Shown here piece by piece: positions 1 through 64,000 of a DNA stretch of 64,000 nucleotides. The position numbers were made by a program, and so were the translations under genes. The DNA comes from an uncultured Actinomycetota bacterium (GTDB taxonomy: Bacteria; Actinomycetota; Actinomycetes; DATJPE01), in contig CAWKPB010000007.1 of assembly GCA_963851405.1 (NCBI GenBank), positions 268,780 through 332,779 on the forward strand. Direction: 5' to 3'. Positions within the stretch are counted from its first letter, which is position 1. Every line of letters starts with the position of its first letter. Below the pieces are notes generated by a model, which was not told where the DNA came from, did not search any database, and worked only from the letters and a program-made list of their open reading frames with translations.

Positions 1-747
1 CATCGCCACGCCTGCGATGGTGGCGTGCACACCCGAGGCGTGCACGAGGGTCCAGATGCCAAAGGCGAGCGGGGCATACACCCACCAGGTGTGGATCCGG
101 CGGTGCTGGAGGTAGGCGTACAGGCCCAGGCCGAGCGCTGCGCCCGCGAGCGGGATGAGCGCAATGCTGGAGGTGTAGAACAAGGCGATGATGGCGATTG
201 CGCCCATGTCGTCCACTACCGCGAGGGTCAGCAGGAATGCCCGCAGGGCCGGGGGCAGCGAGCGTCCCACCACCGCGAGAACGGCCAAGGCGAACGCGAT
301 GTCGGTGGCCGTCGGGATGGCCCACCCATCGCCGGCGCCAGGGGCACCCCACGCAAACGCGACGTACACCAGGGCGGGCACGATCATGCCCGCGACGGCC
401 GCGACGATTGGGAGAACCGCCTGGCTTCGGTCGCGCAAAGTGCCGACGAGCAGTTCGCGCTTGAGCTCGAGCCCGGCAATGAAGAAGAAGATCGCGAGCA
501 GGCCGTCCGCCGCCCACTTCTCGATGCTGATGTTGAGATCGAGGGCCGCCGGGCCGATCTTGAACTGGGCCACCGTCTCGTAGAACTCACGCAGCCCCGT
601 GTTGACGAAGACCAGGCCGAGGATCGCCGCCCCCAGCAGCAGCACCCCGCCGGTGGTCTCCTGCCGCAGCGCGTCGGTGATGAAGGCCCGCTCGGGCACG
701 GGGATCCGGTCGAGCAGCCGCTGCGGCGTGGGTTTGGGGCTACTCAC
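1..747 (-). CDS. nhaA: Na+/H+ antiporter NhaA, N-terminal part (gene runs off the window start)
   Basis: Minus-strand translation from a GTG at 747 gives a multi-TM protein with NhaA-like motifs (GLELKRELL, IPTATDIAFALAVLA). No stop codon before position 1. The plus-strand ORF 25..876 looks like a GC-rich antisense artefact. Confidence 0.7.
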   Translation of the reverse strand, partial: MSSPKPTPQRLLDRIPVPERAFITDALRQETTGGVLLLGAAILGLVFVNTGLREFYETVAQFKIGPAALDLNISIEKWAADGLLAIFFFIAGLELKRELLVGTLRDRSQAVLPIVAAVAGMIVPALVYVAFAWGAPGAGDGWAIPTATDIAFALAVLAVVGRSLPPALRAFLLTLAVVDDMGAIAIIALFYTSSIALIPLAGAALGLGLYAYLQHRRIHTWWVYAPLAFGIWTLVHASGVHATIAGVAM

Positions 748-886
748 CCCAATGACCCTATGCGCCGCGCCGCGAGCCCGCCCGGGCACTCCTCGCCGCC
801 GACTCCTTGTCCATGCTCAGGACACGCCGTCGTTGCCCTCCGACGTGAGTGGGCAGGGACGGCGTGTCGTGGGTAGTGGGGTGGTC

Positions 887-2860
887 CTACTCCTCGGTGC
901 CTGCGTCTAGGCCTTCACCAATCAAGGCCATGACGGCGGGGTCGGCGAGGGTGGTGACGTCGCCGAGTTCGCGGTGCTCTGCTACGTCGCGGAGCAGGCG
1001 GCGCATGATCTTTCCGGAGCGCGTCTTCGGAAGTTCGGCCACGAGCAGGATCTGGCGTGGCTTGGCAATCGGTCCGATCTCTTGGGCGACGTGGTTGCGA
1101 AGCTCCTGCAGGAAGGCGGCTCCCTCCTCCGGCGTGGTTCCTGCGTCAGCGCTACCGCGGATGATGACGAAGGCCACGATCCCCTGTCCGGTCACGGCAT
1201 CGGACGCGCCAACCACGGCCGCCTCTGCGACCGACGGGTGCGACACCAAGGCCGACTCGACCTCGGTTGTTGAGATGTTGTGTCCGGAGACGAGCATCAC
1301 GTCGTCGACGCGACCAAGCAGCCACAGGTCCCCGTCGTCGTCCTTCTTGGCCCCGTCCCCTGCAAAGTAGCGGCCAGGGAAGCGGGACCAGTAGGTGTCG
1401 ATGTAGCGCTGGTCGTCGCCCCAGATGCCACGAAGCATGGATGGCCAGGGCTCGGTGAGGACCAGGTATCCCCCGCCTCCGTCGGGCACCGAGGTGCCGG
1501 AGTCGTCGACGACATCGACCCCGACTCCGGGCAGAGCGCGCATGGCGGAGCCAGGCTTGGCCACCGTGACTCCGGGGAGCGGGCTGATCATGATGGCTCC
1601 TGTCTCGGTTTGCCACCACGTGTCAACGACTGGGACCCCATCGCCACCGATGACCCGGCGGTACCAGATCCAGGCCTCGGGGTTGATCGGCTCGCCCACC
1701 GAGCCGAGCAGCCGGATGGAGGTCAAGTCGAAGTCGGCGGGGATCTGCTCGCCCCACTTCATGAAGGTACGGATGGCTGTCGGCGCTGTGTAGAACAGCG
1801 ACACGCGGTACTTCTCCACGATCTCCCAGAACCGCCCCTGGTGTGGGGTGTCAGGGGTTCCCTCGTACATCACCTGGGTCGCCCGGTTTGCCATCGGTCC
1901 GTAGACGATGTAGCTGTGTCCGGTCACCCAGCCGACGTCGGCCGTGCACCAAAAGACGTCGGTGTCCGGCTTGAGGTCGAACACGTTCCGATGCGTATAG
2001 GCCGCCTGGGTCAGGTATCCGCCGGTGGTGTGCAGGATGCCCTTTGGCTTTCCGGTGGTCCCAGACGTGTAGAGGATGAACAGCGGATGCTCGGCGTCGA
2101 ACGCCTCGGCTTGATGCGTCTGCGGCTGTGCGTCGAGCGCCTCGTGCCACCAGACGTCGCGCCCTGGCGTCCAAGCCACCTCTTGCCCGGTTCGGCGTAC
2201 GACGAGGACGTGGCGGACGGAGCCGGCGCTGGCGGCCACGGCGGCATCTACGGCTGGCTTCAGAGCGCTCGCCGTCCCACGCCGGTATCCGCCATCCGAC
2301 GTGATGACCACGCTTGCCTGGGCGTCATCGATGCGCGATCTGAGCGCTTCGCTGGAGAAGCCGCCGAACACGACCGAGTGAGGAGCCCCGATTCGGGCGC
2401 AGGCGAGCATGGCGATCGCTGCCTCGGGAATCATCGGGAGATAGATCGCCACGCGGTCGCCCGCCTGGACACCGAGCGCGGTCAAGGCGTTCGCCGCCTG
2501 GGACACCTCGCGCAGCAAGTCCGCGTAGGTGACGGTTCGGATATCCCCCGGCTCGCCCTCGAAATGGATGGCGACTTGATCACCATGTCCGGCCTCGACA
2601 TGACGGTCGATGCAGTTCACGGCCACGTTGAGGCGCCCACCGATGAACCACCGGGAGAACGGCGCTGCCGACCAGTCGAGGACCTGGTCCCACGGCTGGG
2701 CCCAGTCCAAGGCGCGGGCCTGATCGGCCCAGAAGGCCACGTGGTCGGCGTCGGCTTCGCGGTAGAGATCTGCGGTGGCGTTGGCCGCCGCCGCAAATTC
2801 GGCACTTGGTGCGAAGTGACGGTTTTCGGTCAGGAGGTTCTCGAGAGCTTCGTGGGTCAA
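887..2860 (-). CDS. acs: acetyl-CoA synthetase (AMP-forming)
   Basis: 657 aa; AMP-binding signature [11 protein letters not shown] and C-terminal [11 protein letters not shown]; begins [10 protein letters not shown], typical of Acs. Confidence 0.95.
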
Positions 2861-2943
2861 GATCGCTCCTTGGCTCGGTCGCCTGCTGGTGGTCGGGCGG
2901 TGCTGCTCTCACGCTAGAGGCGTGGCCAGGATAGAAACAGGGG

Positions 2944-3744
2944 GTGCAGCCCTTCGCGGACCCCTTCGTTCCCCTGTCCCGACTCCCAGGGGTGTTCGAG
3001 GCTGTCGACGCAGCCCGCGGGTCGGTGGACGCGTTGTTGCGCGAACTGCGTGTGCCAGAGGTTCGGCCGCTGGTGGTCGAGGTGACCGCGGAAGCCGTTC
3101 GAATCGGTGCCTGGGCCTCGGCCGCTCTGGACGGACGCGAGGGCCCGCTCGAGACCTTCGTGGCCCCCGTCGCCGATCGGTTCGGGGCGGGTGCATTGCG
3201 GCTTGGGGCCGAGCTGTCGTCCTTGGCCGGAGCCTGGTCTGCGGCGCCTTTGCAGGCCATGGCTCGGATGCACGTCCTCAGTGCCGCAGGGGGCGTAGAC
3301 GAGGCCGAGTTGGGTCGACCCGTGAGCGTTGAGTCGGCCGCCCGGCTCGAGGGGCTGTCCGAGGTGGTCTCCAGGCCGACCGCGGCACCCGCCGTGGTCG
3401 TGGCCGCGATCGTGCAGGGCGAGGTCCTGGCCGTCCAGGCTTTCGGTGCCGAATCCGGGCTGGTGGCCCGCGCAGCCTCCCGTTGCGTGCTGATGACGCG
3501 GGGCGTGGATCCGCGGGCCGCCTCGATTCCGGAGTTGGGTCACCTCGAGCAGGGCAAGGAGAAGTACGAACGGGCGCTCGCGGGCTACCGCAGCGGGAGC
3601 ACCGAGGGTGTTGTGGAGTGGATCGTGCATTGCGCCCAGGCGGTTGCGCTCGGGGGGCAGGCTGGCCGTCGCGTCAGTGCAGACGTGCGGGCGGCGCTCC
3701 GCACGGGGGGTCGGAGCGCCGCCACTAACCGTCAGTCTGGGTGA
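2944..3744 (+). CDS. conserved hypothetical protein (Ala-rich, no recognisable motif)
   Basis: 266-aa ORF in a coding-looking frame, convergent with the HAD hydrolase gene. No motif I can assign. Confidence 0.45.
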   Translation: MQPFADPFVPLSRLPGVFEAVDAARGSVDALLRELRVPEVRPLVVEVTAEAVRIGAWASAALDGREGPLETFVAPVADRFGAGALRLGAELSSLAGAWSAAPLQAMARMHVLSAAGGVDEAELGRPVSVESAARLEGLSEVVSRPTAAPAVVVAAIVQGEVLAVQAFGAESGLVARAASRCVLMTRGVDPRAASIPELGHLEQGKEKYERALAGYRSGSTEGVVEWIVHCAQAVALGGQAGRRVSADVRAALRTGGRSAATNRQSG

Positions 3745-3987
3745 CCAGGCGTGCTCTCCTCGTAGTCGTCGGGACGGTACAAGCCCGTCCGACGGCCCTG
3801 ACGTGGGCTGATCGCCGCGTGGGTGCCCAGGTGCCGGCCCCTCTTTGATACTCGCCTCCCGGGGCGAAGGGAACCCCTAGGCGGCGTGTCGTCAGGCGGA
3901 GACCTGATGTCGTCCGCTCAGCGACACAGGCCACCCGTGGGCCACCCGGTGGGCACCCCGACGTTCATCCGGTGCGGCCGCAGGGGC

Positions 3988-4854
3988 TCAGACGGTCGAT
4001 TTGGCCCGGTGCCGGAGGTACCAGACGAGTCCGGCGGTCGCCGCGCTCGCCACCACCACCGCAGTGGCCGTTTGTCGCGCGGGCATGTCGTTGACGTGGG
4101 GCAGCCTGCGGCGAAGGCCGATGGGAGTGGCGAAGGTCAGGATCGGCCACCCGCGTTCCTCGGCGATCGCGCGTAGTCCCTTGTCCGGGTTGACCGCGGC
4201 GGGAAACCCGACGGTCTCGAGCATCGGCGCGTCGGTCTCGGAATCGCTGTAGGCGTAGGAGGTCGCGAGGTCGTAGCCCTCGCGTTCTGCTAGCTCCTGG
4301 ATCGCTTCGGCCTTGAACGGGCCGTAGGCGTAGAACTCGATGTCGCCGGTGTAGCAGCCGTCTTCGACGACCATGAGGGTGGCGATGACACCATCGGCGC
4401 CGAGGAGGGCTCCGATCGGCCCCACGATCTCGGCCCCGCTGCTGCTGACGATGATGACCTCGCGCCCCGCCGCATGATGCTCCTCGATGAGGGCGGCCGC
4501 CTCGGCGTAGATGAGCGGGTCGATCAGATCGTGCAGGGTCTCAGCCACGATGGCTCGAACTTGGTCAACGTCCCATCCGGCGCACAAAGCCGAGAGGTAC
4601 TCCCGCATCCGCTCGAGCTGGTCGTGATCGGCGCCGTTCATGACGTACACGAATTGCGCGAACGCGCTGCGCAGGACCGCTCGGCGGTTGATCAACCCGG
4701 CCCGGCTGAACGAACGGCTGAAGGCCAGCGTGCTGGACTTGGCGATGATCGTCTTGTCCAGATCGAAGAACGCGGCGCTGCGGCTGGTCACGCCCTCGAT
4801 GCTAAGACCTCGCTGGCGGGAAAGCCGGTCGCCAAGGCCCGTCGGGAGGCTCAC
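3988..4854 (-). CDS. HAD-IB family hydrolase (phosphoserine-phosphatase-like)
   Basis: HAD motif I FFDLDKTII near the N-terminus; 288 aa with a hydrophobic C-terminal tail. The position between acs and the tad locus mirrors mycobacterial synteny. Confidence 0.8.
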   Translation of the reverse strand: MSLPTGLGDRLSRQRGLSIEGVTSRSAAFFDLDKTIIAKSSTLAFSRSFSRAGLINRRAVLRSAFAQFVYVMNGADHDQLERMREYLSALCAGWDVDQVRAIVAETLHDLIDPLIYAEAAALIEEHHAAGREVIIVSSSGAEIVGPIGALLGADGVIATLMVVEDGCYTGDIEFYAYGPFKAEAIQELAEREGYDLATSYAYSDSETDAPMLETVGFPAAVNPDKGLRAIAEERGWPILTFATPIGLRRRLPHVNDMPARQTATAVVVASAATAGLVWYLRHRAKSTV

Positions 4855-5011
4855 CCCTCGCCTCTAGATGTGTCGATCTGATCACGAGTCGTGACAAGTT
4901 CACCCGAATAGCGCACAGTCCTGGGGTTTGCGGACCGACCCCTCCTGGGTAGACCATGGGGGAGCCGGCGAAAGAGCTGGTTGCTCGGTCCGACCCCTCC
5001 CCCCCGGGCCT

Positions 5012-5046
5012 GGACCGCAGCGACGACCCCCGCTATCCCCCCCAGC
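5012..5046. promoter_or_regulatory. perfect 13-bp inverted repeat (gacgacccccgct / agcgggggtcgtc) with a 9-nt C-rich loop, in the divergent HAD / tad-operon intergenic region
   Basis: Read directly from the sequence at 5012-5046. A near-direct repeat cggNccgacccctcc lies at about 4931 and 4986. Confidence 0.5.
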
Positions 5047-5241
5047 GGGGGTCGTCCCTTGTCCGCACTCGGGTGGACCCATCAACAGTGCGCATCGCGC
5101 CGATCACCCACAGTGATCGTTTGGCCGATCTCCCCAGGCCCCAGTTATCCACGTCTCCCGGCGCCAGGGTTGGCCCCCGGGTACGGCCGGGGCAGGGTCG
5201 CTGGCCTCAGTTCGTGCCGGCGACAGCAGCGGAGGCCACCC

Positions 5242-6354
5242 ATGACGTCCACCACCAAGTCCGCGGGAGGAACCAGTCCCCGAGTGCTGGTGGCGACCAG
5301 TGATCGAGGTCTGCTCGACGATCTCCTGCGGCTCGCGGCCGCCGCCGGCGTCGAGGTGGAGGTGGCAGCCGACGCCGGTGCGGCGCGTAGGAGCTGGGCG
5401 CGCGCTGCGGGAGTCGTCGTGGGAGATGACCTGGGCCCGGACTTGCTCCTTCGTCCCCCCGCGAGGCGCGAGGGGGTGATCCTCCTCGGCATCGATCAGG
5501 ACGACGCAACGATTTGGCGGCGTGGCGTTGATCTTGGGGTGGGACATGTCGTCTTCCTGCCAGACGCCGAGCCCTGGCTGCTCGGATGGCTCGCCGATCG
5601 TGGGGATCAGCGCCGCGGGCCGCTGGGTGTCGGCCAGGTGGTTGGCGTGGTCGGCGGTCGCGGCGGAGCGGGGGCCTCCACCTTCGCCGTCGCGCTCGCG
5701 CGCGCCTCTGTTCGAGCTGGTGCCGAGACCATGCTGATTGATGCTGATCCCCTGGGTGGTGGGTTGGACCTCCTCCTCGGGCTCGAGGGCGTCGAAGGCC
5801 TCCGTTGGCCAGACCTCGCCGGTGCGCAGGGCCGGATGTCCACGACGACGTTGGGCTCGACGCTGTTGTCTGAGGATGGCTTGGGCGTTCTTGCCTGGGC
5901 GCGAGACGACCTGGTCCAGATCGAACCGCCCGCGATCGAGTCGGTGCTTGCGGCAGCTGCCCGCGGACACGACGTGGTCGTGGTGGATCTGCCGCGCAGT
6001 TTGGATCCCGCGGCGGGGCTGGCGGCGGCCCGGTGCTCGGTGATCTACCTGCTCGTCCCAGCCGAGGTGCGCGCGGTGTCGTCGGCGGCTCGGGTGGCCA
6101 ACAGCTTTCGGGCGGTGGCCCCCCAGCTGGAGGTTGTGGTGCGCGGGCCAGCGCCAGGCGGTCTCGCTGGCGAGGACATCGCGGATGCGTTGGGATGGCC
6201 ACTCGCTGGCTCGATGAAGGCCGAGCCTGGGCTGGCGCTGTGTCTTGAGCGGGGCGAGGCACCGGGGGGTCGACGGCGCTCTCCATTGGCCCGGTTGTCC
6301 GATCGCCTCATGGCCGAGCTGCTGCGTACGGAGCACCCCAACGAAGCGGCCTGA
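5242..6354 (+). CDS. CpaE/TadZ-like pilus assembly ATPase with degenerate receiver-like N-domain ('helicase/secretion neighbourhood' CpaE-like protein)
   Basis: ATG at 5242 preceded by ggagg; deviant Walker A GVVGGRGGAGASTFA, typical of MinD/ParA-like CpaE. The upstream in-frame extension (ORF from 4981) is Pro/Arg-rich and unlikely to be coding. Confidence 0.8.
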   Translation: MTSTTKSAGGTSPRVLVATSDRGLLDDLLRLAAAAGVEVEVAADAGAARRSWARAAGVVVGDDLGPDLLLRPPARREGVILLGIDQDDATIWRRGVDLGVGHVVFLPDAEPWLLGWLADRGDQRRGPLGVGQVVGVVGGRGGAGASTFAVALARASVRAGAETMLIDADPLGGGLDLLLGLEGVEGLRWPDLAGAQGRMSTTTLGSTLLSEDGLGVLAWARDDLVQIEPPAIESVLAAAARGHDVVVVDLPRSLDPAAGLAAARCSVIYLLVPAEVRAVSSAARVANSFRAVAPQLEVVVRGPAPGGLAGEDIADALGWPLAGSMKAEPGLALCLERGEAPGGRRRSPLARLSDRLMAELLRTEHPNEAA

Positions 6355-6356
6355 TC

Positions 6357-7517
6357 GTGGACACCGAACTTGTCGACCGAGTGAGGTCGCGGCTGCTCGC
6401 TGACTCCGGCGGTGACCCGCTGGCCGCGCGCGCGGTGGCTGCTGCCGTTCGGGCCGAGGGTCGAACTCTCGATGACCGCGCAGTGCTGGCCTTGGTTGAC
6501 GCGCTGCGTGAGGAACTGGTCGGCGCGGGTCCGCTCGCCGCGCTCCTCGAAGATCCGAACGTCACCGATGTTCTGGTGAATGCTCCCGACCAGATCTGGC
6601 TGGACCGCGGCCGTGGACTGGAGCCCGCGGGCCTGATCCTGCCCGACGAGGCTGCGGTCCGCAGGCTGGCCCAGCGGATGGCGGCTGCCGCAGGACGAAG
6701 ACTCGATGATGCCGCCCCGTGGTGCGACGTCCGGCTGCCCAGCGGTGTACGGCTGCACGCGATCTTGCCGCCCATCGCCAGGGCCGGTACGACGCTCTCC
6801 TTTCGGGTTCCCGCCCGACGGGCTTGGACCCTGGAGGAGTTGGGCACCGCCGGGGCGCTCGGCCCGATCGGGACGTCAGTGCTTCGGGCGGTCGTTGAAG
6901 CACGCGTGTCGTTTCTCGTCTCCGGGGGGACTGGCACCGGCAAGACGACCCTGCTGTCCACTCTTCTAGGGCTGGCCGCCTCGCGCGAGCGATTGATCCT
7001 CGTCGAGGATCTCCCCGAGTTGCGGCCGGAGCACCCTCACGTGGTCGGTCTCTCTGCTCGGCCGCCCAACGTCGAGGGGGCTGGGGCCGTCTCCCTGCGC
7101 GATCTGGTCCGGCAGGCTCTGCGCATGCGCCCGGACCGTCTGGTCGTCGGTGAGTGCAGGGGCGCCGAGGTGGTCGACTTGCTGTCGGCGATGAACACCG
7201 GCCACGACGGCGGGTGTGGAACCGTGCACACGAACTCACCTGAAGACCTGCCTGCCCGGCTCGAAGCTCTGGCTGTCGCGGCCGGCCTCACCCGAGCCGG
7301 GCTGCACTCCCAGCTGGCCAGCGCAGTGGATGTGGTCCTTCACCTAGGGCACGGAGAGCTTGGACAACGGGTTCTGCAACAGGTCGCAGTCTTGATCCGA
7401 GACCAAGAGGGGTGGGTCCAGTCGATGCCCGCGTTGGTGCGTGAGTCCGGGGATCTGCGGCCGGCTGACGGCGCTGAGTTGCTGCAGTCGTTGCTGGGCC
7501 ACCGGCTTCGCGGGTAG
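6357..7517 (+). CDS. tadA: type II/IV secretion ATPase TadA/CpaF
   Basis: Walker A SGGTGTGKTT, Asp box LILVEDLPEL, His box; GTG start overlaps the upstream stop (GTGA). Confidence 0.9.
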   Translation: MDTELVDRVRSRLLADSGGDPLAARAVAAAVRAEGRTLDDRAVLALVDALREELVGAGPLAALLEDPNVTDVLVNAPDQIWLDRGRGLEPAGLILPDEAAVRRLAQRMAAAAGRRLDDAAPWCDVRLPSGVRLHAILPPIARAGTTLSFRVPARRAWTLEELGTAGALGPIGTSVLRAVVEARVSFLVSGGTGTGKTTLLSTLLGLAASRERLILVEDLPELRPEHPHVVGLSARPPNVEGAGAVSLRDLVRQALRMRPDRLVVGECRGAEVVDLLSAMNTGHDGGCGTVHTNSPEDLPARLEALAVAAGLTRAGLHSQLASAVDVVLHLGHGELGQRVLQQVAVLIRDQEGWVQSMPALVRESGDLRPADGAELLQSLLGHRLRG

Positions 7518-7524
7518 CCCGCCC

Positions 7525-8379
7525 ATGATCCGGACCGCAGTGGTGGCTGGAGTGCTAGCCGGCACTGCAGCCTGGGCCTGGATCAGCGTTTCCCCGTCTT
7601 TGCCCGGCATGCGCCCAGAGAGCAAGCGCCGTCGGCCGAAGACCCTGAGCACGCCTGGACGCTCGGCGGTCTCCATCGGTGGTGTGGCCGTCGGCCTCGT
7701 TGCGGTGCTGGTGGGCTCTGCGCAGGTGGTGGTCACGTTGGTCCTCGTCTCGGTTGGAGCCTTTGCTCTGCGGCAGCGCAGACAGAATCAACGGCTCGCT
7801 TTCGAGCAGCGGTTGGCCGCCGCGGTCGCCGAGGTCGTTGGCTCCCTGGGGGCCGACGTCGCGGCCGGGGCCGTACCACTGGAGTCCCTGTCCGCGGCCG
7901 CGACCGAGTGTGCGTCCTCGTCAGCTGGCTCCGGTCGAACCACTTTGGGTCAGTGCCTGGACGCCGCGGTCTCTGCGGGACGCCTCGGAGGCGATGTCTG
8001 CGGCGAGCTTCGACGGTTGGCCGAGCGGCCGGGCGCCGAGGGCCTTCGCGACCTAGCGATCGCTTGGGAGGTGGCCGAGCGGTGTGGGGCTCGGGTCGCG
8101 GTCGTCCTCGAGGGGGTGATCGAGGGGCTCACCGAGAAGCAGGCCGCACGAAGCGCGGTGGATGCCTCGCTCGCGGGGGCCAGGGCGTCGGCTCGGCTCC
8201 TCGCAGCGCTCCCCGTCTTCGGCCTTGGCATGGGTGCGGCACTGGGTGCCCATCCGTTCGCCTTTCTGGTGGGTCATCCGGTCGGTCGAGGGTGCCTGTT
8301 TGCTGGTCTGGGGCTGGAGGCCACTGGGGTCTGGTGGACGGAACGTCTCGCTGCTGCTGCCAGACGACGGGCCTCATGA
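7525..8379 (+). CDS. tadB: TadB-like pilus assembly inner-membrane protein
   Basis: ATG at 7525 in frame with ORF 7441..8379, just after the tadA stop; hydrophobic N- and C-terminal segments; position in the tad operon. Confidence 0.7.
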   Translation: MIRTAVVAGVLAGTAAWAWISVSPSLPGMRPESKRRRPKTLSTPGRSAVSIGGVAVGLVAVLVGSAQVVVTLVLVSVGAFALRQRRQNQRLAFEQRLAAAVAEVVGSLGADVAAGAVPLESLSAAATECASSSAGSGRTTLGQCLDAAVSAGRLGGDVCGELRRLAERPGAEGLRDLAIAWEVAERCGARVAVVLEGVIEGLTEKQAARSAVDASLAGARASARLLAALPVFGLGMGAALGAHPFAFLVGHPVGRGCLFAGLGLEATGVWWTERLAAAARRRAS

Positions 8380-9113
8380 GCGCGCTGATCGCGGCCGCCT
8401 GTCTCGTGCTGGCTTGCTGCACCTGGCGACCGAGTCGGCCTGGCGCTGCCCGCCTGCGGCGTTTGGTCGCGTCGGTGTCCCCGCCACGAGAACGGCCACC
8501 TTCACGGCTTTCTAGGTCCATTCCGCAGGTCGTTGCCGCGGCTGTGGTCGGGCTGGGCCTCGGCGTGCTCATCGGAGGGCTCTTGGGGCTCGTCGTCGGA
8601 GTGCTCTCACCCGTGGTCGTGGTCCGGACTCTGGCTCATTTGCGTACTCGGGCCGAGAAGGAACGAGTCGAACTCATGCGCGCGGATGTTCCGTTGGTCG
8701 GAGATCTGATGGCCTCGCTGCTTCGTTCGGGCGCTGATCCGCTCAGCGCCGCGGGCGCTGTGGCGTCGTCACTGGATGGACCTTTGGCCGAGGCCATGGA
8801 TGGCTGCGTCCGCTCGCTGCGGTTGGGTGAGCCACCGGACGCGGCATGGGCGCCCTTGATGGACGACGAGGTGACGGCCGCCTTGGTACGTCCGCTGGTT
8901 CGGGCGGCCGAACGCGGTTCGTCCGCTGCCCCGGCCATGGCTCGCGCCAGCGCCGACTTGCGGCGCCAGGCGAGGGCCAGGGCGGCCGCGGCGGCGGACA
9001 CCGTCGCCGTGCGGGCCGTCGGGCCTCTTGGTGTGTGTTTCCTGCCGGCGTTCGTGTTGCTCGCCGTCGTCCCGCTCGTCGCGGGGTGGATTCTGGTCCT
9101 CATCCAAGGTTGA
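8376..9113 (+). CDS. tadC: TadC-like pilus assembly inner-membrane protein
   Basis: ATG at 8376 overlaps the tadB stop (ATGA), in frame with ORF 7908..9113; TM segments at both ends. Confidence 0.7.
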   Translation: MSALIAAACLVLACCTWRPSRPGAARLRRLVASVSPPRERPPSRLSRSIPQVVAAAVVGLGLGVLIGGLLGLVVGVLSPVVVVRTLAHLRTRAEKERVELMRADVPLVGDLMASLLRSGADPLSAAGAVASSLDGPLAEAMDGCVRSLRLGEPPDAAWAPLMDDEVTAALVRPLVRAAERGSSAAPAMARASADLRRQARARAAAAADTVAVRAVGPLGVCFLPAFVLLAVVPLVAGWILVLIQG

Positions 9114-9252
9114 GCACGACTTCTCCACAGGACATAGCGATCCCCAGATGGGGCATCCACGGCTGCGGAACTTGGGAGTTCGGCGGATCGTGAGGTCGGT
9201 CCCGGAAGCGGTCCGGGCGTGACCCCGGTCTCGGCCGGTTGGAGGTCAGCGC

Positions 9253-9462
9253 ATGGTTCTTGTTCCCTCTGTCCCCTCGAAAGACCGCGTACCCCGTCTA
9301 CGGATGGTTGAGTCTCAGGCTGGCTCAGTGACCGCCGAGTATGCCGTCGCGACCGTGGCGGCCTGCGGTTTCGCGGGCGTGCTCTACAAGATCCTCACCT
9401 CGTCTCAGGTCTTGGATCTGGTCGTCTCGTTGTTCACCAAGGCCCTGAGCCTCATCTTCTGA
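9253..9462 (+). CDS. flp: Flp-like prepilin (DUF4244-type small pilin); alternative start 9304
   Basis: 69 aa; ...SQAG/SVTAEYAVATVAACGFAGVL matches the Flp G/XXXXEY processing motif followed by a hydrophobic helix. Confidence 0.6.
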   Translation: MVLVPSVPSKDRVPRLRMVESQAGSVTAEYAVATVAACGFAGVLYKILTSSQVLDLVVSLFTKALSLIF

Positions 9463-9470
9463 CCCGCGCC

Positions 9471-9845
9471 ATGAACGCCGTTCGTAGGACCCCAGCCAGA
9501 GACCGGGGGGCCGCCACCGCCGAGATCGCGGTGGCACTGCCCGTGCTGTTGGCCATCGTTTGGCTGCTCTTGGGGGTCCTTCGGATCGGGCATGCACAGG
9601 TGGACAACCAGGACGCCGCGCGGGCCGCAGCTCGCGCGGCGTCTCGCGGCGAGACCAGCGAAGTCGTACAACGGACGGCCCAGCTTGCAGCCGGCGGCGC
9701 CGACGTATTCATCGAGCGAGTCGATGGTCTCTTGGTCGTCGAGGTGAGCAGTGCGGTCCCGTGGCTCGGCCCCTGGCACCTTGCCCCGGTCACCGTGCGC
9801 GGGCGAGCAGTCGCCTACCCGCAGACATCGATAGGCGCGTCGTGA
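9471..9845 (+). CDS. TadE-like pilus pseudopilin
   Basis: 124 aa; N-terminal RGAATAEIAVALPVLLAIV is a TadE-family signature. Confidence 0.65.
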   Translation: MNAVRRTPARDRGAATAEIAVALPVLLAIVWLLLGVLRIGHAQVDNQDAARAAARAASRGETSEVVQRTAQLAAGGADVFIERVDGLLVVEVSSAVPWLGPWHLAPVTVRGRAVAYPQTSIGAS

Positions 9846-10222
9846 CCGGGCCTCCCCGGCTGCGTGGCGAGCTGGGCTCCGGCTCCATCTGGGTGCTGAT
9901 CGCTGCGCTCATGGTGATGGCCCTCGGGCTGATGGTCGTGCTGACTCTCGGGCTGGCTGCCGCGCGCGCCCGAGCGGCTACCGCAGCCGATCTGGCGGCC
10001 CTGGCGGCCGCGGGATCGCCCCAGGCGGCGTCCCCTTGTGCTCTCGCTGCCCACGTAGCGGCTGCCCACGACGCGGCGCTGCAGCGCTGCCTCGTGCGAC
10101 GCACTCCCCTCGGGTCGATCGTCGACGTCGAGGTCACCACGTCGTGGTCCGTGGCGATTCCTGGCGGTCTTACGGTGCGTTCGCGGGCCGGCCCCGTAGA
10201 AGCGCGCGAAGCAGCCGGGTAG
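9842..10222 (+). CDS. second TadE-like protein ('helicase/secretion neighbourhood' TadE-like)
   Basis: GTG at 9842 overlaps the previous stop (GTGA), in frame with ORF 9560..10222; N-terminal hydrophobic segment WVLIAALMVMALGLMVV; Ala-rich. Confidence 0.55.
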   Translation: MTGPPRLRGELGSGSIWVLIAALMVMALGLMVVLTLGLAAARARAATAADLAALAAAGSPQAASPCALAAHVAAAHDAALQRCLVRRTPLGSIVDVEVTTSWSVAIPGGLTVRSRAGPVEAREAAG

Positions 10223-12620
10223 CGCCGGCCTTATCCAACGGGTCATTGCCGTTGCCGCACTTCGGTGACTGGGCACACGACGGGCATCCGGCGGGACAGT
10301 CGCAGGCTTCGAGCGCTGCCAGCGTGGCGGCTAGCCACTCGGGGGCTCGGCGGTAGCCCCGCTCGGCGAAGCCGGCTCCTCCCGCGTGACCGTCGTAGAC
10401 GAAGACCGTTGGTCGCCCGGTGTCGGGGTGATGGCCCGTTGAGAGCCCTCCCACATCCCAACGGTCGCACGTGGCCACCAGCGGGAGCAGCCCGATCGCT
10501 GTGTGCTCCGCCGCGTGGACCGCGCCCGGTACATCACCCGGCTCCAGCGAAGATTCCACGAGCTGGTCGTCCGACACGGTCCACCAGGTCGCGGTCGTGC
10601 GAAGCGAACGCTCGGGCAGTTCCAGAGCCACCTCGCCCAGTACCTCGCCCGTGCCGAGCCTGCGCTTCAGGTAGCTCACCACCCGACTGGTCACCTCCAC
10701 GGAACCCAACGACAGCTGTCCTTGGCCCCACGTCTGGAACTCCTGCTCAGCGATGATCCGCAGATCAGTCGTGGACCTCGCCGAGGTCGTCCAGTCTGGG
10801 GTTGCCTCGTCAATGAGGGCAACACCGTCTTCTAGATCGAGCGAATCGACGAGGAATGAGCGGCCGAGATGGACGTAGACCGCGCCGCGATGCACGGTTC
10901 GGTCCGCCGCCCCTCGGTCGACGGTGCCCACGACGCGACCGGTGGAGCGTTCGACGATCTGAACCGGTGCGCCGCCGGTTCCGCGCAAGTCGGCGAGGTC
11001 CGTGGCCCGCTCCGGACGGGTCCAGTACCAACCGGAGGGCCGGGCGCGGAGCATCCCCTGATCAACTAAGTCCGCGGTGACCTCGCTGGCCCGCGGCCCG
11101 AATTCGGTGAGGTCCGCTGCAGTGAGCGGCAATTCCGCAGCCGCCGCACACAGGTGTGGCGCCAGGACGTGGGGGTTGTCCGGGTCCAGGACGGTTGCCT
11201 CTACGGGCCGCCCGAACACCGCCTCCGGGTGATGGACCAAGTAGGTGTCCAGGGGGTCGTCGCGTGCTATCAGCACGGCTAGGGCCTCCTGCCCCGCTCG
11301 GCCAGCTCGCCCCGCCTGCTGCCACATCGATGACAAGCGGCCGGGCCACCCGGCGATGAGGACAACATCTAGTCCGGTGACGTCCACGCCCAACTCCAGC
11401 GCGCTAGTCGCTGCTACCGCGAGCAGCGCTCCGGTTTGAAGCTCAGCCTCGATCGCGCGACGTTCCTCGGGCAAGTAGCCGGCCCGGTAGGCCGAGACGG
11501 TTCTTCCGAGGGCCTGGTCGACATCCGTCACCTTCTCCTGCGTCATGGTCGCGACGACCTCGGCCCCGCGCCGTGAACGCACGAAAGCCAACGTGCGCGC
11601 ACCTTCGACCACGCAGTCGGTCAACAGATCCGCGGTCTCACTGAGTACGGACCTACGGACCGGTGCTCCGCGTTCTCCGACGAGGTCGGTCAGCGGCGGC
11701 TCCCAGAGCGCGAACTCGGAGGCGGCGCGGGGCGACCCGTCCGCTGTGACAGCCGCGATGGGGGCCCCGATGAGCCGGCTGCCCGCGATTTCAGGGTCGG
11801 CGACCGTAGCGGAGGCCAGGATGAAGACCGGATCGGAGCCGTACCGCCGAGCCACCCGCCGAAGGCGCCTCAGCACCAGGGCGACGTGCGAGCCGAAGAC
11901 CCCGCGGTAAGCGTGGCATTCATCGACGACGACAAAGCGCAGCGAACGCCAGAACGAGGCCCATCGGCTGTGTCCGGGAAGCAGCGCGTGATGCAGCATG
12001 TCGGGGTTGGTCAACACGTAGTTTGCGTGCGCTCGCACCCAGTCCCGCTGCTCGGTGGGCGTATCGCCGTCGTAGGTGGCCGCCCGAACTCCCCGGACGT
12101 CGAGCTCCTCGATCACCCGCCACTGGTCGGCCGCGAGGGCCTTGGTCGGGCTGAGATACAAAACCGTGGCGGCGCGGCCGAGGGCCCCGCCCTCGGTGAT
12201 GGTCGTGAGCGTGGGCAGCAGGTAAGCCACCGACTTGCCTGAGGCGGTGCCGGTGGAGAGCACGACCGAACGCCCCCCGTGCGCATGCTCGGCCGTGCTC
12301 ACCTGGTGGGCGTACGGCCGTCGGATCCCCACGCCGGTAAGAGCCGCGATCACCTCGGGGTTCCCCCAGTCCGGCCAGGCCGCATGGGCCGCCGGCCGGG
12401 CTGGGATCTGCTGCACATGAGTGAGCCGATCAACGCGAGCAGGAGTGAGCAGCCGTGTGAGCAAGGGCCCCGGCGTCGGGGCGGCGTCTGGTGAAGGGGT
12501 GAGGGACACGTCCCAGGCATCTTCGCACCGGGGTGGTTGAATCTCCTCGCACGTCTTCACCAGGAACGGAGGCAGCGACGTGGACCTGACCTTGGCCACG
12601 CAAACACGTGGCGACTTCAT
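10170..12620 (-). CDS. DEAD/DEAH-box ATP-dependent helicase with C-terminal DUF1998 4-Cys module (Lhr-like; mycobacterial Rv3649-like); likely true start is the GTG at 12509
   Basis: Motif I GTASGKS, DEAH box VVDECH, motif [13 protein letters not shown]-terminal [20 protein letters not shown]. The longest ORF start (12620) would overlap the divergent STAS gene by 41 nt. The in-frame GTG at 12509 avoids this. Confidence 0.9.
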
Positions 12621-12921
12621 CGTGATCGCCGTGGGCGGCGAGATCGACGTCTACACCGCCCCCCAACTCAGGGAGCTCGTGGTCGGGCTGGTTGACGAGG
12701 GTCAGGTGCAGTTGATCTGCGACCTCTCGGAGGTGCAGTTCCTCGATTCCACTGGGCTGGGCGTGCTGGTCGGCGCGCTCAACCGGGTCCGAGCGCACGA
12801 AGGAACCCTGTCCCTGGTGGTGACCGAGGAACGCATCCTGAAGGTCTTCGAGATCACCGGTCTTCGCAAGGTCTTTCCCATCCACGCGACCGTCGACGCG
12901 GCCCTCGAACTCCGCGACTGA
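12580..12921 (+). CDS. anti-sigma factor antagonist (STAS domain, RsbV/SpoIIAA-like)
   Basis: 113 aa; [13 protein letters not shown] with a phosphorylatable Ser/Thr context; typical size. Confidence 0.85.
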
Positions 12922-12937
12922 TCGGGCGACGCGCTCC

Positions 12938-13447
12938 GTGGCCGCCGTTGAGCTCGTCCTGGCAGCACTCCCCTCGCACGTACGCACAGCGAGGCTGGTC
13001 GCTGCAGCCCTTGGCCGCCGTGCCGGGCTGACTGAGGCCATTCTCGACGATGTGCGTCTGGCGGTCGGAGAGGCGACTTCTCGGGCTGTCGGCCTGCACG
13101 GGACCGTGTGCCCACAGGATTCGATCATCGTCAGATTCGTCGATGACGACGGAGGACAATTCGTCGTTGAAGTCGTCGATCGGGCGCCACTCGCGGCGCC
13201 GCCCACCGGGGCGCAGGCGCACGATCTGGCCCTGGCGGCGCTCGCCGCGCATGGCGACGAGCTGGAAAAAACCCAAGGGGGGGCGCTTCCGCCCTCCATC
13301 GGGCTGGCGGTCATCGAAGGCCTGGTGGACGACGTCTCTATCCGTCCTGAAGGGCCTGGATCGGTGATTCGCCTGGGCTGGTCGAAACCGGTCACCAACC
13401 AGTCGACCAACCGCCCGGTTTCGAGATCGGGCCCGTCTTCTGCGTAG
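12938..13447 (+). CDS. anti-sigma regulatory factor (RsbW-like HATPase serine kinase)
   Basis: 169 aa; VRLAVGEATSRAV resembles the RsbW/SpoIIAB N-box; GPGSVIRLGW near the C-terminus; directly downstream of the STAS gene. Confidence 0.7.
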   Translation: MAAVELVLAALPSHVRTARLVAAALGRRAGLTEAILDDVRLAVGEATSRAVGLHGTVCPQDSIIVRFVDDDGGQFVVEVVDRAPLAAPPTGAQAHDLALAALAAHGDELEKTQGGALPPSIGLAVIEGLVDDVSIRPEGPGSVIRLGWSKPVTNQSTNRPVSRSGPSSA

Positions 13448-13568
13448 ACTCCGCCCGCCGGCTGTGCGTCATGGACTATTCCTGCACGCTGCAGGTACGG
13501 CGACGTTTGGTGGCTCCGCGTGCGCTGGGGCACCTCGTCACGACCGTCCGAATCACTGAGGAGAACTA

Positions 13569-15908
13569 ATGACCGGGATCACCCTCGTCGCCGACGGCGA
13601 GATGGAATCCGTCATCTCGAGCAACTTGACGATTGTGGCCGTCATCGCCGTCATCGCGCTCGCAGCGCTAGGTGTGGCCGCGTGGCTGGTCCGCGAGGTC
13701 CTGGCGGCCGACGCTGGCACGCCGAAGATGCAGAAGATCGCGGAAGCCGTTCAGGAGGGCGCAGCCGCGTACCTCAACCGGCAGTTCCGGACGTTGTCGA
13801 TCTTTGCCATCTTGGTCTTCTTCTTGTTGTTCTTGCTTCCGGCTGAGTCCGGCAGCGAGCGGATCGGTCGGTCGATCTTCTTCCTGGTCGGTGCCTCGTT
13901 CTCGGCGATCACCGGCTATATGGGCATGTGGCTGGCCGTGCGCGGAAACGTGCGCGTGGCCTCGGCTGCGAACACCTCGGGCGCTCAGCGGGCCACTCGG
14001 ATCGCCTTCCGCACCGGCGGCGTCGCTGGGATGTTCACCGTCGGCCTGGGCCTGTTCGGCGCTGCGCTCGTGGTGCTCGTCTACAAGGCGGACGCCCCGA
14101 AGGTGCTTGAGGGCTTCGGGTTCGGCGCCGCCATGCTGGCGATGTTCATGCGAGTTGGCGGCGGGATCTTCACGAAGGCTGCTGACGTGGGTGCCGACCT
14201 GGTCGGCAAGGTCGAGCAGGGCATCCCCGAGGACGACCCGCGCAACGCAGCCACCATCGCGGACAACGTCGGCGACAACGTGGGTGACTGCGCCGGTATG
14301 GCCGCCGACCTCTTCGAGTCCTATGCAGTGACGCTGGTCGCGGCTCTGATTCTCGGGCAGGCCGCGTGGGGTCAGTCGGGCCTCGTGTTCCCGTTGATCG
14401 TCCCTGCCATCGGTGTCATCACCGCGGTCATCGGGATCTTCGCCGTGTCCCCGCGGCCCAACGACAAGAGCGGCATGGCCGCCATTAACCGAGGCTTCTT
14501 CATCTCCGCGCTCGCTTCCGCAGTCCTCGTCGCTGTCGCGGCCTACTGGTACCTACCGGCCAAGGTCTCGCTCCTGCGCGGTGTGGTGACCACCGAGGGC
14601 TCGGTCTTCTTTGTGGTGCGCGACATGAACCCGCGGCTGTTCGCCATCGCCGCCGTACTCATCGGCATCATCTTGGCTGCGGTGATCCAGGTGCTGACCG
14701 GCTACTTCACCGAGACCAACCGTCGCCCGGTAGACGACGTGGCCAAGACCTCGCTCACCGGTCCGGCGACGGTGATCCTGTCCGGGATCTCCTTGGGTCT
14801 TGAGTCAGCGGTCTACTCCGCTTTGGTGATTGCCACTGCTGTGTACGCGGCTTACCTGCTTGGTGGCGGCGTACTGATCATGTCGCTGTTCGCCATCGCC
14901 TTGGCCGGTACCGGTTTGCTGACCACGGTCGGCGTCATCGTGTCGATGGACACCTTTGGCCCGGTCTCCGACAACGCACAGGGAATCGCCGAGATGTCCG
15001 GCGACGTGACCGAAGAGGGCGCCGCGGTGCTGACCTCGCTCGACGCCGTGGGCAACACCACCAAGGCCATCACCAAGGGCATCGCCATCGCCACCGCGGT
15101 GCTAGCTGCGACCGCGCTGTTCGGCGCCTTCACCGACGCCGTGGCCAAGTCCCTGGCGGAGGTCGGTGTCGAGCCGGGTTCACTCAGCGGCTTTGCTGCC
15201 TTGAACCTGTCGCTGAACGTGGCTAACCCCAACGTCCTTGTCGGGTTGATCATCGGTGCCGCCGTCGTGTTCTTGTTCTCTGGGTTGGCGATCAACGCGG
15301 TGTCGCGAGCAGCTGGCGCGGTGATCTTCGAGGTGCGGCGCCAGTTCCGCGAGCACCCCGGGATCATGGAGGGCACCGAATTGCCGGAGTACGGCCGCGT
15401 GGTCGACATCGTCACCCGCGACTCGCTCCGCGAACTCATCACCCCTGGGTTGCTCGCGGTCCTGACCCCTGTTGCGGTCGGCTTCGCCCTCGGGATCGGG
15501 TCCATCGCGGCCTTCCTCGCCGGTGCCATCGCCTGTGGCACCCTGATGGCGGTATTCCTCGCCAACTCCGGTGGCGCCTGGGACAACGCGAAGAAGTTCG
15601 TGGAGGACGGGCACCACGGCGGCAAGGGTTCCGAGGCGCACGCGGCCACGGTCATCGGCGACACCGTCGGGGACCCGTTCAAGGACACCGCTGGCCCCGC
15701 CATCAACCCGCTGCTGAAGGTCATGAACCTGGTAGCGCTGCTTATTGCGCCAGCGATCGTCCAACTGAGCTATGGCGCCGACGCCAACGTGACTTTGCGT
15801 TGGGTCATTGCGCTGGTGTCCGTGGGCATCATCGTGGGTGCCGTGGCCATCTCCAAGCGCCGCCCGATCGCCGTGGGCGACGCCGCCGAACCCGCCAACG
15901 CCCCCTGA
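13569..15908 (+). CDS. hppA: K+-insensitive pyrophosphate-energized proton pump (membrane H+-PPase)
   Basis: 779 aa polytopic protein; conserved GGG(I/L)FTKAADVGADLVGK and DNVGDNVGD motifs. Confidence 0.95.
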   Translation: MTGITLVADGEMESVISSNLTIVAVIAVIALAALGVAAWLVREVLAADAGTPKMQKIAEAVQEGAAAYLNRQFRTLSIFAILVFFLLFLLPAESGSERIGRSIFFLVGASFSAITGYMGMWLAVRGNVRVASAANTSGAQRATRIAFRTGGVAGMFTVGLGLFGAALVVLVYKADAPKVLEGFGFGAAMLAMFMRVGGGIFTKAADVGADLVGKVEQGIPEDDPRNAATIADNVGDNVGDCAGMAADLFESYAVTLVAALILGQAAWGQSGLVFPLIVPAIGVITAVIGIFAVSPRPNDKSGMAAINRGFFISALASAVLVAVAAYWYLPAKVSLLRGVVTTEGSVFFVVRDMNPRLFAIAAVLIGIILAAVIQVLTGYFTETNRRPVDDVAKTSLTGPATVILSGISLGLESAVYSALVIATAVYAAYLLGGGVLIMSLFAIALAGTGLLTTVGVIVSMDTFGPVSDNAQGIAEMSGDVTEEGAAVLTSLDAVGNTTKAITKGIAIATAVLAATALFGAFTDAVAKSLAEVGVEPGSLSGFAALNLSLNVANPNVLVGLIIGAAVVFLFSGLAINAVSRAAGAVIFEVRRQFREHPGIMEGTELPEYGRVVDIVTRDSLRELITPGLLAVLTPVAVGFALGIGSIAAFLAGAIACGTLMAVFLANSGGAWDNAKKFVEDGHHGGKGSEAHAATVIGDTVGDPFKDTAGPAINPLLKVMNLVALLIAPAIVQLSYGADANVTLRWVIALVSVGIIVGAVAISKRRPIAVGDAAEPANAP

Positions 15909-15988
15909 CCCACCCGGAAGGGGGGACCCGCGGTTGCTCGCGCAGCAGCGGACTTCCCCATTCCGAGACCGAATCCACTGAGGAGACC

Positions 15989-18628
15989 GTGGTAGACAGC
16001 AACCGCAGGACGCTGGTGATCGTTGAGTCGCCTGCCAAGGCGAAGACGATCGCGGGGTACCTCGGCCCTGGCTACGAGGTCGAAGCAAGCATCGGTCACA
16101 TTCGGGACCTACCGACCCCGAGCGAGCTCCCGGCTGAAGAAAAGAAGGGCCGGTTCGGGAAGTTCGCTGTCGACGTGGATCAGGGCTTCGAGCCGTACTA
16201 CGTGGTCGACGCCGACAAGAAGAAGAAGGTCGCGGAGCTCCGCCGCAAGCTCAAGGACGCCGACGAACTGCTGCTCGCCACAGACGAGGACCGCGAGGGC
16301 GAGGCCATCGCCTGGCACCTGCTCCAGGTGTTGGACCCCAAGGTCCCCGTGCGGCGGATGGTCTTTCATGAGATCACCCGGGATGCGATTCTGCAGGCGG
16401 TCGCCGACACCCGAGACCTCGACCAGCGGCTCGTCGACGCCCAAGAGACGCGACGGATCCTGGACCGGTTGTACGGCTACGAGGTCAGCCCGGTCTTGTG
16501 GCGCAAGGTCCGCGCCGGGCTGTCCGCCGGGCGCGTGCAGTCCGTCGCCACCCGATTGGTCGTAGAGCGCGAACGCGAACGCATGGCCTTCGTGCGGGCC
16601 GACTACTGGGACTTCGAAGGAGTGTTCGAGCCCGGCGCGTTCACCGCGCGACTGGTTAGTGTTGACGGCGCGAAGGTGGCCAGTGGCCGCGACTTCAATG
16701 ATCGTGGCCAGCTGAAGAACGCTGCCGCCGTCGTCCTGGACGAAGACTCGGCTCGGTCGTTGGTGGCCGGGCTCGTCGACCGGCCCTTCACGGTTCGCTC
16801 GGTGGAGGAGAAGCCGTACCGCAGGTCTCCTGCCGCCCCCTTTATGACGTCCACGCTGCAGCAGGAAGCCAGCCGGAAGTTGCGCATGTCCAGCCAGGTC
16901 GCCATGCGCGTGGCCCAACGGTTGTACGAGAACGGCCACATCACCTATATGCGGACCGACTCCACGACGCTGTCTGGATCGGCCATTGCGGCCGCGCGCG
17001 CTGCGGCCGCACAGATCTTCGGCGCAGACAATGTGGCCGACTCGCCCCGGCAGTACACGCGCAAGGTCAAGAACGCCCAGGAGGCGCATGAGGCGATCCG
17101 GCCGTCTGGAGATGCCTTCCGCACGCCCGGTGAGTTGGCCGGAGAGGTCAGCCCAGACGAGCTTGCGTTGTACGACCTCATCTGGAAGCGGACTGTGGCC
17201 TCACAGATGTCCGACGCTCGCGGCAATACCGTGTCTTTGCGACTGGGGGCGCTCGCTCTTGACGGACGAGATGCCGAATTGTCTGCGTCAGGCACGGTCA
17301 TCACTCACCGTGGATTCCTCGCGGCCTACGAGGAGGGCAGGGACGAACCCGTCAGCGAAGAGACCGAACGCCGATTGCCGCCGCTGGCCGTCGGGGACGC
17401 GGTTACCGCGGTCAGCCTTGAGGCCGACGGGCACCAGACCCAGCCGCCGGCACGGTTCACTGAGGCCACGTTGGTTAAGGCGCTGGAGGAGCGGGGAATC
17501 GGACGGCCATCGACGTACGCCGCGACGCTGTCCGTGATCTTGGACCGTGGGTATGTGTTCAAGAAGGGCACGGCGCTCGTCCCAACCTGGCTGGCCTTTG
17601 CAGTCACGAAACTTCTCGAGCAACAGTTCAGCGACCTCGTGGACTACGACTTCACCGCGCAGATGGAATCCGACCTGGACCGCATCGCCGCGGGGGAGGC
17701 CGAACGAAGCGCGTGGCTGCACGACTTCTACTTTGGCGTGCCCGACGCCCCCGAGGGCTCCATGCACGGCCTCAAGGCGCTGGTCGACGATCTCGGTGAC
17801 ATTGACGCTCGCGAGATCAACACCGTGCCGATTGGCGCAGGCATCTCGCTGCGCGTGGGCCGCTATGGCCCGTACCTCGAGCGCGGGGAGGAACGAGCTT
17901 CGGTCCCCGAGACGCTTCCCCCTGACGAACTCACGTTGCCCTACGCGGAGGAGTTGCTCGCGGCCCCCTCCGGCGATCGAGACCTGGGCGCCGACCCGGC
18001 GACCGGACGAGCGATCGTGGCCAAGTCGGGCCGCTACGGCCCGTACGTGACCGAGGTCTTGGCCGACGATGCACCCAAGGCGGCCAAGCCACGGACCGGG
18101 TCACTGTTCAAGGACATGAGTCTGGACACGGTCACCCTCGAGGACGCACTGCGCCTGTTGTCCTTGCCTCGCGTCGTCGGGATCGACCCAGCGGACGAGG
18201 TCGAGATCACCGCTCAGAACGGCCGCTACGGCCCGTACCTGAAGAAGGGCGCCGACTCGCGTTCACTCGAGCGTGAGGACCAGTTGCTCTCCATCACCCT
18301 CGATGAGGCGTTGGCCATCTACGCCCAACCAAAGACGCACGGCCGTCGGGCCGCGGCCGCCCCGTTGCGCGAGCTCGGTCCCGACCCCGTCAGTGGGAAA
18401 CCGATTGTGGTGAAGGACGGGCGGTTTGGCGCCTACGTCACGGACGGGGAGACGAACGCGACACTGCGCAGCGCTGACTCGGTGGAAAACATCTCCCTGG
18501 AGCGAGCCGTGGATCTGATTGCTGAGAAGCGTGCGAAGGGGCCATCGAAGAAGTCGGGCCGTCGCCCTGCGAAGAAGACCGCCAAGAAGGCCGCGAAGAA
18601 GACGGCGAAGAAGACCGCCAAGAAGTAG
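15989..18628 (+). CDS. topA: DNA topoisomerase I with lysine-repeat C-terminal tail
   Basis: GTG at 15989 after gaggag; TOPRIM LVIVESPAKAKTI; catalytic region ...HITYMRTDST; C-terminal KKTAKKAAKKTAKKTAKK. Confidence 0.95.
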   Translation: MVDSNRRTLVIVESPAKAKTIAGYLGPGYEVEASIGHIRDLPTPSELPAEEKKGRFGKFAVDVDQGFEPYYVVDADKKKKVAELRRKLKDADELLLATDEDREGEAIAWHLLQVLDPKVPVRRMVFHEITRDAILQAVADTRDLDQRLVDAQETRRILDRLYGYEVSPVLWRKVRAGLSAGRVQSVATRLVVERERERMAFVRADYWDFEGVFEPGAFTARLVSVDGAKVASGRDFNDRGQLKNAAAVVLDEDSARSLVAGLVDRPFTVRSVEEKPYRRSPAAPFMTSTLQQEASRKLRMSSQVAMRVAQRLYENGHITYMRTDSTTLSGSAIAAARAAAAQIFGADNVADSPRQYTRKVKNAQEAHEAIRPSGDAFRTPGELAGEVSPDELALYDLIWKRTVASQMSDARGNTVSLRLGALALDGRDAELSASGTVITHRGFLAAYEEGRDEPVSEETERRLPPLAVGDAVTAVSLEADGHQTQPPARFTEATLVKALEERGIGRPSTYAATLSVILDRGYVFKKGTALVPTWLAFAVTKLLEQQFSDLVDYDFTAQMESDLDRIAAGEAERSAWLHDFYFGVPDAPEGSMHGLKALVDDLGDIDAREINTVPIGAGISLRVGRYGPYLERGEERASVPETLPPDELTLPYAEELLAAPSGDRDLGADPATGRAIVAKSGRYGPYVTEVLADDAPKAAKPRTGSLFKDMSLDTVTLEDALRLLSLPRVVGIDPADEVEITAQNGRYGPYLKKGADSRSLEREDQLLSITLDEALAIYAQPKTHGRRAAAAPLRELGPDPVSGKPIVVKDGRFGAYVTDGETNATLRSADSVENISLERAVDLIAEKRAKGPSKKSGRRPAKKTAKKAAKKTAKKTAKK
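18548..18628 (+). repeat. 12-nt periodic AAGAAG-rich tandem repeat encoding the TopA (K-K-T/A-A)n tail
   Basis: Sequence gcgaagaagaccgccaagaaggccgcgaagaagacggcgaagaagaccgccaagaag. Confidence 0.7.
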
Positions 18629-18656
18629 GACATGTTCTCCGCGCAGGCGCTATGGC

Positions 18657-19262
18657 TCAGTCCTCGCCGTCGTGGCTCTCCAGGACCGGCTTGCCGTTTG
18701 AGCATCGGATCTTGACCTCGGTCTCCTGGTCACCAGAGCGGAACGTGATCTCCAACTCCTTCGGTCCACGGTCGTGCACCTCCACCCGCCAGCCATCGTT
18801 GGGCGCTGCAGACTTCAACGTGATGGCCGACCCGGCGCACGACGCTGCGACGGTGCCGCCCGCCACCGCGAAGGTCGCGCTCGCGGATGGCTGAGGCTGG
18901 GTCGTCTTTGAGGGCTTCGGCTTCGGGGTCGGGGACGGTTTGGGCGTGGGCTTCGTCGACGGCTTGGTCGCTGGCTGGTTGTTGTTACCAGTGGGCTTCT
19001 GGGTGGCGGCAGGCTTGGAGGTCGCCGAAGGCGACTTCTTCGCTCCTTTGGGCTTGTCCACCTTGGCTGGCTGGGGAGTCGGAGCGGGCGACGCAGTGGC
19101 GACCGCAGAAGAGACGGCCGCGGCGGAGAGGATCTTCGCTTGGGTTCCGCCGACTTCGACAGCCACGATCTGGACCGCGAGAAATGCGGTCGTGCTCAGA
19201 ATCGCGGTCAGGGCCACCCACACCGCCACGAGTCCAAGGGGAGCCAAACGCATGCCTCCCAC
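18657..19262 (-). CDS. membrane-anchored protein with Pro/Thr/Lys-rich linker and small 2-Cys C-terminal domain (hypothetical)
   Basis: N-terminal TM helix LAPLGLVAVWVALTAIL, then low-complexity PKPSPTPKPKPSKT, then a roughly 75-aa beta-like C-terminal region. Confidence 0.5.
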   Translation of the reverse strand: MGGMRLAPLGLVAVWVALTAILSTTAFLAVQIVAVEVGGTQAKILSAAAVSSAVATASPAPTPQPAKVDKPKGAKKSPSATSKPAATQKPTGNNNQPATKPSTKPTPKPSPTPKPKPSKTTQPQPSASATFAVAGGTVAASCAGSAITLKSAAPNDGWRVEVHDRGPKELEITFRSGDQETEVKIRCSNGKPVLESHDGED

Positions 19263-19375
19263 TGTGCCTGACTCCGTCGCTGTGGCTGGTTAAGCCTTCG
19301 TCAAGCCCGTAGCAAAGCCGTGTTGCAGGGCCAGGTGAGCGCATTGAGTGGCCCCGGACGCTTTAGCGTGGGCGG

Positions 19376-20059
19376 GTGCCTTCCATTCTCCTCGTCGAGG
19401 ACGACCCCTCCATCCGTACCTCGTTGGTACGAGCGCTCGGCGAGCGTGGCCACACCGTCGTCAGTGCTCCGACCGCCATGGCGGGGTTGCATGCCGCGGT
19501 CGAAGAGCGCCCTGACGTCGTGCTGCTCGACCTAGGGCTTCCGGACCTCGATGGTGGGACGCTGCTGCAGATGCTTCGGGCTGTGAGCCAGGTGCCGGTC
19601 GTGGTGATTACCGCCCGCGACGACGAGGCTGAGATCGTCCGGCTCCTCGACCAAGGTGCTGATGACTACGTGGTCAAGCCGTTCAGAGCCGATCAGCTGG
19701 ACGCGCGAATCCGGGCCGTTCTTCGCAGGGCCTCGGCCACGGAGCCGATGAAGCCTCTTGAAGTCGGTGGCCTCGTGATCGATGTGAGGACTCGTGTCGT
19801 GACCCTGGACGGGGCCGAGTTGGCGTTGAGCCGCAAGGAGTTTGACCTGCTGGCCTACCTGGCCGCCCGACCCGGCGAAGTCGTGTCCAAGCGCGAACTG
19901 CTCGCTGAGGTCTGGCAGCAGCCCTTCGGCGGCGGGGATCGAACCGTGGACGTGCACGTGTCGTGGCTGCGCCGCAAGCTTGGCGAGCGAGCGGATGCTC
20001 CTCGCTACATCATCAGCGTTCGGGGTGTAGGGCTCCGGTTGGTCGACCCGGACGCATGA
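19376..20059 (+). CDS. OmpR-family response regulator
   Basis: Receiver domain ILLVEDDPSIRTSL with phospho-acceptor LLDLGLPDLDG and winged-helix C-terminus ...YIISVRGVGLRL. Confidence 0.9.
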   Translation: MPSILLVEDDPSIRTSLVRALGERGHTVVSAPTAMAGLHAAVEERPDVVLLDLGLPDLDGGTLLQMLRAVSQVPVVVITARDDEAEIVRLLDQGADDYVVKPFRADQLDARIRAVLRRASATEPMKPLEVGGLVIDVRTRVVTLDGAELALSRKEFDLLAYLAARPGEVVSKRELLAEVWQQPFGGGDRTVDVHVSWLRRKLGERADAPRYIISVRGVGLRLVDPDA

Positions 20060-21324
20060 GGCGCCGAATCGTCTTGTACGGAACGGCCACCACGCTGGCC
20101 GTGGTCATCGCCTTCCTCCTTCCGCTTGCTGTCTTGGTTCAGTCCCTCGTCGCGGACCGCGCTCTGGACGCCGCCACACAGGAGGCGCAGGGCATTGCCG
20201 TGATCGCTGCCGCATCGGACCAAGGCATGGACGAGGTCGTAGCGAACGTCAATGCTCAGGGAGTGCGAGAGACCACGGTCTTCTTGCCTGATGGGTCCAT
20301 CGTGGGGATCCCGGCGGAGGTCTCTGCCTCGGTGGAACTCGCTCGTTCTGGGCAGGCATTCACGGCCGATACGGCTGGGGGGAAAGAGGTGCTGGTGCCC
20401 GTCGAAGGCCCGGCGGGGTTGTCCGTGATCCGTGTGTTCGTGCCCAGCGAGGCACTGACCGAAGGCGTACGGCCAGCCGTGGTGAGCCTGATCGGAGTCG
20501 GCCTGATCCTCGTTCTCACGGCGATCGTCGTCGCCCGCGTCGTCGCCAGGCAGATGAGCCAGCCGATCGTGGAAGCTGCTGCCGTGGCCGAGCGTCTGGC
20601 CGACGGCGAGTTGGACGCGCGCGTCGTACCGGCCGGGCCGCCCGAGGTCGAGGAACTTGGACGCGGCCTGAATCGCCTGGGCGACCGTATTGAACATCTG
20701 CTCGCCTCGGAGCGAGAGTTGATCGCCGACCTGTCGCACCGGTTGCGGACGCCGATCACCGCGCTGCGGCTCGAGGTGGACGCGTTGTCAGACCGGGCTC
20801 TCGCCGCCCACCTCGACGAACGCGTCGACACCCTCGCTGACTCGGTGGATTCGGTGATCCGGGCCGCACGCCGGCCGGTGCGTTCCGCGGTGCCCTTCTG
20901 CGATGCGGTGGAGGTTGTGGGAGGTCGAGCCGGCTTCTGGGCCGTCTTGGCGGAGGATCAGGGGAGAACTCTCGATGCCGTGCTTGTTCCAGGCCCCAAG
21001 CTCGTCCCCGTTGATGCGGATGAGTTGGGGGCTGCCGTGGACGCCCTGATCGAGAACGTCTTCGCCCATACCGACGAGGGAGTGGGTCTGGTCGTGACTG
21101 TCTCTGAGTACGAGGGCGGGACCAGGGTGGTCGTCAGCGACGCCGGTCCAGGAATCTCGGGTACCGGCCTGGACCGGCGCGGCCGAAGTGAGTCTGGTTC
21201 GACCGGCCTTGGGCTGGATATCGCGCGAAGGTGTGTGGAGACCGTTGGCGGCGCCTTCGCGTTGAGGACCTCGGCCCTGGGCGGGGCCGAAGTCCGGCTC
21301 GACTTCCCCGTCCCAGCACGCTGA
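20056..21324 (+). CDS. sensor histidine kinase (partner of the upstream response regulator)
   Basis: ATG at 20056 overlaps the regulator stop; two TM segments around a periplasmic loop; HAMP; H-box LIADLSHRLRTPITAL; G-boxes near the C-terminus. Confidence 0.85.
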   Translation: MRRRIVLYGTATTLAVVIAFLLPLAVLVQSLVADRALDAATQEAQGIAVIAAASDQGMDEVVANVNAQGVRETTVFLPDGSIVGIPAEVSASVELARSGQAFTADTAGGKEVLVPVEGPAGLSVIRVFVPSEALTEGVRPAVVSLIGVGLILVLTAIVVARVVARQMSQPIVEAAAVAERLADGELDARVVPAGPPEVEELGRGLNRLGDRIEHLLASERELIADLSHRLRTPITALRLEVDALSDRALAAHLDERVDTLADSVDSVIRAARRPVRSAVPFCDAVEVVGGRAGFWAVLAEDQGRTLDAVLVPGPKLVPVDADELGAAVDALIENVFAHTDEGVGLVVTVSEYEGGTRVVVSDAGPGISGTGLDRRGRSESGSTGLGLDIARRCVETVGGAFALRTSALGGAEVRLDFPVPAR

Positions 21325-21352
21325 CACGGGGAAATCGAACCGCTGGCGGCGG

Positions 21353-21832
21353 TCAGTCGTCGTCAGGCTCGTCGTGCTCGCCGCCTCCGTCGTCCCCGTG
21401 ATCATCTTCGTGGTCGTCAGCATGGTCGTCACCGTGGTCGTCGCCGTGGTCTTCGGCCTCGTCGTCGCGGTAGTCGGCCTCATCGTCCCTGCTGTCGCCG
21501 TCGGCCTTACTGTCGTCGTTGCCGCCTTGACGAGACTGCGAGCTCTGGCTTGACCCGCTGGTCGAACCGGTGGATGCGGTGCCTTGGTCGCTCGCCGTGG
21601 CGACCGCCGCGGGGGCAGCAGCCTTGGCCCTGACCTTGACCTTCTTCTTCGCGTGGACCACGACGGGATGGTCCTCGGGGTACATGCCGGCGCTGGTTCG
21701 CACCGCTGTCTCCGATGATGGCTGTGCCGCGCTGGTTTCGGCTGAGCCACTCTGGGCTTGCGCCAACGCTGATCCGGCGAGCACGGTCCCGAGGGCCAGG
21801 GCCGCACCGACGGAGAGGGCTCGAGTGAGCAT
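21353..21832 (-). CDS. secreted acidic protein with C-terminal Asp/His (DH) repeat tail (hypothetical, possibly metal-binding)
   Basis: Internal ATG at residue 56 of ORF 21353..21997 gives a signal peptide MLTRALSVGAALALGTVLAGSALAQAQS. The C-terminus reads DHGDDHGDDHADDHEDDHGDD, encoded by degenerate gtggtcgtc-type 9-nt repeats. Confidence 0.55.
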   Translation of the reverse strand: MLTRALSVGAALALGTVLAGSALAQAQSGSAETSAAQPSSETAVRTSAGMYPEDHPVVVHAKKKVKVRAKAAAPAAVATASDQGTASTGSTSGSSQSSQSRQGGNDDSKADGDSRDDEADYRDDEAEDHGDDHGDDHADDHEDDHGDDGGGEHDEPDDD

Positions 21833-22135
21833 GTGATCCTCCAGGTCGTGTGTCTTCGTGTGGGATGACCATGCAGGGCGGGAGATCAGGGGCGCCCCAG
21901 GGCAGGGATAAGACCACCCCCTGCTTCCACGGCTGACGGGCCGGGCATCGGTGGGAATCTTGGGCCCGTCTTGACCTGGGGATGGGGTGCGATTCACGCG
22001 TGCTGGGCGACTCTCTTTTCACCGGGGCGAACCGCGCCTCGAGAATGGAGGCTCCCAGTGTCTGCCCGACCAGCGCCAGATGGTGCCGAACCCACCTTGC
22101 GTGCTACGAGCCGGGCCGTACGTCGTCGCGATCGG

Positions 22136-22558
22136 ATGAACCGTGCCATCGACGCCACCGGAAGCCTCGCGGTCGTTGGCGCGCTGATGGCCACCGGCGT
22201 CGTCGCCGGGGCCTTCCAGTCATCGGCTCAGGCATCGGCCGCGGAAAAGGCGGCAAGCGATGGCGCGGCGGCTCAGGTCCAGGATCGAGTCAAGGCGAGC
22301 AAACACAAGCCCGTGCCACGTCCGACGCACACCATCTACAAGATCGTGCGCGTCACCCAGTCGCCAGCCCCGGTGAGCCAAGCGCAAGCCGGGTCTCCGC
22401 AATACACCGGTGGTCAGTCCTCCTCCGGGAGCTCGGGCTCTGGGTCAGCCCAGCCGGCCTACAAGCCCACCAAGGCGGCTAAGCCTGCGCAGCCCAAGCC
22501 AGCGCAGCCCAAGCCAGCCCCGAAACCCAAGCCGTCGGCAACATCGTCCGGGTCATGA
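22136..22558 (+). CDS. secreted/membrane-anchored protein with Lys/Pro-rich AQPKP repeat tail (hypothetical)
   Basis: Internal ATG of ORF 21971..22558; signal/anchor LAVVGALMATGVVAGAF; C-terminal KPAQPKPAQPKPAPKPKP; stop overlaps the apbE start (ATGA). Confidence 0.5.
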   Translation: MNRAIDATGSLAVVGALMATGVVAGAFQSSAQASAAEKAASDGAAAQVQDRVKASKHKPVPRPTHTIYKIVRVTQSPAPVSQAQAGSPQYTGGQSSSGSSGSGSAQPAYKPTKAAKPAQPKPAQPKPAPKPKPSATSSGS

Positions 22559-23526
22559 CCGCGGTTCGTTCGGGGTCGGACGTCGAACCCGAGTTGCCGG
22601 CCTTCGATCTCAAGACGTGGGGCATTCAGGTGCGGGTCGTGGTCACTGATCCGGACGTTTTGGCGGCCGTGGCGGTCACCACCCGGGACTGGCTGGATCG
22701 AGTCGATCGTGCGTGCAGCCGTTTCAGGGACGACTCCGACCTGGTGCATGTCAACCACGCTGGGGGCCGCGCGGTTCAAGTCAACCCCGTGCTCCGTCGC
22801 GCGCTCGGCGCTGCCATGGAGGCAGCTCGCGTGACGGGTGGCCTGGTCACCCCGACCGTGGGTCAGGCCCTGTGCGAGGCAGGCTATGACCGAACGTTCG
22901 CCCTGGTGGGGCCAGCGGGGCCGACCGATATCCCTCGCCCGATGACGCAGCCGCGTCCTGCGCCGCAGTGGCAGGCCATCGAGATCGACGAGGGCGCCGG
23001 TACGGTCCGGATCCCGCGGGGGTACCAGCTCGACCTCGGCGCCACGACCAAGGCGTGGGCCGCGGATCAACTGGCCGAGCGCCTGGCCAGTGACCTTGGC
23101 TGCGGGATTCTGGTCGATCTCGGCGGCGACGTCGTGGCCGCAGGTGAGGCGCCCGAAGGAGGGTGGCTCGTCCAGGTTACCGACGGCCCTCGTGCGTCCG
23201 CGAACGGACCCATGATGGCGTTGTGGGACGGTGCACTGGCGACCTCGAGCACGGTCATCCGGCGCTGGGTTGCCGATGGCGCCGCTCGCCACCACATCAT
23301 CGACCCGAGCACCGGGCTCCCGGCTGACGATCTGTGGCGCACCGTCACGGTCCATGCGGCGCACTGCTTCGACGCCAACGCGGTGAGCACGGCTGCAGTC
23401 ATCCTCGGTGACAGGGCTCTGCCCTGGCTCAGCGAGGTCGAGCTGCCGGCTCGCCTCGTGCGGCGTGACGGCCTGGTGATGGCCGTGAACGGGTGGTCAG
23501 AGGACGAATGGGAGGCCGTCGGATGA
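22555..23526 (+). CDS. apbE: FAD:protein FMN transferase (ApbE family flavin transferase)
   Basis: 323 aa; conserved YQLDLGATTKAWAADQ and HHIIDPSTGLPAD blocks typical of ApbE/Ftp. Confidence 0.85.
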   Translation: MTAVRSGSDVEPELPAFDLKTWGIQVRVVVTDPDVLAAVAVTTRDWLDRVDRACSRFRDDSDLVHVNHAGGRAVQVNPVLRRALGAAMEAARVTGGLVTPTVGQALCEAGYDRTFALVGPAGPTDIPRPMTQPRPAPQWQAIEIDEGAGTVRIPRGYQLDLGATTKAWAADQLAERLASDLGCGILVDLGGDVVAAGEAPEGGWLVQVTDGPRASANGPMMALWDGALATSSTVIRRWVADGAARHHIIDPSTGLPADDLWRTVTVHAAHCFDANAVSTAAVILGDRALPWLSEVELPARLVRRDGLVMAVNGWSEDEWEAVG

Positions 23527-24101
23527 CCTGGGATGTCTCGATGCTCTGGTACATCGGCCGCGGGTCCGGGCTGGTGGCTGAGGTTCTCCTCACGGTCGTC
23601 CTGGTGCTGGGCACGGTGTCGGCTGTCCCTGGCGGCCGGCGATCGATCCGTCGCAGGGTGGTCGATCAGGGTCTGCATCGCCAGCTGACGCTCGCAGCGG
23701 TGGTCATCTTGATGGTGCACATCACCAGCCTGGTGCTGGATCAGTACGTCGATCTCGACCTGGTGGACGTCTTGATCCCGTTCGGCTCGTCCTACCGCAC
23801 GGTCTGGCTGGGTTTGGGCACGCTGGCCGTGGATCTCACGGTGGTGATCGTCGTGACCTCGCTGCTGCGGCACCGGATGACCCCCCGGGCGTGGAGGGCC
23901 GTCCATTTCACGGCGTACGGCGCATGGGCGTTAGCAGTCGCCCACGGGCTGCTGAGCGGGACCGACGCCACTGAGGCGGCGGTCATTTGGCTGACAGCCG
24001 CGTGCGTGGCGGCGGTGGCGATGGCGGTCACCTACCGGCTTGAGGTGGCCCGCGCCAGCCAGTCCACACGCGTGGGAGAGCGGCTTGGGGCATCGTCGTG
24101 A
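23523..24101 (+). CDS. ferric-reductase-like transmembrane haem-b protein (MsrQ/FRD-type)
   Basis: ATG at 23523 overlaps the apbE stop; about 5 TM helices; two His pairs spaced about 13-14 residues apart (HRQL...MVH and HFTAYGAWALAVAH), the bis-haem ligation pattern of the ferric-reductase domain. Confidence 0.65.
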   Translation: MTWDVSMLWYIGRGSGLVAEVLLTVVLVLGTVSAVPGGRRSIRRRVVDQGLHRQLTLAAVVILMVHITSLVLDQYVDLDLVDVLIPFGSSYRTVWLGLGTLAVDLTVVIVVTSLLRHRMTPRAWRAVHFTAYGAWALAVAHGLLSGTDATEAAVIWLTAACVAAVAMAVTYRLEVARASQSTRVGERLGASS

Positions 24102-25305
24102 ACCGACTCCGGTATCCCGTGGTCTCCGCCGTGCCGGGCGGCATCCTCGATGTCTCCGCAGACAGGAACACCGATTTCCGCTGCCCGGCCTCGACTTGGA
24201 GGTTCTCGTGGCCCTGGCCGAGTCGGCCGAACTGCGCGGTCGTGGCGGCGCTGGCTTCCCGGCGGCTCGCAAGATTCGTGCAGTTGCGGCACGCCGCCGC
24301 CGCCCCGTCGTAGTCGTCAACGCCTCCGAGGGAGAACCGGCCAGCGGAAAGGACGCAGCGCTGCTCCGCCTCGCACCGCACGTGGTGCTGGACGGGGCGG
24401 AGCTCTTGGCTCAGGCACTGGCGACCCGCGATGTACGGGTCTGGGCGCCGGGTCACGACCCGGCGGCGGCAGCGGTGCTCGCAGCGGCAGTCAACGCGCG
24501 CGCTGGTGGACGCCGGAGTGTGCAAACCCGAGTTGTTCTCGCCCCCGATCGGTTTGTCGCCGGTGAGTCGACCGCGGCAGCACGTGGTTTGTCGGGTCAG
24601 ACGGCCATCCCGCGTGCGGACGGCCGCCGGACCTCCGACACCGGCGTCAACGGCAGACCGACCCTGTTGCTCAACGTCGAGACGGTCTCCCAGCTGGCCC
24701 GCCTGGCACGAGGGCAATCAGCGACCCGCCTGGTCACGGTGCTCGGAGCCGTCCGTTCCCCAGGCGTCATCGAGATCGAGGACGGCACCGCCATGCCCCA
24801 GGTGCTGGCCGCCGTTGGGGGCACCACGCAGCCGGTACGGGCGTTCGTCCTTGGTGGCTACCACGGCATCTGGGCGCCGGCCGATGCGGCGAGCCAGCAG
24901 ATCCTGGGGTCGGCCGGCTCCCTCGTCCCTGATTGCTCCATCATCGTCGCCCTTCCCGACGACGCGTGCCTGCTTGCCGAGCTCGATGGGGTCGGTCGAT
25001 TCCTGGCCGCGGAGTCGGCGCGCCAATGTGGACCGTGTGCCTTCGGCCTGCCCCAGTTGGCGGCGTCCGTGCGGTCGGTACGCCGCGGCGCCGTGAGTGC
25101 CCAGTCGGTCAGCGAGCAAGGTGAGGTCTTGATAGGCCGAGGAGCGTGCTCCCACCCGGATGGGTCCGTCCGCTTCCTGTCCAGTGGGCTTCAGGTGTTG
25201 GCGGAGGAGGTGGCCGCACATCGCGCGGGCGACGGCGACTGTGGTCGACCGCTGCGGCGCGTCTTGCCCTTGCCGGACCCGGCGCTTATCAGGTGCTCAG
25301 CATGA
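24040..25305 (+). CDS. NuoF-like NADH-binding FMN/Fe-S flavoprotein (Complex I 51 kDa-subunit family); start uncertain
   Basis: SAELRGRGGAGFPAARK (NADH/FMN site), VVVVNASEGEPASGKD, C-terminal Cys cluster ...CGPCAFG. The annotated ATG would overlap the upstream gene by 62 nt. Confidence 0.75.
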   Translation: MRWPAPASPHAWESGLGHRREPTPVSRGLRRAGRHPRCLRRQEHRFPLPGLDLEVLVALAESAELRGRGGAGFPAARKIRAVAARRRRPVVVVNASEGEPASGKDAALLRLAPHVVLDGAELLAQALATRDVRVWAPGHDPAAAAVLAAAVNARAGGRRSVQTRVVLAPDRFVAGESTAAARGLSGQTAIPRADGRRTSDTGVNGRPTLLLNVETVSQLARLARGQSATRLVTVLGAVRSPGVIEIEDGTAMPQVLAAVGGTTQPVRAFVLGGYHGIWAPADAASQQILGSAGSLVPDCSIIVALPDDACLLAELDGVGRFLAAESARQCGPCAFGLPQLAASVRSVRRGAVSAQSVSEQGEVLIGRGACSHPDGSVRFLSSGLQVLAEEVAAHRAGDGDCGRPLRRVLPLPDPALIRCSA

Positions 25306-25544
25306 GCAGCCCATCCCGCAGTGCGACTAGTCGCACGCTCGAGGTGGATTGGGCGCGCTGTCGAGGACATGGCCACTGCGCCCACTTGCTTCCGGAACTA
25401 GTGCGTCTGGACGGCTGGGGCTACCCCATCGTCGCGGACGCAGAGGGCGGGTCCGCCGTACCGCATTCCTTGGACGCGGTCGCGGAGCGGGCTGTTTCCT
25501 GGTGTCCGAATCTCGCCCTGCGACTGAGGGAGCCTCGCCCCTGA
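25302..25544 (+). CDS. small ferredoxin (single cluster, CxxHxxC...CP type)
   Basis: ATG at 25302 overlaps the NuoF-like stop; CRGHGHC ... WCP motif as in 3Fe-4S/4Fe-4S actinobacterial ferredoxins; 80 aa. Confidence 0.7.
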   Translation: MSSPSRSATSRTLEVDWARCRGHGHCAHLLPELVRLDGWGYPIVADAEGGSAVPHSLDAVAERAVSWCPNLALRLREPRP

Positions 25545-25556
25545 GCGCCGCCAGCC

Positions 25557-26219
25557 GTGTGGGTGGCGACGGATAGGGTCGCGTGCGTGGCGACGGTGGA
25601 CAGGGCGGGTGGCTTGTTTCTCGCCCTCGAGGGCGGGGAAGGCACCGGCAAGTCGACTCAGATTCGGCTGCTGGCCCGACGTCTGGAGCGCCTGGGGCGT
25701 GGCGTCATCACCACCCGCGAACCCGGCGGTACCGCGGCGGGGGTAGCGATCAGAGCCATCGTCCTGGACCCTGCCACCGGTCATTTGGCCCCACGTTCTG
25801 AGGCGCTGCTGTACGCCGCCGATCGCGCCCACCACGTATCCACGATCATCCGTCCAGCTCTTCAACGCGGCGACATCGTGATCACCGACCGGTACATCGA
25901 CTCCTCGCTGGCCTACCAAGGTGCCGGGCGCACGCTTGAGCTTGAGGAGATCGAGTACCTCTCGCGTTGGGCGACCGAAGGACTAGTGCCCGACCTCACC
26001 GTGGTTCTCGACCTGGATCCGGAGATCGGGCTGAGCCGGGCTGGCCACCCGGACCGGCTGGAGGCCGAGCCGATGGACTTTCACCGCCGGGTGCGTCAGG
26101 CCTTTGTCGACCGGGCCGCCCTGGACCCCTCCCGGTACGCCGTCGTCGATGCGGACGGTGCCGTCAACGCCGTCGCCGAGGAGATCGCTGCAGCTGTTGA
26201 GGGTTTGATCTCGGCATGA
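25557..26219 (+). CDS. tmk: thymidylate kinase
   Basis: P-loop LEGGEGTGKSTQ, DRYIDSSLAYQGAGR; 220 aa. Confidence 0.9.
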   Translation: MWVATDRVACVATVDRAGGLFLALEGGEGTGKSTQIRLLARRLERLGRGVITTREPGGTAAGVAIRAIVLDPATGHLAPRSEALLYAADRAHHVSTIIRPALQRGDIVITDRYIDSSLAYQGAGRTLELEEIEYLSRWATEGLVPDLTVVLDLDPEIGLSRAGHPDRLEAEPMDFHRRVRQAFVDRAALDPSRYAVVDADGAVNAVAEEIAAAVEGLISA

Positions 26220-27394
26220 CCGTCTGGGATCACCTGGTCGGACAGGGCAGGGCCGTCAGCCAGTTCACGCAGGCCGTTTCCGACGCAGCGTTGGTACTGC
26301 GCGGCGAGCCTGGTCCGGCGATGACCCACGCATGGCTCGTGACCGGACCCCCAGGATCCGGGCGTTCCAATGCGGCGCTGGCGTTCGCGGCCGCTCTCCA
26401 GTGCGAGCGCGGAGGGTGCGGCGTCTGTCACGCCTGCGAGACGGCTCTCGCGGGCAGCCACTCAGATGTGTCGGTCTACCGCCCGCAGGGTGCCCAGATC
26501 TACCTCATCGACAACATGAGAGACATGGTGCTCGAGGCGGCTCGCCTCCCGTCCGAAGGGCGATGGCGCGTCCTGATCTTGGAGGAGGCCGATCGATTCG
26601 GCGTCACGGGCTCGGACTTCAAGAGTGCCGGGGCCCTACTCAAGGCGATGGAGGAGCCGACTCCTCGTACCGTCTGGCTGTTGTCGGCTCCCACCGTGGC
26701 CGACACCCCATCCACCATCAGGTCTCGGTGCCGCCACGTGGGACTGGTTGCTCCGAGCGCCTCGGCGGTCGCCGGCTTGTTGGTCAGGGACGATGGCGTC
26801 GATCCGGCGATGGCAGCCTTTGCGGCCGCCGCGAGCCAGGGGCACATCGGTCGAGCCCGAGGGTTGGCGCTCGAGGAGGACGCCCGGGTACGCCGCGCTG
26901 AGGTGCTGGCGCTGCCGACGCACACGGCGACCGTGGGTGGTTGTCTCACGGCAGCCGCCAATCTGGTCGACGCCGCGAAGGAGGAGGCCGAGGAGCGCAA
27001 CGGGCTTCGGGAAGCCGCAGAGACCGAGGCGCTCTACCAAGCCCTTGGCGTCGTACCCGGCGGACGGCGTCCCACGGGGACGGCCGGGGCGTTGAAGGAC
27101 CTCGAGGAAGCGCAGAAACGGCGGCGTACTCGATCGCTGCGCGATTCCCTCGACCGAGCGTTCCTCGACCTGGTCGCGTTCTACCGAGATGTGTTGGTCG
27201 TCCAGTCCGACGCCGGGGTCCCGCTCGTCAACGTTGATCGCCGTCGTGACGTCGACGCAGTGGCAGCCGCCAGTTCCCCCGAGACGACGGTGCGACGGAT
27301 CGATGCGGTCATGGCTGCGCGGCTGGCCGTGGAGCAGAACGTCGCGCCGTTGCTCGCTGTGGAGGCCATGACCCTCGCCTTACGGGCCGCATGA
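26216..27394 (+). CDS. holB: DNA polymerase III subunit delta-prime
   Basis: AAA+ P-loop GPPGSGRSNAALAFAAAL, Zn module CERGGCGVCHAC, box VLILEEADRF; overlaps the tmk stop. Confidence 0.9.
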   Translation: MTVWDHLVGQGRAVSQFTQAVSDAALVLRGEPGPAMTHAWLVTGPPGSGRSNAALAFAAALQCERGGCGVCHACETALAGSHSDVSVYRPQGAQIYLIDNMRDMVLEAARLPSEGRWRVLILEEADRFGVTGSDFKSAGALLKAMEEPTPRTVWLLSAPTVADTPSTIRSRCRHVGLVAPSASAVAGLLVRDDGVDPAMAAFAAAASQGHIGRARGLALEEDARVRRAEVLALPTHTATVGGCLTAAANLVDAAKEEAEERNGLREAAETEALYQALGVVPGGRRPTGTAGALKDLEEAQKRRRTRSLRDSLDRAFLDLVAFYRDVLVVQSDAGVPLVNVDRRRDVDAVAAASSPETTVRRIDAVMAARLAVEQNVAPLLAVEAMTLALRAA

Positions 27395-27506
27395 TCGACG
27401 TGACGCACGACTCAGGTGCCGAGAGCAACGAGCCAGGCCCACGATCCGTCGATCACGGGGGGGACGGGGTCAGTCCCGGCCCCGACGCACCCCGCCAGGA
27501 GTCCAC

Positions 27507-29033
27507 ATGAGGCGCAACCGACCGTTCGTACTTGCCGTTGTCCTAGGAACCGCCTTGGCGGTCGCCTCCTGCACGGGATCGTCGACACCGGCGCCGGTCC
27601 CGCTTGCGTCCCCGCCGGCGGACGACACCGAGATTCCGGCGGACCTCGCGGCCTACTACGGCCAGGAGTTGGCATGGGCAGACTGCGGAAGCGACTTCGA
27701 GTGCTCGACTTTGACCGTTCCGCTGAATTGGGATGCCCCCGCAGAGGCTCAACTCGAAGTCCCGGTCATCCGCCTTCCTGCCGGTGGTGAGCGCATCGGC
27801 TCCCTCCTGGTAAACCCCGGGGGCCCGGGCGTGTCCGGCGTTGAATACGCCCGGGCTGCTCGTGAGCAGTTCACTGCCCCAGTACGAAAGGCCTATGACG
27901 TGGTCGGCTTTGACCCCCGGGGCACCGGTGGAGCGGACCCGGTTCGATGCCTTCCGGCTGCTGAACTCGACGCGTTCTTTGCCGCCGACCCGACACCGGA
28001 CAATCGGGCTGAGGAGCAAGAGCTTCTCGCCTCACTGACCGAACTGACTGATGGTTGTGAGCAGCGCAGTGGCTCGGTGCTGCCGTACGTCTCAACCGAG
28101 GACACCGCGCGGGACATGGACGTCCTCCGCGCTGCGCTCGGCGATGAGCAGCTGTCGTACCTGGGGGCCTCCTACGGCACCTATCTCGGAGCCGTCTACG
28201 CGGGCCTGTTCCCACAGCGGGTCGGGCGTCTGGTGCTGGATGGCGCGCTTGACCCCTCGTTGGACGGGATCGCGACGGGCAAGGGTCAACTCAGCGGCTT
28301 TCAGCAGGCCTTTGAATCCTTCGTCGCTGATTGCGCCGGCCAGGATGACTGCCCGCTGCCGGCCGACCCGGGTCAGGCAGGGCAACGGATCGCCGACTTT
28401 TACGCGCAGTTGGATTCGTCGCCGATCCCGACCTTCGATGCCGAACGACCGCTGACCGAGGGACTGGCCAACCTCGGAATCGGGCAGGCGCTGTATGCGC
28501 CCGAGTACTTCTGGGAGCCGCTGCGGATCGGGTTGGGTCAAGCGTTCAACGGGGACGGCTCGACCCTGCTTCGGCTTGCCGACCTCTACACCGATCGCAA
28601 CGACGATGGCACTTTCGGCAACTTGCTGGAGGCCAACATCGCGATCAACTGCCTCGACAAGGGCAGCCTGAGAACCCTGGCCCAGGCCAAGAGGCTGGTG
28701 CCCGAATACCAGGCCCTGTCTCCAGTCTTCGGCGAAGGCTTCGCCTGGGGTGCGATCTCATGCCGTGATTGGCCCTACCCGCCGGTTGCGGTCTCAGAAC
28801 CGATTTCCGCGGACGGCGCTGCTCCGATCCTCGTGGTCGGTACGACCCGCGACCCGGCCACGCCGTACGCCTGGTCCGAGGCGCTGGCTGATCAGCTGTC
28901 CTCGGGTGTGTTGTTGAGTTTCGACGGTGACGGGCACACGGCGTACAACCGCGGTAATGCCTGCGTCAACCGCACCGTTGAGGCGTACCTGGTCGCTGGG
29001 ATCGTCCCGGAGAACGGGAAGACGTGTGGCTGA
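27507..29033 (+). CDS. secreted alpha/beta-hydrolase lipoprotein (TAP-like tripeptidyl aminopeptidase family)
   Basis: Lipobox LAVASC; nucleophile elbow GASYGT; C-terminal TAP-like segment with conserved Cys; 508 aa. Confidence 0.85.
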   Translation: MRRNRPFVLAVVLGTALAVASCTGSSTPAPVPLASPPADDTEIPADLAAYYGQELAWADCGSDFECSTLTVPLNWDAPAEAQLEVPVIRLPAGGERIGSLLVNPGGPGVSGVEYARAAREQFTAPVRKAYDVVGFDPRGTGGADPVRCLPAAELDAFFAADPTPDNRAEEQELLASLTELTDGCEQRSGSVLPYVSTEDTARDMDVLRAALGDEQLSYLGASYGTYLGAVYAGLFPQRVGRLVLDGALDPSLDGIATGKGQLSGFQQAFESFVADCAGQDDCPLPADPGQAGQRIADFYAQLDSSPIPTFDAERPLTEGLANLGIGQALYAPEYFWEPLRIGLGQAFNGDGSTLLRLADLYTDRNDDGTFGNLLEANIAINCLDKGSLRTLAQAKRLVPEYQALSPVFGEGFAWGAISCRDWPYPPVAVSEPISADGAAPILVVGTTRDPATPYAWSEALADQLSSGVLLSFDGDGHTAYNRGNACVNRTVEAYLVAGIVPENGKTCG

Positions 29034-29043
29034 CCCGTGCGGG

Positions 29044-29667
29044 TCAGGAGAGTTCGGCAGCACCGAAGGACACTCGGAATCGTTGGCACCAGATGCTGAC
29101 GCTGGTCAGCTCTTCGAGGTCGACGGAGTTGGGTAGGGCGTAGTTCTGATTGCCCTGATTGCCCTTCAGCGCCCCTAGGTCGACATAGGCCCCGTCATCG
29201 AAGACGAACCACCCGTCCCTCCCCTCGATCACTGGAGCATCGGTGATCCAGACTCGAAGGTCGGGGCCATTTGATGTGTCCAAGCCTTCGATGCGAAGCA
29301 CCCTCGAGCCGTCCTCGAGTTCGAGAACCCGAACCTGCCCGGTGGTGCCGTGCTCGTGGCTGATGAAAGCGCCACTCGCCAACTCGACGGGGCCAACCGA
29401 TGACGGTACGGGCTCCGCGGATGGCTCCGGACTATTGGAGCCATTGGGGGAAGGTGACGTGCTCTCCGTTGACGTCGGCGCGGTCGCCGCGGGGACCGCT
29501 GTGGGGAGAGCCTCATCCACCACCTCGTTGGTGAACAACGTCCAGGGCTCGAACAGGTACAGCGCAACGGCAAACATGGCCGCGAAGACCAGGCCCACGG
29601 GGACGAGGACCGCCGGGCGCGCCCAGGCGCGGCGTCGATTCCCCTGTGGTGCTTGGTCGCTCGTCAT
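29044..29667 (-). CDS. DM13-domain protein with N-terminal membrane anchor
   Basis: Internal ATG at residue 33 of ORF 29044..29763; TM helix AVLVPVGLVFAAMFAVALYLF; Ser/Pro-rich linker; C-terminal GQVRVLELEDGSRVLRIEGLDTSNGPDLRVWI, resembling the DM13 fold. Confidence 0.6.
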   Translation of the reverse strand: MTSDQAPQGNRRRAWARPAVLVPVGLVFAAMFAVALYLFEPWTLFTNEVVDEALPTAVPAATAPTSTESTSPSPNGSNSPEPSAEPVPSSVGPVELASGAFISHEHGTTGQVRVLELEDGSRVLRIEGLDTSNGPDLRVWITDAPVIEGRDGWFVFDDGAYVDLGALKGNQGNQNYALPNSVDLEELTSVSIWCQRFRVSFGAAELS

Positions 29668-29784
29668 GACTCCCCTAGGGATCGACCGATCGGTTGCGAT
29701 CAGGCTAAGGGGAGCGGTTGCTGGTGCGGATCGCCGTGAGCGTGGTCGGGTATCGTTCGTCACCGCTCGGTAACCTCGGGCGAC

Positions 29785-29857
<73 letters not shown>

Positions 29858-30047
29858 CCGATGCCTCCTCGTGGCTTGCCCTCATCAGGCGAGGACGTAC
29901 TCCAAATGTGCCTGCGCTCCCTCGCCAGCGCCCCAGCACGCGAGCGCGGAAGGGGACGCGGAAGGGGATGAGTGATCTCGCGCGGCCGGCCCGGGGTATT
30001 TCAGGGTCTTCTGGTCCCGCGCTGGCAAGGCACCTACGCTCGGTCGG

Positions 30048-30698
30048 GTGCTTCCCGCGCCGGACTTGGAGTCGCTGGCGGCGATCGCGGTCTACGCGAT
30101 CGTCTGGTCCTTCATCTTCGCCGAGTGCGGGCTGTTCGTCGGCTTCTTGCTCCCCGGCGACACGGTCTTGTTCGCCTCGGGCTTGGTGGCGGCCGCACCG
30201 AACAGTGGAGTCAACATCTGGCTGCTGTGCGCCGGCTCGCTGGTGGCCGCAGTAGCTGGTGACCAGGTTGGCTATCACCTGGGGAAACGGTATGGCAGGT
30301 CTTGGGCGCTGCACCGAGGGGAGGGCCGCATCGCCGGCCACCTGAATCGGGCTGAGCGGTTCTACACCCGATTCGGCTTATGGGCTGTGGTCATCGCTCG
30401 GTGGATTCCGTGGGCACGCACCTTCGTGCCAGGCGTGGCGGGCGCCGCTGACATGGCGCGTGGGAAGTTCCTCGTAGCAAATGTCGCTGGGGCGATCCCA
30501 TGGGCCGTCGGTGTCACGCTGGCGGGGTATGGCACAGCGACCGTCGCGTGGGTTCGCGGGCTCTCGGTGGCCTTGATCGTGTTGAGCCTGTTGCTGGTGA
30601 TCACTGGCGCCGTGGTGTTCGGTGTCCGGACCCGCCGAAGGGGGGAGACCTCCTCAGCTGGTGACAGCGACGGGCCGGCTTCTTTCGGAGGTGTCTGA
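30048..30698 (+). CDS. DedA-family membrane protein
   Basis: GTG start; FLLPGDTVLFASG and ...VIARWIPWARTFVPGVAG are DedA/SNARE-associated signatures. Confidence 0.8.
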   Translation: MLPAPDLESLAAIAVYAIVWSFIFAECGLFVGFLLPGDTVLFASGLVAAAPNSGVNIWLLCAGSLVAAVAGDQVGYHLGKRYGRSWALHRGEGRIAGHLNRAERFYTRFGLWAVVIARWIPWARTFVPGVAGAADMARGKFLVANVAGAIPWAVGVTLAGYGTATVAWVRGLSVALIVLSLLLVITGAVVFGVRTRRRGETSSAGDSDGPASFGGV

Positions 30699-33398
30699 GC
30701 TGCCGAGGAACGCTTCGATGACGCGAGGGTCGCTCTGGACCACGTCGGCCGTCCCTTCCGCGATGACAGCGCCTAGGTCGAGAGCCACGAATCGATCGCA
30801 CACGGCCCTGAGCAGGGTCATGTCATGGTCGATCACGATCATGGTCACTCCGAGTTCGTTGTTGACGTAGCGCAACAGCTCGGCCAGCGCCGGGATCTCG
30901 GAGTGCGCAATCCCGGCCGATGGTTCGTCCAGGAGCAAGACGTCCGGTCCGAGGACAAGGTCACAGCCAAGCTCTGTGAGGCGCCGCAGCCCGGTCGGGA
31001 GAGAGGCGATCGTCTCCCTACGGTAGTCCGTCAACCCCAGTGCTTCGAGAACGACCGCGGGATCGGTCCCCGTCTTTGTTCGCCGGTGGGCGACGGCCAA
31101 CGTCTCCTCGACGGTGAGAGTGGGGAACAGCGCCGCGTTCTGAAAGCTGCGGACGAGGCCGCGTCGAGCGCGCCCCTGGGGCGTGATCGACGTGACGTTT
31201 CGTCCGCGCAGCCTGGTCTGCCCGGAGTCGGGTCGAACGAATCCGGACGCGATCTCAAACAGCGTGGTCTTCCCCGCTCCGTTCGGCCCGATCAAAGCCA
31301 CGGATTCCCCGGCATTGACGACGACGTTCACCCCTCGAACGGCCTGGATGCCTCCAAAGGATCGCGCGATGTCGATCAATTCCAGTGCTGGGTCGTTGGC
31401 TAGTCCTCCCCTGTGTGGTGCCGCGGGCAGCTGGGAGGGGCTGACCGTCGTGGACTTCGGCATCACGCGTGGCGCGTCTCGGACTGGTGTCGGGTCCACG
31501 CCGCGCAGCCGCACGTACTCCTCGACCAGCCAGTCTCGGATCGGTGACAACACCGCCACCAACCCGCCCGAGCGCATGACGACCAACAACAAGAACAGCA
31601 GTTGCAGGATGGCGGTCGGGACGACACCCAGCCCCGCGATAAGGGGCAGGCCAACGACGACGAGGGCACCGATGACCGGTCCCGTCGTGACGGCGAGACC
31701 ACCGACGATCGCCAAAACGACGACCTCGATCGACGCGGTGGCAGGGAACTGCTCCGGAGTTACGAGCTGCTGAGAATGCGCGAGCAGCGACCCGCCGAGC
31801 CCGGCGATTCCTCCGGCTACGGCGAAGGCTTGCAGTTTGCGCCGCTTAACGGGAACCCCGAGCGCTTGGGCGGACTTCTCGTTGTCGCGGATGGCCACCC
31901 AGTCGCGTCCGAGCTGGCTTCCGATGATCCATCGGGTCGCGATCACTGCGAGGACGAGTATCCCGAGGGCCAGCTGGTAATAGAGCGCTGAGTCATCCAA
32001 GCGGAAGGGCCCAATGACCGGCTGAACCGTCTCCCGCCCGCTGCCAAGTGCCCACTCCTGGGGCAGCAGCCACGAACGACCGGCGAGCGCGAAGGCCAAG
32101 GAAACGATGGCCACGACGAACCCGCGTGCGCGAAGGCTGGGGAGTCCGATCACGACCGATACGGCGGCCGCCGTCACCACTGCTGCGAGCGGTCCAAGGA
32201 CGAAGACCCCCGTAGCGGCGACGACCTTGACCGACGCGACGGCGCCGGCCCCGGCCACGGCGAATTGGCCAAGCGAAAGTTGGCCCGCGCGCCCTGTAAG
32301 CACCAGCACCGAGAGACCGACGATCGCGAAGGAGAGGGTCGCGGTCAAAGCGAAGGAGGATGAGCTATCCAGGAATCGTGGCACCCACAGAGCTGCAATG
32401 GCGACCACCAGCGCGCCAGCCAGGGTGCCGAAGTGCCGCACCGCGAAGAAGCGGAGGAACGGCTCTGGAATGCGCGGGAGAGCCAGCGCCGTCCAGTCAC
32501 CGTCATCGTCGGACTCTCGGCCGCTGGACGGAGGGAGCACCATCAAGACGACGAGGGCGACGGCCATCAGAATGAGATCGATGGCTCCGCTCGTGGCGTT
32601 GGCTGTCCGTACGACGGTGTCGACCACGCCGATGGCCACACCGGCTAGGAAAGCGACAGTCACGCTCTCGAAGCGGGCGACGGCGGCGGCCACCAAGCCG
32701 CGAAGCATGAGCGACGGGCCGAGAATCACCAGTGCGCCAAAGCCCTGCGTGGGCCAGAGCAGGATGGCGGCGAACGCAGCGATACCGCCCGCTAGAGCCC
32801 AGGTCCTGCCTGCGACCACGCTGGGTGAGATTCCCAAGCTGTATGCGGCGTCCGGGTTGCTCGCTGTAGCCCGGATCGCCAGGCCGAAGGAGGTTCGCCG
32901 GAGCAGGACGAGCAATCCAAGGACGAGAAGCGGGCTGAGGATGAGTAAGGCGGCATACGGTGGCGTGACTACGAGACCCGCGACCGTGAAGGACGGGAAT
33001 CCTGCCGGTTGTGGGTACTGAGAACCCAGCTGCGCATCGCTGTTGATCGCGAACCCTGCGGCGAGCAGGAACTGACTGAGCAGAAGGGTGACCCCCACTC
33101 CGAGCAACCGCGGCTGACCCTCCAGGCGCCGCACGATGGTGGCCTCGACGGCGGCAGCAATGCCAGCTGCAACCAGCAATCCCACGACGAACGCGATCCA
33201 ATACGGAACGCCGTACTGGACGACCAAGGTCCCGACCAACGCCCCACCAAAAGCGCCCAGCGCGCCTTGGGCGAAATTGATGAACTTGCTGACCTTGTAG
33301 ATCAGGACGAGGCCCACGGCGAGGAGGCCGTAGGGGATCCCGACGACAATCCCCTGCAGCAGGACGGCGACCGACAGATCCATGCCGAAGACGGTCAT
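30654..33398 (-). CDS. fused branched-chain amino acid ABC transporter: LivH-like permease + LivM-like permease + LivG-like ATPase
   Basis: 914 aa; two successive roughly 300-aa polytopic permease domains, then Walker A GPNGAGKTTLFE, LSGG-like signature and Walker B VLLLDEPSAG. Confidence 0.85.
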   Translation of the reverse strand: MTVFGMDLSVAVLLQGIVVGIPYGLLAVGLVLIYKVSKFINFAQGALGAFGGALVGTLVVQYGVPYWIAFVVGLLVAAGIAAAVEATIVRRLEGQPRLLGVGVTLLLSQFLLAAGFAINSDAQLGSQYPQPAGFPSFTVAGLVVTPPYAALLILSPLLVLGLLVLLRRTSFGLAIRATASNPDAAYSLGISPSVVAGRTWALAGGIAAFAAILLWPTQGFGALVILGPSLMLRGLVAAAVARFESVTVAFLAGVAIGVVDTVVRTANATSGAIDLILMAVALVVLMVLPPSSGRESDDDGDWTALALPRIPEPFLRFFAVRHFGTLAGALVVAIAALWVPRFLDSSSSFALTATLSFAIVGLSVLVLTGRAGQLSLGQFAVAGAGAVASVKVVAATGVFVLGPLAAVVTAAAVSVVIGLPSLRARGFVVAIVSLAFALAGRSWLLPQEWALGSGRETVQPVIGPFRLDDSALYYQLALGILVLAVIATRWIIGSQLGRDWVAIRDNEKSAQALGVPVKRRKLQAFAVAGGIAGLGGSLLAHSQQLVTPEQFPATASIEVVVLAIVGGLAVTTGPVIGALVVVGLPLIAGLGVVPTAILQLLFLLLVVMRSGGLVAVLSPIRDWLVEEYVRLRGVDPTPVRDAPRVMPKSTTVSPSQLPAAPHRGGLANDPALELIDIARSFGGIQAVRGVNVVVNAGESVALIGPNGAGKTTLFEIASGFVRPDSGQTRLRGRNVTSITPQGRARRGLVRSFQNAALFPTLTVEETLAVAHRRTKTGTDPAVVLEALGLTDYRRETIASLPTGLRRLTELGCDLVLGPDVLLLDEPSAGIAHSEIPALAELLRYVNNELGVTMIVIDHDMTLLRAVCDRFVALDLGAVIAEGTADVVQSDPRVIEAFLGSSDTSERSRPVAVTS

Positions 33399-34714
33399 GC
33401 CTGTGCCTCAGCCATCTCGACCGTTCCGGCCAGGTAGGCGCGGGTCAGTAGGTCGGGGCTTCTCCGGAGGACCTCCGAGGGCTCGGACAGCGTGATCCGA
33501 CCGCGCTCCATGACGAGCACCTGAGAAGCGAGCTGAAGCGCGACGTTTGCGGACTGCTCCACGAGGAGGACCGCCGTGCCGGTTGCGGCGACCGACCTAA
33601 TCAGGTCGACCAATTGGCTCACGATGCGAGGCGCCAGGCCGAGGGAGAACTCGTCGACGAGCAGAACGGCTGGCGGATCGAGAAACGCGCGAGTGAGTGC
33701 CAGCATCTGCTGCTCACCACCGGAGAGGGTGCCGGCCTGCTGGCCCGCTCTTTCGCGAAGCCAAGGAAAGGATGCCTCGACGTGCGCGGTGCGTTCTTCG
33801 CGCGTCCGACGATCCAGCCGGTGCGGAAAACACCGAGAGGTTGTCTGCGACGGTGAGGGGCGGGAACACCGCGTGCCCTCCGACGACGAGGCCCAGTCCC
33901 GAACTCGGCGCGTCCAGCCGGAGTTAGGCCCGTGACGTCGTGCCCGCCCATCGGATCGAGCCCGCGAGAGGACGTTCCAGGCCCGCGAGGGTGCGGAGTG
34001 TGGTCGTCTTGCCTGCTCCGTTGTTCCCGAGCAAAGCCACGATGTGCCGGGCGCGATCGCGAAGGTGACGTCGAAGAGCACCTGTACCGGTCCAAGGGCA
34101 ACGGACAGGCGGTGGCGGCCAGGGCCGGGGGTCGGCGGGTGCGGGTTCGCTGGCGATCGTGTTCCAGGCATCTGCGCATCCGGGGAGACCAGAGTCCGGA
34201 TGTCAGCCTTCAGGGTCGGCCGGTCACTCGGTGGACGGCGCCGAGCGAGGATGAGGGCGACGATCACGTGAATCCCGATCATGACGTACGCGGTGAAAGA
34301 GAGCACGGTGTACATCGGCTCCTTGCCCACCGCGGTCTGCGCCAGCATGAAGACCAGCAGGATGACGTAAGCGGCGTAGCCGTTGATGGTCCGCAGATTC
34401 GCGCGTCGGGGAGGGAATCCGAACACGTAGAAGGAGTAGGCGGCATGCGTGAACAGGACGAGTGTCGCGGTGACCTGGATGGCCACATTGAACGCGGACA
34501 GCCATGAACCGAGCACACCGTCGGGATTCTGATCGTGCAGCCAGCTCACGAGATAGCTCGCGGGAAACACCACGACAAGGGCGACCCCGAGCCGACGGTT
34601 CCAGCGGGTGATGGAACGCTTGCGGCCGGTCCGGGCGACCAGCTGCGCGCTGTTCGCTCGCGTGGCGCACGGGTGCCGCGTGCGGCGGCGGGCCAGGGGC
34701 AGCGTCTGCGCCAC
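33395..34714 (-). pseudogene. disrupted livF-type ABC ATPase (multiple frameshifts) joined in-frame to an upstream roughly 4-TM membrane domain
   Basis: The C-terminal half is intact in frame (TLSGGEQQMLAL..., Walker B LLVDEFSLGLAP, VLLVEQSAN). Walker [35 protein letters not shown] and LGLVVGGHAVFPPLTVADNL each lie in different frames between about 33800 and 34080. The N-terminal roughly 160 residues are hydrophobic and unrelated to LivF. Confidence 0.6.
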
Positions 34715-34849
34715 GGGGTGTTTCGCGGGCGGAACGCGTTCACATTTCGCACAATGTATGACAGGCTCCCTCCGTGCGCGCAGACCCTGACGCGCACGAC
34801 ATTGGGATGACGTCCACCCGAAGGAGCATGCCGCAGGCCCACTCGCGCA

Positions 34850-36176
34850 CGTCCGGCCGGTCGCCCTGCCCTGCTGCTGCCCTGTTTGCTAGCGGCGTGC
34901 ACCACCACCGGATCGACGCCGACCCAACCCGGCGCGGAGGACGCAGCCGCAACGGCGGGAGTGCCCGGGCCGGGGGTCACGGCCGACACGATCACGGTGG
35001 GGTGCTCGTCCTCGCTGGCGCCAACACCGCCGGCTCTGGCGGTTTCGTCGTGTCGCCCCAGGGCGACACGCAAGCAGCAGGCGCAGGTGGTGATCGACAC
35101 ATCAACGATCAGGGGCGGCATCGCCGGCCGACAAGTCAAGCCTGTCTGCGGGAGTTTGACTCCTCGACCTCGTCGCCCACGACAGAGACCGCCGTCTGCA
35201 CGTCGTTTACCCAGGACGACGAGGTGTTCGCGGTGATCGCTGCTCGGCCAGCGCACCAACGCGGCGCGCTCCTGCTACCAGAAGGCCGAGACTACGTTCC
35301 TCGACGTCTCGCAAGCCGCTCAGCCGTCCTCGATCTACACGGAATCTCGCGCCGTACTACTGGACGCCGAACTCGGTGCCCTCGACTCGCGACGAAGAGC
35401 TGATCACGGACCTAGGCGCGAGTGACGGCTTCTGCCGGGGCGCCAAGGTCGGCGTCCTCGTCGAGAAGGATCCGAGCTTCGAGGGCGTCTACGACGAAGT
35501 TGTGACCCCGGCACTGCAGCAGCTCGGGGCCACGGCAGTCCCGCGGACGATCGACCAGAGCACCTCGGAGAACGCGATTCGCCACGGCGGGCGTCCGCGG
35601 CCTCGTCCTTCCAGAAGGCGCGGGGTCGACCATGTGCTGTTCCTCGGGCGACCGGACAACGTGGGGCTACTTCACGACCTTCACCGACTCAGCAGAACTA
35701 CTACCCGACGCTCGATCCGGCGCTTCGAGACACCCAAGTTCATGGCGCAGAACCCGTCCGTGTATCCGGCGAAGTCGCTGTCTGGCGCTCAGGGAATCGG
35801 ATTCTTGCCCGACGTCGATGAGGTCCCCGACTACGCCTTCCCTGCCCCCGGTGCGGAGACCACCTGCATCAACATCTTGGGAGATGCTGGCATCACCTTC
35901 GAGGGTCGAGCCGAGGCGAAGACCGCGCTGCGATTCTGTGACGGCCTGATGTTCCTAAAAACCGTGGGAGACCAGATTGGGCCCGATGGGGTGATGAACG
36001 CAGCGAACATGGCCGCGGTCGCGGCTGGCCTCGGGTCTACGTGGCAGGCGGCCACCACCCTGGGGACGTCGTTTGGGACCGAGGGTGCCACGACGTACGC
36101 GCCTGGAGCCGGGTACCGGACTCTCGTCTACGACGGAGTGTTTGCCTACGACGGCGACACCAAGAACTTCAGCTGA
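34850..36176 (+). pseudogene. disrupted Liv-type periplasmic substrate-binding lipoprotein (at least four frameshifts)
   Basis: Lipoprotein signal LLLPCLLAACTTTGS and GVTADTITVG in one frame; VLVLAGANTAGSGG and TQDDEVFAVIAA in a second; GIAGRQVKP in the first again. The 3-prime 800 nt (ORF 35376..36176) is a single frame resembling the SBP C-terminal lobe. Confidence 0.55.
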
Positions 36177-36188
36177 GGAGGACGAGAG

Positions 36189-36932
36189 ATGTCGATGTCT
36201 GCGCAGAACTGGTTCTTCTTGCTCCTGGCCTGCGCCGCAGTGGGCTTGATGGTTCTCGCCATTCGAACGGCACACCGCGGGAAGGCGGTGAAGGTCTCAG
36301 ACTCGTGGCTGCTCGTTGTGGTGCTGACGGGGCTCGTCTACGACAACGCGATGCTGGCTTTCGGATCGAGCCTCGGCGAGGGCACCCTGACCATGGTGCT
36401 GTCCGCGCCACGCTTCGTCCTCCACGGTCTCTTCACGCCGCTGCTCATCATGTTCGCGGCGCTCTCCGCTGATCGCATGGACGTGCCTGGGTATCGGGAC
36501 AGAGAACGAATCACGCTCTGGGGGGCGATCGCATTCGTCGCCGTCTTGGTGGGCCTGGTCAACGACATCGTGCAGTTGTCACTGACCCCGACGGTCAGTC
36601 AGGGGATTCTCAGCTACAAACACCTGGACGGCGGACCACCTGTGGCGGAGATCATTACGGTCGTCTCCTTGCTCGTGATCGGCGGTGTGATGCAGCGGTA
36701 TGCGCGTTGGCCGTGGGTCTTCGTTGGAGCCGCCCAGATGTTCGTCATCGCCGCGTTCTACGTGTCCAACACCTTCCTCGCGAATCTCGGCGAGCTCGTG
36801 TTGCTCTCCTGCATGGTCGCGACCGGGATGGCAGCGGTGACCCGCACTGCAGCGGAGCGAGATGCGCGCCGGGAGGCCGCGCTGAGTCGTCGCTCGAAGC
36901 GGAGCCCGACGCCAATGTCCACCGGATCATGA
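36189..36932 (+). CDS. integral membrane protein (hypothetical, 6-7 TM)
   Basis: 247 aa, mostly hydrophobic helices, RBS-like ggagga upstream; no recognisable motif. Confidence 0.5.
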   Translation: MSMSAQNWFFLLLACAAVGLMVLAIRTAHRGKAVKVSDSWLLVVVLTGLVYDNAMLAFGSSLGEGTLTMVLSAPRFVLHGLFTPLLIMFAALSADRMDVPGYRDRERITLWGAIAFVAVLVGLVNDIVQLSLTPTVSQGILSYKHLDGGPPVAEIITVVSLLVIGGVMQRYARWPWVFVGAAQMFVIAAFYVSNTFLANLGELVLLSCMVATGMAAVTRTAAERDARREAALSRRSKRSPTPMSTGS

Positions 36933-37002
36933 GCCGCCGGCAAGGCGGTCTCAAACGCGCACGCAGTGCCCCAGAGGTCTGGCCGTACGCAAGGATGACG
37001 CC

Positions 37003-37725
37003 ATGTCCGTAGCCGGCGCCTCGCCACCCGTCGCTGGTCTGGATCGGGGCACGCTACGTGAGCGGTTGGCGGCCATCATCCGCACGGACATCGTCGCCGG
37101 TGTCTTCAAACAAGGTGAGCAGTTGCGTACGGAGACCTTGGTCAGCCGCTACAACGTGAGCAATACCCCTGTACGAGAAGCTCTCGGAGTCCTCGCTAGT
37201 GAGGGCTTGGTGGAGATGCGGACCAACCGCGGGGCCTGGGTCAGCCAGGTGACCAAGAACGACGCCGAGGGGCTGCTCCAGGTGGCTGCGCTGCTCAACG
37301 TGACGGCGTACGAGCGGGGGATCCCGCGCCTGACGGACACCGACATCGCGTTGCTCAGTCAGCACGCTGACGAGGCGATGCGCGCTCAGTTGGCTGGAGA
37401 CGTGCCGCGCGCCATGGGGTGTGCCCACCGGATCCACGACGTGGTTCTTAGCGCCGCCGGCAACCCTGAGTTGGTTCGCATCCTGCGCCAGATCCAGCCA
37501 CGGCTCGATCGGCTGGTTCGGATGCTGTACACCGCTGACGGCTCCGCTGAGCGTCGTGGCGTCCCGATCACTGCCGCCGAGACCGACCACTTGGCCATCG
37601 TGCGAGCGCTGGAGGCCGGCCACCGCGACGAGGCGATCGGGTTGGTCCGCGGGGCTTGGGAGGCGTTCGTGCAGGCCGTGGCGTTGGCCCCTGAGGCCGC
37701 GTTCGCGGACCAGCTGAGCCAGTAG
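37003..37725 (+). CDS. GntR-family transcriptional regulator (FadR/FCD subfamily)
   Basis: wHTH LRTETLVSRYNVSNTPVREALGVLASEGLVE followed by an all-helical FCD-like C-domain. Confidence 0.85.
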   Translation: MSVAGASPPVAGLDRGTLRERLAAIIRTDIVAGVFKQGEQLRTETLVSRYNVSNTPVREALGVLASEGLVEMRTNRGAWVSQVTKNDAEGLLQVAALLNVTAYERGIPRLTDTDIALLSQHADEAMRAQLAGDVPRAMGCAHRIHDVVLSAAGNPELVRILRQIQPRLDRLVRMLYTADGSAERRGVPITAAETDHLAIVRALEAGHRDEAIGLVRGAWEAFVQAVALAPEAAFADQLSQ

Positions 37726-37842
37726 GGCTCTTCGGCTTTCGCAGGATTTAGCAAAATGCTTGATCTGAGGCTCGAGCCGTGGCAGGGTGACATGTACGGA
37801 ACATGGTTCCACCCACTGAGACAACTTCCGTTGGAGTCAGAC

Positions 37843-38349
37843 ATGCACAAGACGGCCCTCGCCCGAGGCGCGACTGGCGCCTTCGCCGCACTCATGCTCG
37901 CGAGCCTCGTGGTCCCGAACACGGCGACCGCGTCAACGACAGCCGCGCCGAGCGTGAAGCAGGCTGGCGTGGAACTTCAGGGCAAGGCGCCTTCGTACAC
38001 CGTGAACAAGCCCGCCCCTTACCGGAAGGGCCAACGCGTGACGGTCACCTTCCGCCACTTCCCCAAGAACAAGACGCTCCTTATCGCGGTCTGCCGCGCC
38101 CGTACCGACTTGTCGCGCGGGGCGGAGGCCGTCGGAGACTGCGCGCCTTTCGCTGGCCCGAGCTCGGAGTTCGCGACCAGCAACGGCAAGGGCAACGGCA
38201 AGGGCAAGGTCACGATTCTGCGCGGCAAGTTGCACGCGGCCAACTGGCCGGGCTACCGCTGTGGAAACAAGAAGAAGAACCGATGCGTCCTCGTCGTGTC
38301 CGACCTGTCGGCAAAGCATGTGGTGAAGAAGAAGCTCACCTACACGTAA
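37843..38349 (+). CDS. secreted protein with one neocarzinostatin-like (NCS-family) beta-sandwich domain
   Basis: ATG at 37843 after ggag; signal peptide ...VVPNTATA; domain GQRVTVTFRHF...IAVCRA...GDCAPF...GKGKVTI...YRCGNKKKNRCVLVVSD, with the four-Cys spacing and V(t)V-x-G...C...C...D pattern of the NCS family. Confidence 0.6.
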   Translation: MHKTALARGATGAFAALMLASLVVPNTATASTTAAPSVKQAGVELQGKAPSYTVNKPAPYRKGQRVTVTFRHFPKNKTLLIAVCRARTDLSRGAEAVGDCAPFAGPSSEFATSNGKGNGKGKVTILRGKLHAANWPGYRCGNKKKNRCVLVVSDLSAKHVVKKKLTYT

Positions 38350-38407
38350 TCAAGGAACAGTCAGCACACAGTCCAGCCAACAGTCCCATCAAGGGGAGGA
38401 ACCCCAC

Positions 38408-39451
38408 GTGTCCAGACTTGCCAAGCGCCTTGCGATCGGCGCCGCCTCTGCGGTCATGGTCGCCGTCGCCCTCGGCTCACCGAGCGTTGCGGCGGCAGCG
38501 CCGTCCCTGACCTTGTCCGACTACGGTCCGTTCGTGAACGGAGACTCGACCACCGTTTCTTGGGACGGCTTCCCGGCGTCGGAGATGGTCATCGTGGCTG
38601 TGTGCAAGAAGGCCACGGTCCTGACCGGACCTGGCGACTGCGCCGGCGCCGCCGACAGCGCCAAGGTGGTGATGTCTTCAGCCGCTGGGGCTGGTTCGGT
38701 CGACCTGACGGTCATCCGCGGGGACCTGGGCTCCACGCCCGCATGGAAGTGTCGCCCCGGGGACGGTCACGAGTGCGACATCGTGGTCTCGAACTTCACG
38801 GGTACCTCCATCGCGAAAACCCCCATTGTGTACGCCGCCACGATCACCTCCCTGTCACCGGATGGTCGCTACGCCGGTGGCGAGACGGTGAAGATCAAAT
38901 TCTCGGGGGCTGGCAAGAACCAGACCAACCCGCCGGTCGCAGCTTTCATCTGTGATGCAGATGTTCCTCTTGGCGACGGCAGCCTGGCCTGTGACTTCAC
39001 TGCCTTTGGTCCCGCCACCGTCGATGCCTCGGGCAACGGAGTGGCCAAACTAACCATTGTTCGCGGGGCGATCGGCAATGCCCTCGGTTCGAAGTGTGGG
39101 AACAAGGCTGGAAACAAGTGCGACATCGTGATCACGGACTTCAATGGACGCCTCTTGGCCACCACGCCGATCAAGTTCTTCAAGCAGCAGTCGGTTGATG
39201 GGGTGCCGAAGAAGGTCGTTCGGGGCGAGAAGGTCTCACTCCCGCGTGAGACGGTCCAGGGCAAGAAGCTCAAGTGGGTCAGCAAGTCCGAGGCGACCTG
39301 TGTCATCAAGAAGGTGTCGAAGAACGGGAAGACGACCTACAAGGCCAAGGGCCTCAAGGTCGGGACCTGCTCGCTCGTCGCCAAGGCGAACGGCGGCGCG
39401 AAGTACGCCTCGCTGCGTTCGCCTGAGTCGCTGAAGGTCGTCAAGCCCTAA
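38408..39451 (+). CDS. secreted protein with two tandem neocarzinostatin-like domains plus a C-terminal Lys-rich beta domain
   Basis: GTG start after aaggggagga; signal peptide; two repeats each with ...VAVCKK...GDCAGA...KCRPGDGHECDIVVSNF and ...AAFICDAD...LACDF...KCGNKAGNKCDIVITDF; paralog of the preceding gene. Confidence 0.6.
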   Translation: MSRLAKRLAIGAASAVMVAVALGSPSVAAAAPSLTLSDYGPFVNGDSTTVSWDGFPASEMVIVAVCKKATVLTGPGDCAGAADSAKVVMSSAAGAGSVDLTVIRGDLGSTPAWKCRPGDGHECDIVVSNFTGTSIAKTPIVYAATITSLSPDGRYAGGETVKIKFSGAGKNQTNPPVAAFICDADVPLGDGSLACDFTAFGPATVDASGNGVAKLTIVRGAIGNALGSKCGNKAGNKCDIVITDFNGRLLATTPIKFFKQQSVDGVPKKVVRGEKVSLPRETVQGKKLKWVSKSEATCVIKKVSKNGKTTYKAKGLKVGTCSLVAKANGGAKYASLRSPESLKVVKP

Positions 39452-39502
39452 CGGCTCGAACGGCATTCCTCGACGTTCTCCTCCACAGGATCTGAGGTAC
39501 GC

Positions 39503-39565
39503 AGACGAGGCCCTCGGCGCATAGCCGGGGGCCTCGTCGGTGAGCCGGGTCGGCCCGGCGTTTTG
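39503..39565 (+). terminator. tandem hairpins downstream of the NCS-like genes; the second is followed by a T-tract (intrinsic-terminator-like)
   Basis: Stem gacgaggccc...gggcctcgtc (10 bp), then gccgggtcggcccggc followed by gttttg. Confidence 0.5.
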
Positions 39566-39692
39566 CCCTCCACGGCACACGGAGTACCCGATGAGATGAG
39601 GGCCGCCTGGGCGATTATGCTGACACAACTGTCACTAAACCGCAGGGCTTGGCGATCCAGCCCGCCCTCCTGCATCGGATTGGCTTCCGCTG

Positions 39693-40817
39693 ATGTTCCT
39701 CGCTCGCCGAGACCTCGCCTTCGCCCGGGGCCGTTTCGCCTTGATGGGTCTGGTCATCGCCCTCATCGCGGTGCTCGGGGTGATGTTGACGGGTCTGGCC
39801 ACGGGACTGGCTACCGATGGGATATCCGGCCTGCGCGCGATGCCCGTCACGCACCTGGCCTTCGAATCCGCGGCCACCGGCGACTTGTTCTCTCGTAGCA
39901 CCGTCACCTTGGACGACGTCGCGGCCTATGCGTCGGCCCCAGGGGTCGAGCAGGCGGCGCCGTTCGGCAATCAGCTCACCCATGCAGAGATCGCCACGGG
40001 AGACAACGAAGGCAAGCAGCTCAGCCTCGCCGTCTTCGGTGTCGACCCGGCCACGTTCCTGAACCCGACCCCTGAAGCGGGAGCGCCCCTCGAATCCGAC
40101 GTGGACGGCATCCTGATCAGCGAAGCGCTCGCGGATGAGGGCATCGCTATCGGCGACACCCTGATGATCGATCGGATGGGACTTCCGCTGACGGTGGTCG
40201 GGCGGCTGGGTACCGCCTCGTTCGGACATATTCCGGTCGCCTACGCCCCGCTGGCCACTTGGCAGAAGATCCACTACGGACTTCCCGGCACCTTGCCACT
40301 CCAGGCCCGACAGCAAGCCACATCGGTGGCTTTGCAGATGGAATCCGGCGTCGATGTCAGTGACGTGGACTCCGCGCGAGGGCTCAGCACCATAGCCCGC
40401 GTCGCCTCCTACAACGCTTCACCTGGCTACGAGGCCGAATCCAGCACGATGACCCTGATTCGCGGCTTCCTGTACGTGATCTCGGCCCTGGTCGTGGGCG
40501 CGTTCTTCACTGTGTGGACCGTGCAGCGAAGGCCAGAGATCGCGTTGCTCAAGGCGCTGGGAGCCTCAACTCAGTACATTCTGCGGGACGCGCTTGCCCA
40601 GGTGGTGACCGTCTTGCTCAGCGCCACGTTGATCGGGTCGGTGATGGGGTGGCTGCTGGGGCTGACCGTTCCTGCAGCGGTTCCGTTCTCGCTCGAGATC
40701 GGGCCGGTGGTCGTTGCCTCCGCTTTGCTGGTCCTTCTCGGCGTCCTCGGGGCTTCGGTCGCCGTCCGGCGTATCACCAGTGTCGATCCGCTTGCAGCGT
40801 TAGGGGATCAACGATGA
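39693..40817 (+). CDS. ABC transporter permease, FtsX/MacB-type
   Basis: N-terminal TM, large extracytoplasmic domain, then three C-terminal TM helices, the characteristic FtsX topology; followed by a coupled ATPase gene. Confidence 0.75.
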   Translation: MFLARRDLAFARGRFALMGLVIALIAVLGVMLTGLATGLATDGISGLRAMPVTHLAFESAATGDLFSRSTVTLDDVAAYASAPGVEQAAPFGNQLTHAEIATGDNEGKQLSLAVFGVDPATFLNPTPEAGAPLESDVDGILISEALADEGIAIGDTLMIDRMGLPLTVVGRLGTASFGHIPVAYAPLATWQKIHYGLPGTLPLQARQQATSVALQMESGVDVSDVDSARGLSTIARVASYNASPGYEAESSTMTLIRGFLYVISALVVGAFFTVWTVQRRPEIALLKALGASTQYILRDALAQVVTVLLSATLIGSVMGWLLGLTVPAAVPFSLEIGPVVVASALLVLLGVLGASVAVRRITSVDPLAALGDQR

Positions 40818-41515
40818 CGAGCGCCCCGAGTCTTGAGTTACGCAACGTCGTGCTCACCTTTGGTGAGGGAGACTCCGACGTGACCGCGCTCGACCACGTG
40901 TCGCTGAAGGTCGATCCCGGCGAGTTCGTCGCCGTCGTCGGGCCGTCGGGCTCCGGGAAGTCGAGCATGCTCGCGGTGGCGGGTGGTCTCGAACGGCCCA
41001 CCACCGGTTCCGTGTACGTCGATGGCATCGAGACGACGGCCCTGAAGGACGCGGAACGCACGGTGCTCCGCCGTCACCGGATCGGCTTCGTCTTTCAGCA
41101 ATCCAATCTGATCCCTGCACTGAGCGTCCGCGACCAGCTGCTGCTGCTCGCCCACATCGACGGAAGTCTTGATGATGCGGCCCGGGATCGGGCGGACGAT
41201 CTGATCGGCTCGGTCGGCCTGACGCAGCGCACGGGCCACCGCCCGCAGCAGCTCTCCGGTGGGGAGCGACAACGGGTCGGTATCGCCCGTGCACTCATGT
41301 CCGCGCCAGCCTTGCTGCTGGTCGATGAACCCACGTCGGCGCTCGACAGCCGGCGCGCCCAGGAGATCGTCAGCTTGCTCGCCGAGCAGACGCACGACCG
41401 CCGAACCGGCACAGTCATGGTCACCCACGACACCAGCGTCCTACGGCATGTGGACCGGGTCTTGTATATGCATGACGGGGACCTCAGCGCCGAACCGGTG
41501 CCGGCCACCGACTAG
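40814..41515 (+). CDS. ABC transporter ATP-binding protein (MacB/LolD-like)
   Basis: ATG at 40814 overlaps the permease stop; Walker A GPSGSGKSS, signature LSGGERQRVGIARAL, Walker B LLLVDEPTSALD, H-loop VTHD. Confidence 0.9.
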   Translation: MTSAPSLELRNVVLTFGEGDSDVTALDHVSLKVDPGEFVAVVGPSGSGKSSMLAVAGGLERPTTGSVYVDGIETTALKDAERTVLRRHRIGFVFQQSNLIPALSVRDQLLLLAHIDGSLDDAARDRADDLIGSVGLTQRTGHRPQQLSGGERQRVGIARALMSAPALLLVDEPTSALDSRRAQEIVSLLAEQTHDRRTGTVMVTHDTSVLRHVDRVLYMHDGDLSAEPVPATD

Positions 41516-41544
41516 CCGGCATCGGCTGGGGAGGTAGAGCGCGC

Positions 41545-42213
41545 GTGCCCAAGATCTCGGCGCCGACCGTCGTTGAACAACGCGCGATCCAGCGCTCGGG
41601 AATCTTGTCCGCCGCAGCGGATCTGCTCGTTGAGGGTGGGGTACCGGCGCTCTCGCCCGCGGCGGTGGCCCAACGGGCCGGCATGGCGCGGTCAAACGTC
41701 TACCGCTACTTCGACTCGATGGCGGCCTTGCTCGCAACCGTGGTCGAGGAGGCGTACCCGTTGGCATGTTCAGTGGTGGCGGATGAACTCAAGGGCGCCG
41801 GTACGCCATATTTGCGGGTGGAGGCCTTCCTTGGCGCCACGCTCTCGATGGCGGCCGACGGACGTTTCCGAATGATTGGAGCGCTGGCCAGGGTCGACCT
41901 CCCGGCGATGTGTCGTGAGCGTGTGGACGAGCTCGACGCCACGTACGCCGAGCCTTTGCGCATCGCCCTTAGAGAGCTCGACCCGTCGACCGCTGACCTC
42001 CGGGCGGAGTTGGTGCTGGGTGCGCTGTTCGCCGGCGTCCGGCGCGTCGAAGCAGCGACCAGTTCGCTCGGGGGTCAGTATTCGGCGCCCATTCGGGGGC
42101 AGCAGGATGCGTCGGAGGTCCAGCGGGAGATCGTGGCGCTGTTCCTCACGGGCATCGCGGCGGCCAAGGCCGCAGACCTAGGTGCAGCGCCACTTCGTGC
42201 CGGGCGCTTGTGA
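41545..42213 (+). CDS. TetR-family transcriptional regulator
   Basis: N-terminal HTH ...LSPAAVAQRAGMARSNVYRYFDS; all-helical remainder; 222 aa. Confidence 0.85.
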   Translation: MPKISAPTVVEQRAIQRSGILSAAADLLVEGGVPALSPAAVAQRAGMARSNVYRYFDSMAALLATVVEEAYPLACSVVADELKGAGTPYLRVEAFLGATLSMAADGRFRMIGALARVDLPAMCRERVDELDATYAEPLRIALRELDPSTADLRAELVLGALFAGVRRVEAATSSLGGQYSAPIRGQQDASEVQREIVALFLTGIAAAKAADLGAAPLRAGRL

Positions 42214-42242
42214 ATGCTGGACCTTGGCCCCACAGTTCGTCC

Positions 42243-43694
42243 ATGACCAAACGACGACGTCTTGTGGCGTGCGCAGGATTGGGTTCTGTGCTGGTGGCGG
42301 GGCTTGTCGTAGTTCCGCCGGCAGCGGGTGCGCCGATAGACGTCCTTGGTGGATTCGCCGCGGCGGGCTCCTTCACACCTGGCGCCGCGGGTATCGGGGA
42401 TCCGTACGTCCCACGCGAGGGCAACGGCGGCTACCGGGTCGGCCGATACGTCATCGATGTGCGGTTCAACCCCGAGACGGACCGGATCCGGGCGACGACG
42501 GTGATCCACGCGCGTTCGACCCAGAACCTCTCGCGGTTCAACCTGGACCTCTACAGCCTGACCGTGGACTCGGTCACAGTCGATGGTCAAAAGGCTGCGT
42601 TCCATAGGCAGCCCCGTGAACTCATCGTGCGGCCGGCAAAGGGGATCCGCGATGGCCACGCGTTCAAGGTCAAGGTCGCCTATCACGGCAAGCCCAAGAC
42701 TCTGAAAGACCCACATCTTGGGAAGTCCGGATGGTTCAACACCAAAGACGGCGCGACCGTGGTGGGGGAGCCCGAGGCCGGCATGTTCTGGTTCCCCGTG
42801 AACGAGCACCCCAGCGACAAGGCTCGAATCAGGGTGAGGGCCACGGTTCCCGAGGGCCTCACCGCCGTGTCGAACGGGCGCATGGTCGCCAAGCCGGTGA
42901 CCCGTGACGGCTGGACGACGTTCGACTGGCGCAGCAAACACCCGATGGCGTCCTATCTGGCGACCGTCTCGATCGGACAGTTCCGCAAGCACGCGTCGAC
43001 GACCGCATCCGGCGTCCGGGTGCTCAACTACATCGACCCGCGCTTCCCTCGCTCTGTCGACCGCGCCCTTGGTCACGCCAAGGAAATGGTGACCTACTTC
43101 GAGAGCCGTTTCGGCAAGTACCCCTTCGAGTCCGCGGGCGGGATCGCGGACAACTACACCTCGTGGTACGCCTTGGAGAACCAGACTCGGCCCACGTACG
43201 ACCGGGGGATGGTGCGGTACGGCGGCCTGACACGAACCGTTGCTCACGAGCTGGCGCACCAGTGGTTCGGTGACAGTGTGGCGCTGCATCGCTGGCGCGG
43301 GATTTGGTTGAACGAGGGCTTTGCGACCTACGCCGAATGGATGTGGCGGGCCCATAACGGCGGACCGTCGGTCGTGGCTCAGTTCGCGTCGGCCTACCAA
43401 ACGAACGACGCCGATCCGTTCTGGTCTCTCATCGTGGCGGACCCGGGCTATGCGCATCTGTTTGACAGCCCGGTTTACGAGCGCGGCGCTATGGCTCTGC
43501 ACGCGCTTCGGCTGGAGGTCGGAGGCCCGAACTTCTTCGCCATCTTGCGGGCGTGGGCGAGGATTCACCGTGGCGGCAACGGAACGTCGGCTCAGTTCGA
43601 GGCTCTCGCACAGAAGAAGGCGGGGCAATCCCTGGCTAGCTTGTTCGACGACTGGCTCCGGACGCCGACGAAGCCGGCTGACCCGCGGGTCTAG
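42243..43694 (+). CDS. secreted M1-family zinc metallopeptidase (aminopeptidase N-like)
   Basis: Signal peptide after the internal ATG; HELAHQWFG...WLNEGFATY (HEXXH-x18-E) and a GxMEN-like substrate motif upstream. Confidence 0.85.
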   Translation: MTKRRRLVACAGLGSVLVAGLVVVPPAAGAPIDVLGGFAAAGSFTPGAAGIGDPYVPREGNGGYRVGRYVIDVRFNPETDRIRATTVIHARSTQNLSRFNLDLYSLTVDSVTVDGQKAAFHRQPRELIVRPAKGIRDGHAFKVKVAYHGKPKTLKDPHLGKSGWFNTKDGATVVGEPEAGMFWFPVNEHPSDKARIRVRATVPEGLTAVSNGRMVAKPVTRDGWTTFDWRSKHPMASYLATVSIGQFRKHASTTASGVRVLNYIDPRFPRSVDRALGHAKEMVTYFESRFGKYPFESAGGIADNYTSWYALENQTRPTYDRGMVRYGGLTRTVAHELAHQWFGDSVALHRWRGIWLNEGFATYAEWMWRAHNGGPSVVAQFASAYQTNDADPFWSLIVADPGYAHLFDSPVYERGAMALHALRLEVGGPNFFAILRAWARIHRGGNGTSAQFEALAQKKAGQSLASLFDDWLRTPTKPADPRV

Positions 43695-43888
43695 AGCCCG
43701 TCATGTCACGCTGAGTGATCAACGCCCGGCGGCTAGTCAGCCCCGCGGGGCCGTGTGGGGGACGTTCGCCGTCGAACCGCTGCGAGTCTCTGGACGAACG
43801 GCCGAGGTCGGTGCGTCGGCCCTGTCCTTAGGCTGAAGTCACCAACACGCCCGGCGTCATCGCCGGCGCGCCGCCCGAGCGTTGAGGG

Positions 43889-46800
43889 ATGTCCGTGAGC
43901 ATTCAGTCCGCATTCACTGCCCGCCCGACGGCCGTCGTCGCCGCGGCAGTCGTCGTTCTCGGGTCACTCTCGGTGACGGCCGCGGTCGTACCGGTCGCCG
44001 AGGCCGCCCAGGCCAAGCCGGGCCACACGAGCTTGGTGCCCGACGTCCCGCGCAACAACACCCCTCGCATCAGCAACGGTGAGATCTTCGACATCGAGGT
44101 CGTTCCGCAGCTCAATCGGGTGTTTATCGCTGGGTCCTTCTCCTCGATTCAGAACCGCACCGGCAACACCGCCGTGGTCAATCAGGCAGGCCTCGCCTCG
44201 TACAACATGAGCACTGGATTGATCGACACGGCCTTCCGCCCCTCGTTCAATGGCGGCGTAAGTGCGGTCGAAGCGTCTCCCGATGGCACCAAGTTGTTCG
44301 TGGGTGGCACCTTCAGCTCCGTGAGTGGGGTGGCCCGGCAGAAGGTGGCCAGCCTCAACCTGACAACAGGCGTTCCGGTGGCCGCTTTCGCGAGCACGAA
44401 GAGCACCAACAACGCGGTCAACGCCCTCGCTGCCACGAACAGCACGCTCTACGTCGGCGGGAAGTTCAGCCGGATCAACGGGACACTCATGACCGGCCTG
44501 GCGGCGTTGAGCGCGTCAACCGGAGATGTCGACCCCGGTTTTGACAACCAGATCTCCGGCGGGATTGGGGTCAACGGCGTTCTCACGGTCCAGCAGTTGA
44601 AGCTGACGCACGACGACTCGAAGCTCCTGGTGGTCCACTCCGGCCGCAAGATCGCGGGCCAAGACCGCCTCGCCGCCGGACTGATCGATACCCAGACCAA
44701 GCAGCTCTTGCCCTGGCGGACTCGGCTGTGGGACGAGTACCTCCCGATCGTGGGCGGGGTGCAGCGTGTCTACGCCGCAGACATCGCGCCGGACGACTCC
44801 TACTTCGTCGTCGGGAGCGGTTCGGGCGGCGACCGGCCGCCGATCAGTGACACGGCAGTCGCGTACCCGCTCGCCGGGGCCGACAACGTGCAGCCGTTGT
44901 GGGTGTCTCGGGCGTTCGACAGCATCTACTCCGTCGCCATTACCGAACAGGCCGTGTACATCGGCGGCCACTTCAACTGGAACGAGTCGCCGACGGCAAC
45001 CCAGCCATGGCCCGGTCTGGAGAACGTGGGTTACGGCAACGGTCAGGGACTGTCCGGGTACGGCCTCGGGGACGAAGTGGTCCACCGGTTCCAGCTGGGC
45101 GCCCTGAACCCCGTGGACGGGACGGCCCTGGAGTGGGGCCCGATCTCGACGGCCTTCGAGGGGAACAAGGCCATGGAGGCCACTCCTCGCGGTCTATTCG
45201 TGGGTGGCGACGGTATGTACCAAGGCGGCCTTCGGACCGGCCGGGTGGCCTTCTACGACTTCAACTCGCTGCCGGCGCCTTCCACGACCGACACGACGAT
45301 CACCGCGCCGATCGAAGGTCGGGTCGTGACGTCCGGCACGCCGTTCACGATCACGGGGACGGCCAAGAACCCACAAGGCATCAGGCGGGTTCAGGTGCAG
45401 GTGAAGGACCGGGACACCAAGCAGTTCCTCCAAGACGACCTCACCTCCTGGGGCCGGACCAACAGCATCAACGCCACCTTGGGCAGTGGCACGACCAATC
45501 GCAGCTGGTCGCTCCCCTTGACCCTCGCGGGGACCCGCTTGCTTGAGGCCCGCGCCAAGACCATCGGGACCAACGGCGTGAAGGACACGACTCAGGCGAT
45601 CAAGAAGTTCGAGATCTTCAGCTTCGACGATCAGACGCCGTCCACGAGCATCACCGCGCCGTCCGGTGTCCAGCCCAGCACCAGCTTCACGGTCTCCGGT
45701 ACCGCAACTGACGACCACGGGATTAACGCCCTCACGTACTGGTTCCGGGACGAGAACAACCAGTACCTGCAGAACGACGGCACGGTCGCTCCGATCTTCA
45801 ACACTTTCCGCGGTGCTCCGGACGTGATCGGGGCGCCCTCCGCGACCTGGTCCTACGACGTGACCCTGCCGCACGAGGGGGTGTGGCGCGGGAGCGCTAC
45901 GGCCATCGATACGGCTGGCCAGGCCGACCTTCGCAGCGGTGTCCGTGACTGGGTGGTGGACTCGAATGCGTCGCCTCCCACGGTCGAGATCGCTCAGCCG
46001 GTCACGATGATCCCCCCGATCGCGGCGGCCAGCGTCGTCGTGACCCCTGGATCGCCGTTGACGTTCTCGGGGACGGCGACGGACGACCAGCGCGTGAAGA
46101 ACGTGGAGATCCTGCTGCGTAACACCTCCACTGGTGAGAACCTCGGCTCCGACGGGTCATGGGGGGTCGGGGTGGCCTATGGCTACCACCGAATCTCGCC
46201 CGTGAACGTCAATATGGCTACGTACAACTGGTCATATACGACCCCGTTCTCGCTTTCCCCGGGCAGCTATCAGTTCACGATTCGGGCGACGGACAACGAC
46301 GACTTGACAACTCCCTCGAGCAGCCGCGGGTCATTGACCGTGCTGGCTCAGATCCCCGGCGACAGTGCGCCGAACGGTCTGCTCGATGTGACGGGAGCGC
46401 AGGTCACGGCGTCGTCGGCACTTCTGCTCACGGGTACAGCGACCGACGACTTGGGGGTCCAGAGCGTCGTGTTGACGATCCGGGACAACGACACCGGTCG
46501 CTATATGCAGCCGAACGGTTCGATGAGTTCGGACTACGCGACCCTGAGCACAACTCTGACGAGCCCCCTCGCGATGAGCACGAGCTGGTCGCGTTCGGTC
46601 ACGTTGCCGACGAGCGGCAACTTCGCGGTCACGGCCTTCGCCTATGACACGGCTGGGCAACGGGACCCGTCTACCTCCGGGGCGACTGCCAGCTACCGCT
46701 ACTACCCGGGCGACGCGCCACCCACCTTCGAGGCGGCACTGGGCCAACCGGTCGACGGCACGGCATTCACGGAGGGCCGGATCGTGGTGACCGGTCGCGC

Positions 46801-47842
46801 CACAGACGACCTGAGCATCGCCAAGGTCGAGGTGGCCGTCGTGAACCCCGTGGGGCAGTACATGTCCGGCTCCGGTTCGTTCACGAGCACGAACGAGAGT
46901 TGGCGCTCGGCGTTCATCAATAGCCCTGGCAGCACTGGGTCGAACTTCTCCTACACGACCCCGGTCATCGCGGACGGTACGTACACGGTGCTGGTGCGAG
47001 CCACCGATCACCACAGCCAGATCAGTGAAATCCGTACGTCCACCGGGATTACGGTTACCCACCCGGAGAACCTCCCCCCTGTGGCGGCGGCGACAGTTTC
47101 GTGTGCCCAGAACGTCTGCTCCTTCGATGCCCGGTCGTCGACGGATGAGAACCCGACGGCGTTGACCTATGCGTGGAACTTCGGCAATGGCTCTGGCTCG
47201 GGACCGGTGCCCGTTCGCACCTACCCCGGCCCCGGCCCGTACACGGTGAGCGTCACCGTCACTGATGAGTGGTTGGCGAGCTCCACGTTTGTGTTGGCCC
47301 CGTTCACTCTCGCGGAGCCGGTGGGCAACGCGGCCCCCCTGGCGGTGCTCACGACGAGCTGTGTGGCACTCACGTGCGGGGCCAGCAGCGCGTCGAGCTC
47401 CGACGCGAACGCAGGGGACCTGATCAGCCGGGTCCTTAACTGGGGTGATGGGTCGACGACTACGTCGACCACGTCCTCCCACACCTATGCGTCCCCCGGC
47501 AACTACGTGGTTACGCTCACAGTGACTGACGGCTGGGGCAAGTCGAATGTCGCGACCAAGACCTTGAGCCTGGTCGTTCCACCGGGGAACAACCCACCTG
47601 CTGTCGGATTCACCACCGACTGCACCGGCCTCACCTGCTCGTTCGTGAACACGACGACCGAACCGGACGGCGATGTCGTGCGGTACGCGTGGGCTTTCGG
47701 CACCATTCCCGAGAGCACGAGCGTGTCGCAGTCACCGCCGCCGAAGACCTACCCGGGACCGGGGACGTACACGGTCACGCTCACGGCGACCGACGGTTGG
47801 AACCAGGTGAGCACCGTCAGCCACACAGTGAGCGTCAGCTAG
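43889..47842 (+). CDS. very large secreted protein: N-terminal propeller-like region, about five roughly 120-aa Ig-like repeats with a TGTATDD motif, three C-terminal PKD domains
   Basis: 1317 aa; signal peptide. Five copies of [ST]G[TR]ATDD at roughly 360-nt spacing between about 45350 and 46800. Three PKD-like units with C..C....D...[YW].W.FGDG between about 47090 and 47840. Confidence 0.8.
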   Translation: MSVSIQSAFTARPTAVVAAAVVVLGSLSVTAAVVPVAEAAQAKPGHTSLVPDVPRNNTPRISNGEIFDIEVVPQLNRVFIAGSFSSIQNRTGNTAVVNQAGLASYNMSTGLIDTAFRPSFNGGVSAVEASPDGTKLFVGGTFSSVSGVARQKVASLNLTTGVPVAAFASTKSTNNAVNALAATNSTLYVGGKFSRINGTLMTGLAALSASTGDVDPGFDNQISGGIGVNGVLTVQQLKLTHDDSKLLVVHSGRKIAGQDRLAAGLIDTQTKQLLPWRTRLWDEYLPIVGGVQRVYAADIAPDDSYFVVGSGSGGDRPPISDTAVAYPLAGADNVQPLWVSRAFDSIYSVAITEQAVYIGGHFNWNESPTATQPWPGLENVGYGNGQGLSGYGLGDEVVHRFQLGALNPVDGTALEWGPISTAFEGNKAMEATPRGLFVGGDGMYQGGLRTGRVAFYDFNSLPAPSTTDTTITAPIEGRVVTSGTPFTITGTAKNPQGIRRVQVQVKDRDTKQFLQDDLTSWGRTNSINATLGSGTTNRSWSLPLTLAGTRLLEARAKTIGTNGVKDTTQAIKKFEIFSFDDQTPSTSITAPSGVQPSTSFTVSGTATDDHGINALTYWFRDENNQYLQNDGTVAPIFNTFRGAPDVIGAPSATWSYDVTLPHEGVWRGSATAIDTAGQADLRSGVRDWVVDSNASPPTVEIAQPVTMIPPIAAASVVVTPGSPLTFSGTATDDQRVKNVEILLRNTSTGENLGSDGSWGVGVAYGYHRISPVNVNMATYNWSYTTPFSLSPGSYQFTIRATDNDDLTTPSSSRGSLTVLAQIPGDSAPNGLLDVTGAQVTASSALLLTGTATDDLGVQSVVLTIRDNDTGRYMQPNGSMSSDYATLSTTLTSPLAMSTSWSRSVTLPTSGNFAVTAFAYDTAGQRDPSTSGATASYRYYPGDAPPTFEAALGQPVDGTAFTEGRIVVTGRATDDLSIAKVEVAVVNPVGQYMSGSGSFTSTNESWRSAFINSPGSTGSNFSYTTPVIADGTYTVLVRATDHHSQISEIRTSTGITVTHPENLPPVAAATVSCAQNVCSFDARSSTDENPTALTYAWNFGNGSGSGPVPVRTYPGPGPYTVSVTVTDEWLASSTFVLAPFTLAEPVGNAAPLAVLTTSCVALTCGASSASSSDANAGDLISRVLNWGDGSTTTSTTSSHTYASPGNYVVTLTVTDGWGKSNVATKTLSLVVPPGNNPPAVGFTTDCTGLTCSFVNTTTEPDGDVVRYAWAFGTIPESTSVSQSPPPKTYPGPGTYTVTLTATDGWNQVSTVSHTVSVS

Positions 47843-47940
47843 CGCACAGGCAGCGACAGGCCCGACATATCGGGACTTCGGTCCGGCGTGTCAAGACGAC
47901 GCGCCGGACCCGATCGTGTGACTGATGTGAAAGGTGTGAC

Positions 47941-49353
47941 GTGGATCGACCGATCCAGTTAGGGTCGCAGCCCGACCAACGACACCCGACGAGCCATCCC
48001 GAGGGGGAACAAGTGGCGGCCGAGGCCAACCCCGCGCGTTTTCGCGTGGCTGGTCGCTCGCGGTGCGGATACACCCGGCTCATCAGGATTTCCGTGGCCG
48101 GGCTCGCGACGCTGGCCCTAGGCCTTGGTATCGCCCTTCCCGCGCAGGCCAAGCCGCGGGACCCCACCCCTTCGGCGAGTGACGTGGCGCGGGCCCAGGA
48201 TGCGGCTCGAACTGCGGCGACTGACGTCGGTTTGATGCAAGCCCGCCTCGTCAACGCCCAGGGCCAGCTCGAGGCCTTGGAATCGGCCGAGGAGCGGGCC
48301 GTCGAGGCGTACAACGGAGCCCTCTTCTTGCTGGCCCAAGCTGAGGAGGCGGCCGCTGCCGCCCGATCACGCGCTGATGCGGCGAGCGTCGATCTGTTGG
48401 CCGCCCAGCGGGAGGTCGGCCGGTTCGCGGCGGCGAGCTATCGGATGGGTGGCGATCTCGGCAGTTTCGCGTCGATGCTCGATGCCGATGGCCCCACCGA
48501 TCTGATGAACCAAGCCAGCGACTTGGCGAACGTCGCGTCGAGCAACGATGTCGCCCTGGATCGCGTGGCGGCTGCACGGATCGTCTCCGCGGTGCTCGAG
48601 CAGCAGGCCACAGCCGCCGTCGAGGCGCAAACGGCAGCCGCTGAGCAGGTCCGGCTGGCCAAGGAGGAGGCGCAAGCTCGAGTCGCGGATCAGTCGGCGC
48701 AAATCTCGGGGCTGCGACAGTTGAGCAGTCAATTGTCCTCCCGACTGGCGCAGGCCAGGGCCACCGCAGGCAGTCTTTCGCAGGAGCGTCGTCAGGGCCT
48801 GGCCCAAGCGGCCCGTGATAAGGCAGCCCGTGAAAGGGCAGCCCGCGAAGCCAAGCAGAAGGCCGAGGCTGCCGGGTCGAGTGGCAACGGCAACACGGCG
48901 GGACCGCCGCCGGGTGATTCCGATGGCGAAGGGAACCCGTCGCACTGGTCTCCGTCGTTCATCGGCGGCACCCAATCCGGCAATAAGGCCGAGGCCCAGA
49001 AGGCGATCGCCTACGCGCGCAAGCAACTGGGAAAGCCGTATCTGTGGGCAGCCGCGGGGCCGGACCGTTTCGACTGCTCAGGACTGACGATGATGGCCTG
49101 GCGCAAGGGCGGGGTGTCCCTCCCGCACTGGTCGGTCGCGCAGTTCGCTCAGGCTCGCAAGGTCCCGGCGGCGACGGCCCGCCCTGGTGATCTCGTGTTC
49201 TTCGCCTTCGACGTCAGCGATCCCGGGACCATCCACCACGTCGCGCTCTATATCGGTGGCGGTCAGATGATCCATGCCCCCAGAACCGGGGACGTTGTCC
49301 GAGTGGCAGCTGTCTCCTCGGTCGGTGGACTGATCGGTTTCGCGCGCCCCTAG
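47941..49353 (+). CDS. NlpC/P60 peptidoglycan endopeptidase with long N-terminal coiled-coil (RipA-like); true start probably further downstream
   Basis: C-terminal [21 protein letters not shown]...[16 protein letters not shown] (Cys-His catalytic pair of NlpC/P60); central Ala/Gln-rich heptad region. Confidence 0.8.
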
Positions 49354-49865
49354 TGCTCGGCGCCGTCAGCCGCCAGCCGTTCCTGATGGTCGCGCAAGCG
49401 CGCATAGGACGCTTTGATCTCGATCTCGGCCTCAGCCCGTCCGGTCCAGGTGGCGCCCTCCACGGACTTGCCCGGCTCCAGGTCCTTGTAGACAGAGAAG
49501 AAGTGCTCGATCTCAAGCCGATCGAATTCGGGCACGTGGAAGATGTCTTGGAGGTGAGACTGCCGGGGGTCACCGGAGGGCACGCACAAAACCTTGTCGT
49601 CACCACCCGCCTCGTCCTTCATGCGGTACATGCCAATCGCTCTGGCTCGAATCAGGCATCCGGGGAACGTCGGCTCTTCAAGCAGCACCAACACGTCCAG
49701 GGGGTCACCGTCCTCGCCAAGGGTGTCATCGATGAACCCGTAGTCGTGGGGGTACCTCGTCGACGTGAACAGCATCCGGTCGAGCCGGATGCGTCCCGTC
49801 TGGTGATCCATCTCGTACTTGTTGCGCTGACCCTTGGGGATCTCGATGGTGACGTCGAACTCCAC
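49350..49865 (-). CDS. ppa: inorganic pyrophosphatase (family I)
   Basis: GTG at codon 33 of ORF 49350..49961 gives [18 protein letters not shown]..., a canonical Ppa N-terminus; the DYGFI and DGDPLD motifs are present. Confidence 0.9.
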
Positions 49866-50022
49866 TGCTGGCTCCCTCGAAGGTTCGGGCTTGGCGTGGC
49901 CGGGCTGGTCGGCCGTCACCGGCGCGCAGCGCGCTGGGTGTTGCCGCATAGTCTGGCGCACTCGAAGCCTGTCGGCTCACGATCTGCCACCAGCATCGTC
50001 GTGGATTGCACCAGGGAGTGCC

Positions 50023-51465
50023 GTGCGCAAGTCCTTCGTTGCTGCTGCCGCCCTGGGCGCAGTGACCGGCTGGGTGGTCTTTCTCGATGCCACGGTCGGC
50101 GTGCCCGGGGGGGTGCTGGATGGACGGTTGCTGCGGGCTTCCTCGCCCACGGTCAGCGTCTCTCAACCACAGCCGCAGTCCCCAGCTGCCTCCGAGTCCG
50201 GGTCTGCTGCGCCGTCTGGGTCGCCGAGCCCGTCTGAGTCGTCGGCGTCGGCCGCGGTCCTCGCGCCAGCAGCGGGCGCCACGGCGCCCGACCCAGAGGT
50301 GTTGGCCGCCCGCCTGGGCGTCGCGCTCAGTCCAGACACCCTCGGGTCCCAGATCGCAGCCTCGGTCATCGATATGGTCACGGGCGAGCAGCTGTACGCG
50401 AAACAAGCCGAACGTGGTCTCACCCCCGCATCGACGACCAAGTTGTTGACCGCTGCGGCGGCTCTCGACCTGGTCGGACCGACCACCCGGCTGGAGACGA
50501 CCGTGGTGGAGAGCTCGGCCGCCGGGCCTGGGAGTTGGCCGACGACCATCACGTTGGTGGGGGGTGGCGATCCGTCGCTTCGGACCACGGCCGCTCCCGG
50601 TGAGCCGTCGCTGAAGAAGCTGGCACGGCAGGTCTGGCAGGCCCTGATCGCCCGGGACGTTCAAGAGGTACGGCTGCGGTACGACGCATCGCTGTTTTCC
50701 CGCCCGGCGGTTTCCAAGGCATGGCCATCGACCTACGTGTCCTCGGGCGTGGTGTCCCCAGTCGCAGCGCTCTCGGTCGATGAGGCGCGCGCTCTCGACC
50801 CACCACGCGAGGCTGCGCTGGCCTTCGAGGCCGCTTTGGAGCGCGCCGGGATCTCGGTGCGCGGCCAGGTCTCGCCGGCCAGAGGGCCCACTGCTGGGGA
50901 TGAGTTGGCGGCGGTCCGGTCCCAGCCCGTCTCCGTCTTGCTCCAGCGCATGCTCACAGACAGTGACAACGATTTCGCGGAAGCTTTCGGTCACTTGGTG
51001 GCAGTGGCCGCCGGTGAACCAGCCACGTTCGCGGGCGGCGCCAGGGCCACGATCGCTGCGGTCGCTGACCTCGGTGTGCCCACCGAGGGGGTGCGGTTGA
51101 ACGACGCGAGCGGGCTGGCCCGTACGAACCGCATCCCTGCGGAGACGCTGGCGCGCTTGTTGGTCTTGGCCGGATCCGACCGGACGGGACCGCTCGGAAC
51201 TGTGCTACCGGGCCTTCCCGTGGCCGGTTTCACGGGCACGCTTACGGACCGTTTCTTGTTGCCACCAGCCAAGTTCGGGGCTGGAGTCGTTCGTGCCAAG
51301 ACCGGGAGTCTCACCGGCGTTGCGGCCCTCGCCGGGACAGTCCAGGATCGGGAGGGCCGTGTGCTGGCGTTCGCGTTCGTGGCCGACCGCACCCAGGACA
51401 CCCTCGAAGCGCGGGCGACTTTGGATCGGGCGGCTGCTCTTCTGGCGCGCTGCGGTTGCCGCTGA
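50023..51465 (+). CDS. dacB: D-alanyl-D-alanine carboxypeptidase/endopeptidase (PBP4 family, S13)
   Basis: Internal GTG start gives a signal peptide; PASTTKLLTAAAAL (SxxK), SDN-like and KTG motifs (FTGTLTDR...KTGSL). Confidence 0.85.
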   Translation: MRKSFVAAAALGAVTGWVVFLDATVGVPGGVLDGRLLRASSPTVSVSQPQPQSPAASESGSAAPSGSPSPSESSASAAVLAPAAGATAPDPEVLAARLGVALSPDTLGSQIAASVIDMVTGEQLYAKQAERGLTPASTTKLLTAAAALDLVGPTTRLETTVVESSAAGPGSWPTTITLVGGGDPSLRTTAAPGEPSLKKLARQVWQALIARDVQEVRLRYDASLFSRPAVSKAWPSTYVSSGVVSPVAALSVDEARALDPPREAALAFEAALERAGISVRGQVSPARGPTAGDELAAVRSQPVSVLLQRMLTDSDNDFAEAFGHLVAVAAGEPATFAGGARATIAAVADLGVPTEGVRLNDASGLARTNRIPAETLARLLVLAGSDRTGPLGTVLPGLPVAGFTGTLTDRFLLPPAKFGAGVVRAKTGSLTGVAALAGTVQDREGRVLAFAFVADRTQDTLEARATLDRAAALLARCGCR

Positions 51466-51507
51466 CCTTCCGGGTCTGGCCTGCGGTCTCTCGCCTACGG
51501 TGGGGAC

Positions 51508-52560
51508 ATGCCGCTGCTGGTCGACTGGGATCTCGCGGCTCGTGCGGGCTCGAAACTGGCCCCGGGGGGACCGGAGGTCACGCCCGCTGCCGCCCGTCAG
51601 GCCGTACGAGAGCTTCGGGCGACGGCCGTCGAAGCCCGCGTTCACGTGCGGGGATTTACCGGCCTCGACGCTCCGGCCGCTGACGCTCCCGTCGAGGTTG
51701 TCGACCGGCGCGCCTGGGTGCGGGCCAATGTCGAAGGCTTTCGGGCTCTGGTGAGCCCGGTGGAGGAGCACTGGTTGGGGCAGCGTTCCACTCATCGTGC
51801 CGTGGCCGCGGTGGGATCCACGGCCACCGCGATAGAACTCGGATCCGTTCTGGCCTGGCTGTCCACCAAGGTCTTGGGGCAGTTCGAGGTATTTGGCCAG
51901 GCCGAGAACCGTCCCGGTCGCCTCCTTCTGGTCGCGCCCAACATCGTCTCCGTCGAACACGAACTCTGCGTGGACCCGGCCGACTTCCGGCTCTGGGTGT
52001 GTTTGCACGAGGAGGCCCATCGGGTCCAATTCGGGGCCGTTCCCTGGCTGCGGTCGTACCTGGCGGAGGAGATCCAGGGCTTGCTCATGATGGTGGACGT
52101 GGCGCCGGGGGCCATGGCGCGACGGATGCAGGACCTGATGAGCGGGCTGCTGGAGGCCGCGCGCAATGGACGGGTGCCCGCGTTGACCGATCTGGTCCAA
52201 ACGGCGGAGCAGAAGGTGGTGGTCGAACGGCTTACTGCAGTGATGTCGCTGCTTGAAGGACATGCCGATGTGGTGATGGACGGCATCGGCCCACAGGTCG
52301 TACCCACGGTGGCCGAGATCCGCGCGCGCTTCCAACAGCGGCGACAGCACCCGTCCCGGATGGACGGGATGCTGAGGACGTTGTTGGGCCTCGACGCCAA
52401 GATGCGTCAGTACTCCGACGGTGCCGCTTTTGTTCGCCACCTCGTGGACGCGGTCGACATGACCGGTTTCAACCGGGTGTGGGAGAGCCCCGACCACTTG
52501 CCCTCGCCGACCGAGCTGCACGACCCTGCCGCCTGGGTGTCGCGCGTCCTAGGGTCGTGA
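51508..52560 (+). CDS. zinc-dependent metalloprotease (conserved actinobacterial family with LVDWDLA N-terminus)
   Basis: [14 protein letters not shown]...; HEXXH as [10 protein letters not shown]. Confidence 0.7.
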
Positions 52561-53564
52561 CCGGTCCGGTCCCGCCGGTGGCGGCGGCTCGTCACGCGGT
52601 GCGTACGGCCTTGATCGACCTCGAGCCCGGCGATCTGGTCCTCGTCGCCTGCAGCGGGGGAGCGGATTCGTTGGCGTTGGCCGCTGCGGCGTGCCACGAG
52701 GCTGCCCGGCCGGGCTGGAAGGTGGGGGCCGTCACCGTCGACCACGGCCTGCAGAGTGGCTCGGCTGAGCGGGCCGCCGAGCTGGTCGGCCTGCTGCGCG
52801 ATCGGGGCCTTGACCCAGTCGAGGTAGCCACCGTCACTGTCAGGTCTGGAGGCGGACCGGAGGACGCGGCCCGTCGGGCTCGATATGGGGCGCTGGACGC
52901 AGCGGCCGCGCGGCTCGGTGCGGCCGCTGTTCTGCTCGGACACACCCGCGACGACCAAGCAGAGACCGTGCTGCTTGGGCTCGCCCGTGGGTCGGGGGCC
53001 AGGTCACTGGCCGGCATGGCGCCGCGGCGTGGCCTCTACCGGCGTCCCTTCCTGGCCCTCTCCCGGGCGGAGGTACGGGCCGCAGCCGAAGCGCAAGGGT
53101 GGACTCCGTGGGACGACCCGCACAACGAGGATTCGACCTTCGCACGGGTGCGTGCCCGGCGTGACGCGCTCCCCAGCCTCGAGCAGGCCCTGGGTCCGGG
53201 CGTGGCCTCCGCCTTGGCGCGCTCGGCGGAGCTGTTGAGGGCGGACGCGGATGCTCTCGATGCGTGGGCGTCGCAGGTCAGCGCCGACGTCGCGCTCGGC
53301 CAAGACGTTCTGGATGCCGTACGGCTGGCGACCGCTCCGTTGGCCGTGCGAGCGCGGGTGCTTCGCCGTGCCGCCCGAGCGGCCGGGTGCCCGGCCGGGT
53401 CGGTGACGGCTGAGCACACGCGGGGTCTGGATGCGCTGGTCGCAGCATGGACCGGCCAGGGGTCTTTGGCGCTCCCGGGTGGGGTGTTCGCCGGTCGCGA
53501 CTGTGGCAGGCTGATCTTCGCCCGGGACCGGGTGAGCGGACGAGGGATCGGATCACCCGAATGA
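52557..53564 (+). CDS. tilS: tRNA(Ile)-lysidine synthetase
   Basis: GTG at 52557 overlaps the upstream stop; PP-loop [14 protein letters not shown]. Confidence 0.85.
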
Positions 53565-53574
53565 ACGCGCCCCG

Positions 53575-54126
53575 ATGAACGCTGAGGACATGGGCGCGGA
53601 CCTGGAGAAGGTCCTGGTGACCGAGGATCAGTTGCGAGCCAGGCTTACGGAGTTGGCCGCCGAAGTCGATGCGGACTACGCGGGTAAGGACCTGTTGTTG
53701 GTCGGCGTCCTCAAGGGCGCGGTCATGGCGATGGCCGATTTGGCTCGCGCCCTGCACGAGCCCGCCCAGATGGACTGGATGGCGGTCTCGTCCTACGGCT
53801 CGGGAACGAAGTCCTCGGGCGTGGTCCGGATCCTCAAGGACTTGGACGGCGACATCTCCGGCCGCAACGTCTTGGTCGTCGAGGACATCATCGATTCCGG
53901 GCTCACCCTGTCGTGGCTCCTGCGCAACCTGCGGTCCCGCGGTCCCGCGTCGGTGGAGGTGCTCGCCGTGCTTCGCAAGCCGGATGCGGCGCGGGTCGAG
54001 GTGCCCGTTCGGTACGTGGGCTTCGACATCCCGAATGAGTTTGTCATCGGGTATGGGCTCGACTACGCCGAGCGATACCGAACCCTGCCCTTCGTCGGGA
54101 CCTTGGCGCCGCACGTCTACTCCTGA
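53575..54126 (+). CDS. hpt: hypoxanthine-guanine phosphoribosyltransferase
   Basis: 183 aa; PRPP-binding [14 protein letters not shown] and ...[17 protein letters not shown]. Confidence 0.9.
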
Positions 54127-54304
54127 GACGCTCGTGATGGCCGACTGAGTCGATGCGGCCCAGGCGCAGGGGAGCGCTTCGGTTCGAAGGAAGCGCACGT
54201 CTAAGGAGCGGGGTACCGTTGAGCCAGGGAATCTGCGCCCCCGCAGATGGCTTGTTCGGATAGGTCTGGTCTTCGTTGTCGCCTAAGGCGGGAGGTCGGG
54301 GCGG

Positions 54305-56350
<2,046 letters not shown>

Positions 56351-56356
56351 ATCACC

Positions 56357-56965
56357 GTGGTCGAACCGATCGCGATGCCCGCGAGGTCGTCTCTGCCGGA
56401 CTTCGATCTGGAGCGCGCTGAGGCGGCCGTGCGGGAGCTCCTGCTCGCAGTCGGGGAGGACCCAGACCGCGAAGGGCTGCTGGAGACACCTGCCCGAGTG
56501 GCCCGGATGTACAGCGAGGTGTTCGCGGGCCTGCGGCAGCAGCCCAGCGATGTTCTGAACACGACGTTCGACCTGGGCCACGACGAATTGGTGTTGGTGC
56601 GCGACATCGAGGTCTGGAGTCAGTGCGAGCATCACCTGGTTCCGTTCTTCGGGAAGGCTCACGTCGGCTACATCCCCAGCGCTGACGGGCGCATCACCGG
56701 TTTGTCGAAGTTGGCGCGGCTGGTGGACGTCTTCGCCAAGCGCCCTCAGGTCCAGGAAAGGCTCACGACCCAGGTAGCGGAAGCCTTGGTCGACGAACTC
56801 GGTCCACGCGGCGTCATCGTGGTGTTCGAGTGCGAACACCTGTGCATGGCGATGCGGGGCGTCAAGAAGCCCGGCTCGATCACCGTCACGTCCGCGGTTC
56901 GTGGCCAACTGAGGGATCCTGCGACCCGTGCCGAGGCCATGAGCCTGATCCTCGCCGGTCGATGA
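56357..56965 (+). CDS. folE: GTP cyclohydrolase I
   Basis: QCEHHLVPF and HVGYIP signatures; 202 aa. Confidence 0.95.
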
Positions 56966-57870
56966 CCAACCACACGGTCTTGGCGCGGCGGCCTAGGGTC
57001 GGTCCCGTGAGCAACCCGCGGGAGCCCTTGGGTCTACCCGGTCATCTGCGTGGCTTGGGGCGCACCGTCGTGATGGGCGTCCTCAACGTGACGCCGGACT
57101 CCTTCTCTGACGGCGGCAGATACGAGAGCCTCGGCGCAGCCGTCGATCACGGGCTCGCCCTGGCCGACCAAGGGGCTGACCTCATTGACGTCGGCGGAGA
57201 GTCCACGCGGCCAGGCGCGGAGCGGGTTCCCGAATCGGTCGAGCAGGCCCGAGTCCTGCCTGTCGTGCGCGCACTGGTGGCGCAAGGTGTGTCGGTCAGT
57301 GTGGACACGATGCGGGCGACCACCGCGGTGGCCGCAGTCGACGACGGCGCCGTCGTGATCAACGACGTGTCCGGCGGTCTAGCCGACCCATCCATGCTGG
57401 CCCAGGTTGCTCGGTTGGCAGTCCCCTACGTCGCGATGCACTGGCGGGGCCCGAGCGCCTCCATGGAGTCGCGGGCCACCTACGCCGATGTCGTGGCAGA
57501 GGTGCGCGACGAGCTTTCGCTTCGGCTCGTGGCTGCCGTAGAACTCGGGATTGACCCGGCGCGCATGATCCTCGACCCGGGGCTCGGCTTCGCGAAAACC
57601 GCGGAGCACAACTGGACCCTGTTGGCGCACCTTGAGCAGCTGGAGTCCCTCGGCCGCCCGTTGCTGATCGGTGCGTCACGCAAACGGTTCCTCGGTGCTG
57701 TGCTGGCTGACTCAACGTCGGGGGATCGTCCTCACGCGGGACGCGACACGGCCACCGATGCCGTCAGCGCTCTCGCGGCCCGGGCGGGCGTCTGGTGCGT
57801 GCGTGTGCACGACGTGAGCGGAAGCCTGGACGCGGTCCGGGTCGCCGCTGCTTGGCGGGCGGCCCAATGA
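56962..57870 (+). CDS. folP: dihydropteroate synthase
   Basis: ATG at 56962 overlaps the folE stop; [16 protein letters not shown] and [11 protein letters not shown] pterin-binding motifs. Confidence 0.9.
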
Positions 57871-58232
57871 CCCTCGACCGGGTGGCGCTGCGTGGGCTGC
57901 GGGCCCGAGGCCGCCATGGCTGGTACGACCGGGAGCGAGCCGACGGTCAGATCTTCCTCGTGGACGTGGTTCTCCACCTCGACACAACTCCGGCGGCGGC
58001 GAGTGACCACCTGAACGACACGGTTGACTACGGACTGCTTGGCGAACGAGTCGTCGCTGTCGTCGAGGGCGAGTCGGTGCGGCTGCTCGAGACCCTCGCC
58101 CAACGGATCGCCGACCAGTGTCTGAGCGATCCGCGTGTGGTCCAGGTCGAAGTGACCGTCCACAAACCAGACGCCCCCATGACCGTGGGCTTCGATGACG
58201 TCGAGGTGTGCATCGTTCGGGGGCAGTTATGA
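57867..58232 (+). CDS. folB: dihydroneopterin aldolase
   Basis: ATG at 57867 overlaps the folP stop; ...GWYDRERADGQIFLVDV...DYGLL, typical of FolB; 121 aa. Confidence 0.85.
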   Translation: MTLDRVALRGLRARGRHGWYDRERADGQIFLVDVVLHLDTTPAAASDHLNDTVDYGLLGERVVAVVEGESVRLLETLAQRIADQCLSDPRVVQVEVTVHKPDAPMTVGFDDVEVCIVRGQL

Positions 58233-58774
58233 CCGAAGCACCCGGAGATCCGCGGCGGGCCGTGCTCTCGCTGGGATCCAACCTCGGCGAACGCGAGAAC
58301 TTCCTCCTGGGGGCGGTCCAGGCTCTGTCAGACATGCCCGGGATCGTTCCGGTCGCGGTGTCTTCGGTCTACGAGACAGCCCCCGTGGGTGGTGTGGACC
58401 AGCCGTTGTATCTCAATGCCGTGCTCCTCATCGACACGACGCTGTCCCCGGTCGAGTTGATGGACGCGGCGCTGGTCGTCGAGGCTGCCCACGGACGAGT
58501 CCGCGCCGAGCGACGGGGGCCGCGCACGCTGGACGTCGACATAGTTGCCGTCGGGGACGAGGTCTCGGACGACCCGGCGATCACTCTCCCGCACCCCCGG
58601 GCTCACGAGCGGGCCTTCGTGCTCGTCCCCTGGGCCGAGCTCGATCCGGACGCGTCGTTGCCGCGCTGGGGAAGCGTCCTGGAGTTGCTCGGTACCCTTT
58701 CGCCCGCGGACCGCGGTTCGGTTCGGCTGTTCACCGGTCTGCACCTGACGGTGGGGCCGGGGCCGGGGCAGTGA
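58229..58774 (+). CDS. folK: 2-amino-4-hydroxy-6-hydroxymethyldihydropteridine pyrophosphokinase
   Basis: ATG at 58229 overlaps the folB stop; SLGSNLG...YETAPVGG...RTLDVDIV...HPRAHERAFVLVPW HPPK motifs. Confidence 0.85.
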   Translation: MTEAPGDPRRAVLSLGSNLGERENFLLGAVQALSDMPGIVPVAVSSVYETAPVGGVDQPLYLNAVLLIDTTLSPVELMDAALVVEAAHGRVRAERRGPRTLDVDIVAVGDEVSDDPAITLPHPRAHERAFVLVPWAELDPDASLPRWGSVLELLGTLSPADRGSVRLFTGLHLTVGPGPGQ

Positions 58775-59238
58775 CCGCGACCACCTGGCGCACCTTGCTC
58801 GGCTGGGCCGCCACTGGCGCGCTCCTTGGATGGCTATTTGCGCGCTTCGTCTACATTGCTCGTGGCGAGGTCGCCAGCGTGCCCTTCACGGCCGCGATGG
58901 TCTTGGCGGTAGCGGGAGTCGCTCTGATCTACACGGCGTTCCGCAGTCGTGCGCGCCTCGAGGGCAGGCAGGGGACCAAGCCGCTGCCGCCCTTGGTCGG
59001 CGCCCGGTTGGCCGCCTTGGGTTTGGCGGCCTCCCGGGTCGGGGCCCTCGTCGCCGGCGGCTATGCGGGATACGCGCTGTTCCTCCTTGGTGATTTGACG
59101 ACCGACTACCGAAGGGACGTCGCGCTCCGCTGCCTGTTGTGCATTCTCGGAGCGACCATCTTCATCATTGGAGCCTTGTTCCTGGAGCACGTTCTCAAGC
59201 TTCCAGAGGACTCCGACGAGGTGTCGGCGACCGGGTAG
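58771..59238 (+). CDS. DUF3180-like small membrane protein, last gene of the fol operon
   Basis: GTG at 58771 overlaps the folK stop; four predicted TM helices; conserved position after folK in Actinobacteria. Confidence 0.6.
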   Translation: MTATTWRTLLGWAATGALLGWLFARFVYIARGEVASVPFTAAMVLAVAGVALIYTAFRSRARLEGRQGTKPLPPLVGARLAALGLAASRVGALVAGGYAGYALFLLGDLTTDYRRDVALRCLLCILGATIFIIGALFLEHVLKLPEDSDEVSATG

Positions 59239-59416
59239 GCCGAGCTGGCCGTTCACCCGAGGCGAATCGACGGCTTGGCCGTGCGGCAATACCGGCGCCG
59301 CCGGAAGACCCGATTCTTCTTCCACAGCTTGGGTTTTTGCTCTTCAGACTGTCGGTACCGCACGGTGGATTTCGAGCATCAGTTCGTTTGCCTACACCCG
59401 TGGGAGGTGCTCCAAC

Positions 59417-60760
59417 ATGAACGGCTCGCTTGCTGATCAGCTTCGCGGAGTACTCGACCGCACCGATCTCGACCTCGCAGCTATGACGGGCAGCCAGGCG
59501 GCCGAGCTGGTCGCTGGTTTGGCCGAGGCCGAGTCCCGCATCGCGCTAGTCCGCCTCGCGGCAGAACGGCAAGTCTCTGAGTCGGGTGTGTGGGCGCTGG
59601 ATGGGTCGCGGTCTGCGGCCGCATGGCTGTCCCGGGTTGAGCGACGATCCAAGGCGGCCGTCGGTTCGGACTTGAAGTTGGCGCGAGACCTCGCTGACCA
59701 TTTGCCGGCCACCTCGGCTGCTGTGCGGGACGGCTCGGTGCCGGTGGGCCACGCGAGGGTGCTGGCTCGTGTGTGCACCCGCACCAAGGCCATGCGCGAG
59801 ATGCTGCCTGACGCTGACCGCGGCGAGGCCCTCTTGCTGGCGCAGGCTGGCCTTGACCTGGCGGACTTCACCCGGTTCTGCAATGCGTGGGCCTATCGAG
59901 TGGACCCCGATGCAGCCGACGCGATGTACCGAGAAGCCGACGAAGATCGTTTCGTTCGAATCTCTCCCACCACCGGCGGTACCAAGCTCGACGGATTCCT
60001 CAGCCCGGTGGCCGGCGAGGGACTGTTGGTTGCGCTGCGAGCCGAGATCGGCGTTCCCACGGCGAGTGACACTCGATCTCACGGGCAGCGGATGCACGAT
60101 GCGTTGGAGTCCATCGCCAATCGGGCCCTCGCCGGCGGTGGGCTTGGTGATCACGCCTCCGTTCGCCCCAGCGTGGTCGTCAACGTCGACTTCTCCACAC
60201 TGCAGTCGTTGCAGACGGGTCCGGACTCCTGTGGGTCGGACGCACCGTCGCTGAGCCTGGTGCCTGACCCGCAACTCACCGGGCTCCCGGTCTTTGCCAG
60301 CCGGGCGCCCGCAACGCTGCAGCAGTCCGGCGAGATCGCGTCCGGCCCGGCGTTGAAGCGAATTCTCTGCGATTCGTCCATGACCCGCGTGGTCTTCGGC
60401 CCGCGTGGAGAGGTCCTCGACGTCGGTCGCGCGCAACGCACGTTCACCGGCCCGAGACGTCGAGCCCTAGATGCTCACGACGGAGGATGCATGTACCCCG
60501 GTTGCGGTGCGCCCCCGTGTCAGTGCGAAGGGCACCATACCGAGCCCGGGGGGTGGGCTGGCGGCGCCCGAACCGATGCGCGGGATGGCGGGATTCTGCT
60601 CTGCTTCCACCATCACATCCACGTGCACGAACGAGACATCAGCATTCGCCGCGATGACCCGGGTTGGTGGGTGTTCACCGACAAGCATGGACTCTCTCTA
60701 GGAGCTACTCGCCCGCGGTCTCTTAGCCCGGGCCTCTGGGACCCCTTCAACGCCGTGTGA
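59417..60760 (+). CDS. DUF222 + HNH endonuclease protein (REP13E12-like selfish element)
   Basis: 448 aa; N-terminal DUF222-like region (RIALVRLAAERQVSESGVWALDGSRSAAAWL); C-terminal HNH module CMYPGCGAPPCQCEGHHTEPGGWAGGARTDARDGGILLCFHHHIHVHE. Preceded by an unusually AT-rich 180-nt leader. Confidence 0.8.
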   Translation: MNGSLADQLRGVLDRTDLDLAAMTGSQAAELVAGLAEAESRIALVRLAAERQVSESGVWALDGSRSAAAWLSRVERRSKAAVGSDLKLARDLADHLPATSAAVRDGSVPVGHARVLARVCTRTKAMREMLPDADRGEALLLAQAGLDLADFTRFCNAWAYRVDPDAADAMYREADEDRFVRISPTTGGTKLDGFLSPVAGEGLLVALRAEIGVPTASDTRSHGQRMHDALESIANRALAGGGLGDHASVRPSVVVNVDFSTLQSLQTGPDSCGSDAPSLSLVPDPQLTGLPVFASRAPATLQQSGEIASGPALKRILCDSSMTRVVFGPRGEVLDVGRAQRTFTGPRRRALDAHDGGCMYPGCGAPPCQCEGHHTEPGGWAGGARTDARDGGILLCFHHHIHVHERDISIRRDDPGWWVFTDKHGLSLGATRPRSLSPGLWDPFNAV

Positions 60761-60887
60761 CCAAGCGCGGTCTCAAGCGCATCCGCACAAGAACCGGGCA
60801 TTGCGCTCGCCCCGTCCGGCACGGCACAGCGGCTGCTCGCACATTCGGACTAGCCGACCCGATTGCTTCTCGGGCAGGGTATCGATC

Positions 60888-61277
60888 ATGATCGCGCCGA
60901 TCACCTCCCACATCGAACGCTGGCTTGCAGCCGGCGATGCAGGCGACCTGAAAGCCTTCGACGAACTGCTCCATCCTGACGTGATTGTGCACGCCCCTGC
61001 GGGCCTGTCCACCACGAGTTCTGAGGCTGAGAAGGCCGTGTGGCGAGAGGCGAAGTCCGCGATTCCTGACCTCCGTCATGCTGTGCAGGAGGTACTTGTT
61101 GATGGCGACGTACAGATGGCGCGCGTGGTCGTGACCGGGACGATGGGTGCCGAGTTCGGCGGCGTTGCCGCCACAGGTCGGCCCTTCCGTATGGACCAGG
61201 CTGTGATCGTCCATCTCCGTGAGGGGCGTATCGCAGAGGCGTGGGAGATCGCTGACGTGGGCGTCATCCGCGGATGA
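60888..61277 (+). CDS. SnoaL-like / NTF2-fold protein (ester-cyclase-like)
   Basis: Internal ATG; 129 aa; HIERWLAAGDAGDLKAFDELLHPDVIVH...DGDVQMARVVVTGT follows the SnoaL polyketide-cyclase pattern. Confidence 0.6.
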   Translation: MIAPITSHIERWLAAGDAGDLKAFDELLHPDVIVHAPAGLSTTSSEAEKAVWREAKSAIPDLRHAVQEVLVDGDVQMARVVVTGTMGAEFGGVAATGRPFRMDQAVIVHLREGRIAEAWEIADVGVIRG

Positions 61278-61456
61278 CCGCTGACATCGGACCGAAGTGC
61301 CTACCGTTCTACATCGCCTTCTGACGTCGAAGCCGGGGCTGGTCCGAGCCCCATGGGCAAGATCGGCCGCGTCGGCTAGCGGCTCACCGACCTCTGGCAC
61401 GATCAGCTGATGATTGGTGTGGATCGCGGCCGGACCACCGTGGGGGTCGGTGTTGA

Positions 61457-62230
61457 ATGATTGAGCGCCTGACTGAGATTGCTCCCGGTGTCTGGGTCGC
61501 GACGTCTCGGCGCTACGCCACCACGTCGACGGTTCTGCTTGACGGTCACGGTGGCGCCGTGGTCGTCGACCCCGCTTGGGACGCCGACGAGCTGGCCGCT
61601 ATCCCTGCAGACCTTCGCGCGTTGGGGGTCGGATGCGTGGCCGGGCTGGCCACGCATATCCACTACGACCACGTGCTCTGGCACCCCGATCTCGGTGCCG
61701 TCCCTCGCTGGGCGACGCCCGGCACAGCGCTGTATGCGGCGGCTCACAGAGACGAGGTCACAGCACCCCTGGTCGGTGACATCCCAGACGAACTGGTGTC
61801 CATCGCAGGACTGCTCGATGCGCTCCCTGGCGACACGCTTCCATGGAACGGACCGACGGCTCGAGTGTGGACCCACGACGCACACGCTCCGGCGCACCTT
61901 GCGCTCGAAGTCGAGGGCCACGGGGTTCTCATCGCTGGGGACATGCTGAGCGACGTCGAGCTGCCGATGCCGGACAGCTCCGCGCCGGATTTGGCGTCCT
62001 ATCTGGTGGGACTCGACACGCTTGCCCCAGTCGTAAGCAGGGCAAGGCTGCTGATCCCCGGGCACGGCACACCAACCGAGCACCCGATGCGCAGGCTCGA
62101 TGCTGACCGGGCCTACCTCGACGCGATCCTCAACGGTCGGGCCGTGGACGACCCCCGCATGGCGTACGACGGGATGGCCGAGTTGCACGCGGCCAATCTG
62201 GTCCAAGCGGCGCGGACGTCGTCGGCGTGA
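61457..62230 (+). CDS. MBL-fold metallo-hydrolase
   Basis: HIHYDH (HxHxDH) metal-binding motif, with further His/Asp downstream (IAGDMLSD, PGHG). Confidence 0.8.
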   Translation: MIERLTEIAPGVWVATSRRYATTSTVLLDGHGGAVVVDPAWDADELAAIPADLRALGVGCVAGLATHIHYDHVLWHPDLGAVPRWATPGTALYAAAHRDEVTAPLVGDIPDELVSIAGLLDALPGDTLPWNGPTARVWTHDAHAPAHLALEVEGHGVLIAGDMLSDVELPMPDSSAPDLASYLVGLDTLAPVVSRARLLIPGHGTPTEHPMRRLDADRAYLDAILNGRAVDDPRMAYDGMAELHAANLVQAARTSSA

Positions 62231-62276
62231 TGTGGGGTGCCGCACCGGTTGGTCGGGCTGCGAGGCCTCCTGGCGA

Positions 62277-63692
62277 TCAGGCCGTGCTAGGCCTCCCGGC
62301 GTAGGCCACGCCCAGCCTGAATACGGCCCACCCCACGCCAGTCACGGCGGCTGCGACCAACAGCAGACCAAGATCGGGCGCGAACAGAAGTATCGAACGG
62401 AGTGGCGCGCCGGCCAAGCTTGGGATCAAGACGAGAAAGACCCACGCCGCGGCCAGGGTGGTGAGCAGCGGGAAGAACAAGCTGAACCGACCAAAGCCGC
62501 TCGAGGCCTTGGCACGAACCTCGGTGCGATGCCGCCATGCCCAGACCATGCTGAGCAGATAGACGAGGGGCAGGAGAGCTAACGCGAGGAACAAGGCCTT
62601 CTGGAGCAATCGGGAGTCATCGCCGCTGAAGTCGAGGCCCAGTGCCCTCGCAGTGATGCCCTCGCGGAGCCGGCCCGTTTCCCCGAACCCGAGCCCACTG
62701 CCGGCGTTGACCATCACGACAGCCCCGTTCTTCTCGCCGGGGATGAGCGTCGCGAGCGATTCGAAACCAGGGCTCGCCCCGGCATGCCAGACGGTTCCGT
62801 CGTCTGCCACGTTCCAACCGAAGCCGTAGTTCGGCGATGCCGTATTAGCTGGACGCATCATCGTCGCCTTACCCTCGGCGCTCAGCACATCGTCCTCGCC
62901 GTTCATGATCATCTGCAGATAGAGCGCCAGATCGTTGGCGCTCGCGACAATCCCACCCGCTGGAGCCGTTCCACGGTCGGTGGCGTTGTCCGAGAGCGCT
63001 CGTTTGGTGAAGAACCAGGGCGTGTGCCCGATCGCCATCGATTCATGGACCTCGCCGTCAGTCGCGAAACTGCGCTCCATGCCGACCGGCTCAAGGATGT
63101 TGGTCGCCACATAGGCCTGGTAGCTCTGCTCGCTGACGACTTCGATCAGGCGGCCGAGAATCTCGTAGTTGGCGTTCGAGTACTCCCATCGCTCGCCGGG
63201 CTGATGGGCCAGGTCTTCCACTGCAAGCCGTTCAACGCGGCCCGCAAGCTCGCCCTCCCGACCGTTCCCTTGCACGGTGGAGAAGCCGCTCGTGTGGCTG
63301 AGCAACTGTCGGATCGTGATGGCGCCGGTCGCCTGGCCCGAGAAGACGTCCAGGTATTGGGAGACTCCTGCATCCAGGTCGATCTTTCCCGCCTCGACCA
63401 GTTGCATCACGGCCAGCGCGGTGAAGCTCTTGGAGATCGAACCGATGAGTAAGGGTGTGTCCGGGGTTACGGGCCTGTCAGTTCCGGCCTTGGCAACGCC
63501 ACGCGCACCAACGGTGGTGATCTCACCCACAGTCACGACGGCATAGGCCAGTCCGGGCACACCTGAAGCAGGCATCTCACTGTTGATGACCTCGGCTATC
63601 GCCGCGTCGGGCGCGGCTGCCGGAGCAGCGGCGCCAAGCGCCACGGCAAGGATCGGCAGAAGTCTCCGCGCGGCTCCAGTCCCGAAGGTCAT
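62277..63692 (-). CDS. serine hydrolase of the beta-lactamase/PBP (class C-like) family with C-terminal transmembrane anchor
   Basis: Internal ATG at residue 89 gives a signal peptide MTFGTGAARRLLPILAVALGAAAPAAAP; SISKSF (SxxK) motif; YSNANYEILG (YxN); C-terminal roughly 110 aa contain 3-4 TM helices. Confidence 0.75.
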   Translation of the reverse strand: MTFGTGAARRLLPILAVALGAAAPAAAPDAAIAEVINSEMPASGVPGLAYAVVTVGEITTVGARGVAKAGTDRPVTPDTPLLIGSISKSFTALAVMQLVEAGKIDLDAGVSQYLDVFSGQATGAITIRQLLSHTSGFSTVQGNGREGELAGRVERLAVEDLAHQPGERWEYSNANYEILGRLIEVVSEQSYQAYVATNILEPVGMERSFATDGEVHESMAIGHTPWFFTKRALSDNATDRGTAPAGGIVASANDLALYLQMIMNGEDDVLSAEGKATMMRPANTASPNYGFGWNVADDGTVWHAGASPGFESLATLIPGEKNGAVVMVNAGSGLGFGETGRLREGITARALGLDFSGDDSRLLQKALFLALALLPLVYLLSMVWAWRHRTEVRAKASSGFGRFSLFFPLLTTLAAAWVFLVLIPSLAGAPLRSILLFAPDLGLLLVAAAVTGVGWAVFRLGVAYAGRPSTA

Positions 63693-64000
63693 TCGACCGG
63701 AAGGCGCCGCGTCGTCAGCAGCCAGATCCCTAGCCAGCCTTCTCCGATCATCGATGGCACGGCCACCAGGACGAGGAGCAGCCCGGAAACGGTCGAGTAG
63801 TCGGGAAGGGCCAGGTGGGCGACGGTGTCGACGGCATAGGCGAGGCCGGCGAACGCGAGGACGTAGCCCATGGCTCGTGGTGCGAAGCCCGAGCGGGCGA
63901 CGAGCACCCCGAGCAGCACGAGGTGGACAGCGAACAAGCACAACCCCAGCTGCCACGTGGTTTCGAAGGCCTCGATGGCTTGCATCGTCTGCGCCGCCTG
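63689..64000 (-). CDS. small integral membrane protein (hypothetical), possibly running off the window end
   Basis: Hydrophobic 98+ aa ORF whose stop overlaps the downstream hydrolase start (ATGA); no stop between 63985 and the window edge in this frame. Confidence 0.4.
   Translation of the reverse strand, partial: QAAQTMQAIEAFETTWQLGLCLFAVHLVLLGVLVARSGFAPRAMGYVLAFAGLAYAVDTVAHLALPDYSTVSGLLLVLVAVPSMIGEGWLGIWLLTTRRLPVE

Follow-up and report, generated by a model that had tools for sequence, protein, structure and literature searches.

What does a gene for an ApbE-family flavin transferase serve in an actinobacterial cluster that encodes no FMN_bind-type domain? The question is raised by five coupled genes on the + strand of the window, a 64,000-nucleotide stretch of DNA from an uncultured Actinomycetota bacterium, which encode a small protein designated g1, an ApbE homologue, a ferric-reductase-domain (FRD) cytochrome, a NuoF-like protein and a 3-Cys ferredoxin. 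The original prediction had described five same-strand genes with 4-nt overlaps, and this observation is confirmed. As read from the sequence, g1 and ApbE share ATGA at 22555-22558, ApbE and FRD share ATGA at 23523-23526, FRD and NuoF-like share GTGA at 24098-24101, and NuoF-like and ferredoxin share ATGA at 25302-25305. The four domain assignments (ApbE, FRD, NuoF-like and ferredoxin) are upheld by Pfam profile searches and by PDB homologues, AF2 models and Foldseek. The interpretation placed on these genes is supported in part. The proposed NAD(P)H-fed transmembrane conduit tied to flavinylation matches a published type, the 'MsrQ-like system with NuoF-like protein' (PMC8238504), and the module is not of a new kind. 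Our preferred reading, to which we give a probability of roughly 55%, is that the locus encodes a self-contained NAD(P)H-to-outside conduit of the 'MsrQ-like, NuoF-associated' type, with a flavin installed by ApbE on the tail of g1 as carrier.

The g1 gene (22058..22558, + strand; in-frame GC3 0.77) encodes a small bitopic protein of 166 amino acids, the proposed flavinylation substrate. It had been described as a secreted Lys/Pro-rich protein beginning at Met 22136. The gene is real, but its start is GTG 22058, as annotated in an independent contig, and the RRRDR juxtamembrane motif conserved in the family falls upstream of that methionine. The product is reread here as a membrane-anchored, disordered candidate flavin carrier, in which an Arg-rich N-terminus (predicted cytoplasmic) is followed by one membrane helix and a disordered Ser/Pro/Lys/Ala-rich tail ending in SATSSGS-COOH. 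Hydropathy and flanking charge predict the hydrophobic segment LAVVGALMATGVVAGAF (22166..22216, + strand) to be an N-in/C-out membrane anchor, which may also be the first helix that the cytochrome lacks, and net charge is higher on the N-side of the helix in 40 of 47 family members. The AF2 model contains one N-terminal helix, is otherwise unstructured (pTM 0.16) and shows no fold able to shield a flavin. Homologue searches found 50 members of the g1 family. The protein matches no Pfam or NCBIfam model, and it is the new part of a module whose kind is already known.

The last four g1 codons, TCG TCC GGG TCA (22544..22555, + strand), encode S-S-G-S, a flavinylation-like motif whose C-terminal Ser is the proposed FMN acceptor. 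A C-terminal [ST]-x-[GA]-[ST] motif is found in 46 of the 50 family members (32 strict, 14 relaxed), against rates of 0.5-0.9% (strict) and 1.4-2.3% (relaxed) in control ORFs from the same loci, and 39 of the 46 motifs end exactly at the C-terminus. The tail consensus is VSGGS-COOH and the Streptomyces version is DSTSGAS-COOH; some members (DSTSGAS, DASSGAS) match the canonical D-x-x-S-G-A-S exactly. The window's own S-S-G-S is not [ST]-G-A-[ST], Ala occupies the canonical position in just 8 of 46 motif-bearing tails, and the motif Asp is usually missing. Of the four remaining members, three have CHSTPxHPC as their C-terminus and one fits neither pattern. When 21 loci were scanned, no FRD, NuoF-like or ferredoxin protein carried the motif, and ApbE itself gave a single isolated match. 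FRD/NuoF/ferredoxin clusters that lack ApbE have no g1-like ORF within the cluster, and their cytochrome is longer by one N-terminal helix. The absence of g1 coincides exactly with that of ApbE, with L020 as the sole exception. One locus (L005) holds a second ApbE and g1-FRD set, without NuoF or ferredoxin, and TGAS-type tails are the only partners of the three Glu275/Lys279 ApbEs for which a g1 is present in the locus. Motif enrichment, the co-occurrence of g1 and ApbE, and the lack of the motif in other cluster proteins suggest that g1 is probably an ApbE substrate, a natural 'flavin tag'. The original prediction was correct that the window has no FMN_bind domain, but the acceptor that it took to be missing has its best candidate in g1.

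The ApbE homologue (22555..23526, + strand; 323 aa; PF02424, E 5e-45) has TM1553, Ftp and ApbE as PDB homologues. In the subfamily alignment S231, H246, H247 and D250 are invariant, whereas 37 of 41 sequences have Asn at position 275 (Asn275 in the window protein) and the other 4 have Glu. In the subfamily these residues replace the canonical catalytic/Mg Asp (V. cholerae D285), which is among just three residues conserved in the catalytic centre. An extracytoplasmic ApbE had been assumed; the enzyme is not predicted to be so. The window ORF has no capacity for a signal peptide, and none is present in 40 orthologues. The g1 tail is predicted to be extracytoplasmic, and both this mismatch in topology and the replaced Asp count against flavinylation of g1. 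Cytosolic ApbEs do exist (PMC12052999), and a signal-less enzyme might modify the extreme C-terminus of g1 ahead of translocation.

A somewhat unlikely alternative is that g1 is a structural subunit only, the split-off first helix of the cytochrome, and that its GGS is a by-product of coupling or serves another purpose. The cytoplasmic Asn-type ApbE would then load the NuoF-like protein, as an FAD pyrophosphatase or flavin chaperone, or would flavinylate a target encoded elsewhere. This account draws on the signal-less enzyme with Asn in place of the catalytic Asp, and on its PDB homologue T. pallidum Ftp, which is known as an FAD pyrophosphatase. It also draws on the cytochromes of ApbE-less clusters, which carry the extra helix in cis. 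At many loci the g1 Gly-Gly codons are purine-rich (GGA GGA, GGG GGA) and, with a spacing of 4-9 nt to the overlapping GTG/ATG that follows, double as a Shine-Dalgarno-like stretch for the downstream gene. However, the motif always stands in the same reading frame. Its Ser is written with both TCN and AGC and its Gly with all four codons, and the flanking Ser/Thr are conserved through codons at non-synonymous distance (TCN versus AGC). The motif is retained in 13 of 43 genes without the 4-nt overlap and in two genes without any coupled downstream gene. The existence of canonical tails, the shared absence of g1 and ApbE (save L020) and the lack of another motif-bearing protein in the clusters also argue for g1 as the substrate.

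The FRD cytochrome (23523..24101, + strand) is an MsrQ-like di-haem transmembrane cytochrome b of 192 amino acids with five long helices. It scores 26.7 bits against Ferric_reduct (PF01794), slightly below the gathering score of 28. Residues H52, H66, H128 and H141 are invariant across 73 cytochrome sequences (spacing H-x13-H and H-x12-H), and the best Foldseek matches of the AF2 model (mean pLDDT 84) are STEAP4/2/1, SpNOX, cytochrome b561 and NOX5. The NuoF-like NAD(P)H/FMN/Fe-S protein (24098..25305, + strand; ~402 aa with the frame restored) combines Complex1_51K, SLBB and NADH_4Fe-4S domains (PF01512, PF10531, PF10589). Its family keeps GRGGAGFP, NxxEGEP and GE(E/S)xA motifs and five invariant Cys. 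The protein itself scores 108 bits, far below the NuoF equivalog cut-off of 558. The small ferredoxin (25302..25544, + strand; 80 aa; Fer4_15 PF13459, E 5.6e-12) has a C-x2-H-x2-C...C-P single-cluster motif; many relatives encode it as a fusion with the NuoF-like protein.

From these cofactor motifs we infer a path in which NAD(P)H would reduce the FMN of the NuoF-like protein, and electrons would then pass through its Fe-S cluster, the 3-Cys ferredoxin, the inner haem b (His52/His128) and the outer haem b (His66/His141) of the five-helix cytochrome to an FMN that a phosphoester bond attaches to the C-terminal Ser of g1. The g1 protein would be bitopic, the N-terminus lying inside and the tail outside. 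The g1 helix would probably pack on the cytochrome as the missing sixth helix, and its disordered tail of 50-180 residues would act as a tethered flavin carrier at the outer face, once the ApbE homologue had flavinylated the terminal [ST]-G-[GA]-S. Candidate final acceptors are Fe(III)/Cu(II), O2 or a partner reductase.

Of the 31 GTDB loci that hold an orthologous NuoF-like gene, 20 (20 species-level genomes) show the order g1-ApbE-FRD-NuoF-Fdx or a permutation of it. So do metagenome loci and three cultured actinomycetes, namely Streptomyces europaeiscabiei, Frankia casuarinae and Pseudonocardia endophytica. The orthologues are clustered rather than scattered, as had been anticipated. In the window, an OmpR-type response regulator (19376-20059, + strand) and a HAMP histidine kinase (20056-21324, + strand), both assigned by profile search, lie upstream. 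Strong orthologues of this two-component system precede the module in L001, L002, L008, L027 and L029, and the association is limited to one sub-clade. Downstream, tmk (25557-26219, + strand) overlaps holB (26216-27394, + strand) by ATGA at 26216-26219. These housekeeping genes are probably co-transcribed with the module, because tmk follows the ferredoxin by 12 nt with no terminator-like site between them. The earlier remark on a wedge position is supported: ~7 kb (two-component system plus module) separate topA from tmk-holB, and other genomes have the module in unrelated contexts. A divergent gene (21353..21832, - strand) encodes a secreted protein whose tail is rich in Asp/His (DDHGDDHGDDHADDHEDDHGDD...), a candidate metal binder; it has orthologues in L001/L002, and ORFs with acidic tails lie directly upstream of g1 in L026, L028 and L029. 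The connection of this gene with the module is no more than suggestive.

Such a neighbour would suit a split bacterial NADPH oxidase or metal reductase, which would release superoxide/H2O2 outside the cell or deliver Fe(II)/Cu(I) to be taken up, instead of respiration-type export, with the flavin tail, if present, only a one-electron/two-electron adaptor. We consider this improbable. The nearest folds of the cytochrome are indeed the STEAP metalloreductases and SpNOX/NOX5, the hosts are mostly aerobic soil actinomycetes, and MsrQ-like clusters have been tied to iron assimilation via VIT1 (PMC8238504). However, genes for an iron transporter, a siderophore or a Fur-type regulator are absent from the window's cluster, and in cultured actinomycetes the module stands in unrelated contexts with wholly different neighbours.

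The NuoF-like gene is not the single intact ORF that had been described for the window. It starts at GTG 24098, the homologous N-terminus (MNRLRYPVV...) being found only in that frame, and its body is read in the frame of 24040. Homologue alignment and codon-position GC place a 1-nt deletion between ~24150 and 24185, near 24176-24180; a missing C after 24179 is the simplest reading. Although this frame break and the truncated public gene call of 365 aa could indicate a decaying pseudogene cluster in this organism, such decay is very improbable, as an independent assembly (a Logan contig) with an identical ApbE has an intact 402-aa gene, both NuoF-like halves have coding-type codon-position GC, the remaining module genes are all intact, and the many frame breaks in the sister long-read assemblies L001/L002 suggest indel errors.

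The proposed conduit with a flavinylated g1 shares features with several known systems. Like the FRD superfamily (MsrQ/YedZ, STEAP, and the NOX proteins SpNOX and NOX5), the cytochrome has two His pairs on two helices with x13/x12 spacing, a helical-bundle fold and electron transfer across the membrane. However, it has five helices instead of six and no fused dehydrogenase domain, and its input would come via the NuoF-like protein and ferredoxin and not from an FNR-type domain or quinol. The NuoF-like protein shares its three domains and the FMN loop with the Complex I NuoF/RnfC N-module, although NuoE/NuoG partners are absent from the locus and its cysteines are arranged as C-x2-C plus three distant Cys, whereas Complex I NuoF has C-x2-C-x2-C...C. 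The flavin-based extracellular electron transfer of Listeria (Ndh2, EetA/B, PplA, FmnB), also a monoderm, resembles the conduit proposed here: an enzyme of the ApbE type attaches flavin to a surface protein tethered to the membrane, and this protein relays electrons from cytosolic NADH to the outside. The Listeria system uses a quinone pool, the FMN_bind lipoprotein PplA, an exported FmnB and FAD supplied via an ECF transporter, none of which is present at the locus.

In the engineered Flavin-tag (Tong et al., 2021), as described in a later review, a 7-residue terminal peptide without a folded flavin domain is enough for ApbE, which places FMN on the last Ser/Thr and works best at the terminus (PMC12052999). 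The tag is D-x-x-[ST]-G-A-[ST], whereas most g1 tails read x-x-[VT]-S-G-G-S, lacking the Asp and having Gly for Ala, and flavinylation of g1 is putative. ApbE-associated FMN_red proteins, like g1, bear the motif on a disordered C-terminal extension and co-localise with apbE (Huang et al., 2024; PMC11334425). Their tail folds back on a flavin-binding domain within the same polypeptide. Because g1 lacks a domain of this kind, any docking site must be on another protein, e.g. the cytochrome.

The closest relatives are the 'MsrQ-like' flavinylation-associated clusters, a bioinformatic class of 1797 clusters, 31 of them with a PF10589 NuoF-like gene (Méheust et al., 2021; PMC8238504). In the NuoF subset, as at the locus, apbE adjoins genes for a di-haem membrane protein with PF01794 and for an NAD-binding protein of the NuoF-like type. 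That survey was filtered for signal-peptide-bearing ApbE/FMN_bind, and its typical members carry an FMN_bind-domain substrate, whereas the locus has a signal-less ApbE and only a domain-less tail protein. The locus also differs in its five-helix cytochrome with a separate one-helix partner and in the 3-Cys ferredoxin, separate or fused, that belongs to its set. The class is predominantly actinobacterial, and the flow proposed for it runs from NAD(P)H to the extracytosolic side, as here (PMC8238504).

The five genes on the plus strand at 22058-25544 very probably constitute an electron conduit of the MsrQ-like/NuoF type, a reading to which we assign a probability of roughly 85%. They encode the small protein g1, an ApbE, a ferric-reductase-domain (FRD) cytochrome, a NuoF-like protein and a ferredoxin. 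The original prediction of a coupled same-strand set is real and was correctly read in outline, and all four junctions can be read directly in the sequence on the plus strand: g1 and ApbE meet at ATGA 22555-22558, ApbE and the cytochrome share a 4-nt overlap (ATGA 23523-23526), the cytochrome and NuoF-like genes meet at GTGA 24098-24101, and the NuoF-like and ferredoxin genes meet at ATGA 25302-25305. The tmk gene lies 12 nt 3' of the ferredoxin gene and overlaps holB in a further ATGA (region 25544-27394). A promoter and terminator scan gave no signal exceeding chance, and no terminator-like site was found by it between the ferredoxin gene and tmk. Because of this and the 12-nt gap, the housekeeping genes tmk and holB may be co-transcribed with the redox module.

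Two of the gene models need correction. The start of g1 was formerly placed at 22136 and is here replaced by GTG 22058, since the Logan contig, an independent assembly carrying an identical ApbE, calls a gene of 166 amino acids and since the Met at 22136 comes only after the RRRDR motif conserved in g1 homologues. Homologues of the NuoF-like protein start with M..R(Y/F)PVV, which the window matches solely in the frame of GTG 24098 (MNRLRYPVVSAVPGGILD), and the match switches to the other frame from the LDLEVLVALAE segment on. GC content by codon position is of the coding type in the 24098 frame (0.67/0.44/0.78) and not in the 24040 frame (0.74/0.70/0.57). The NuoF-like gene therefore lacks one base somewhere in the stretch from about 24150 to 24185, most simply a C following 24179; putting it back would give D-F-P-L-P-G-L-D. 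Gene decay was set aside and the break treated as an assembly error, because the Logan contig carries an intact NuoF-like gene of 402 amino acids and the long-read sister assemblies L001 and L002 abound in frame breaks. Owing to the break, the publicly called protein P0004 (365 amino acids) is truncated at its N-terminus.

Pfam supports the predicted ApbE, NuoF-like and ferredoxin domains, and for the cytochrome Ferric_reduct (PF01794) scores 26.7 bits, slightly below the gathering score of 28 in the copy searched. P0124, a database protein identical to the window cytochrome, bears a precomputed PF01794 match, and NCBIfam holds no model matching g1, the cytochrome or the ferredoxin. Histidines 52, 66, 128 and 141 are invariant among 73 cytochrome sequences and form two pairs, H52/H66 (H-x13-H) and H128/H141 (H-x12-H), with the signature spacing of FRD proteins. 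The AF2 model (mean pLDDT 84) has five long helices and places these pairs on helices 42-72 and 121-145. Its best Foldseek matches in the PDB are STEAP4, STEAP2, SpNOX, STEAP1, cytochrome b561 and the NOX5 transmembrane domain, with probabilities of 0.99-1.0, query TM-scores of 0.47-0.59 and weak E-values of 0.01-0.25. The model thus points to an FRD fold. The canonical FRD has six helices, of which 3 and 5 bear the His pairs; the window cytochrome has five, of which 2 and 4 bear them. From the positive charges of loops 34-41 and 115-120, its N-terminus is predicted to lie outside and its C-terminus inside.

The NuoF-like protein has the architecture PF01512, PF10531 and PF10589 (Complex1_51K, SLBB and NADH_4Fe-4S), and its family retains the FMN/NADH loop motifs GRGGAGFP, NxxEGEP and GE(E/S)xA together with five invariant Cys. 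The equivalog cut-off for true complex I NuoF (TIGR01959) is not reached (108.6 versus 558.65 bits). Whereas the cluster N3 ligands of NuoF follow C-x2-C-x2-C...C, the NuoF-like protein reads Q-C-G-P-C-x-F-G, with the third Cys gone. The ferredoxin scores 46.6 bits against PF13459 (Fer4_15; cut-off 22.4) and has the ligand pattern C-x2-H-x2-C...C-P (CRGHGHC...CP), for a cluster that we take, from knowledge of the family, to be [3Fe-4S]. In many relatives the ferredoxin is fused to the NuoF-like protein.

A synteny scan over one genome per species, with the NuoF-like alignment as query, recovered 31 loci whose NuoF-like gene is an orthologue. The cytochrome gene is directly upstream of it in 29 of these, and 20 also have ApbE, arranged ApbE-cytochrome-NuoF-ferredoxin or permuted. 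The ApbE-bearing loci include Gaiellaceae, Solirubrobacterales, Acidimicrobiaceae, Nanopelagicales, Nocardioides, Kibdelosporangium, Amycolatopsis and Symbioplanes, and also Chloroflexia and Dormibacterota. The five-gene set recurs in three complete genomes, those of Streptomyces europaeiscabiei, Frankia casuarinae CcI3 and Pseudonocardia endophytica, every time in an unrelated neighbourhood and with no neighbour gene constant across the genomes. The orthologues are thus clustered as had been expected, and the conserved set is therefore a self-contained module. Permuted orders include cytochrome-NuoF-ferredoxin-g1-ApbE, g1 directly 5' of the cytochrome with ApbE last, and a divergent g1; in the permuted loci (L015:11415-12700, L020:4998-5306, L113:3039-3347 and L100:2582-2920) g1 is present each time.

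ApbE-dependent flavinylation is the main known bacterial route for placing a flavin cofactor beyond the cytoplasm. The window ApbE scores 154.4 bits against PF02424 (cut-off 25.6; E 5e-45), its PDB homologues TM1553, Ftp and ApbE are found at E-values of 1e-20 to 1e-8, and the alignment with TM1553 and T. pallidum Ftp spans the full length. With 46 bits it stays below the 498 bits of NF007774, the equivalog of E. coli type. The conserved catalytic-centre residues of ApbE are Ser241, His257 and Asp285 in V. cholerae numbering (PMC12052999). Among 41 cluster-type ApbEs the equivalents S231 and H247 are invariant, and the Asp position is occupied by Asn275 in 37 and by Glu in 4, so that two of the three catalytic residues are retained. 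This position (window 23377-23379) corresponds to V. cholerae D285 and T. pallidum D284, part of the catalytic/Mg site. The four Glu275 enzymes also carry Lys in place of Thr279. The replacement of Asp by Asn or Glu is a hallmark of the cluster-type subfamily.

The original prediction had ApbE act on extracytoplasmic targets, and an extracytoplasmic place for this ApbE is not supported. The window ORF opens at its first possible start, 25 residues ahead of the domain, which rules out an export signal or lipobox, and no credible hydrophobic N-terminal segment was seen in 40 orthologues; the enzyme is thus predicted to be cytoplasmic. ApbEs located in the cytosol exist (PMC12052999). The 430-residue ApbE P0265 has its extension at the C-terminus, not the N-terminus. 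A g1-ApbE frameshift fusion was rejected, as a slippery site is absent and the genes are separate at all loci and non-adjacent at several.

A small ORF lies directly upstream of ApbE or the cytochrome at every ApbE-containing locus. These g1 proteins, whose low complexity defeats sequence profiles and which were therefore gathered by gene position (n=50), begin with an Arg-rich stretch, in many cases [RE][DE]x[AG][LVI]RR, followed by one weakly hydrophobic helix and a tail of 46-180 residues rich in Ser, Thr, Pro, Ala and Gly. AF2 gives a single helix, with no other structure and no folded domain (pTM 0.16). Pfam has no match for the window's g1 and no significant match for ten diverse members, and the known substrate domains (FMN_bind, NqrB/RnfD, DUF2271, DUF3570, Flavodoxin_4 and FMN_red) are absent by Pfam, NCBIfam and AF2. 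A g1 profile search against 1.84 billion representatives returned 4 proteins, all near relatives, and the Frankia g1 is annotated as "hypothetical protein". Canonical Tat export was considered and rejected: although 35 of 47 members have a twin Arg, it is preceded by a hydrophobic residue and the F-L-K context is absent.

The g1 tails end in a recurrent motif. The strict form [ST]-G-[GA]-[ST] is found at the end of 32 of the 50 members and the relaxed form [ST]-[GSANH]-[GA]-[ST] in a further 14, compared with 0.5-0.9% (strict) and 1.4-2.3% (relaxed) of control ORFs from the same loci. The motif terminates precisely at the C-terminus in 39 of the 46 motif-bearing members, with the consensus P-[VS]-A-[VTS]-S-G-G-S-COOH. 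The window g1, whose gene adjoins apbE, ends SATSSGS-COOH, i.e. S-S-G-S. The canonical flavinylation motif is [S/T]-G-A-[S/T], in its extended form D-x-x-[S/T]-G-A-[S/T]. An exact D-x-x-S-G-A-S is found in a Streptomyces g1 (DSTSGAS-COOH) and at locus L119 (DASSGAS-COOH). Three g1-like proteins (L030:6842-7282, L090:1521-1910 and L097:83-610), adjoined by the same ApbE and cytochrome, form a second class with the conserved Cys/His ending CHSTP(T/S)HPC-COOH instead of SGGS, a tail that may bind metal or haem, and the g1 of L023 has neither pattern.

Perhaps this motif is partly a footprint of translational coupling, as the two Gly codons are in many cases rich in purines and lie 4-9 nt ahead of the overlapping start codon. 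However, the Ser at -3 is encoded by TCN as well as AGC, all four Gly codons are used at -2 and -1 in near background proportions, and the 4-nt overlap is absent in 13 of 43 g1 genes. Moreover, the g1 genes of L020 and L100 have no downstream coupled gene, yet their products end VVVSGGS and SAVTGGS. The varied codons, the non-overlapping genes and these two loci argue that selection on the g1 terminus acts at the protein level.

In 21 loci, [ST]G[AG][ST] is absent from the FRD, NuoF-like and ferredoxin proteins, and in ApbE it occurs as a single isolated TGAS (L019). The window's sole D-x-x-[ST]-G-A-[ST] match, ORF 35632-35949, is out of frame within a longer ORF and was discarded. Nine or ten ApbE-less FRD/NuoF-ferredoxin clusters (e.g. 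Streptomyces sp. NBS 14/10, Herbidospora and Streptosporangium) have no g1-like ORF within the cluster; L020 is an exception, with g1 after the ferredoxin and no ApbE. A second, reduced set in Gaiellaceae (L005:17209-19006) comprises a minus-strand ApbE divergent from g1 (...VAQSGGS) and the cytochrome; it has no NuoF or ferredoxin and is adjoined by thioredoxin-like genes. This set suggests that ApbE, g1 and the cytochrome form the conserved core. The three Glu275/Lys279 ApbEs with a known partner are paired exclusively with T-G-A-S tails, which is suggestive and confounded by lineage.

Precedents for such a tail exist. A 7-residue motif at a protein terminus is enough for ApbE (the "Flavin-tag"; PMC12052999), and FMN_red proteins bear flavinylation motifs on an unstructured C-terminal extension (PMC11334425). 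Both large flavinylation surveys identified substrates via Pfam annotation and thus missed the g1 family, which has no Pfam model. Against a substrate role, most g1 tails lack the Asp of the motif and have Gly at the canonical Ala position (Ala at -1 in only 8 of 46), the ApbE subfamily has replaced its conserved catalytic Asp, and the compartments do not match, ApbE being predicted in the cytoplasm and the g1 tail outside. On balance g1 appears a likely ApbE substrate, and we put its flavinylation by the adjacent ApbE at slightly better than an even bet.

The helix counts suggest how g1 and the cytochrome could fit together. In ApbE-containing clusters a single helix of the cytochrome precedes the first one that bears a His pair, giving five in total, whereas in ApbE-less clusters two do, giving the canonical six, and the extra helix is preceded by an Arg-rich N-terminus as in g1. 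The ApbE-less six-helix cytochromes (L011:5104-6819, L024:8202-9866 and L003:8940-9899) also carry a long cytoplasmic C-terminal tail of short Pro/Arg-rich repeats, with TGPMPRA repeated many times in L011. From these counts, the shared Arg-rich N-terminus and the g1 topology, g1 (N-terminus inside, tail outside) and the five-helix cytochrome (N-terminus outside) would be a split six-helix FRD, in which the g1 membrane helix supplies the sixth helix. The outer loop would thereby have turned into the long tail, with the acceptor serine at its end on the outer-haem side. Modification of the last g1 residues before translocation would reconcile the compartments and account for the position of the motif at the extreme C-terminus.

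The broadest proposal is that g1 represents a new class of ApbE substrate and a natural "flavin tag", i.e. a bitopic protein that lacks a flavin-binding fold and carries FMN on the C-terminal serine of a long disordered tail; this is tentative and, as a whole, rather unlikely. If true, the g1 membrane helix completes a split FRD cytochrome, and a signal-less Asn-variant ApbE attaches flavin in the cytoplasm before the tail is threaded out. This would be a new route for flavin to the outside of a monoderm cell without an FAD exporter, with an electron shuttle that is tethered rather than diffusible. A family spread widely among actinobacteria whose disordered tails end in the acceptor serine would widen the substrate rules of ApbE, in that Gly is tolerated at the Ala position, Asp is dispensable and a free C-terminus is acceptable, and would explain "orphan" apbE genes left by Pfam-based surveys. 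Since the enzyme is predicted to be cytoplasmic and the tail external, the place of modification would become a concrete testable question, and the operon would serve as a minimal model, provided by nature, of how a tethered flavin passes electrons across a Gram-positive envelope. The operon is also found in Streptomyces that can be cultured and manipulated genetically, and each step is thus directly testable.

In line with the earlier remark on a wedge position, the module and a two-component system lie between topA and tmk-holB in the window. In one sub-clade, which includes a Nocardioides MAG, this OmpR/HAMP system travels with the module, in the window together with an anchored Pro/Lys-rich gene (18657-21324). 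The system lies beside the module in L001, L002, L008, L027 and L029, and the gene for the membrane-anchored Pro/Lys-rich protein (18657-19262, minus strand) joins it in all of them except L008, namely in L001, L002, L027 and L029. Identity with MtrAB was rejected, the best NCBIfam score being 184.6 against a cut-off of 300. Besides these, the window's sub-clade adds a secreted Asp/His-rich protein (21353-21832, minus strand), divergent from g1, with a tail of DDHG/DDHE repeats (DDHGDDHGDDHADDHEDDHGDDGGGEHDEPDDD) and orthologues in L001 and L002; this protein may serve the module as a metal ligand. Unrelated acidic-tailed ORFs lie directly upstream of g1 in L026, L028 and L029. A protein with a DM13 ("electron transfer DM13") domain is encoded 3.5 kb downstream of the module (29044-29763, minus strand) and in the same place in L001 and L002. 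From the STEAP/NOX fold matches and the accompanying genes of the sub-clade, metal reduction or superoxide formation is at most a reasonable guess for the output of the module.

The closest known systems are the 1797 "MsrQ-like" flavinylation-associated clusters, mainly from Actinobacteria, described by Méheust et al. 2021 (PMC8238504). A NuoF-like protein is present in 31 of those clusters and was read as evidence that NAD(P)H is the cytosolic donor (PMC8238504). Their operational definition, a PF01794 gene in a cluster with apbE or an FMN-binding gene, applies here, as the ApbE and PF01794-type genes overlap by 4 nt. In contrast, the filter for a signal peptide on ApbE or FMN_bind is failed by the window ApbE. 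The literature searched yielded no experimentally characterised member of the MsrQ-like/NuoF class, and should g1 turn out to carry no flavin, the locus simply adds one more member to a catalogued, uncharacterised class. To our knowledge, all ApbE substrates accepted to date are folded domains that cradle the flavin. The locus is a member of the published class, and what it adds to that class is a candidate flavin carrier and an unusual ApbE subfamily.

What the first reader, a model, noticed from the sequence alone, without database searches (positions are those of the whole stretch)
33395..36176. Decaying Liv-type ABC transporter locus: intact fused permease/ATPase gene flanked by a multiply frameshifted livF and a multiply frameshifted binding-protein gene
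Conserved LivF blocks (Walker A, the HDVTGL...AEFG block, the LGLVVGG...TVADNL block and the LSGGEQQ signature with Walker B) are all present but sit in three different reading frames within about 400 nt. A lipoprotein-type branched-chain amino acid binding protein on the other strand likewise switches frame at least four times (LAACTTTGS/GVTADTITVG, then VLVLAGANTAGSGG, then GIAGRQVKP, then TQDDEVFAVIAA). Every other gene in the 64 kb window is intact. The damage is therefore local and looks like genuine pseudogenisation, or a locally error-rich assembly region, rather than global sequence quality.
Basis: seen in the sequence. Interest (0 to 1): 0.55.

Follow-up and report, generated by a model that had tools for sequence, protein, structure and literature searches.

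The report
Frameshift-riddled transporter genes: assembly error patch
Two neighbouring transporter genes are broken by about twenty single-base frameshifts packed into 1.9 kb, but the pattern points to a badly polished stretch of a long-read assembly and not to real gene decay, so the finding is ordinary.

Summary
A frameshift-aware protein-to-DNA alignment finds 6 firm frame changes (plus 1 possible) in the LivF-type gene, 33395-34714 (-). That gene also carries a conserved N-terminal 4-helix membrane domain. The binding-protein gene, 34807-36176 (+), has 12 firm changes (plus 2 possible). All lie between 33,818 and 35,714, about 1 per 100 nt. The same method finds none in 6.6 kb of flanking conserved coding sequence.

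The interpretation as decay is not supported:
- Once the frames are corrected there is no stop codon.
- Residues invariant among intact homologues are kept as well inside the damaged stretches as outside (175/189 versus 157/176).
- Only about 5 of 16 indels could be homopolymer slips, against 79% of natural small indels in simple repeats in Mycobacterium smegmatis.
- The damage ignores gene boundaries.

A related public long-read contig (L081) shows the same signature. It has patches of mostly non-homopolymer 1-nt insertions inside an EPSP-synthase-family gene (MurA or AroA) and methylmalonyl-CoA mutase, next to clean stretches.

Best reading: a locally unpolished or low-support patch in the deposited assembly (about 0.88). 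Genuine pseudogenes: about 0.08. Only the reads can settle it. Interest is low.

The parts
30654..33398 (-). Intact LivH-LivM-LivG fusion gene (914 aa): two BPD_transp_2 permease domains plus an ABC ATPase with the BCA_ABC_TP_C tail.
   Evidence: Pfam. Full-length alignment without frameshifts to the 916- and 920-aa homologues of L082 and L081, 68-70% identity.
33395..34714 (-). Gene for a four-helix membrane domain fused to a LivF-type ATPase. The 439-aa ORF is open, but two internal stretches are out of frame: about 55 nt in the linker (34113-34168) and about 225 nt (33821-34045) that include Walker A.
   Evidence: The raw ORF matches only positions 97-134 of Pfam ABC_tran (27 bits). The frame-corrected protein matches positions 2-134 of 137 (87 bits). 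P0021 is this exact ORF in NCBI/ENA.
33818..33824 (-). +1 nt event (GCA-C-CGG-CTG).
33891..33906 (-). +1 nt event (TTC-GGGA-CTG).
33949..33953 (-). -1 nt event (ATC-CG.-ATG-GGC-GGG), possibly in a G run.
34044..34045 (-). -1 nt event just before Walker A (GGC-AC.-ATC-GTG).
34109..34113 (-). -1 nt event in the linker (GCC-AC.-CGC-CTG). It forms a compensating pair with the event at 34168.
   Evidence: seen with references P0026, P0027, P0029.
34165..34174 (-). +1 nt event (ATG-C-CTG-GAA).
34637..34658 (-). Possible further +1 event in the poorly conserved N-terminus. Not firm.
34807..36176 (+). Gene for a lipoprotein-type solute-binding protein, about 454 aa once corrected. It is split over three frames by at least 12 indels, all before 35715.
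   Evidence: Intact homologues P0001-P0006 are 445-464 aa. P0007 is the exact 266-aa 3' ORF in NCBI/ENA.
34843..34885 (+). Frame change inside the signal peptide (frame of the ATG at 34807 to the frame of LLAAC). The position is not resolved.
34997..35004 (+). -1 nt event in a G run (GGTGGGGTG).
35071..35083 (+). +1 nt event.
35138..35148 (+). -1 nt event.
35239..35245 (+). +1 nt event (ATC-G-CTG-CTC).
35342..35345 (+). +1 nt event.
35376..35423 (+). Possible compensating pair of events, seen with only some references. Not firm.
35577..35689 (+). Five +1 nt events within 113 nt (35577, 35593, 35615-35624, 35664, 35686). They lie inside the ORF that looks open at 35376-36176.
35714..35714 (+). 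-2 nt event (CTC-G..-ATC). This is the last event. 35715-36176 is clean.
33818..35714 (.). The error-rich patch as a whole: 18 firm events in 1,894 nt (0.95 per 100 nt). It starts inside one gene and ends inside the other.
36189..36932 (+). Conserved syntenic 247-aa membrane protein, intact. Context only.
37003..37725 (+). Conserved syntenic GntR/FCD regulator, intact. Context only.

Best explanation
The two genes are most likely intact in the organism. The frameshifts are consensus errors in the deposited assembly: a stretch of about 1.9 kb (33.82-35.71 kb) whose base calls rest on too little or too discordant long-read support, so single-base insertions and deletions survive at roughly raw-read frequency (about 1 per 100 nt). 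The flanks are well polished.

Shown here: the number, position and type of the indels; their confinement to one patch; the undiminished protein conservation once frames are corrected; and the same signature in a related public long-read contig.

Inferred: the technical cause. Candidates are a local coverage drop, a stretch bridged by one or a few reads, or discordant reads from co-occurring strains. It is also an inference that the window's contig comes from that kind of assembly.

The underlying biology is an ordinary, conserved Liv/Urt-type (HAAT-family) ABC uptake system: a LivH-LivM-LivG fusion, a membrane-domain-LivF fusion, a divergently transcribed lipoprotein binding protein, a conserved 247-aa membrane protein and a GntR/FCD regulator.
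For: 1. Indels without substitutions. After frame correction there are 0 stop codons in 812 codons. Residues invariant among intact homologues are kept at 142/155 (binding protein) and 33/34 (LivF) inside the indel-rich stretches. In the clean stretches of the same genes the figures are 67/84, 48/49 and 42/43. In the damaged zone, identity of the corrected binding protein to homologues (71-74%) equals the cross-clade identity among the intact homologues themselves (72-73%). With the 4.1 substitutions per indel measured in M. smegmatis (856 versus 207, PMC4938668), about 42 changed invariant sites are expected and 14 are seen (P = 4e-8).

2. Context. At most about 5 of 16 resolvable indels can be read as length changes of a run of 3 or more identical bases (my reading). 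In M. smegmatis 78.7% of natural small indels lie in simple repeats. P = 6e-5.

3. Distribution. All 12 binding-protein events lie in the first 908 of 1,370 nt (P = 0.007). The 6 LivF events span 348 of 1,320 nt (P = 0.006). There are 0 events in 6,651 nt of flanking conserved coding sequence tested with the same method. The patch starts and ends inside genes.

4. Positive control. L081 (ENA+NCBI ERZ25039597, contig_1292, 2.1 Mb) was compared with the intact orthologous locus L082 from JGI. It carries 11 frameshifts in an EPSP-synthase-family gene (MurA or AroA), 27 in methylmalonyl-CoA mutase, and 3, 4, 2 and 8 in four other genes. In-frame identity ranges from 73% to 96% and there are no stops. 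The 8.5 kb between these patches has essentially none. Of the 69 1-nt insertions in those patches, 52 are not next to an identical base. That proportion is indistinguishable from the window's (Fisher P = 0.75). A second contig of the same ENA series (L085, ERZ25039600) has a single +1 frameshift in its binding-protein gene.

5. The window's broken ORFs are listed under the same pair of sources (NCBI + ENA), from a 501,922-bp contig.

6. Literature. Long-read assemblies retain indels that fragment gene calls, especially below about 40-fold coverage (PMC9262707; proovframe preprint 10.1101/2021.08.23.457338, abstract).
Against: - No reads, depth profile or second assembly of this organism could be examined. 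The closest relatives in the databases are only 60-70% identical, so the key test was not possible.
- The sequencing technology of the window's contig is not known. Its link to the L081/L085 project rests only on the same source labels.
- Nanopore consensus errors are usually described as homopolymer errors, whereas most events here are not. The L081 control shows empirically that non-homopolymer insertion patches do occur in such records.
- The excess of insertions over deletions does not discriminate: M. smegmatis has a natural 2.1-fold insertion excess.
- The absence of new stop codons is only weak evidence on its own (P about 0.06-0.2 at 3-5 substitutions per indel).
- A 470-nt stretch (34168-34640, the membrane domain) inside the patch is free of events.
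Confidence: 0.88

Rival explanations
1. Genuine, very recent pseudogenisation. The organism has stopped using this uptake system, and the LivF-type and binding-protein genes are accumulating real frameshift mutations while the permease fusion happens to be still intact.
For: - Both broken genes belong to one transporter, so loss of one would relax selection on the other.
- The lesions are in the public record.
- The rest of the window is clean, so this is not global poor quality.
- A natural insertion excess exists in an MMR-less actinobacterium.
Against: - About 18 indels with no detectable excess of amino-acid changes at invariant sites (14 seen against about 42 expected, P = 4e-8).
- No stop codons.
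- Indel contexts unlike the natural spectrum (P = 6e-5).
- Events are clustered inside parts of genes. The 3' third of the binding-protein gene, the 3' 420 nt of livF and the whole 2.7-kb permease gene are untouched.
- No deletion larger than 2 nt.
- The identical signature occurs in an EPSP-synthase-family (MurA or AroA type) gene and other core metabolic genes of a related public contig.
Confidence: 0.08
2. A real but localised burst of indel mutagenesis, for example one tract of error-prone repair synthesis across about 2 kb, that hit this spot once and recently.
For: It would explain clustering that ignores gene boundaries and the lack of accompanying substitutions.
Against: - I know of no bacterial repair process that leaves about 1 indel per 100 nt with almost no base substitutions (own knowledge, not tested).
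- The same pattern recurs in several separate patches of another contig, inside core metabolic and biosynthetic genes. That is not credible as biology.
Confidence: 0.03
3. Recoding: the genes are expressed through programmed ribosomal frameshifting or transcriptional slippage.
For: None beyond the conservation of the protein sequence across frames.
Against: - About 18 shifts of mixed sign (+1, -1, -2) at sites with no shared slippery motif.
- All homologues are encoded in single frames.
Confidence: 0.005

Closest known systems
Residual indel (frameshift) errors in long-read genome and metagenome assemblies
   Same: Single-base indels fragment gene calls while the encoded protein, read across frames, stays fully conserved. 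The errors are worse where support is low (PMC9262707; proovframe abstract). The same pattern was seen directly in L081.
   Different: The literature stresses homopolymer errors spread along a genome. Here, and in L081, the errors are mostly non-homopolymer single-base insertions concentrated in kilobase-sized patches next to clean sequence. The technical cause of that patchiness was not established.
Bacterial pseudogenes formed by neutral decay (as in Mycobacterium leprae or recently host-restricted bacteria; own knowledge)
   Same: Multiple frameshifts relative to intact homologues in a non-essential transporter.
   Different: No stop codons, no excess replacement at invariant residues, no larger deletions, a non-natural indel context, and clustering unrelated to gene boundaries.
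LivFGHM-LivJ/K and UrtABCDE, the HAAT family of ABC importers
   Same: The underlying locus has two BPD_transp_2 permease domains, a LivG/UrtD-like ATPase with the BCA_ABC_TP_C tail, a LivF/UrtE-like ATPase and a Peripla_BP_6-type lipoprotein.
   Different: - LivH, LivM and LivG are fused into one 914-aa protein.
- The LivF-like ATPase carries an extra N-terminal four-helix membrane domain with no Pfam family.
- The binding-protein gene is divergently transcribed.
- Scores are far below the NCBIfam equivalog cut-offs (LivF 192 versus 441; UrtE 189 versus 286), so the substrate is unknown.

Membership tests
Assembly or consensus indel-error patch (artefact) | Indels are not accompanied by the substitutions that real neutral decay would bring. 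| tested here: met
   Invariant residues kept at 175/189 inside the indel zones and 157/176 outside. There are 0 stops in 812 corrected codons.
Assembly or consensus indel-error patch (artefact) | The error type matches that of a demonstrably erroneous assembly from a comparable source. | tested here: met
   L081 patches: 69 1-nt insertions, 52 of them not next to an identical base, inside an EPSP-synthase-family (MurA or AroA type) gene, the methylmalonyl-CoA mutase gene and others. The window has about 5/16 in runs. Fisher P = 0.75.
Assembly or consensus indel-error patch (artefact) | The distribution follows a physical stretch of the contig, not gene boundaries. | tested here: met
   All events lie between 33818 and 35714, starting and ending inside genes. 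There are 0 events in 6,651 nt of flanking conserved coding sequence.
Assembly or consensus indel-error patch (artefact) | Low or discordant read support at the indel sites. | not testable with these tools
   No reads are available. The window's own contig could not be retrieved.
Genuine bacterial pseudogene | The reading frame is disrupted relative to intact orthologues. | tested here: met
   Intact syntenic loci are L081-L084.
Genuine bacterial pseudogene | Relaxed constraint: excess replacements, or stop codons, in the disrupted frame. | tested here: not met
   14 changed invariant sites against about 42 expected at 4.1 substitutions per indel (P = 4e-8). No stop codons (ratio from PMC4938668).
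Genuine bacterial pseudogene | Indel spectrum typical of replication slippage, mostly in homopolymers or simple repeats. | tested here: not met
   At most about 5/16, against 78.7% in M. smegmatis mutation-accumulation lines.
Genuine bacterial pseudogene | The same lesions are present in independent assemblies or sister strains. | not testable with these tools
   No relative closer than about 60-70% identity was found in 5.8 billion proteins or in the species-representative genomes.
HAAT (Liv/Urt-type) ABC importer | Two BPD_transp_2 permease domains plus a LivG-type ATPase with the BCA_ABC_TP_C tail. | tested here: met
   PF02653 (2 stretches), PF00005 and PF12399 in the 914-aa fusion.
HAAT (Liv/Urt-type) ABC importer | A second, LivF/UrtE-type ATPase. 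| tested here: met
   The corrected protein matches ABC_tran positions 2-134 of 137. The best NCBIfam hits of the intact homologue P0025 are LivF (192 bits) and UrtE (189 bits), both below the equivalog cut-offs. This is membership at family level only.
HAAT (Liv/Urt-type) ABC importer | A Peripla_BP_6-type solute-binding protein. | tested here: inconclusive
   PF13458 is precomputed for P0001 and P0004-P0006 and flagged weak. My own Pfam scan at E <= 0.001 found nothing for the corrected protein or for the intact P0002.
HAAT (Liv/Urt-type) ABC importer | Branched-chain amino acid (or urea) as substrate. | not testable with these tools
   No equivalog-level match.

The most novel reading that the evidence does not exclude
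The indels are real. A single recent event of highly indel-prone DNA synthesis (an error-prone repair tract of about 2 kb) inactivated two adjacent transporter genes at once. It left about one indel per 100 nt and almost no substitutions. That would be a localised mutational signature not described in bacteria.
Probability: 0.03. Interest if true: 0.55.

Novelty: not a real feature. Interest (0 to 1): 0.07.

Why it matters
Biologically it matters little. The locus is an ordinary Liv/Urt-type uptake system that is almost certainly intact in the cell.

Practically it is a caution. The two genes are deposited as a scrambled 439-aa 'ATPase' and a 266-aa fragment (P0021, P0007). Such patches would be counted as pseudogenes or as missing binding proteins in comparative analyses. 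The L081 control shows that kilobase-sized insertion-rich patches occur in public long-read contigs even inside core metabolic genes. Apparent local gene decay in such records should therefore be checked against reads before it is interpreted.

Tried and rejected
1. Sister-strain comparison. The genome-contig scan with the 914-aa fusion returned only about 30%-identical proteobacterial loci. Exact look-ups of the window's own proteins returned nothing. Protein searches found no relative closer than about 60-70% identity. The decisive comparison was therefore not possible.

2. Collapsed-allele hypothesis. I tested whether the extra bases are both alleles of wobble-position polymorphisms collapsed into the consensus. 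In L081 the insertion slots were 22 at codon boundaries, 10 between codon positions 2 and 3, and 9 between positions 1 and 2. This is not clearly different from random, so the idea is not supported.

3. Insertion excess as evidence against natural origin. Dropped after reading that M. smegmatis has a 2.1-fold natural insertion excess.

4. Absence of new stop codons as a stand-alone test. It is too weak (P 0.06-0.2 at realistic ratios).

5. Repeat or paralogue in the window that might explain failed polishing. None found, and homopolymer density in the patch is not elevated.

6. Other frameshifted genes in the window. Every frame switch flagged by a coding-potential Viterbi scan fell at a boundary between separate ORFs. 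Most of these ORFs carry complete Pfam domains: Tad pilus genes, folP-folB-DUF3180 (with an untested folK-position ORF between them), STAS/anti-sigma kinase, ApbE, Ferric_reduct and a Nuo51-like protein. A few have no Pfam family.

7. Paper search for the ENA/SRA accessions of the related contigs. No hits.
Full report
WHAT IS THERE

The region lies in a high-GC (about 65%) actinobacterial window. ORF listing and six-frame translation show three things.
- An intact 914-aa gene at 30654-33398 (-).
- An open 439-aa ORF at 33395-34714 (-), whose middle part makes no sense as protein.
- A set of overlapping ORF fragments on the + strand between 34.8 and 36.18 kb.

Pfam assigns the 914-aa protein two BPD_transp_2 permease domains, an ABC ATPase and the branched-chain C-terminal tail. 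It is a LivH-LivM-LivG fusion. The 439-aa ORF matches only the last quarter of the ABC_tran model, and the + strand fragments match nothing.

INTACT RELATIVES AND SYNTENY

A search with a rough concatenation of the + strand fragments found intact 445-464-aa binding proteins at about 60% identity (P0001-P0006). It also found P0007, which is exactly the window's 266-aa 3' ORF, from an NCBI/ENA contig of 501,922 bp.

The contigs that encode P0001 and P0002 (L081-L084) show the same gene order as the window:
- a 916-920-aa LivHMG fusion;
- a 446-450-aa protein with an ABC ATPase domain;
- a divergent binding-protein gene;
- a 250-aa membrane protein;
- a GntR/FCD regulator;
- two secreted proteins.

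The 'livF' gene is therefore a conserved fusion of an about 170-aa four-helix membrane domain with a LivF-type ATPase. About twenty clusters of 417-458 aa have this architecture. P0021 is the window's scrambled ORF verbatim. The frameshifts are thus part of the public record. No closer relative than 60-70% identity exists in the collections searched.

PLACING THE INDELS

I wrote a protein-to-DNA dynamic-programming aligner that allows codons of 1, 2, 4 or 5 nt.

In the binding-protein gene (ATG at 34807, stop at 36176), four references give 11 concordant events between 34997 and 35714:
- -1 at 34997;
- +1 at 35077;
- -1 at 35147;
- +1 at 35242;
- +1 at 35342;
- five +1 events at 35577-35686;
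- -2 at 35714.

There is one more frame change in the signal peptide and a possible compensating pair near 35376/35402. Nothing follows 35714.

In the membrane-LivF gene, six events are concordant: 33821 (+1), 33900 (+1), 33953 (-1), 34045 (-1), 34113 (-1) and 34168 (+1). A seventh near 34650 is possible.

That makes 18 firm events in 1,894 nt. The same aligner finds none in the LivHMG fusion, the 247-aa membrane protein, the GntR regulator or the two secreted proteins. Together with the undamaged ends of the two broken genes, that is 6,651 nt of clean coding sequence.

Elsewhere in the window, a coding-potential Viterbi scan recovered the known patch. Every other frame change it flagged fell at a boundary between separate ORFs, most of which carry complete Pfam domains.

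DECAY OR ERROR?

Four lines of evidence bear on this.

1. Conservation.
   - Once the frames are joined there is no stop codon in 812 codons, and GC3 stays at 0.82-0.85.
   - Of columns invariant in six intact binding proteins, the window keeps 142/155 in the indel-rich part and 67/84 in the clean 3' part. For the LivF fusion (12 homologues) the figures are 33/34 in the indel-rich part, against 48/49 and 42/43 elsewhere.
   - Identity of the corrected binding protein to homologues in the damaged part (71-74%) equals the identity between the two intact clades (72-73%).
   - The corrected LivF fusion recovers a full ABC_tran match.
   - In mutation-accumulation lines of M. smegmatis, an actinobacterium without mismatch repair, there were 856 substitutions to 207 small indels (PMC4938668). 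At that ratio about 70 substitutions should accompany the indels, and about 42 invariant sites should have changed. Only 14 have, which is fewer than the background rate in the clean parts (P = 4e-8).

2. Context.
   - In that same study 78.7% of small indels lay in simple repeats.
   - Here at most about 5 of 16 resolvable events can be read as run-length changes. Several are plainly not, for example GCG-A-TTC, ACC-G-ACT and ATC-G-CTG.
   - P = 6e-5.

3. Distribution.
   - The events cluster within parts of genes. The probability of the observed clustering under uniform decay is 0.007 for the binding-protein gene and 0.006 for the LivF gene.
   - The 2.7-kb permease gene of the same operon is untouched.

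4. A positive control.
   - L081 is a 2.1-Mb contig named in the style of a long-read assembler. It comes from an ENA+NCBI record (ERZ25039597), the same pair of sources as the window's contig.
   - Against the intact JGI locus L082 it shows 11 frameshifts in an EPSP-synthase-family gene (MurA or AroA type), 27 in methylmalonyl-CoA mutase, and 3, 4, 2 and 8 in four other genes. Almost all are +1. In-frame identity is 73-96% and there are no stops. The intervening 8.5 kb, which includes the whole Liv locus, is essentially clean.
   - At DNA level, 52 of the 69 single-base insertions in those patches are not adjacent to an identical base. That proportion is indistinguishable from the window's.
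   - Dozens of frameshifts in such core metabolic genes cannot be biology, so this signature is an assembly artefact that occurs in this kind of record.
   - A second contig of the same ENA series (L085) has one +1 frameshift in its binding-protein gene.
   - Published work agrees that long-read consensus sequences retain indels that fragment genes, especially at low coverage (PMC9262707; proovframe abstract).

WHAT DOES NOT DISCRIMINATE, AND WHAT REMAINS OPEN

- The insertion excess (about 11 insertions to 6-7 deletions) is also natural in M. smegmatis.
- The lack of new stops is weak evidence alone.
- I could not establish why the errors are patchy. There is no repeat or paralogue in the window, and homopolymer density is not raised.
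- The idea that both alleles of wobble polymorphisms were written into the consensus was not supported by the codon-phase distribution in L081.
- The technology behind the window's contig is not known, and no reads could be seen. The artefact reading is therefore strongly supported but not proven.

VERDICT

The 'decaying locus' reading is not supported.

The underlying system is a conserved Liv/Urt-type ABC importer with unusual but conserved fusions. Its best NCBIfam matches are LivF/UrtE and LivG/UrtD, far below the equivalog cut-offs, so the substrate is unknown.

Novelty: not a real feature. Interest is low.

Noticed in passing
window 34170-34640 (-); homologues P0022-P0040: The LivF-type ATPase carries a conserved N-terminal domain of about 170 aa with four predicted membrane helices (motifs RWNRRLG and HAAYSFYVFGFP). 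It has no Pfam or NCBIfam family. About 20 protein clusters of 417-458 aa share this architecture, always next to a LivH-LivM-LivG triple fusion in the loci examined.
   Followed up: partly
window 36189-36932 (+): A conserved 247-aa multi-pass membrane protein lies immediately downstream of the binding-protein gene in all syntenic loci. It has no Pfam or NCBIfam hit, yet it is 61% identical to P0013, which JGI names 'bacteriorhodopsin'. L082's copy has a weak NrsF hit. Its function and its link to the transporter are unknown.
   Followed up: partly
L081 1738-3197 and 12148-16402: The public contig ERZ25039597 contig_1292 contains kilobase-sized patches of single-base insertions, about 1 per 100 nt. 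They break an EPSP-synthase-family gene, methylmalonyl-CoA mutase, a cobalamin adenosyltransferase and a histidine phosphatase. An 8.5-kb stretch between the patches is clean. The cause of the patchiness is unexplained.
   Followed up: partly
L085 8464-9814 (-), event near 8660: In ERZ25039600 contig_26854 the orthologous binding-protein gene has a single +1 frameshift and was not called as a full-length gene. Whether this is an error or real was not determined.
   Followed up: partly
(database look-up, not sequence): The cluster listed for the binding protein P0001 contains members that are not binding proteins at all. P0013, P0015, P0017 and P0018, of about 250 aa, appear to be homologues of the neighbouring membrane protein (checked directly only for P0013). 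The cluster table appears to mix neighbouring genes.
   Followed up: partly
window 37756-39451 (+): Two adjacent secreted proteins of 197 and 347 aa lie here. The homologue of the shorter one (p176) matches three successive places (37873-38343, 38432-38833, 38786-39178), so a domain of about 140 aa is repeated. It is weakly Neocarzinostatin-like in L082's gene calls.
   Followed up: no
window 6357-10222 (+) and 56830-59238 (+): Ordinary intact operons serve as internal quality controls. The first is a Tad/Flp pilus cluster (T2SSF, DUF4244 Flp, TadE, TadG-like). The second is folP-folB-DUF3180, with an untested ORF at the usual folK position between folB and DUF3180.
   Followed up: partly

Follow-up and report, generated by a model that had tools for sequence, protein, structure and literature searches.

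A pair of basic, secreted neocarzinostatin-like proteins from an uncultured actinomycetote as candidate envelope-associated binding proteins

The neocarzinostatin (NCS) fold is a small disulfide-braced carrier of enediyne antibiotics in Streptomyces and, to our knowledge, it is known experimentally almost only in that role and as an engineered small-molecule binder. What do two adjacent genes for secreted proteins with modules of this kind do in an uncultured actinomycetote? The two genes lie on the forward strand of a 64-kb stretch of DNA (henceforth the window). Gene 1 (37843..38349) encodes 168 residues and gene 2 (38408..39451) encodes 347; both ORFs are present where the earlier note on this DNA had placed them and each is preceded by a ribosome-binding site. 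Gene 1 starts at the ATG at 37843, behind a GGAG at 37833-37836, and its homologues begin at the equivalent methionine. A 197-residue database call for gene 1 that begins at 37756 was rejected, since its start would fall upstream of the conserved promoter-like block described below. Gene 2 starts at the GTG at 38408, with GGGGAGG at 38393-38399, and the intergenic gap is 58 nt.

Both products carry a signal peptide, read from the sequence as a positive n-region, a hydrophobic core and an A-x-A motif, that spans residues 1-30 in each (37843-37932 in gene 1 and 38408-38497 in gene 2, plus strand). In gene 1 a disordered linker leads to a single NCS-like domain (residues 49-168, 37987-38346), while gene 2 holds two, D1 (residues 31-143, 38498-38836) and D2 (residues 144-259, 38837-39184), followed by a Lys-rich Ig-like C-terminal domain (residues 260-347, 39185-39448). 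This is the one-plus-two build that the earlier note had described; the unit measures about 115 residues. The tandem genes are indeed paralogous: the gene 1 domain matches D1 with an E value of 2e-17 and D2 with 4e-13, and D1 matches D2 with 6e-13. The four cysteines of the unit are invariant in 12 of the 12 aligned units and at least 90% conserved among 103 distant relatives. The longer sequence motif that had been proposed for the unit describes gene 1 and D2 approximately, but it is looser for D1, which has CRPGDGHEC where the motif reads CGNK..N.C. The Lys-rich C-terminal beta region of gene 2 proved real as well. Its 88 residues are all-beta in the model (pLDDT about 65-70) and give weak matches (15-18 bits) to the Big_1 and Big_3_5 families of Pfam, 16.4 and 18.4 bits respectively, far under the gathering threshold of about 35; it is set apart from these families by its very high Lys/Arg content and by a conserved Cys pair. 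A PDB sequence search with a profile of seven orthologous gene 2 C-terminal domains gave no match.

Profile and fold searches support the earlier assignment of the units to a neocarzinostatin/actinoxanthin-like fold and identify them as remote homologues of that family. When a profile of the aligned units (A1) was searched against the PDB, the top sequences were only enediyne apoproteins: the C-1027 apoprotein (8e-4), kedarcidin, macromomycin and NCS. The AF2 model of gene 1 has a pLDDT above 90 over most of the domain, and the eleven best matches that Foldseek found for it in the PDB all contain a neocarzinostatin-family chain (E from 3e-6 to 2.6e-4, TM 0.66-0.80). Macromomycin, neocarzinostatin and C-1027 are matched with a TM of 0.7-0.8, and actinoxanthin and kedarcidin stand lower in the list (TM 0.61-0.63). 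The gene 2 model, which is moderately confident (pLDDT 67), gives single-domain matches to 2mcm, 1nco and 1j48 with a TM of about 0.73; the models of both proteins thus contain a beta-sandwich that can be superposed on the solved apoproteins. Only the aligned-unit profile and the fold search revealed this relationship, and single-sequence PDB searches with gene 1 and gene 2 returned no NCS match. The Pfam search that had been suggested as a check came out negative, with no PF00960 match on either gene even at E <= 10. Because of this result, the pair falls outside the curated PF00960 family at its gathering threshold (25 bits); the relationship is nonetheless real. Weak precomputed PF00960 matches exist for the gene 2 orthologues P0002, P0004 and P0005, P0018 scores 26.8 bits, and of the 103 relatives that the unit profile retrieved, 89 match PF00960 at E <= 0.001. 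Against NF040680, the NCBIfam equivalog model for enediyne antibiotic chromoproteins, gene 2 scores 43.2 bits (E = 3.2e-11) and gene 1 scores 15 bits (E = 0.017), both below the whole-protein cut-off of 86 bits.

With the enediyne apoproteins (NcsA, CagA, macromomycin, actinoxanthin and kedarcidin) the pair shares the beta-sandwich, detectable profile homology, Sec-dependent secretion, a unit of about 110-120 residues and two predicted disulfides at equivalent positions. By contrast, the units of genes 1 and 2 are only 15-24% identical to these proteins, their Cys1-Cys2 and Cys3-Cys4 loops are longer, with a helix in gene 1, and gene 2 is a multi-domain protein with an extra Ig-like domain. 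In the alignment with NCS, Cys1, Cys2 and Cys4 fall on C37, C47 and C93, whereas a longer loop shifts Cys3 by 3 residues relative to C88. Conservation in 15-residue windows peaks at residues 95-110 of gene 1 and 177-196 of gene 2, in both cases around the Cys1-Cys2 loop. Near-invariant loops, GDCAPFAGPSSEF in gene 1, CDADVP-GDGS-AC in D2 and GHECD in D1 (within an invariant W-x-C-x-x-G-x-GHECD), stand out among homologues that are 50-70% identical. This conservation may stem from folding constraints around the disulfides and not from a binding site, and the helix that the gene 1 model inserts in the Cys1-Cys2 loop (residues 90-99) might occupy the cleft rather than form its lining.

The two proteins are also strongly basic. 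Mature gene 1 has 138 residues, a pI of 10.4 and a net charge of about +20; mature gene 2 has a pI of 9.4, with pI values of 4.6, 8.8 and 10.3 for D1, D2 and the C-terminal domain, the last of which contributes about +16. This property runs through both families, with a pI of 10.2-10.5 in ten of ten sequences for gene 1 and of 9.4-9.9 for gene 2. Apo-NCS, computed in the same way, is acidic (pI 4.05), and we know of no other enediyne apoprotein that is not acidic as well. Neither gene 1 nor gene 2 has a sortase signal, a lipobox, a TM anchor or another anchor motif.

On balance, we lean toward genes 1 and 2 encoding envelope-associated extracellular binding proteins, and not enediyne chromoprotein carriers, a moderately favoured reading whose functional side draws on analogy and on patterns of conservation. 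The operon would yield two Sec-secreted, unanchored proteins made of divergent NCS-like beta-sandwich modules, each predicted to hold two disulfides where neocarzinostatin has them. Positive charge would hold both proteins on the anionic cell envelope or on another polyanion, and the nearly invariant disulfide-bounded loops, whose counterparts in neocarzinostatin wall the chromophore cleft, may form a site for a ligand or a partner.

The idea that this domain is confined to enediyne producers is true of the literature that we searched but not of sequence space. The unit profile reaches 387 clusters (at 50% identity), mostly multi-repeat extracellular proteins, and uncultured Actinomycetota are the only source identified for this population of NCS-like modules, to which the same search links genes 1 and 2. 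Among the best 150 relatives, about two thirds contain 2-8 units in tandem, in proteins of up to about 1200 residues. Relatives combine the units with TIG, Calx-beta, fn3, Big_3_5, WxL and CWB2 modules, and they bear lipoboxes and C-terminal TM anchors. Two actinomycete genera offer comparable proteins of the IPR002186 type: CwpG of Actinoplanes missouriensis is a sortase substrate with an NCS-like domain (PMC13251363), and a 2026 genome paper on Jiangella describes an NCS-apoprotein-domain gene that adjoins an HtaA-domain gene with an iron-regulator site (PMC13608877). Genes 1 and 2 share with such proteins the extracellular, non-enediyne context and the single or repeated modules; they differ from them in having no sortase signal, lipobox or TM anchor, in being far more basic, in forming a conserved pair of a one-module and a two-module gene and, for the gene 1 family, in giving no Pfam match at all. 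The clade formed by gene 1 and gene 2 is itself rare. Ten homologues of gene 1 were found, with 50-59% overall identity, a scan of GTDB species representatives for the gene 1 family found one locus, a metagenome scan for the gene 2 family added one short locus, and a third, word-indexed search with the unit alignment brought a single new protein, a frameshifted fragment.

The company that these relatives keep raises the alternative of purely structural or adhesive surface proteins, in which the NCS-like unit would be an Ig-like building block without a specific small ligand, and the positive charge would serve to attach the proteins to cell walls, extracellular DNA, minerals or other cells. 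Combinations of the kind listed above are typical of surface and stalk proteins, many relatives are long and multi-unit, gene 2 itself terminates in an Ig-like domain, and deletion of the sortase-anchored CwpG in Actinoplanes has no visible phenotype (PMC13251363). Nevertheless, we consider this alternative rather unlikely: the near-invariant loops exceed the needs of a spacer module, and genes 1 and 2 encode short proteins instead of long stalks, with no anchor motif.

The pair has putative regulatory signals of its own. A promoter-like block made of TTGATC (37760-37765), 17 nt and CAGGGT (37783-37788) lies on the plus strand at 37760..37788, upstream of gene 1. It was not called by a consensus sigma-70 scan, and it is conserved in upstream alignments of the window with the related loci L001, L002, L005 and L009; we infer that it acts as a promoter. 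Just downstream is the perfect palindrome GGAACATGGTTCC (GGAAC-N3-GTTCC, 37798..37810, plus strand), a candidate operator and the sole exact match to this pattern within the window. L001-L005 and L009 each have one copy in the corresponding position ahead of their first NCS-like gene, with a spacer that varies, and L006-L008 have none. The neighbouring GntR/FCD protein may be what binds the palindrome, but the sequence does not resemble the GT-N-AC core of GntR operators, and L005 has it without an adjacent GntR gene and without gene 1. A reading of GGAAC as the -35 element of an ECF sigma factor was dropped, as the alignment holds no conserved -10-like CGTT or GTT at a distance of 16-18 nt. 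Downstream of gene 2, the strong terminator-like structure reported in the earlier note was recovered as tandem hairpins at 39504..39564 on the plus strand (z = -5.0 against shuffled sequences): a 15-bp stem (39504-39538) that is 93% complementary, then a 6-bp stem (39544-39559) and GTTTT. A simple terminator scan missed these hairpins because they lack a long T run. A hairpin is found at the same position after gene 2 in all loci examined, and those of L001, L002, L005 and L006 are equally strong (10-16 bp) and unrelated in sequence. An Rfam search of the flanks found no RNA element near either gene. Genes 1 and 2 thus probably form a bicistronic operon that has its own promoter-like block and ends at the hairpin terminator.

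Directly upstream of this putative operon lies a gene for a GntR/FCD-family protein (37003..37725, plus strand; Pfam GntR and FCD), a possible regulator. It is preceded by a gene for a 247-residue, putative 6-TM protein with several hydrophobic segments (36189..36932, plus strand), which has no Pfam or NCBIfam match, is 63% identical to its L002 counterpart and precedes the pair at every locus with a gene 1. Beyond it is a block for a Liv/HAAT-type ABC importer on mixed strands (30654..36176; Pfam BPD_transp_2, ABC_tran and BCA_ABC_TP_C), composed of a fused permease-ATPase (30654-33398, minus strand), a second ATPase (33395-34714, minus strand) and a substrate-binding protein (about 34836-36176, plus strand). 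Across the related loci the pair is conserved: genes 1 and 2 recur together in L001-L004 and L006-L009, and L005 has a gene 2 orthologue alone. The GntR/FCD gene adjoins the pair in the window, L001-L004 and L009; in L006 it lies on the other side and on the opposite strand, and in L005 it is absent. Since only a few, fairly close relatives contribute these loci (overall identity to gene 1 of 50-59%), their synteny is weak evidence for functional linkage.

The importer nonetheless suggests a second alternative, by analogy, that the pair are accessory capture proteins that pass an extracellular substrate to its binding protein. NEAT and HtaA relay proteins feed heme importers in Gram-positive bacteria, and they too are secreted or surface paralogues with one to three Ig-like beta-sandwich modules, encoded beside an ABC importer. 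Here, paralogues with one, two and three binding modules (P0018 among them) recall the Isd/NEAT series, and the window, L001-L004, L006 and L009 all keep the importer block and the 247-residue protein along with the pair but differ in what follows downstream; the Jiangella gene pair described above has an NCS domain beside an HtaA domain. However, we found no sequence or profile relationship to NEAT or HtaA, and the importer is of the amino-acid/urea type and not of the heme or siderophore type. The linkage is also broken in L005, where the gene 2 orthologue keeps the promoter block, the palindrome and the terminator with no importer, membrane protein, GntR gene or gene 1 nearby. Clustered frameshifts are seen in the window's genes for the second ATPase and the binding protein, whereas genes 1 and 2 are intact, and the pair has its own promoter-like region. 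A capture role in the service of this importer is in our judgement distinctly unlikely.

Small size, secretion, two predicted disulfides and a charge of about +20 on a 138-residue mature protein would also befit cationic proteins that are released as antimicrobials or for competition and act on the anionic envelopes of neighbouring cells. An argument from charge is generic, though, no immunity gene, toxin domain or PADLOC defence-system match was found, and the searches that we ran revealed no relative with such activity, so we give this possibility very little credence.

The MacB_PCD/FtsX exporter, the ABC ATPase and the TetR gene are present directly downstream, and the GntR/FCD gene upstream, as the earlier note had said from the sequence. 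Its proposal of a secreted binder coupled to efflux did not survive comparison: the MacB/TetR unit is missing from all related loci recovered, in which gene 2 is followed by genes for 3-hydroxyacyl-CoA dehydrogenase and methylmalonyl-CoA mutase or by other genes, and in the window a 241-nt spacer that holds the strong terminator separates gene 2 from the MacB unit. We reject this coupling on synteny and on the terminator. An enediyne PKS would need a longer ORF than any in the window, where the longest are of 1317 residues (PKD/Big_7 domains) and 942 residues (topoisomerase I), and the other annotated genes are for housekeeping and transport, including H+-PPase, the DNA polymerase III delta' subunit, FtsH and a helicase. 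That the pair are apoprotein-type carriers of a hydrophobic or reactive, enediyne-like molecule exported by MacB/FtsX under TetR control is thus scarcely credible, despite the shared fold and predicted disulfide pattern and the exporter next door, given basic proteins, a three-domain gene 2, sub-threshold NF040680 scores, no PF00960 match and no enediyne cluster in the window.

With no antibiotic pathway nearby, we place genes 1 and 2 as divergent representatives of a large group of cell-surface modules rather than as drug carriers, in keeping with the preferred reading of envelope-associated binding proteins. A fuller version of that reading, which we offer as speculation and think improbable in all its parts, is a distinct cationic branch of the NCS fold that has retained a cleft for a non-enediyne molecule, deployed as a surface capture or carrier pair of one plus two modules, possibly feeding the importer, under a GGAAC-N3-GTTCC operator of its own.

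This locus and the 387 clusters show that extracellular proteins with no enediyne link make wide use of the NCS module. They also carry a warning for annotation: curated models miss the branch of genes 1 and 2, and many of the relatives that NF040680 does match (50 of the 103 scanned, at E <= 1e-20) are long multi-repeat proteins that cannot be chromoproteins. A conserved gene pair whose products are short and well folded, and which has clear regulatory signals, offers a tractable way into the question of what NCS-like modules bind and, if it were true, the capture-pair reading would give hundreds of these modules outside antibiotic clusters their first physiological role.

Two ORFs on one strand occupy the region. 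We favour ATG 37843 as the start of gene 1 (168 aa), which is preceded by a ribosome-binding site (GGAG, 37833-37836) and whose equivalent Met is the start in all gene 1 homologues. The database call for this gene, P0006 (197 aa, from 37756), was rejected as beginning 29 codons too early, since the homologues start at the Met equivalent to 37843; the N-terminal extension of P0006 (37756-37842) overlaps a promoter-like block and a palindrome that are conserved as non-coding sequence. Gene 2 (347 aa) starts at GTG 38408 and is preceded by GGGGAGG (38393-38399). As read from the sequence, both N-termini bear the features of a Sec signal peptide (basic n-region, hydrophobic core and A-x-A), and neither protein has a lipobox, a twin-arginine motif or a C-terminal sortase or transmembrane (TM) anchor.

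Gene 1 encodes a single neocarzinostatin (NCS)-like unit (aa 49-168) and gene 2 two, D1 (aa 31-143) and D2 (aa 144-259), followed by a Lys-rich C-terminal domain of 88 aa. Judged by sequence comparison, the three units are clearly paralogous (E = 2e-17 for gene 1 against D1, 4e-13 for gene 1 against D2 and 6e-13 for D1 against D2). Aligning 12 units from the window and related loci shows complete conservation of four Cys, three Gly and one Val, and each of the four Cys is conserved in at least 90% of 103 distant relatives. The most conserved protein segments are the loops bounded by the predicted disulfides: aa 95-110 of gene 1 (EAVGDCAPFAGPSSEF), W-x-C-x-x-G-x-GHECD in D1 and aa 177-196 of gene 2 in D2 (VAAFICDADVPLGDGSLACD). 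The analysis confirms the earlier note's description of two genes with signal peptides, four-Cys repeats and a terminator-like structure; the unit motif that it proposed roughly fits gene 1 and D2, but D1 more loosely.

The same note had assigned the units to the neocarzinostatin fold. The Pfam search that it proposed as a check matched neither protein to the Neocarzinostatin family (PF00960), and PDB searches with the single sequences of both proteins returned nothing relevant. Scores against NF040680, the NCBIfam equivalog for enediyne antibiotic chromoproteins, were 43 bits for gene 2 (E = 3.2e-11) and 15 bits for gene 1, both under the cut-off of 86; the units lie outside curated family thresholds. 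For a profile of the 12 units, the best PDB matches were C-1027 apoprotein (8e-4), apokedarcidin and macromomycin; neocarzinostatin also matched, but without significance (E = 3.6). AlphaFold modelled the gene 1 domain with confidence (pLDDT >90 over most of it), and the 11 best Foldseek matches of this model in the PDB all contain a neocarzinostatin-family chain (TM 0.66-0.80), namely macromomycin, neocarzinostatin and engineered variants, or C-1027; actinoxanthin and kedarcidin ranked lower. For gene 2, the model has lower confidence (pLDDT 67) but still gave single-domain matches to 2mcm, 1nco and 1j48 at TM ~0.73. In an alignment of the NCS reference sequence (identical to 1nco_A) with the unit profile, Cys1, Cys2 and Cys4 corresponded to C37, C47 and C93, and Cys3 fell three positions away from C88, where the loop is longer. 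From the profile and Foldseek matches, we conclude that remote homology links the units to the neocarzinostatin family, whose fold and, as predicted, disulfide pattern they share.

Upstream of gene 1 lie the promoter-like block (TTGATC-17 nt-CAGGGT, 37760-37788) and the perfect palindrome GGAACATGGTTCC (GGAAC-N3-GTTCC, 37798-37810), a candidate operator. Both are conserved in five related loci (L001-L004 and L009) and kept in L005 (palindrome at 7947-7959 of that locus), where they precede a solitary gene 2 orthologue; they accompany the first-placed NCS-like gene even without a GntR gene and gene 1. The palindrome has no second exact match in the window, where one-mismatch copies occur at chance level, and the GntR protein is no more than a possible regulator, because L005 has no adjacent GntR gene. 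Downstream of gene 2, a GC-rich 15-bp stem (39504-39538) is followed by a second hairpin (39544-39559) and then GTTTT. The terminator-like structure noticed earlier is borne out by the fold of this region (z = -5.0) and by hairpins of 10-16 bp, of unrelated sequence, at the matching position in L001, L002, L005 and L006. Position and strength are conserved and sequence is not, which argues for a real terminator, one that would close the operon ahead of the MacB/FtsX, ABC ATPase and TetR genes.

Of the related loci, L001 belongs to an uncultured Actinomycetota MAG and L002-L009 lie on metagenome contigs. Their conserved order is a Liv/HAAT-type ABC importer (fused permease-ATPase and second ATPase, minus strand), its substrate-binding protein, a membrane protein of ~250 aa without family, GntR/FCD, gene 1 and gene 2. 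L006 departs from this order, with its GntR gene on the opposite strand behind the pair and a three-unit gene 2 (472 aa). The solitary gene 2 orthologue of L005 is flanked by an EPSP-synthase-family gene and 3-hydroxyacyl-CoA dehydrogenase. The earlier note had read the pair as plausibly a secreted binder combined with MacB/TetR efflux. The fold in this interpretation stands, but the coupling is unsupported: the arrangement is not conserved, because gene 2 is followed by the MacB unit in the window alone, and the other loci have 3-hydroxyacyl-CoA dehydrogenase and methylmalonyl-CoA mutase, or other genes, in its place.

The membrane protein (247 aa in the window, 36189-36932) contains several hydrophobic stretches and matches no family in Pfam or NCBIfam, and a weak NrsF match is all that its orthologues give; its gene always lies between the binding-protein gene and the NCS-like pair. 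A frameshift cluster at 33800-35400 affects the importer's ATPase gene (33395-34714, minus strand; Walker A segment in frame -3, ORF in frame -1) and substrate-binding protein gene (~34836-36176, split over three frames), unlike the long ORFs elsewhere in the window, which are intact. On a short-read contig that carries this very gene 2 protein, the ATPase and binding-protein genes were called at 424 and 446 aa; the frameshifts reflect either local assembly error or real importer decay. Frameshifts in the gene 2 orthologues of L001 (8446-9494) and L009 (10001-10468, an ENA assembly), of which protein P0017 is a fragment, are probably assembly indels. The window also holds a tRNA gene (29785-29857) ~800 bp from the importer block's 3' end, a 1317-aa protein (43889-47842) with Big_7, Y_Y_Y and three PKD domains and a signal-peptide-like N-terminus, followed by an NlpC/P60 peptidase gene (47941-49353), and a 6C RNA (4979-5060), a family typical of Actinobacteria, in keeping with the phylum assignment.

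We propose that both products would be secreted binding proteins, held by their positive charge on the anionic envelope, with the conserved loops between the predicted disulfide partners as predicted binding site. In the 1993 crystal structure of neocarzinostatin, the chromophore cleft was reportedly lined by the C37-C47 disulfide and by residues immediately following C93. Synteny would also suit a pair accessory to the neighbouring importer, a role against which speak the lone gene 2 orthologue in L005, the pair's separate putative promoter and the frameshifted importer genes of the window. A purely structural or adhesive role and a cationic antimicrobial one are further rivals to a binding function. 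The enediyne carrier with efflux, also a rival, is very unlikely on gene content, charge, the gene 1 helix and the relatives' architecture. Annotated ORFs of the window encode housekeeping and transport functions (helicase, H+-pyrophosphatase, topoisomerase I, DNA polymerase III delta', FtsH, peptidases and ABC transporters), and no ORF in the 64 kb reaches the length of an enediyne PKS. Mature gene 1 has a computed pI of 10.4 and a net charge of ~+20, and the gene 2 C-terminal domain a computed pI of 10.3; this strong basicity, common to all homologues, contrasts with the computed pI of 4.05 for apo-NCS. Unlike enediyne carriers, the gene 1 unit has, in the predicted model, a helix in its Cys1-Cys2 loop.

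Searched exhaustively, the unit profile recovered 387 cluster representatives at E <= 1e-3, and PF00960 matched 89 of the best 103. Tandem arrays of 2-8 units occur in about two thirds of the top 150, in proteins of up to ~1200 aa; units are joined to TIG, Calx-beta, fn3, Big_3_5, WxL and CWB2 modules, and some close relatives carry lipoboxes or C-terminal TM anchors. NF040680 matches 50 of the 103 aligned relatives (P0018-P0120, alignment A4) at E <= 1e-20 (lowest E, 1.2e-103). The 103 include many long proteins with multiple repeats, which cannot be chromoproteins, and there is therefore a risk of over-annotation. In the literature on such proteins we found only CwpG of Actinoplanes, a sortase-anchored NCS-like protein whose deletion gave no phenotype (PMC13251363), and a Jiangella NCS-like gene adjoining an HtaA-domain gene (PMC13608877). 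The branch of gene 1 and gene 2 is present in one of 185,579 GTDB species representatives. The two genes are a divergent, basic and rare branch within a known fold family, and the pair offers a tractable example among the many uncharacterised non-enediyne NCS-like modules.
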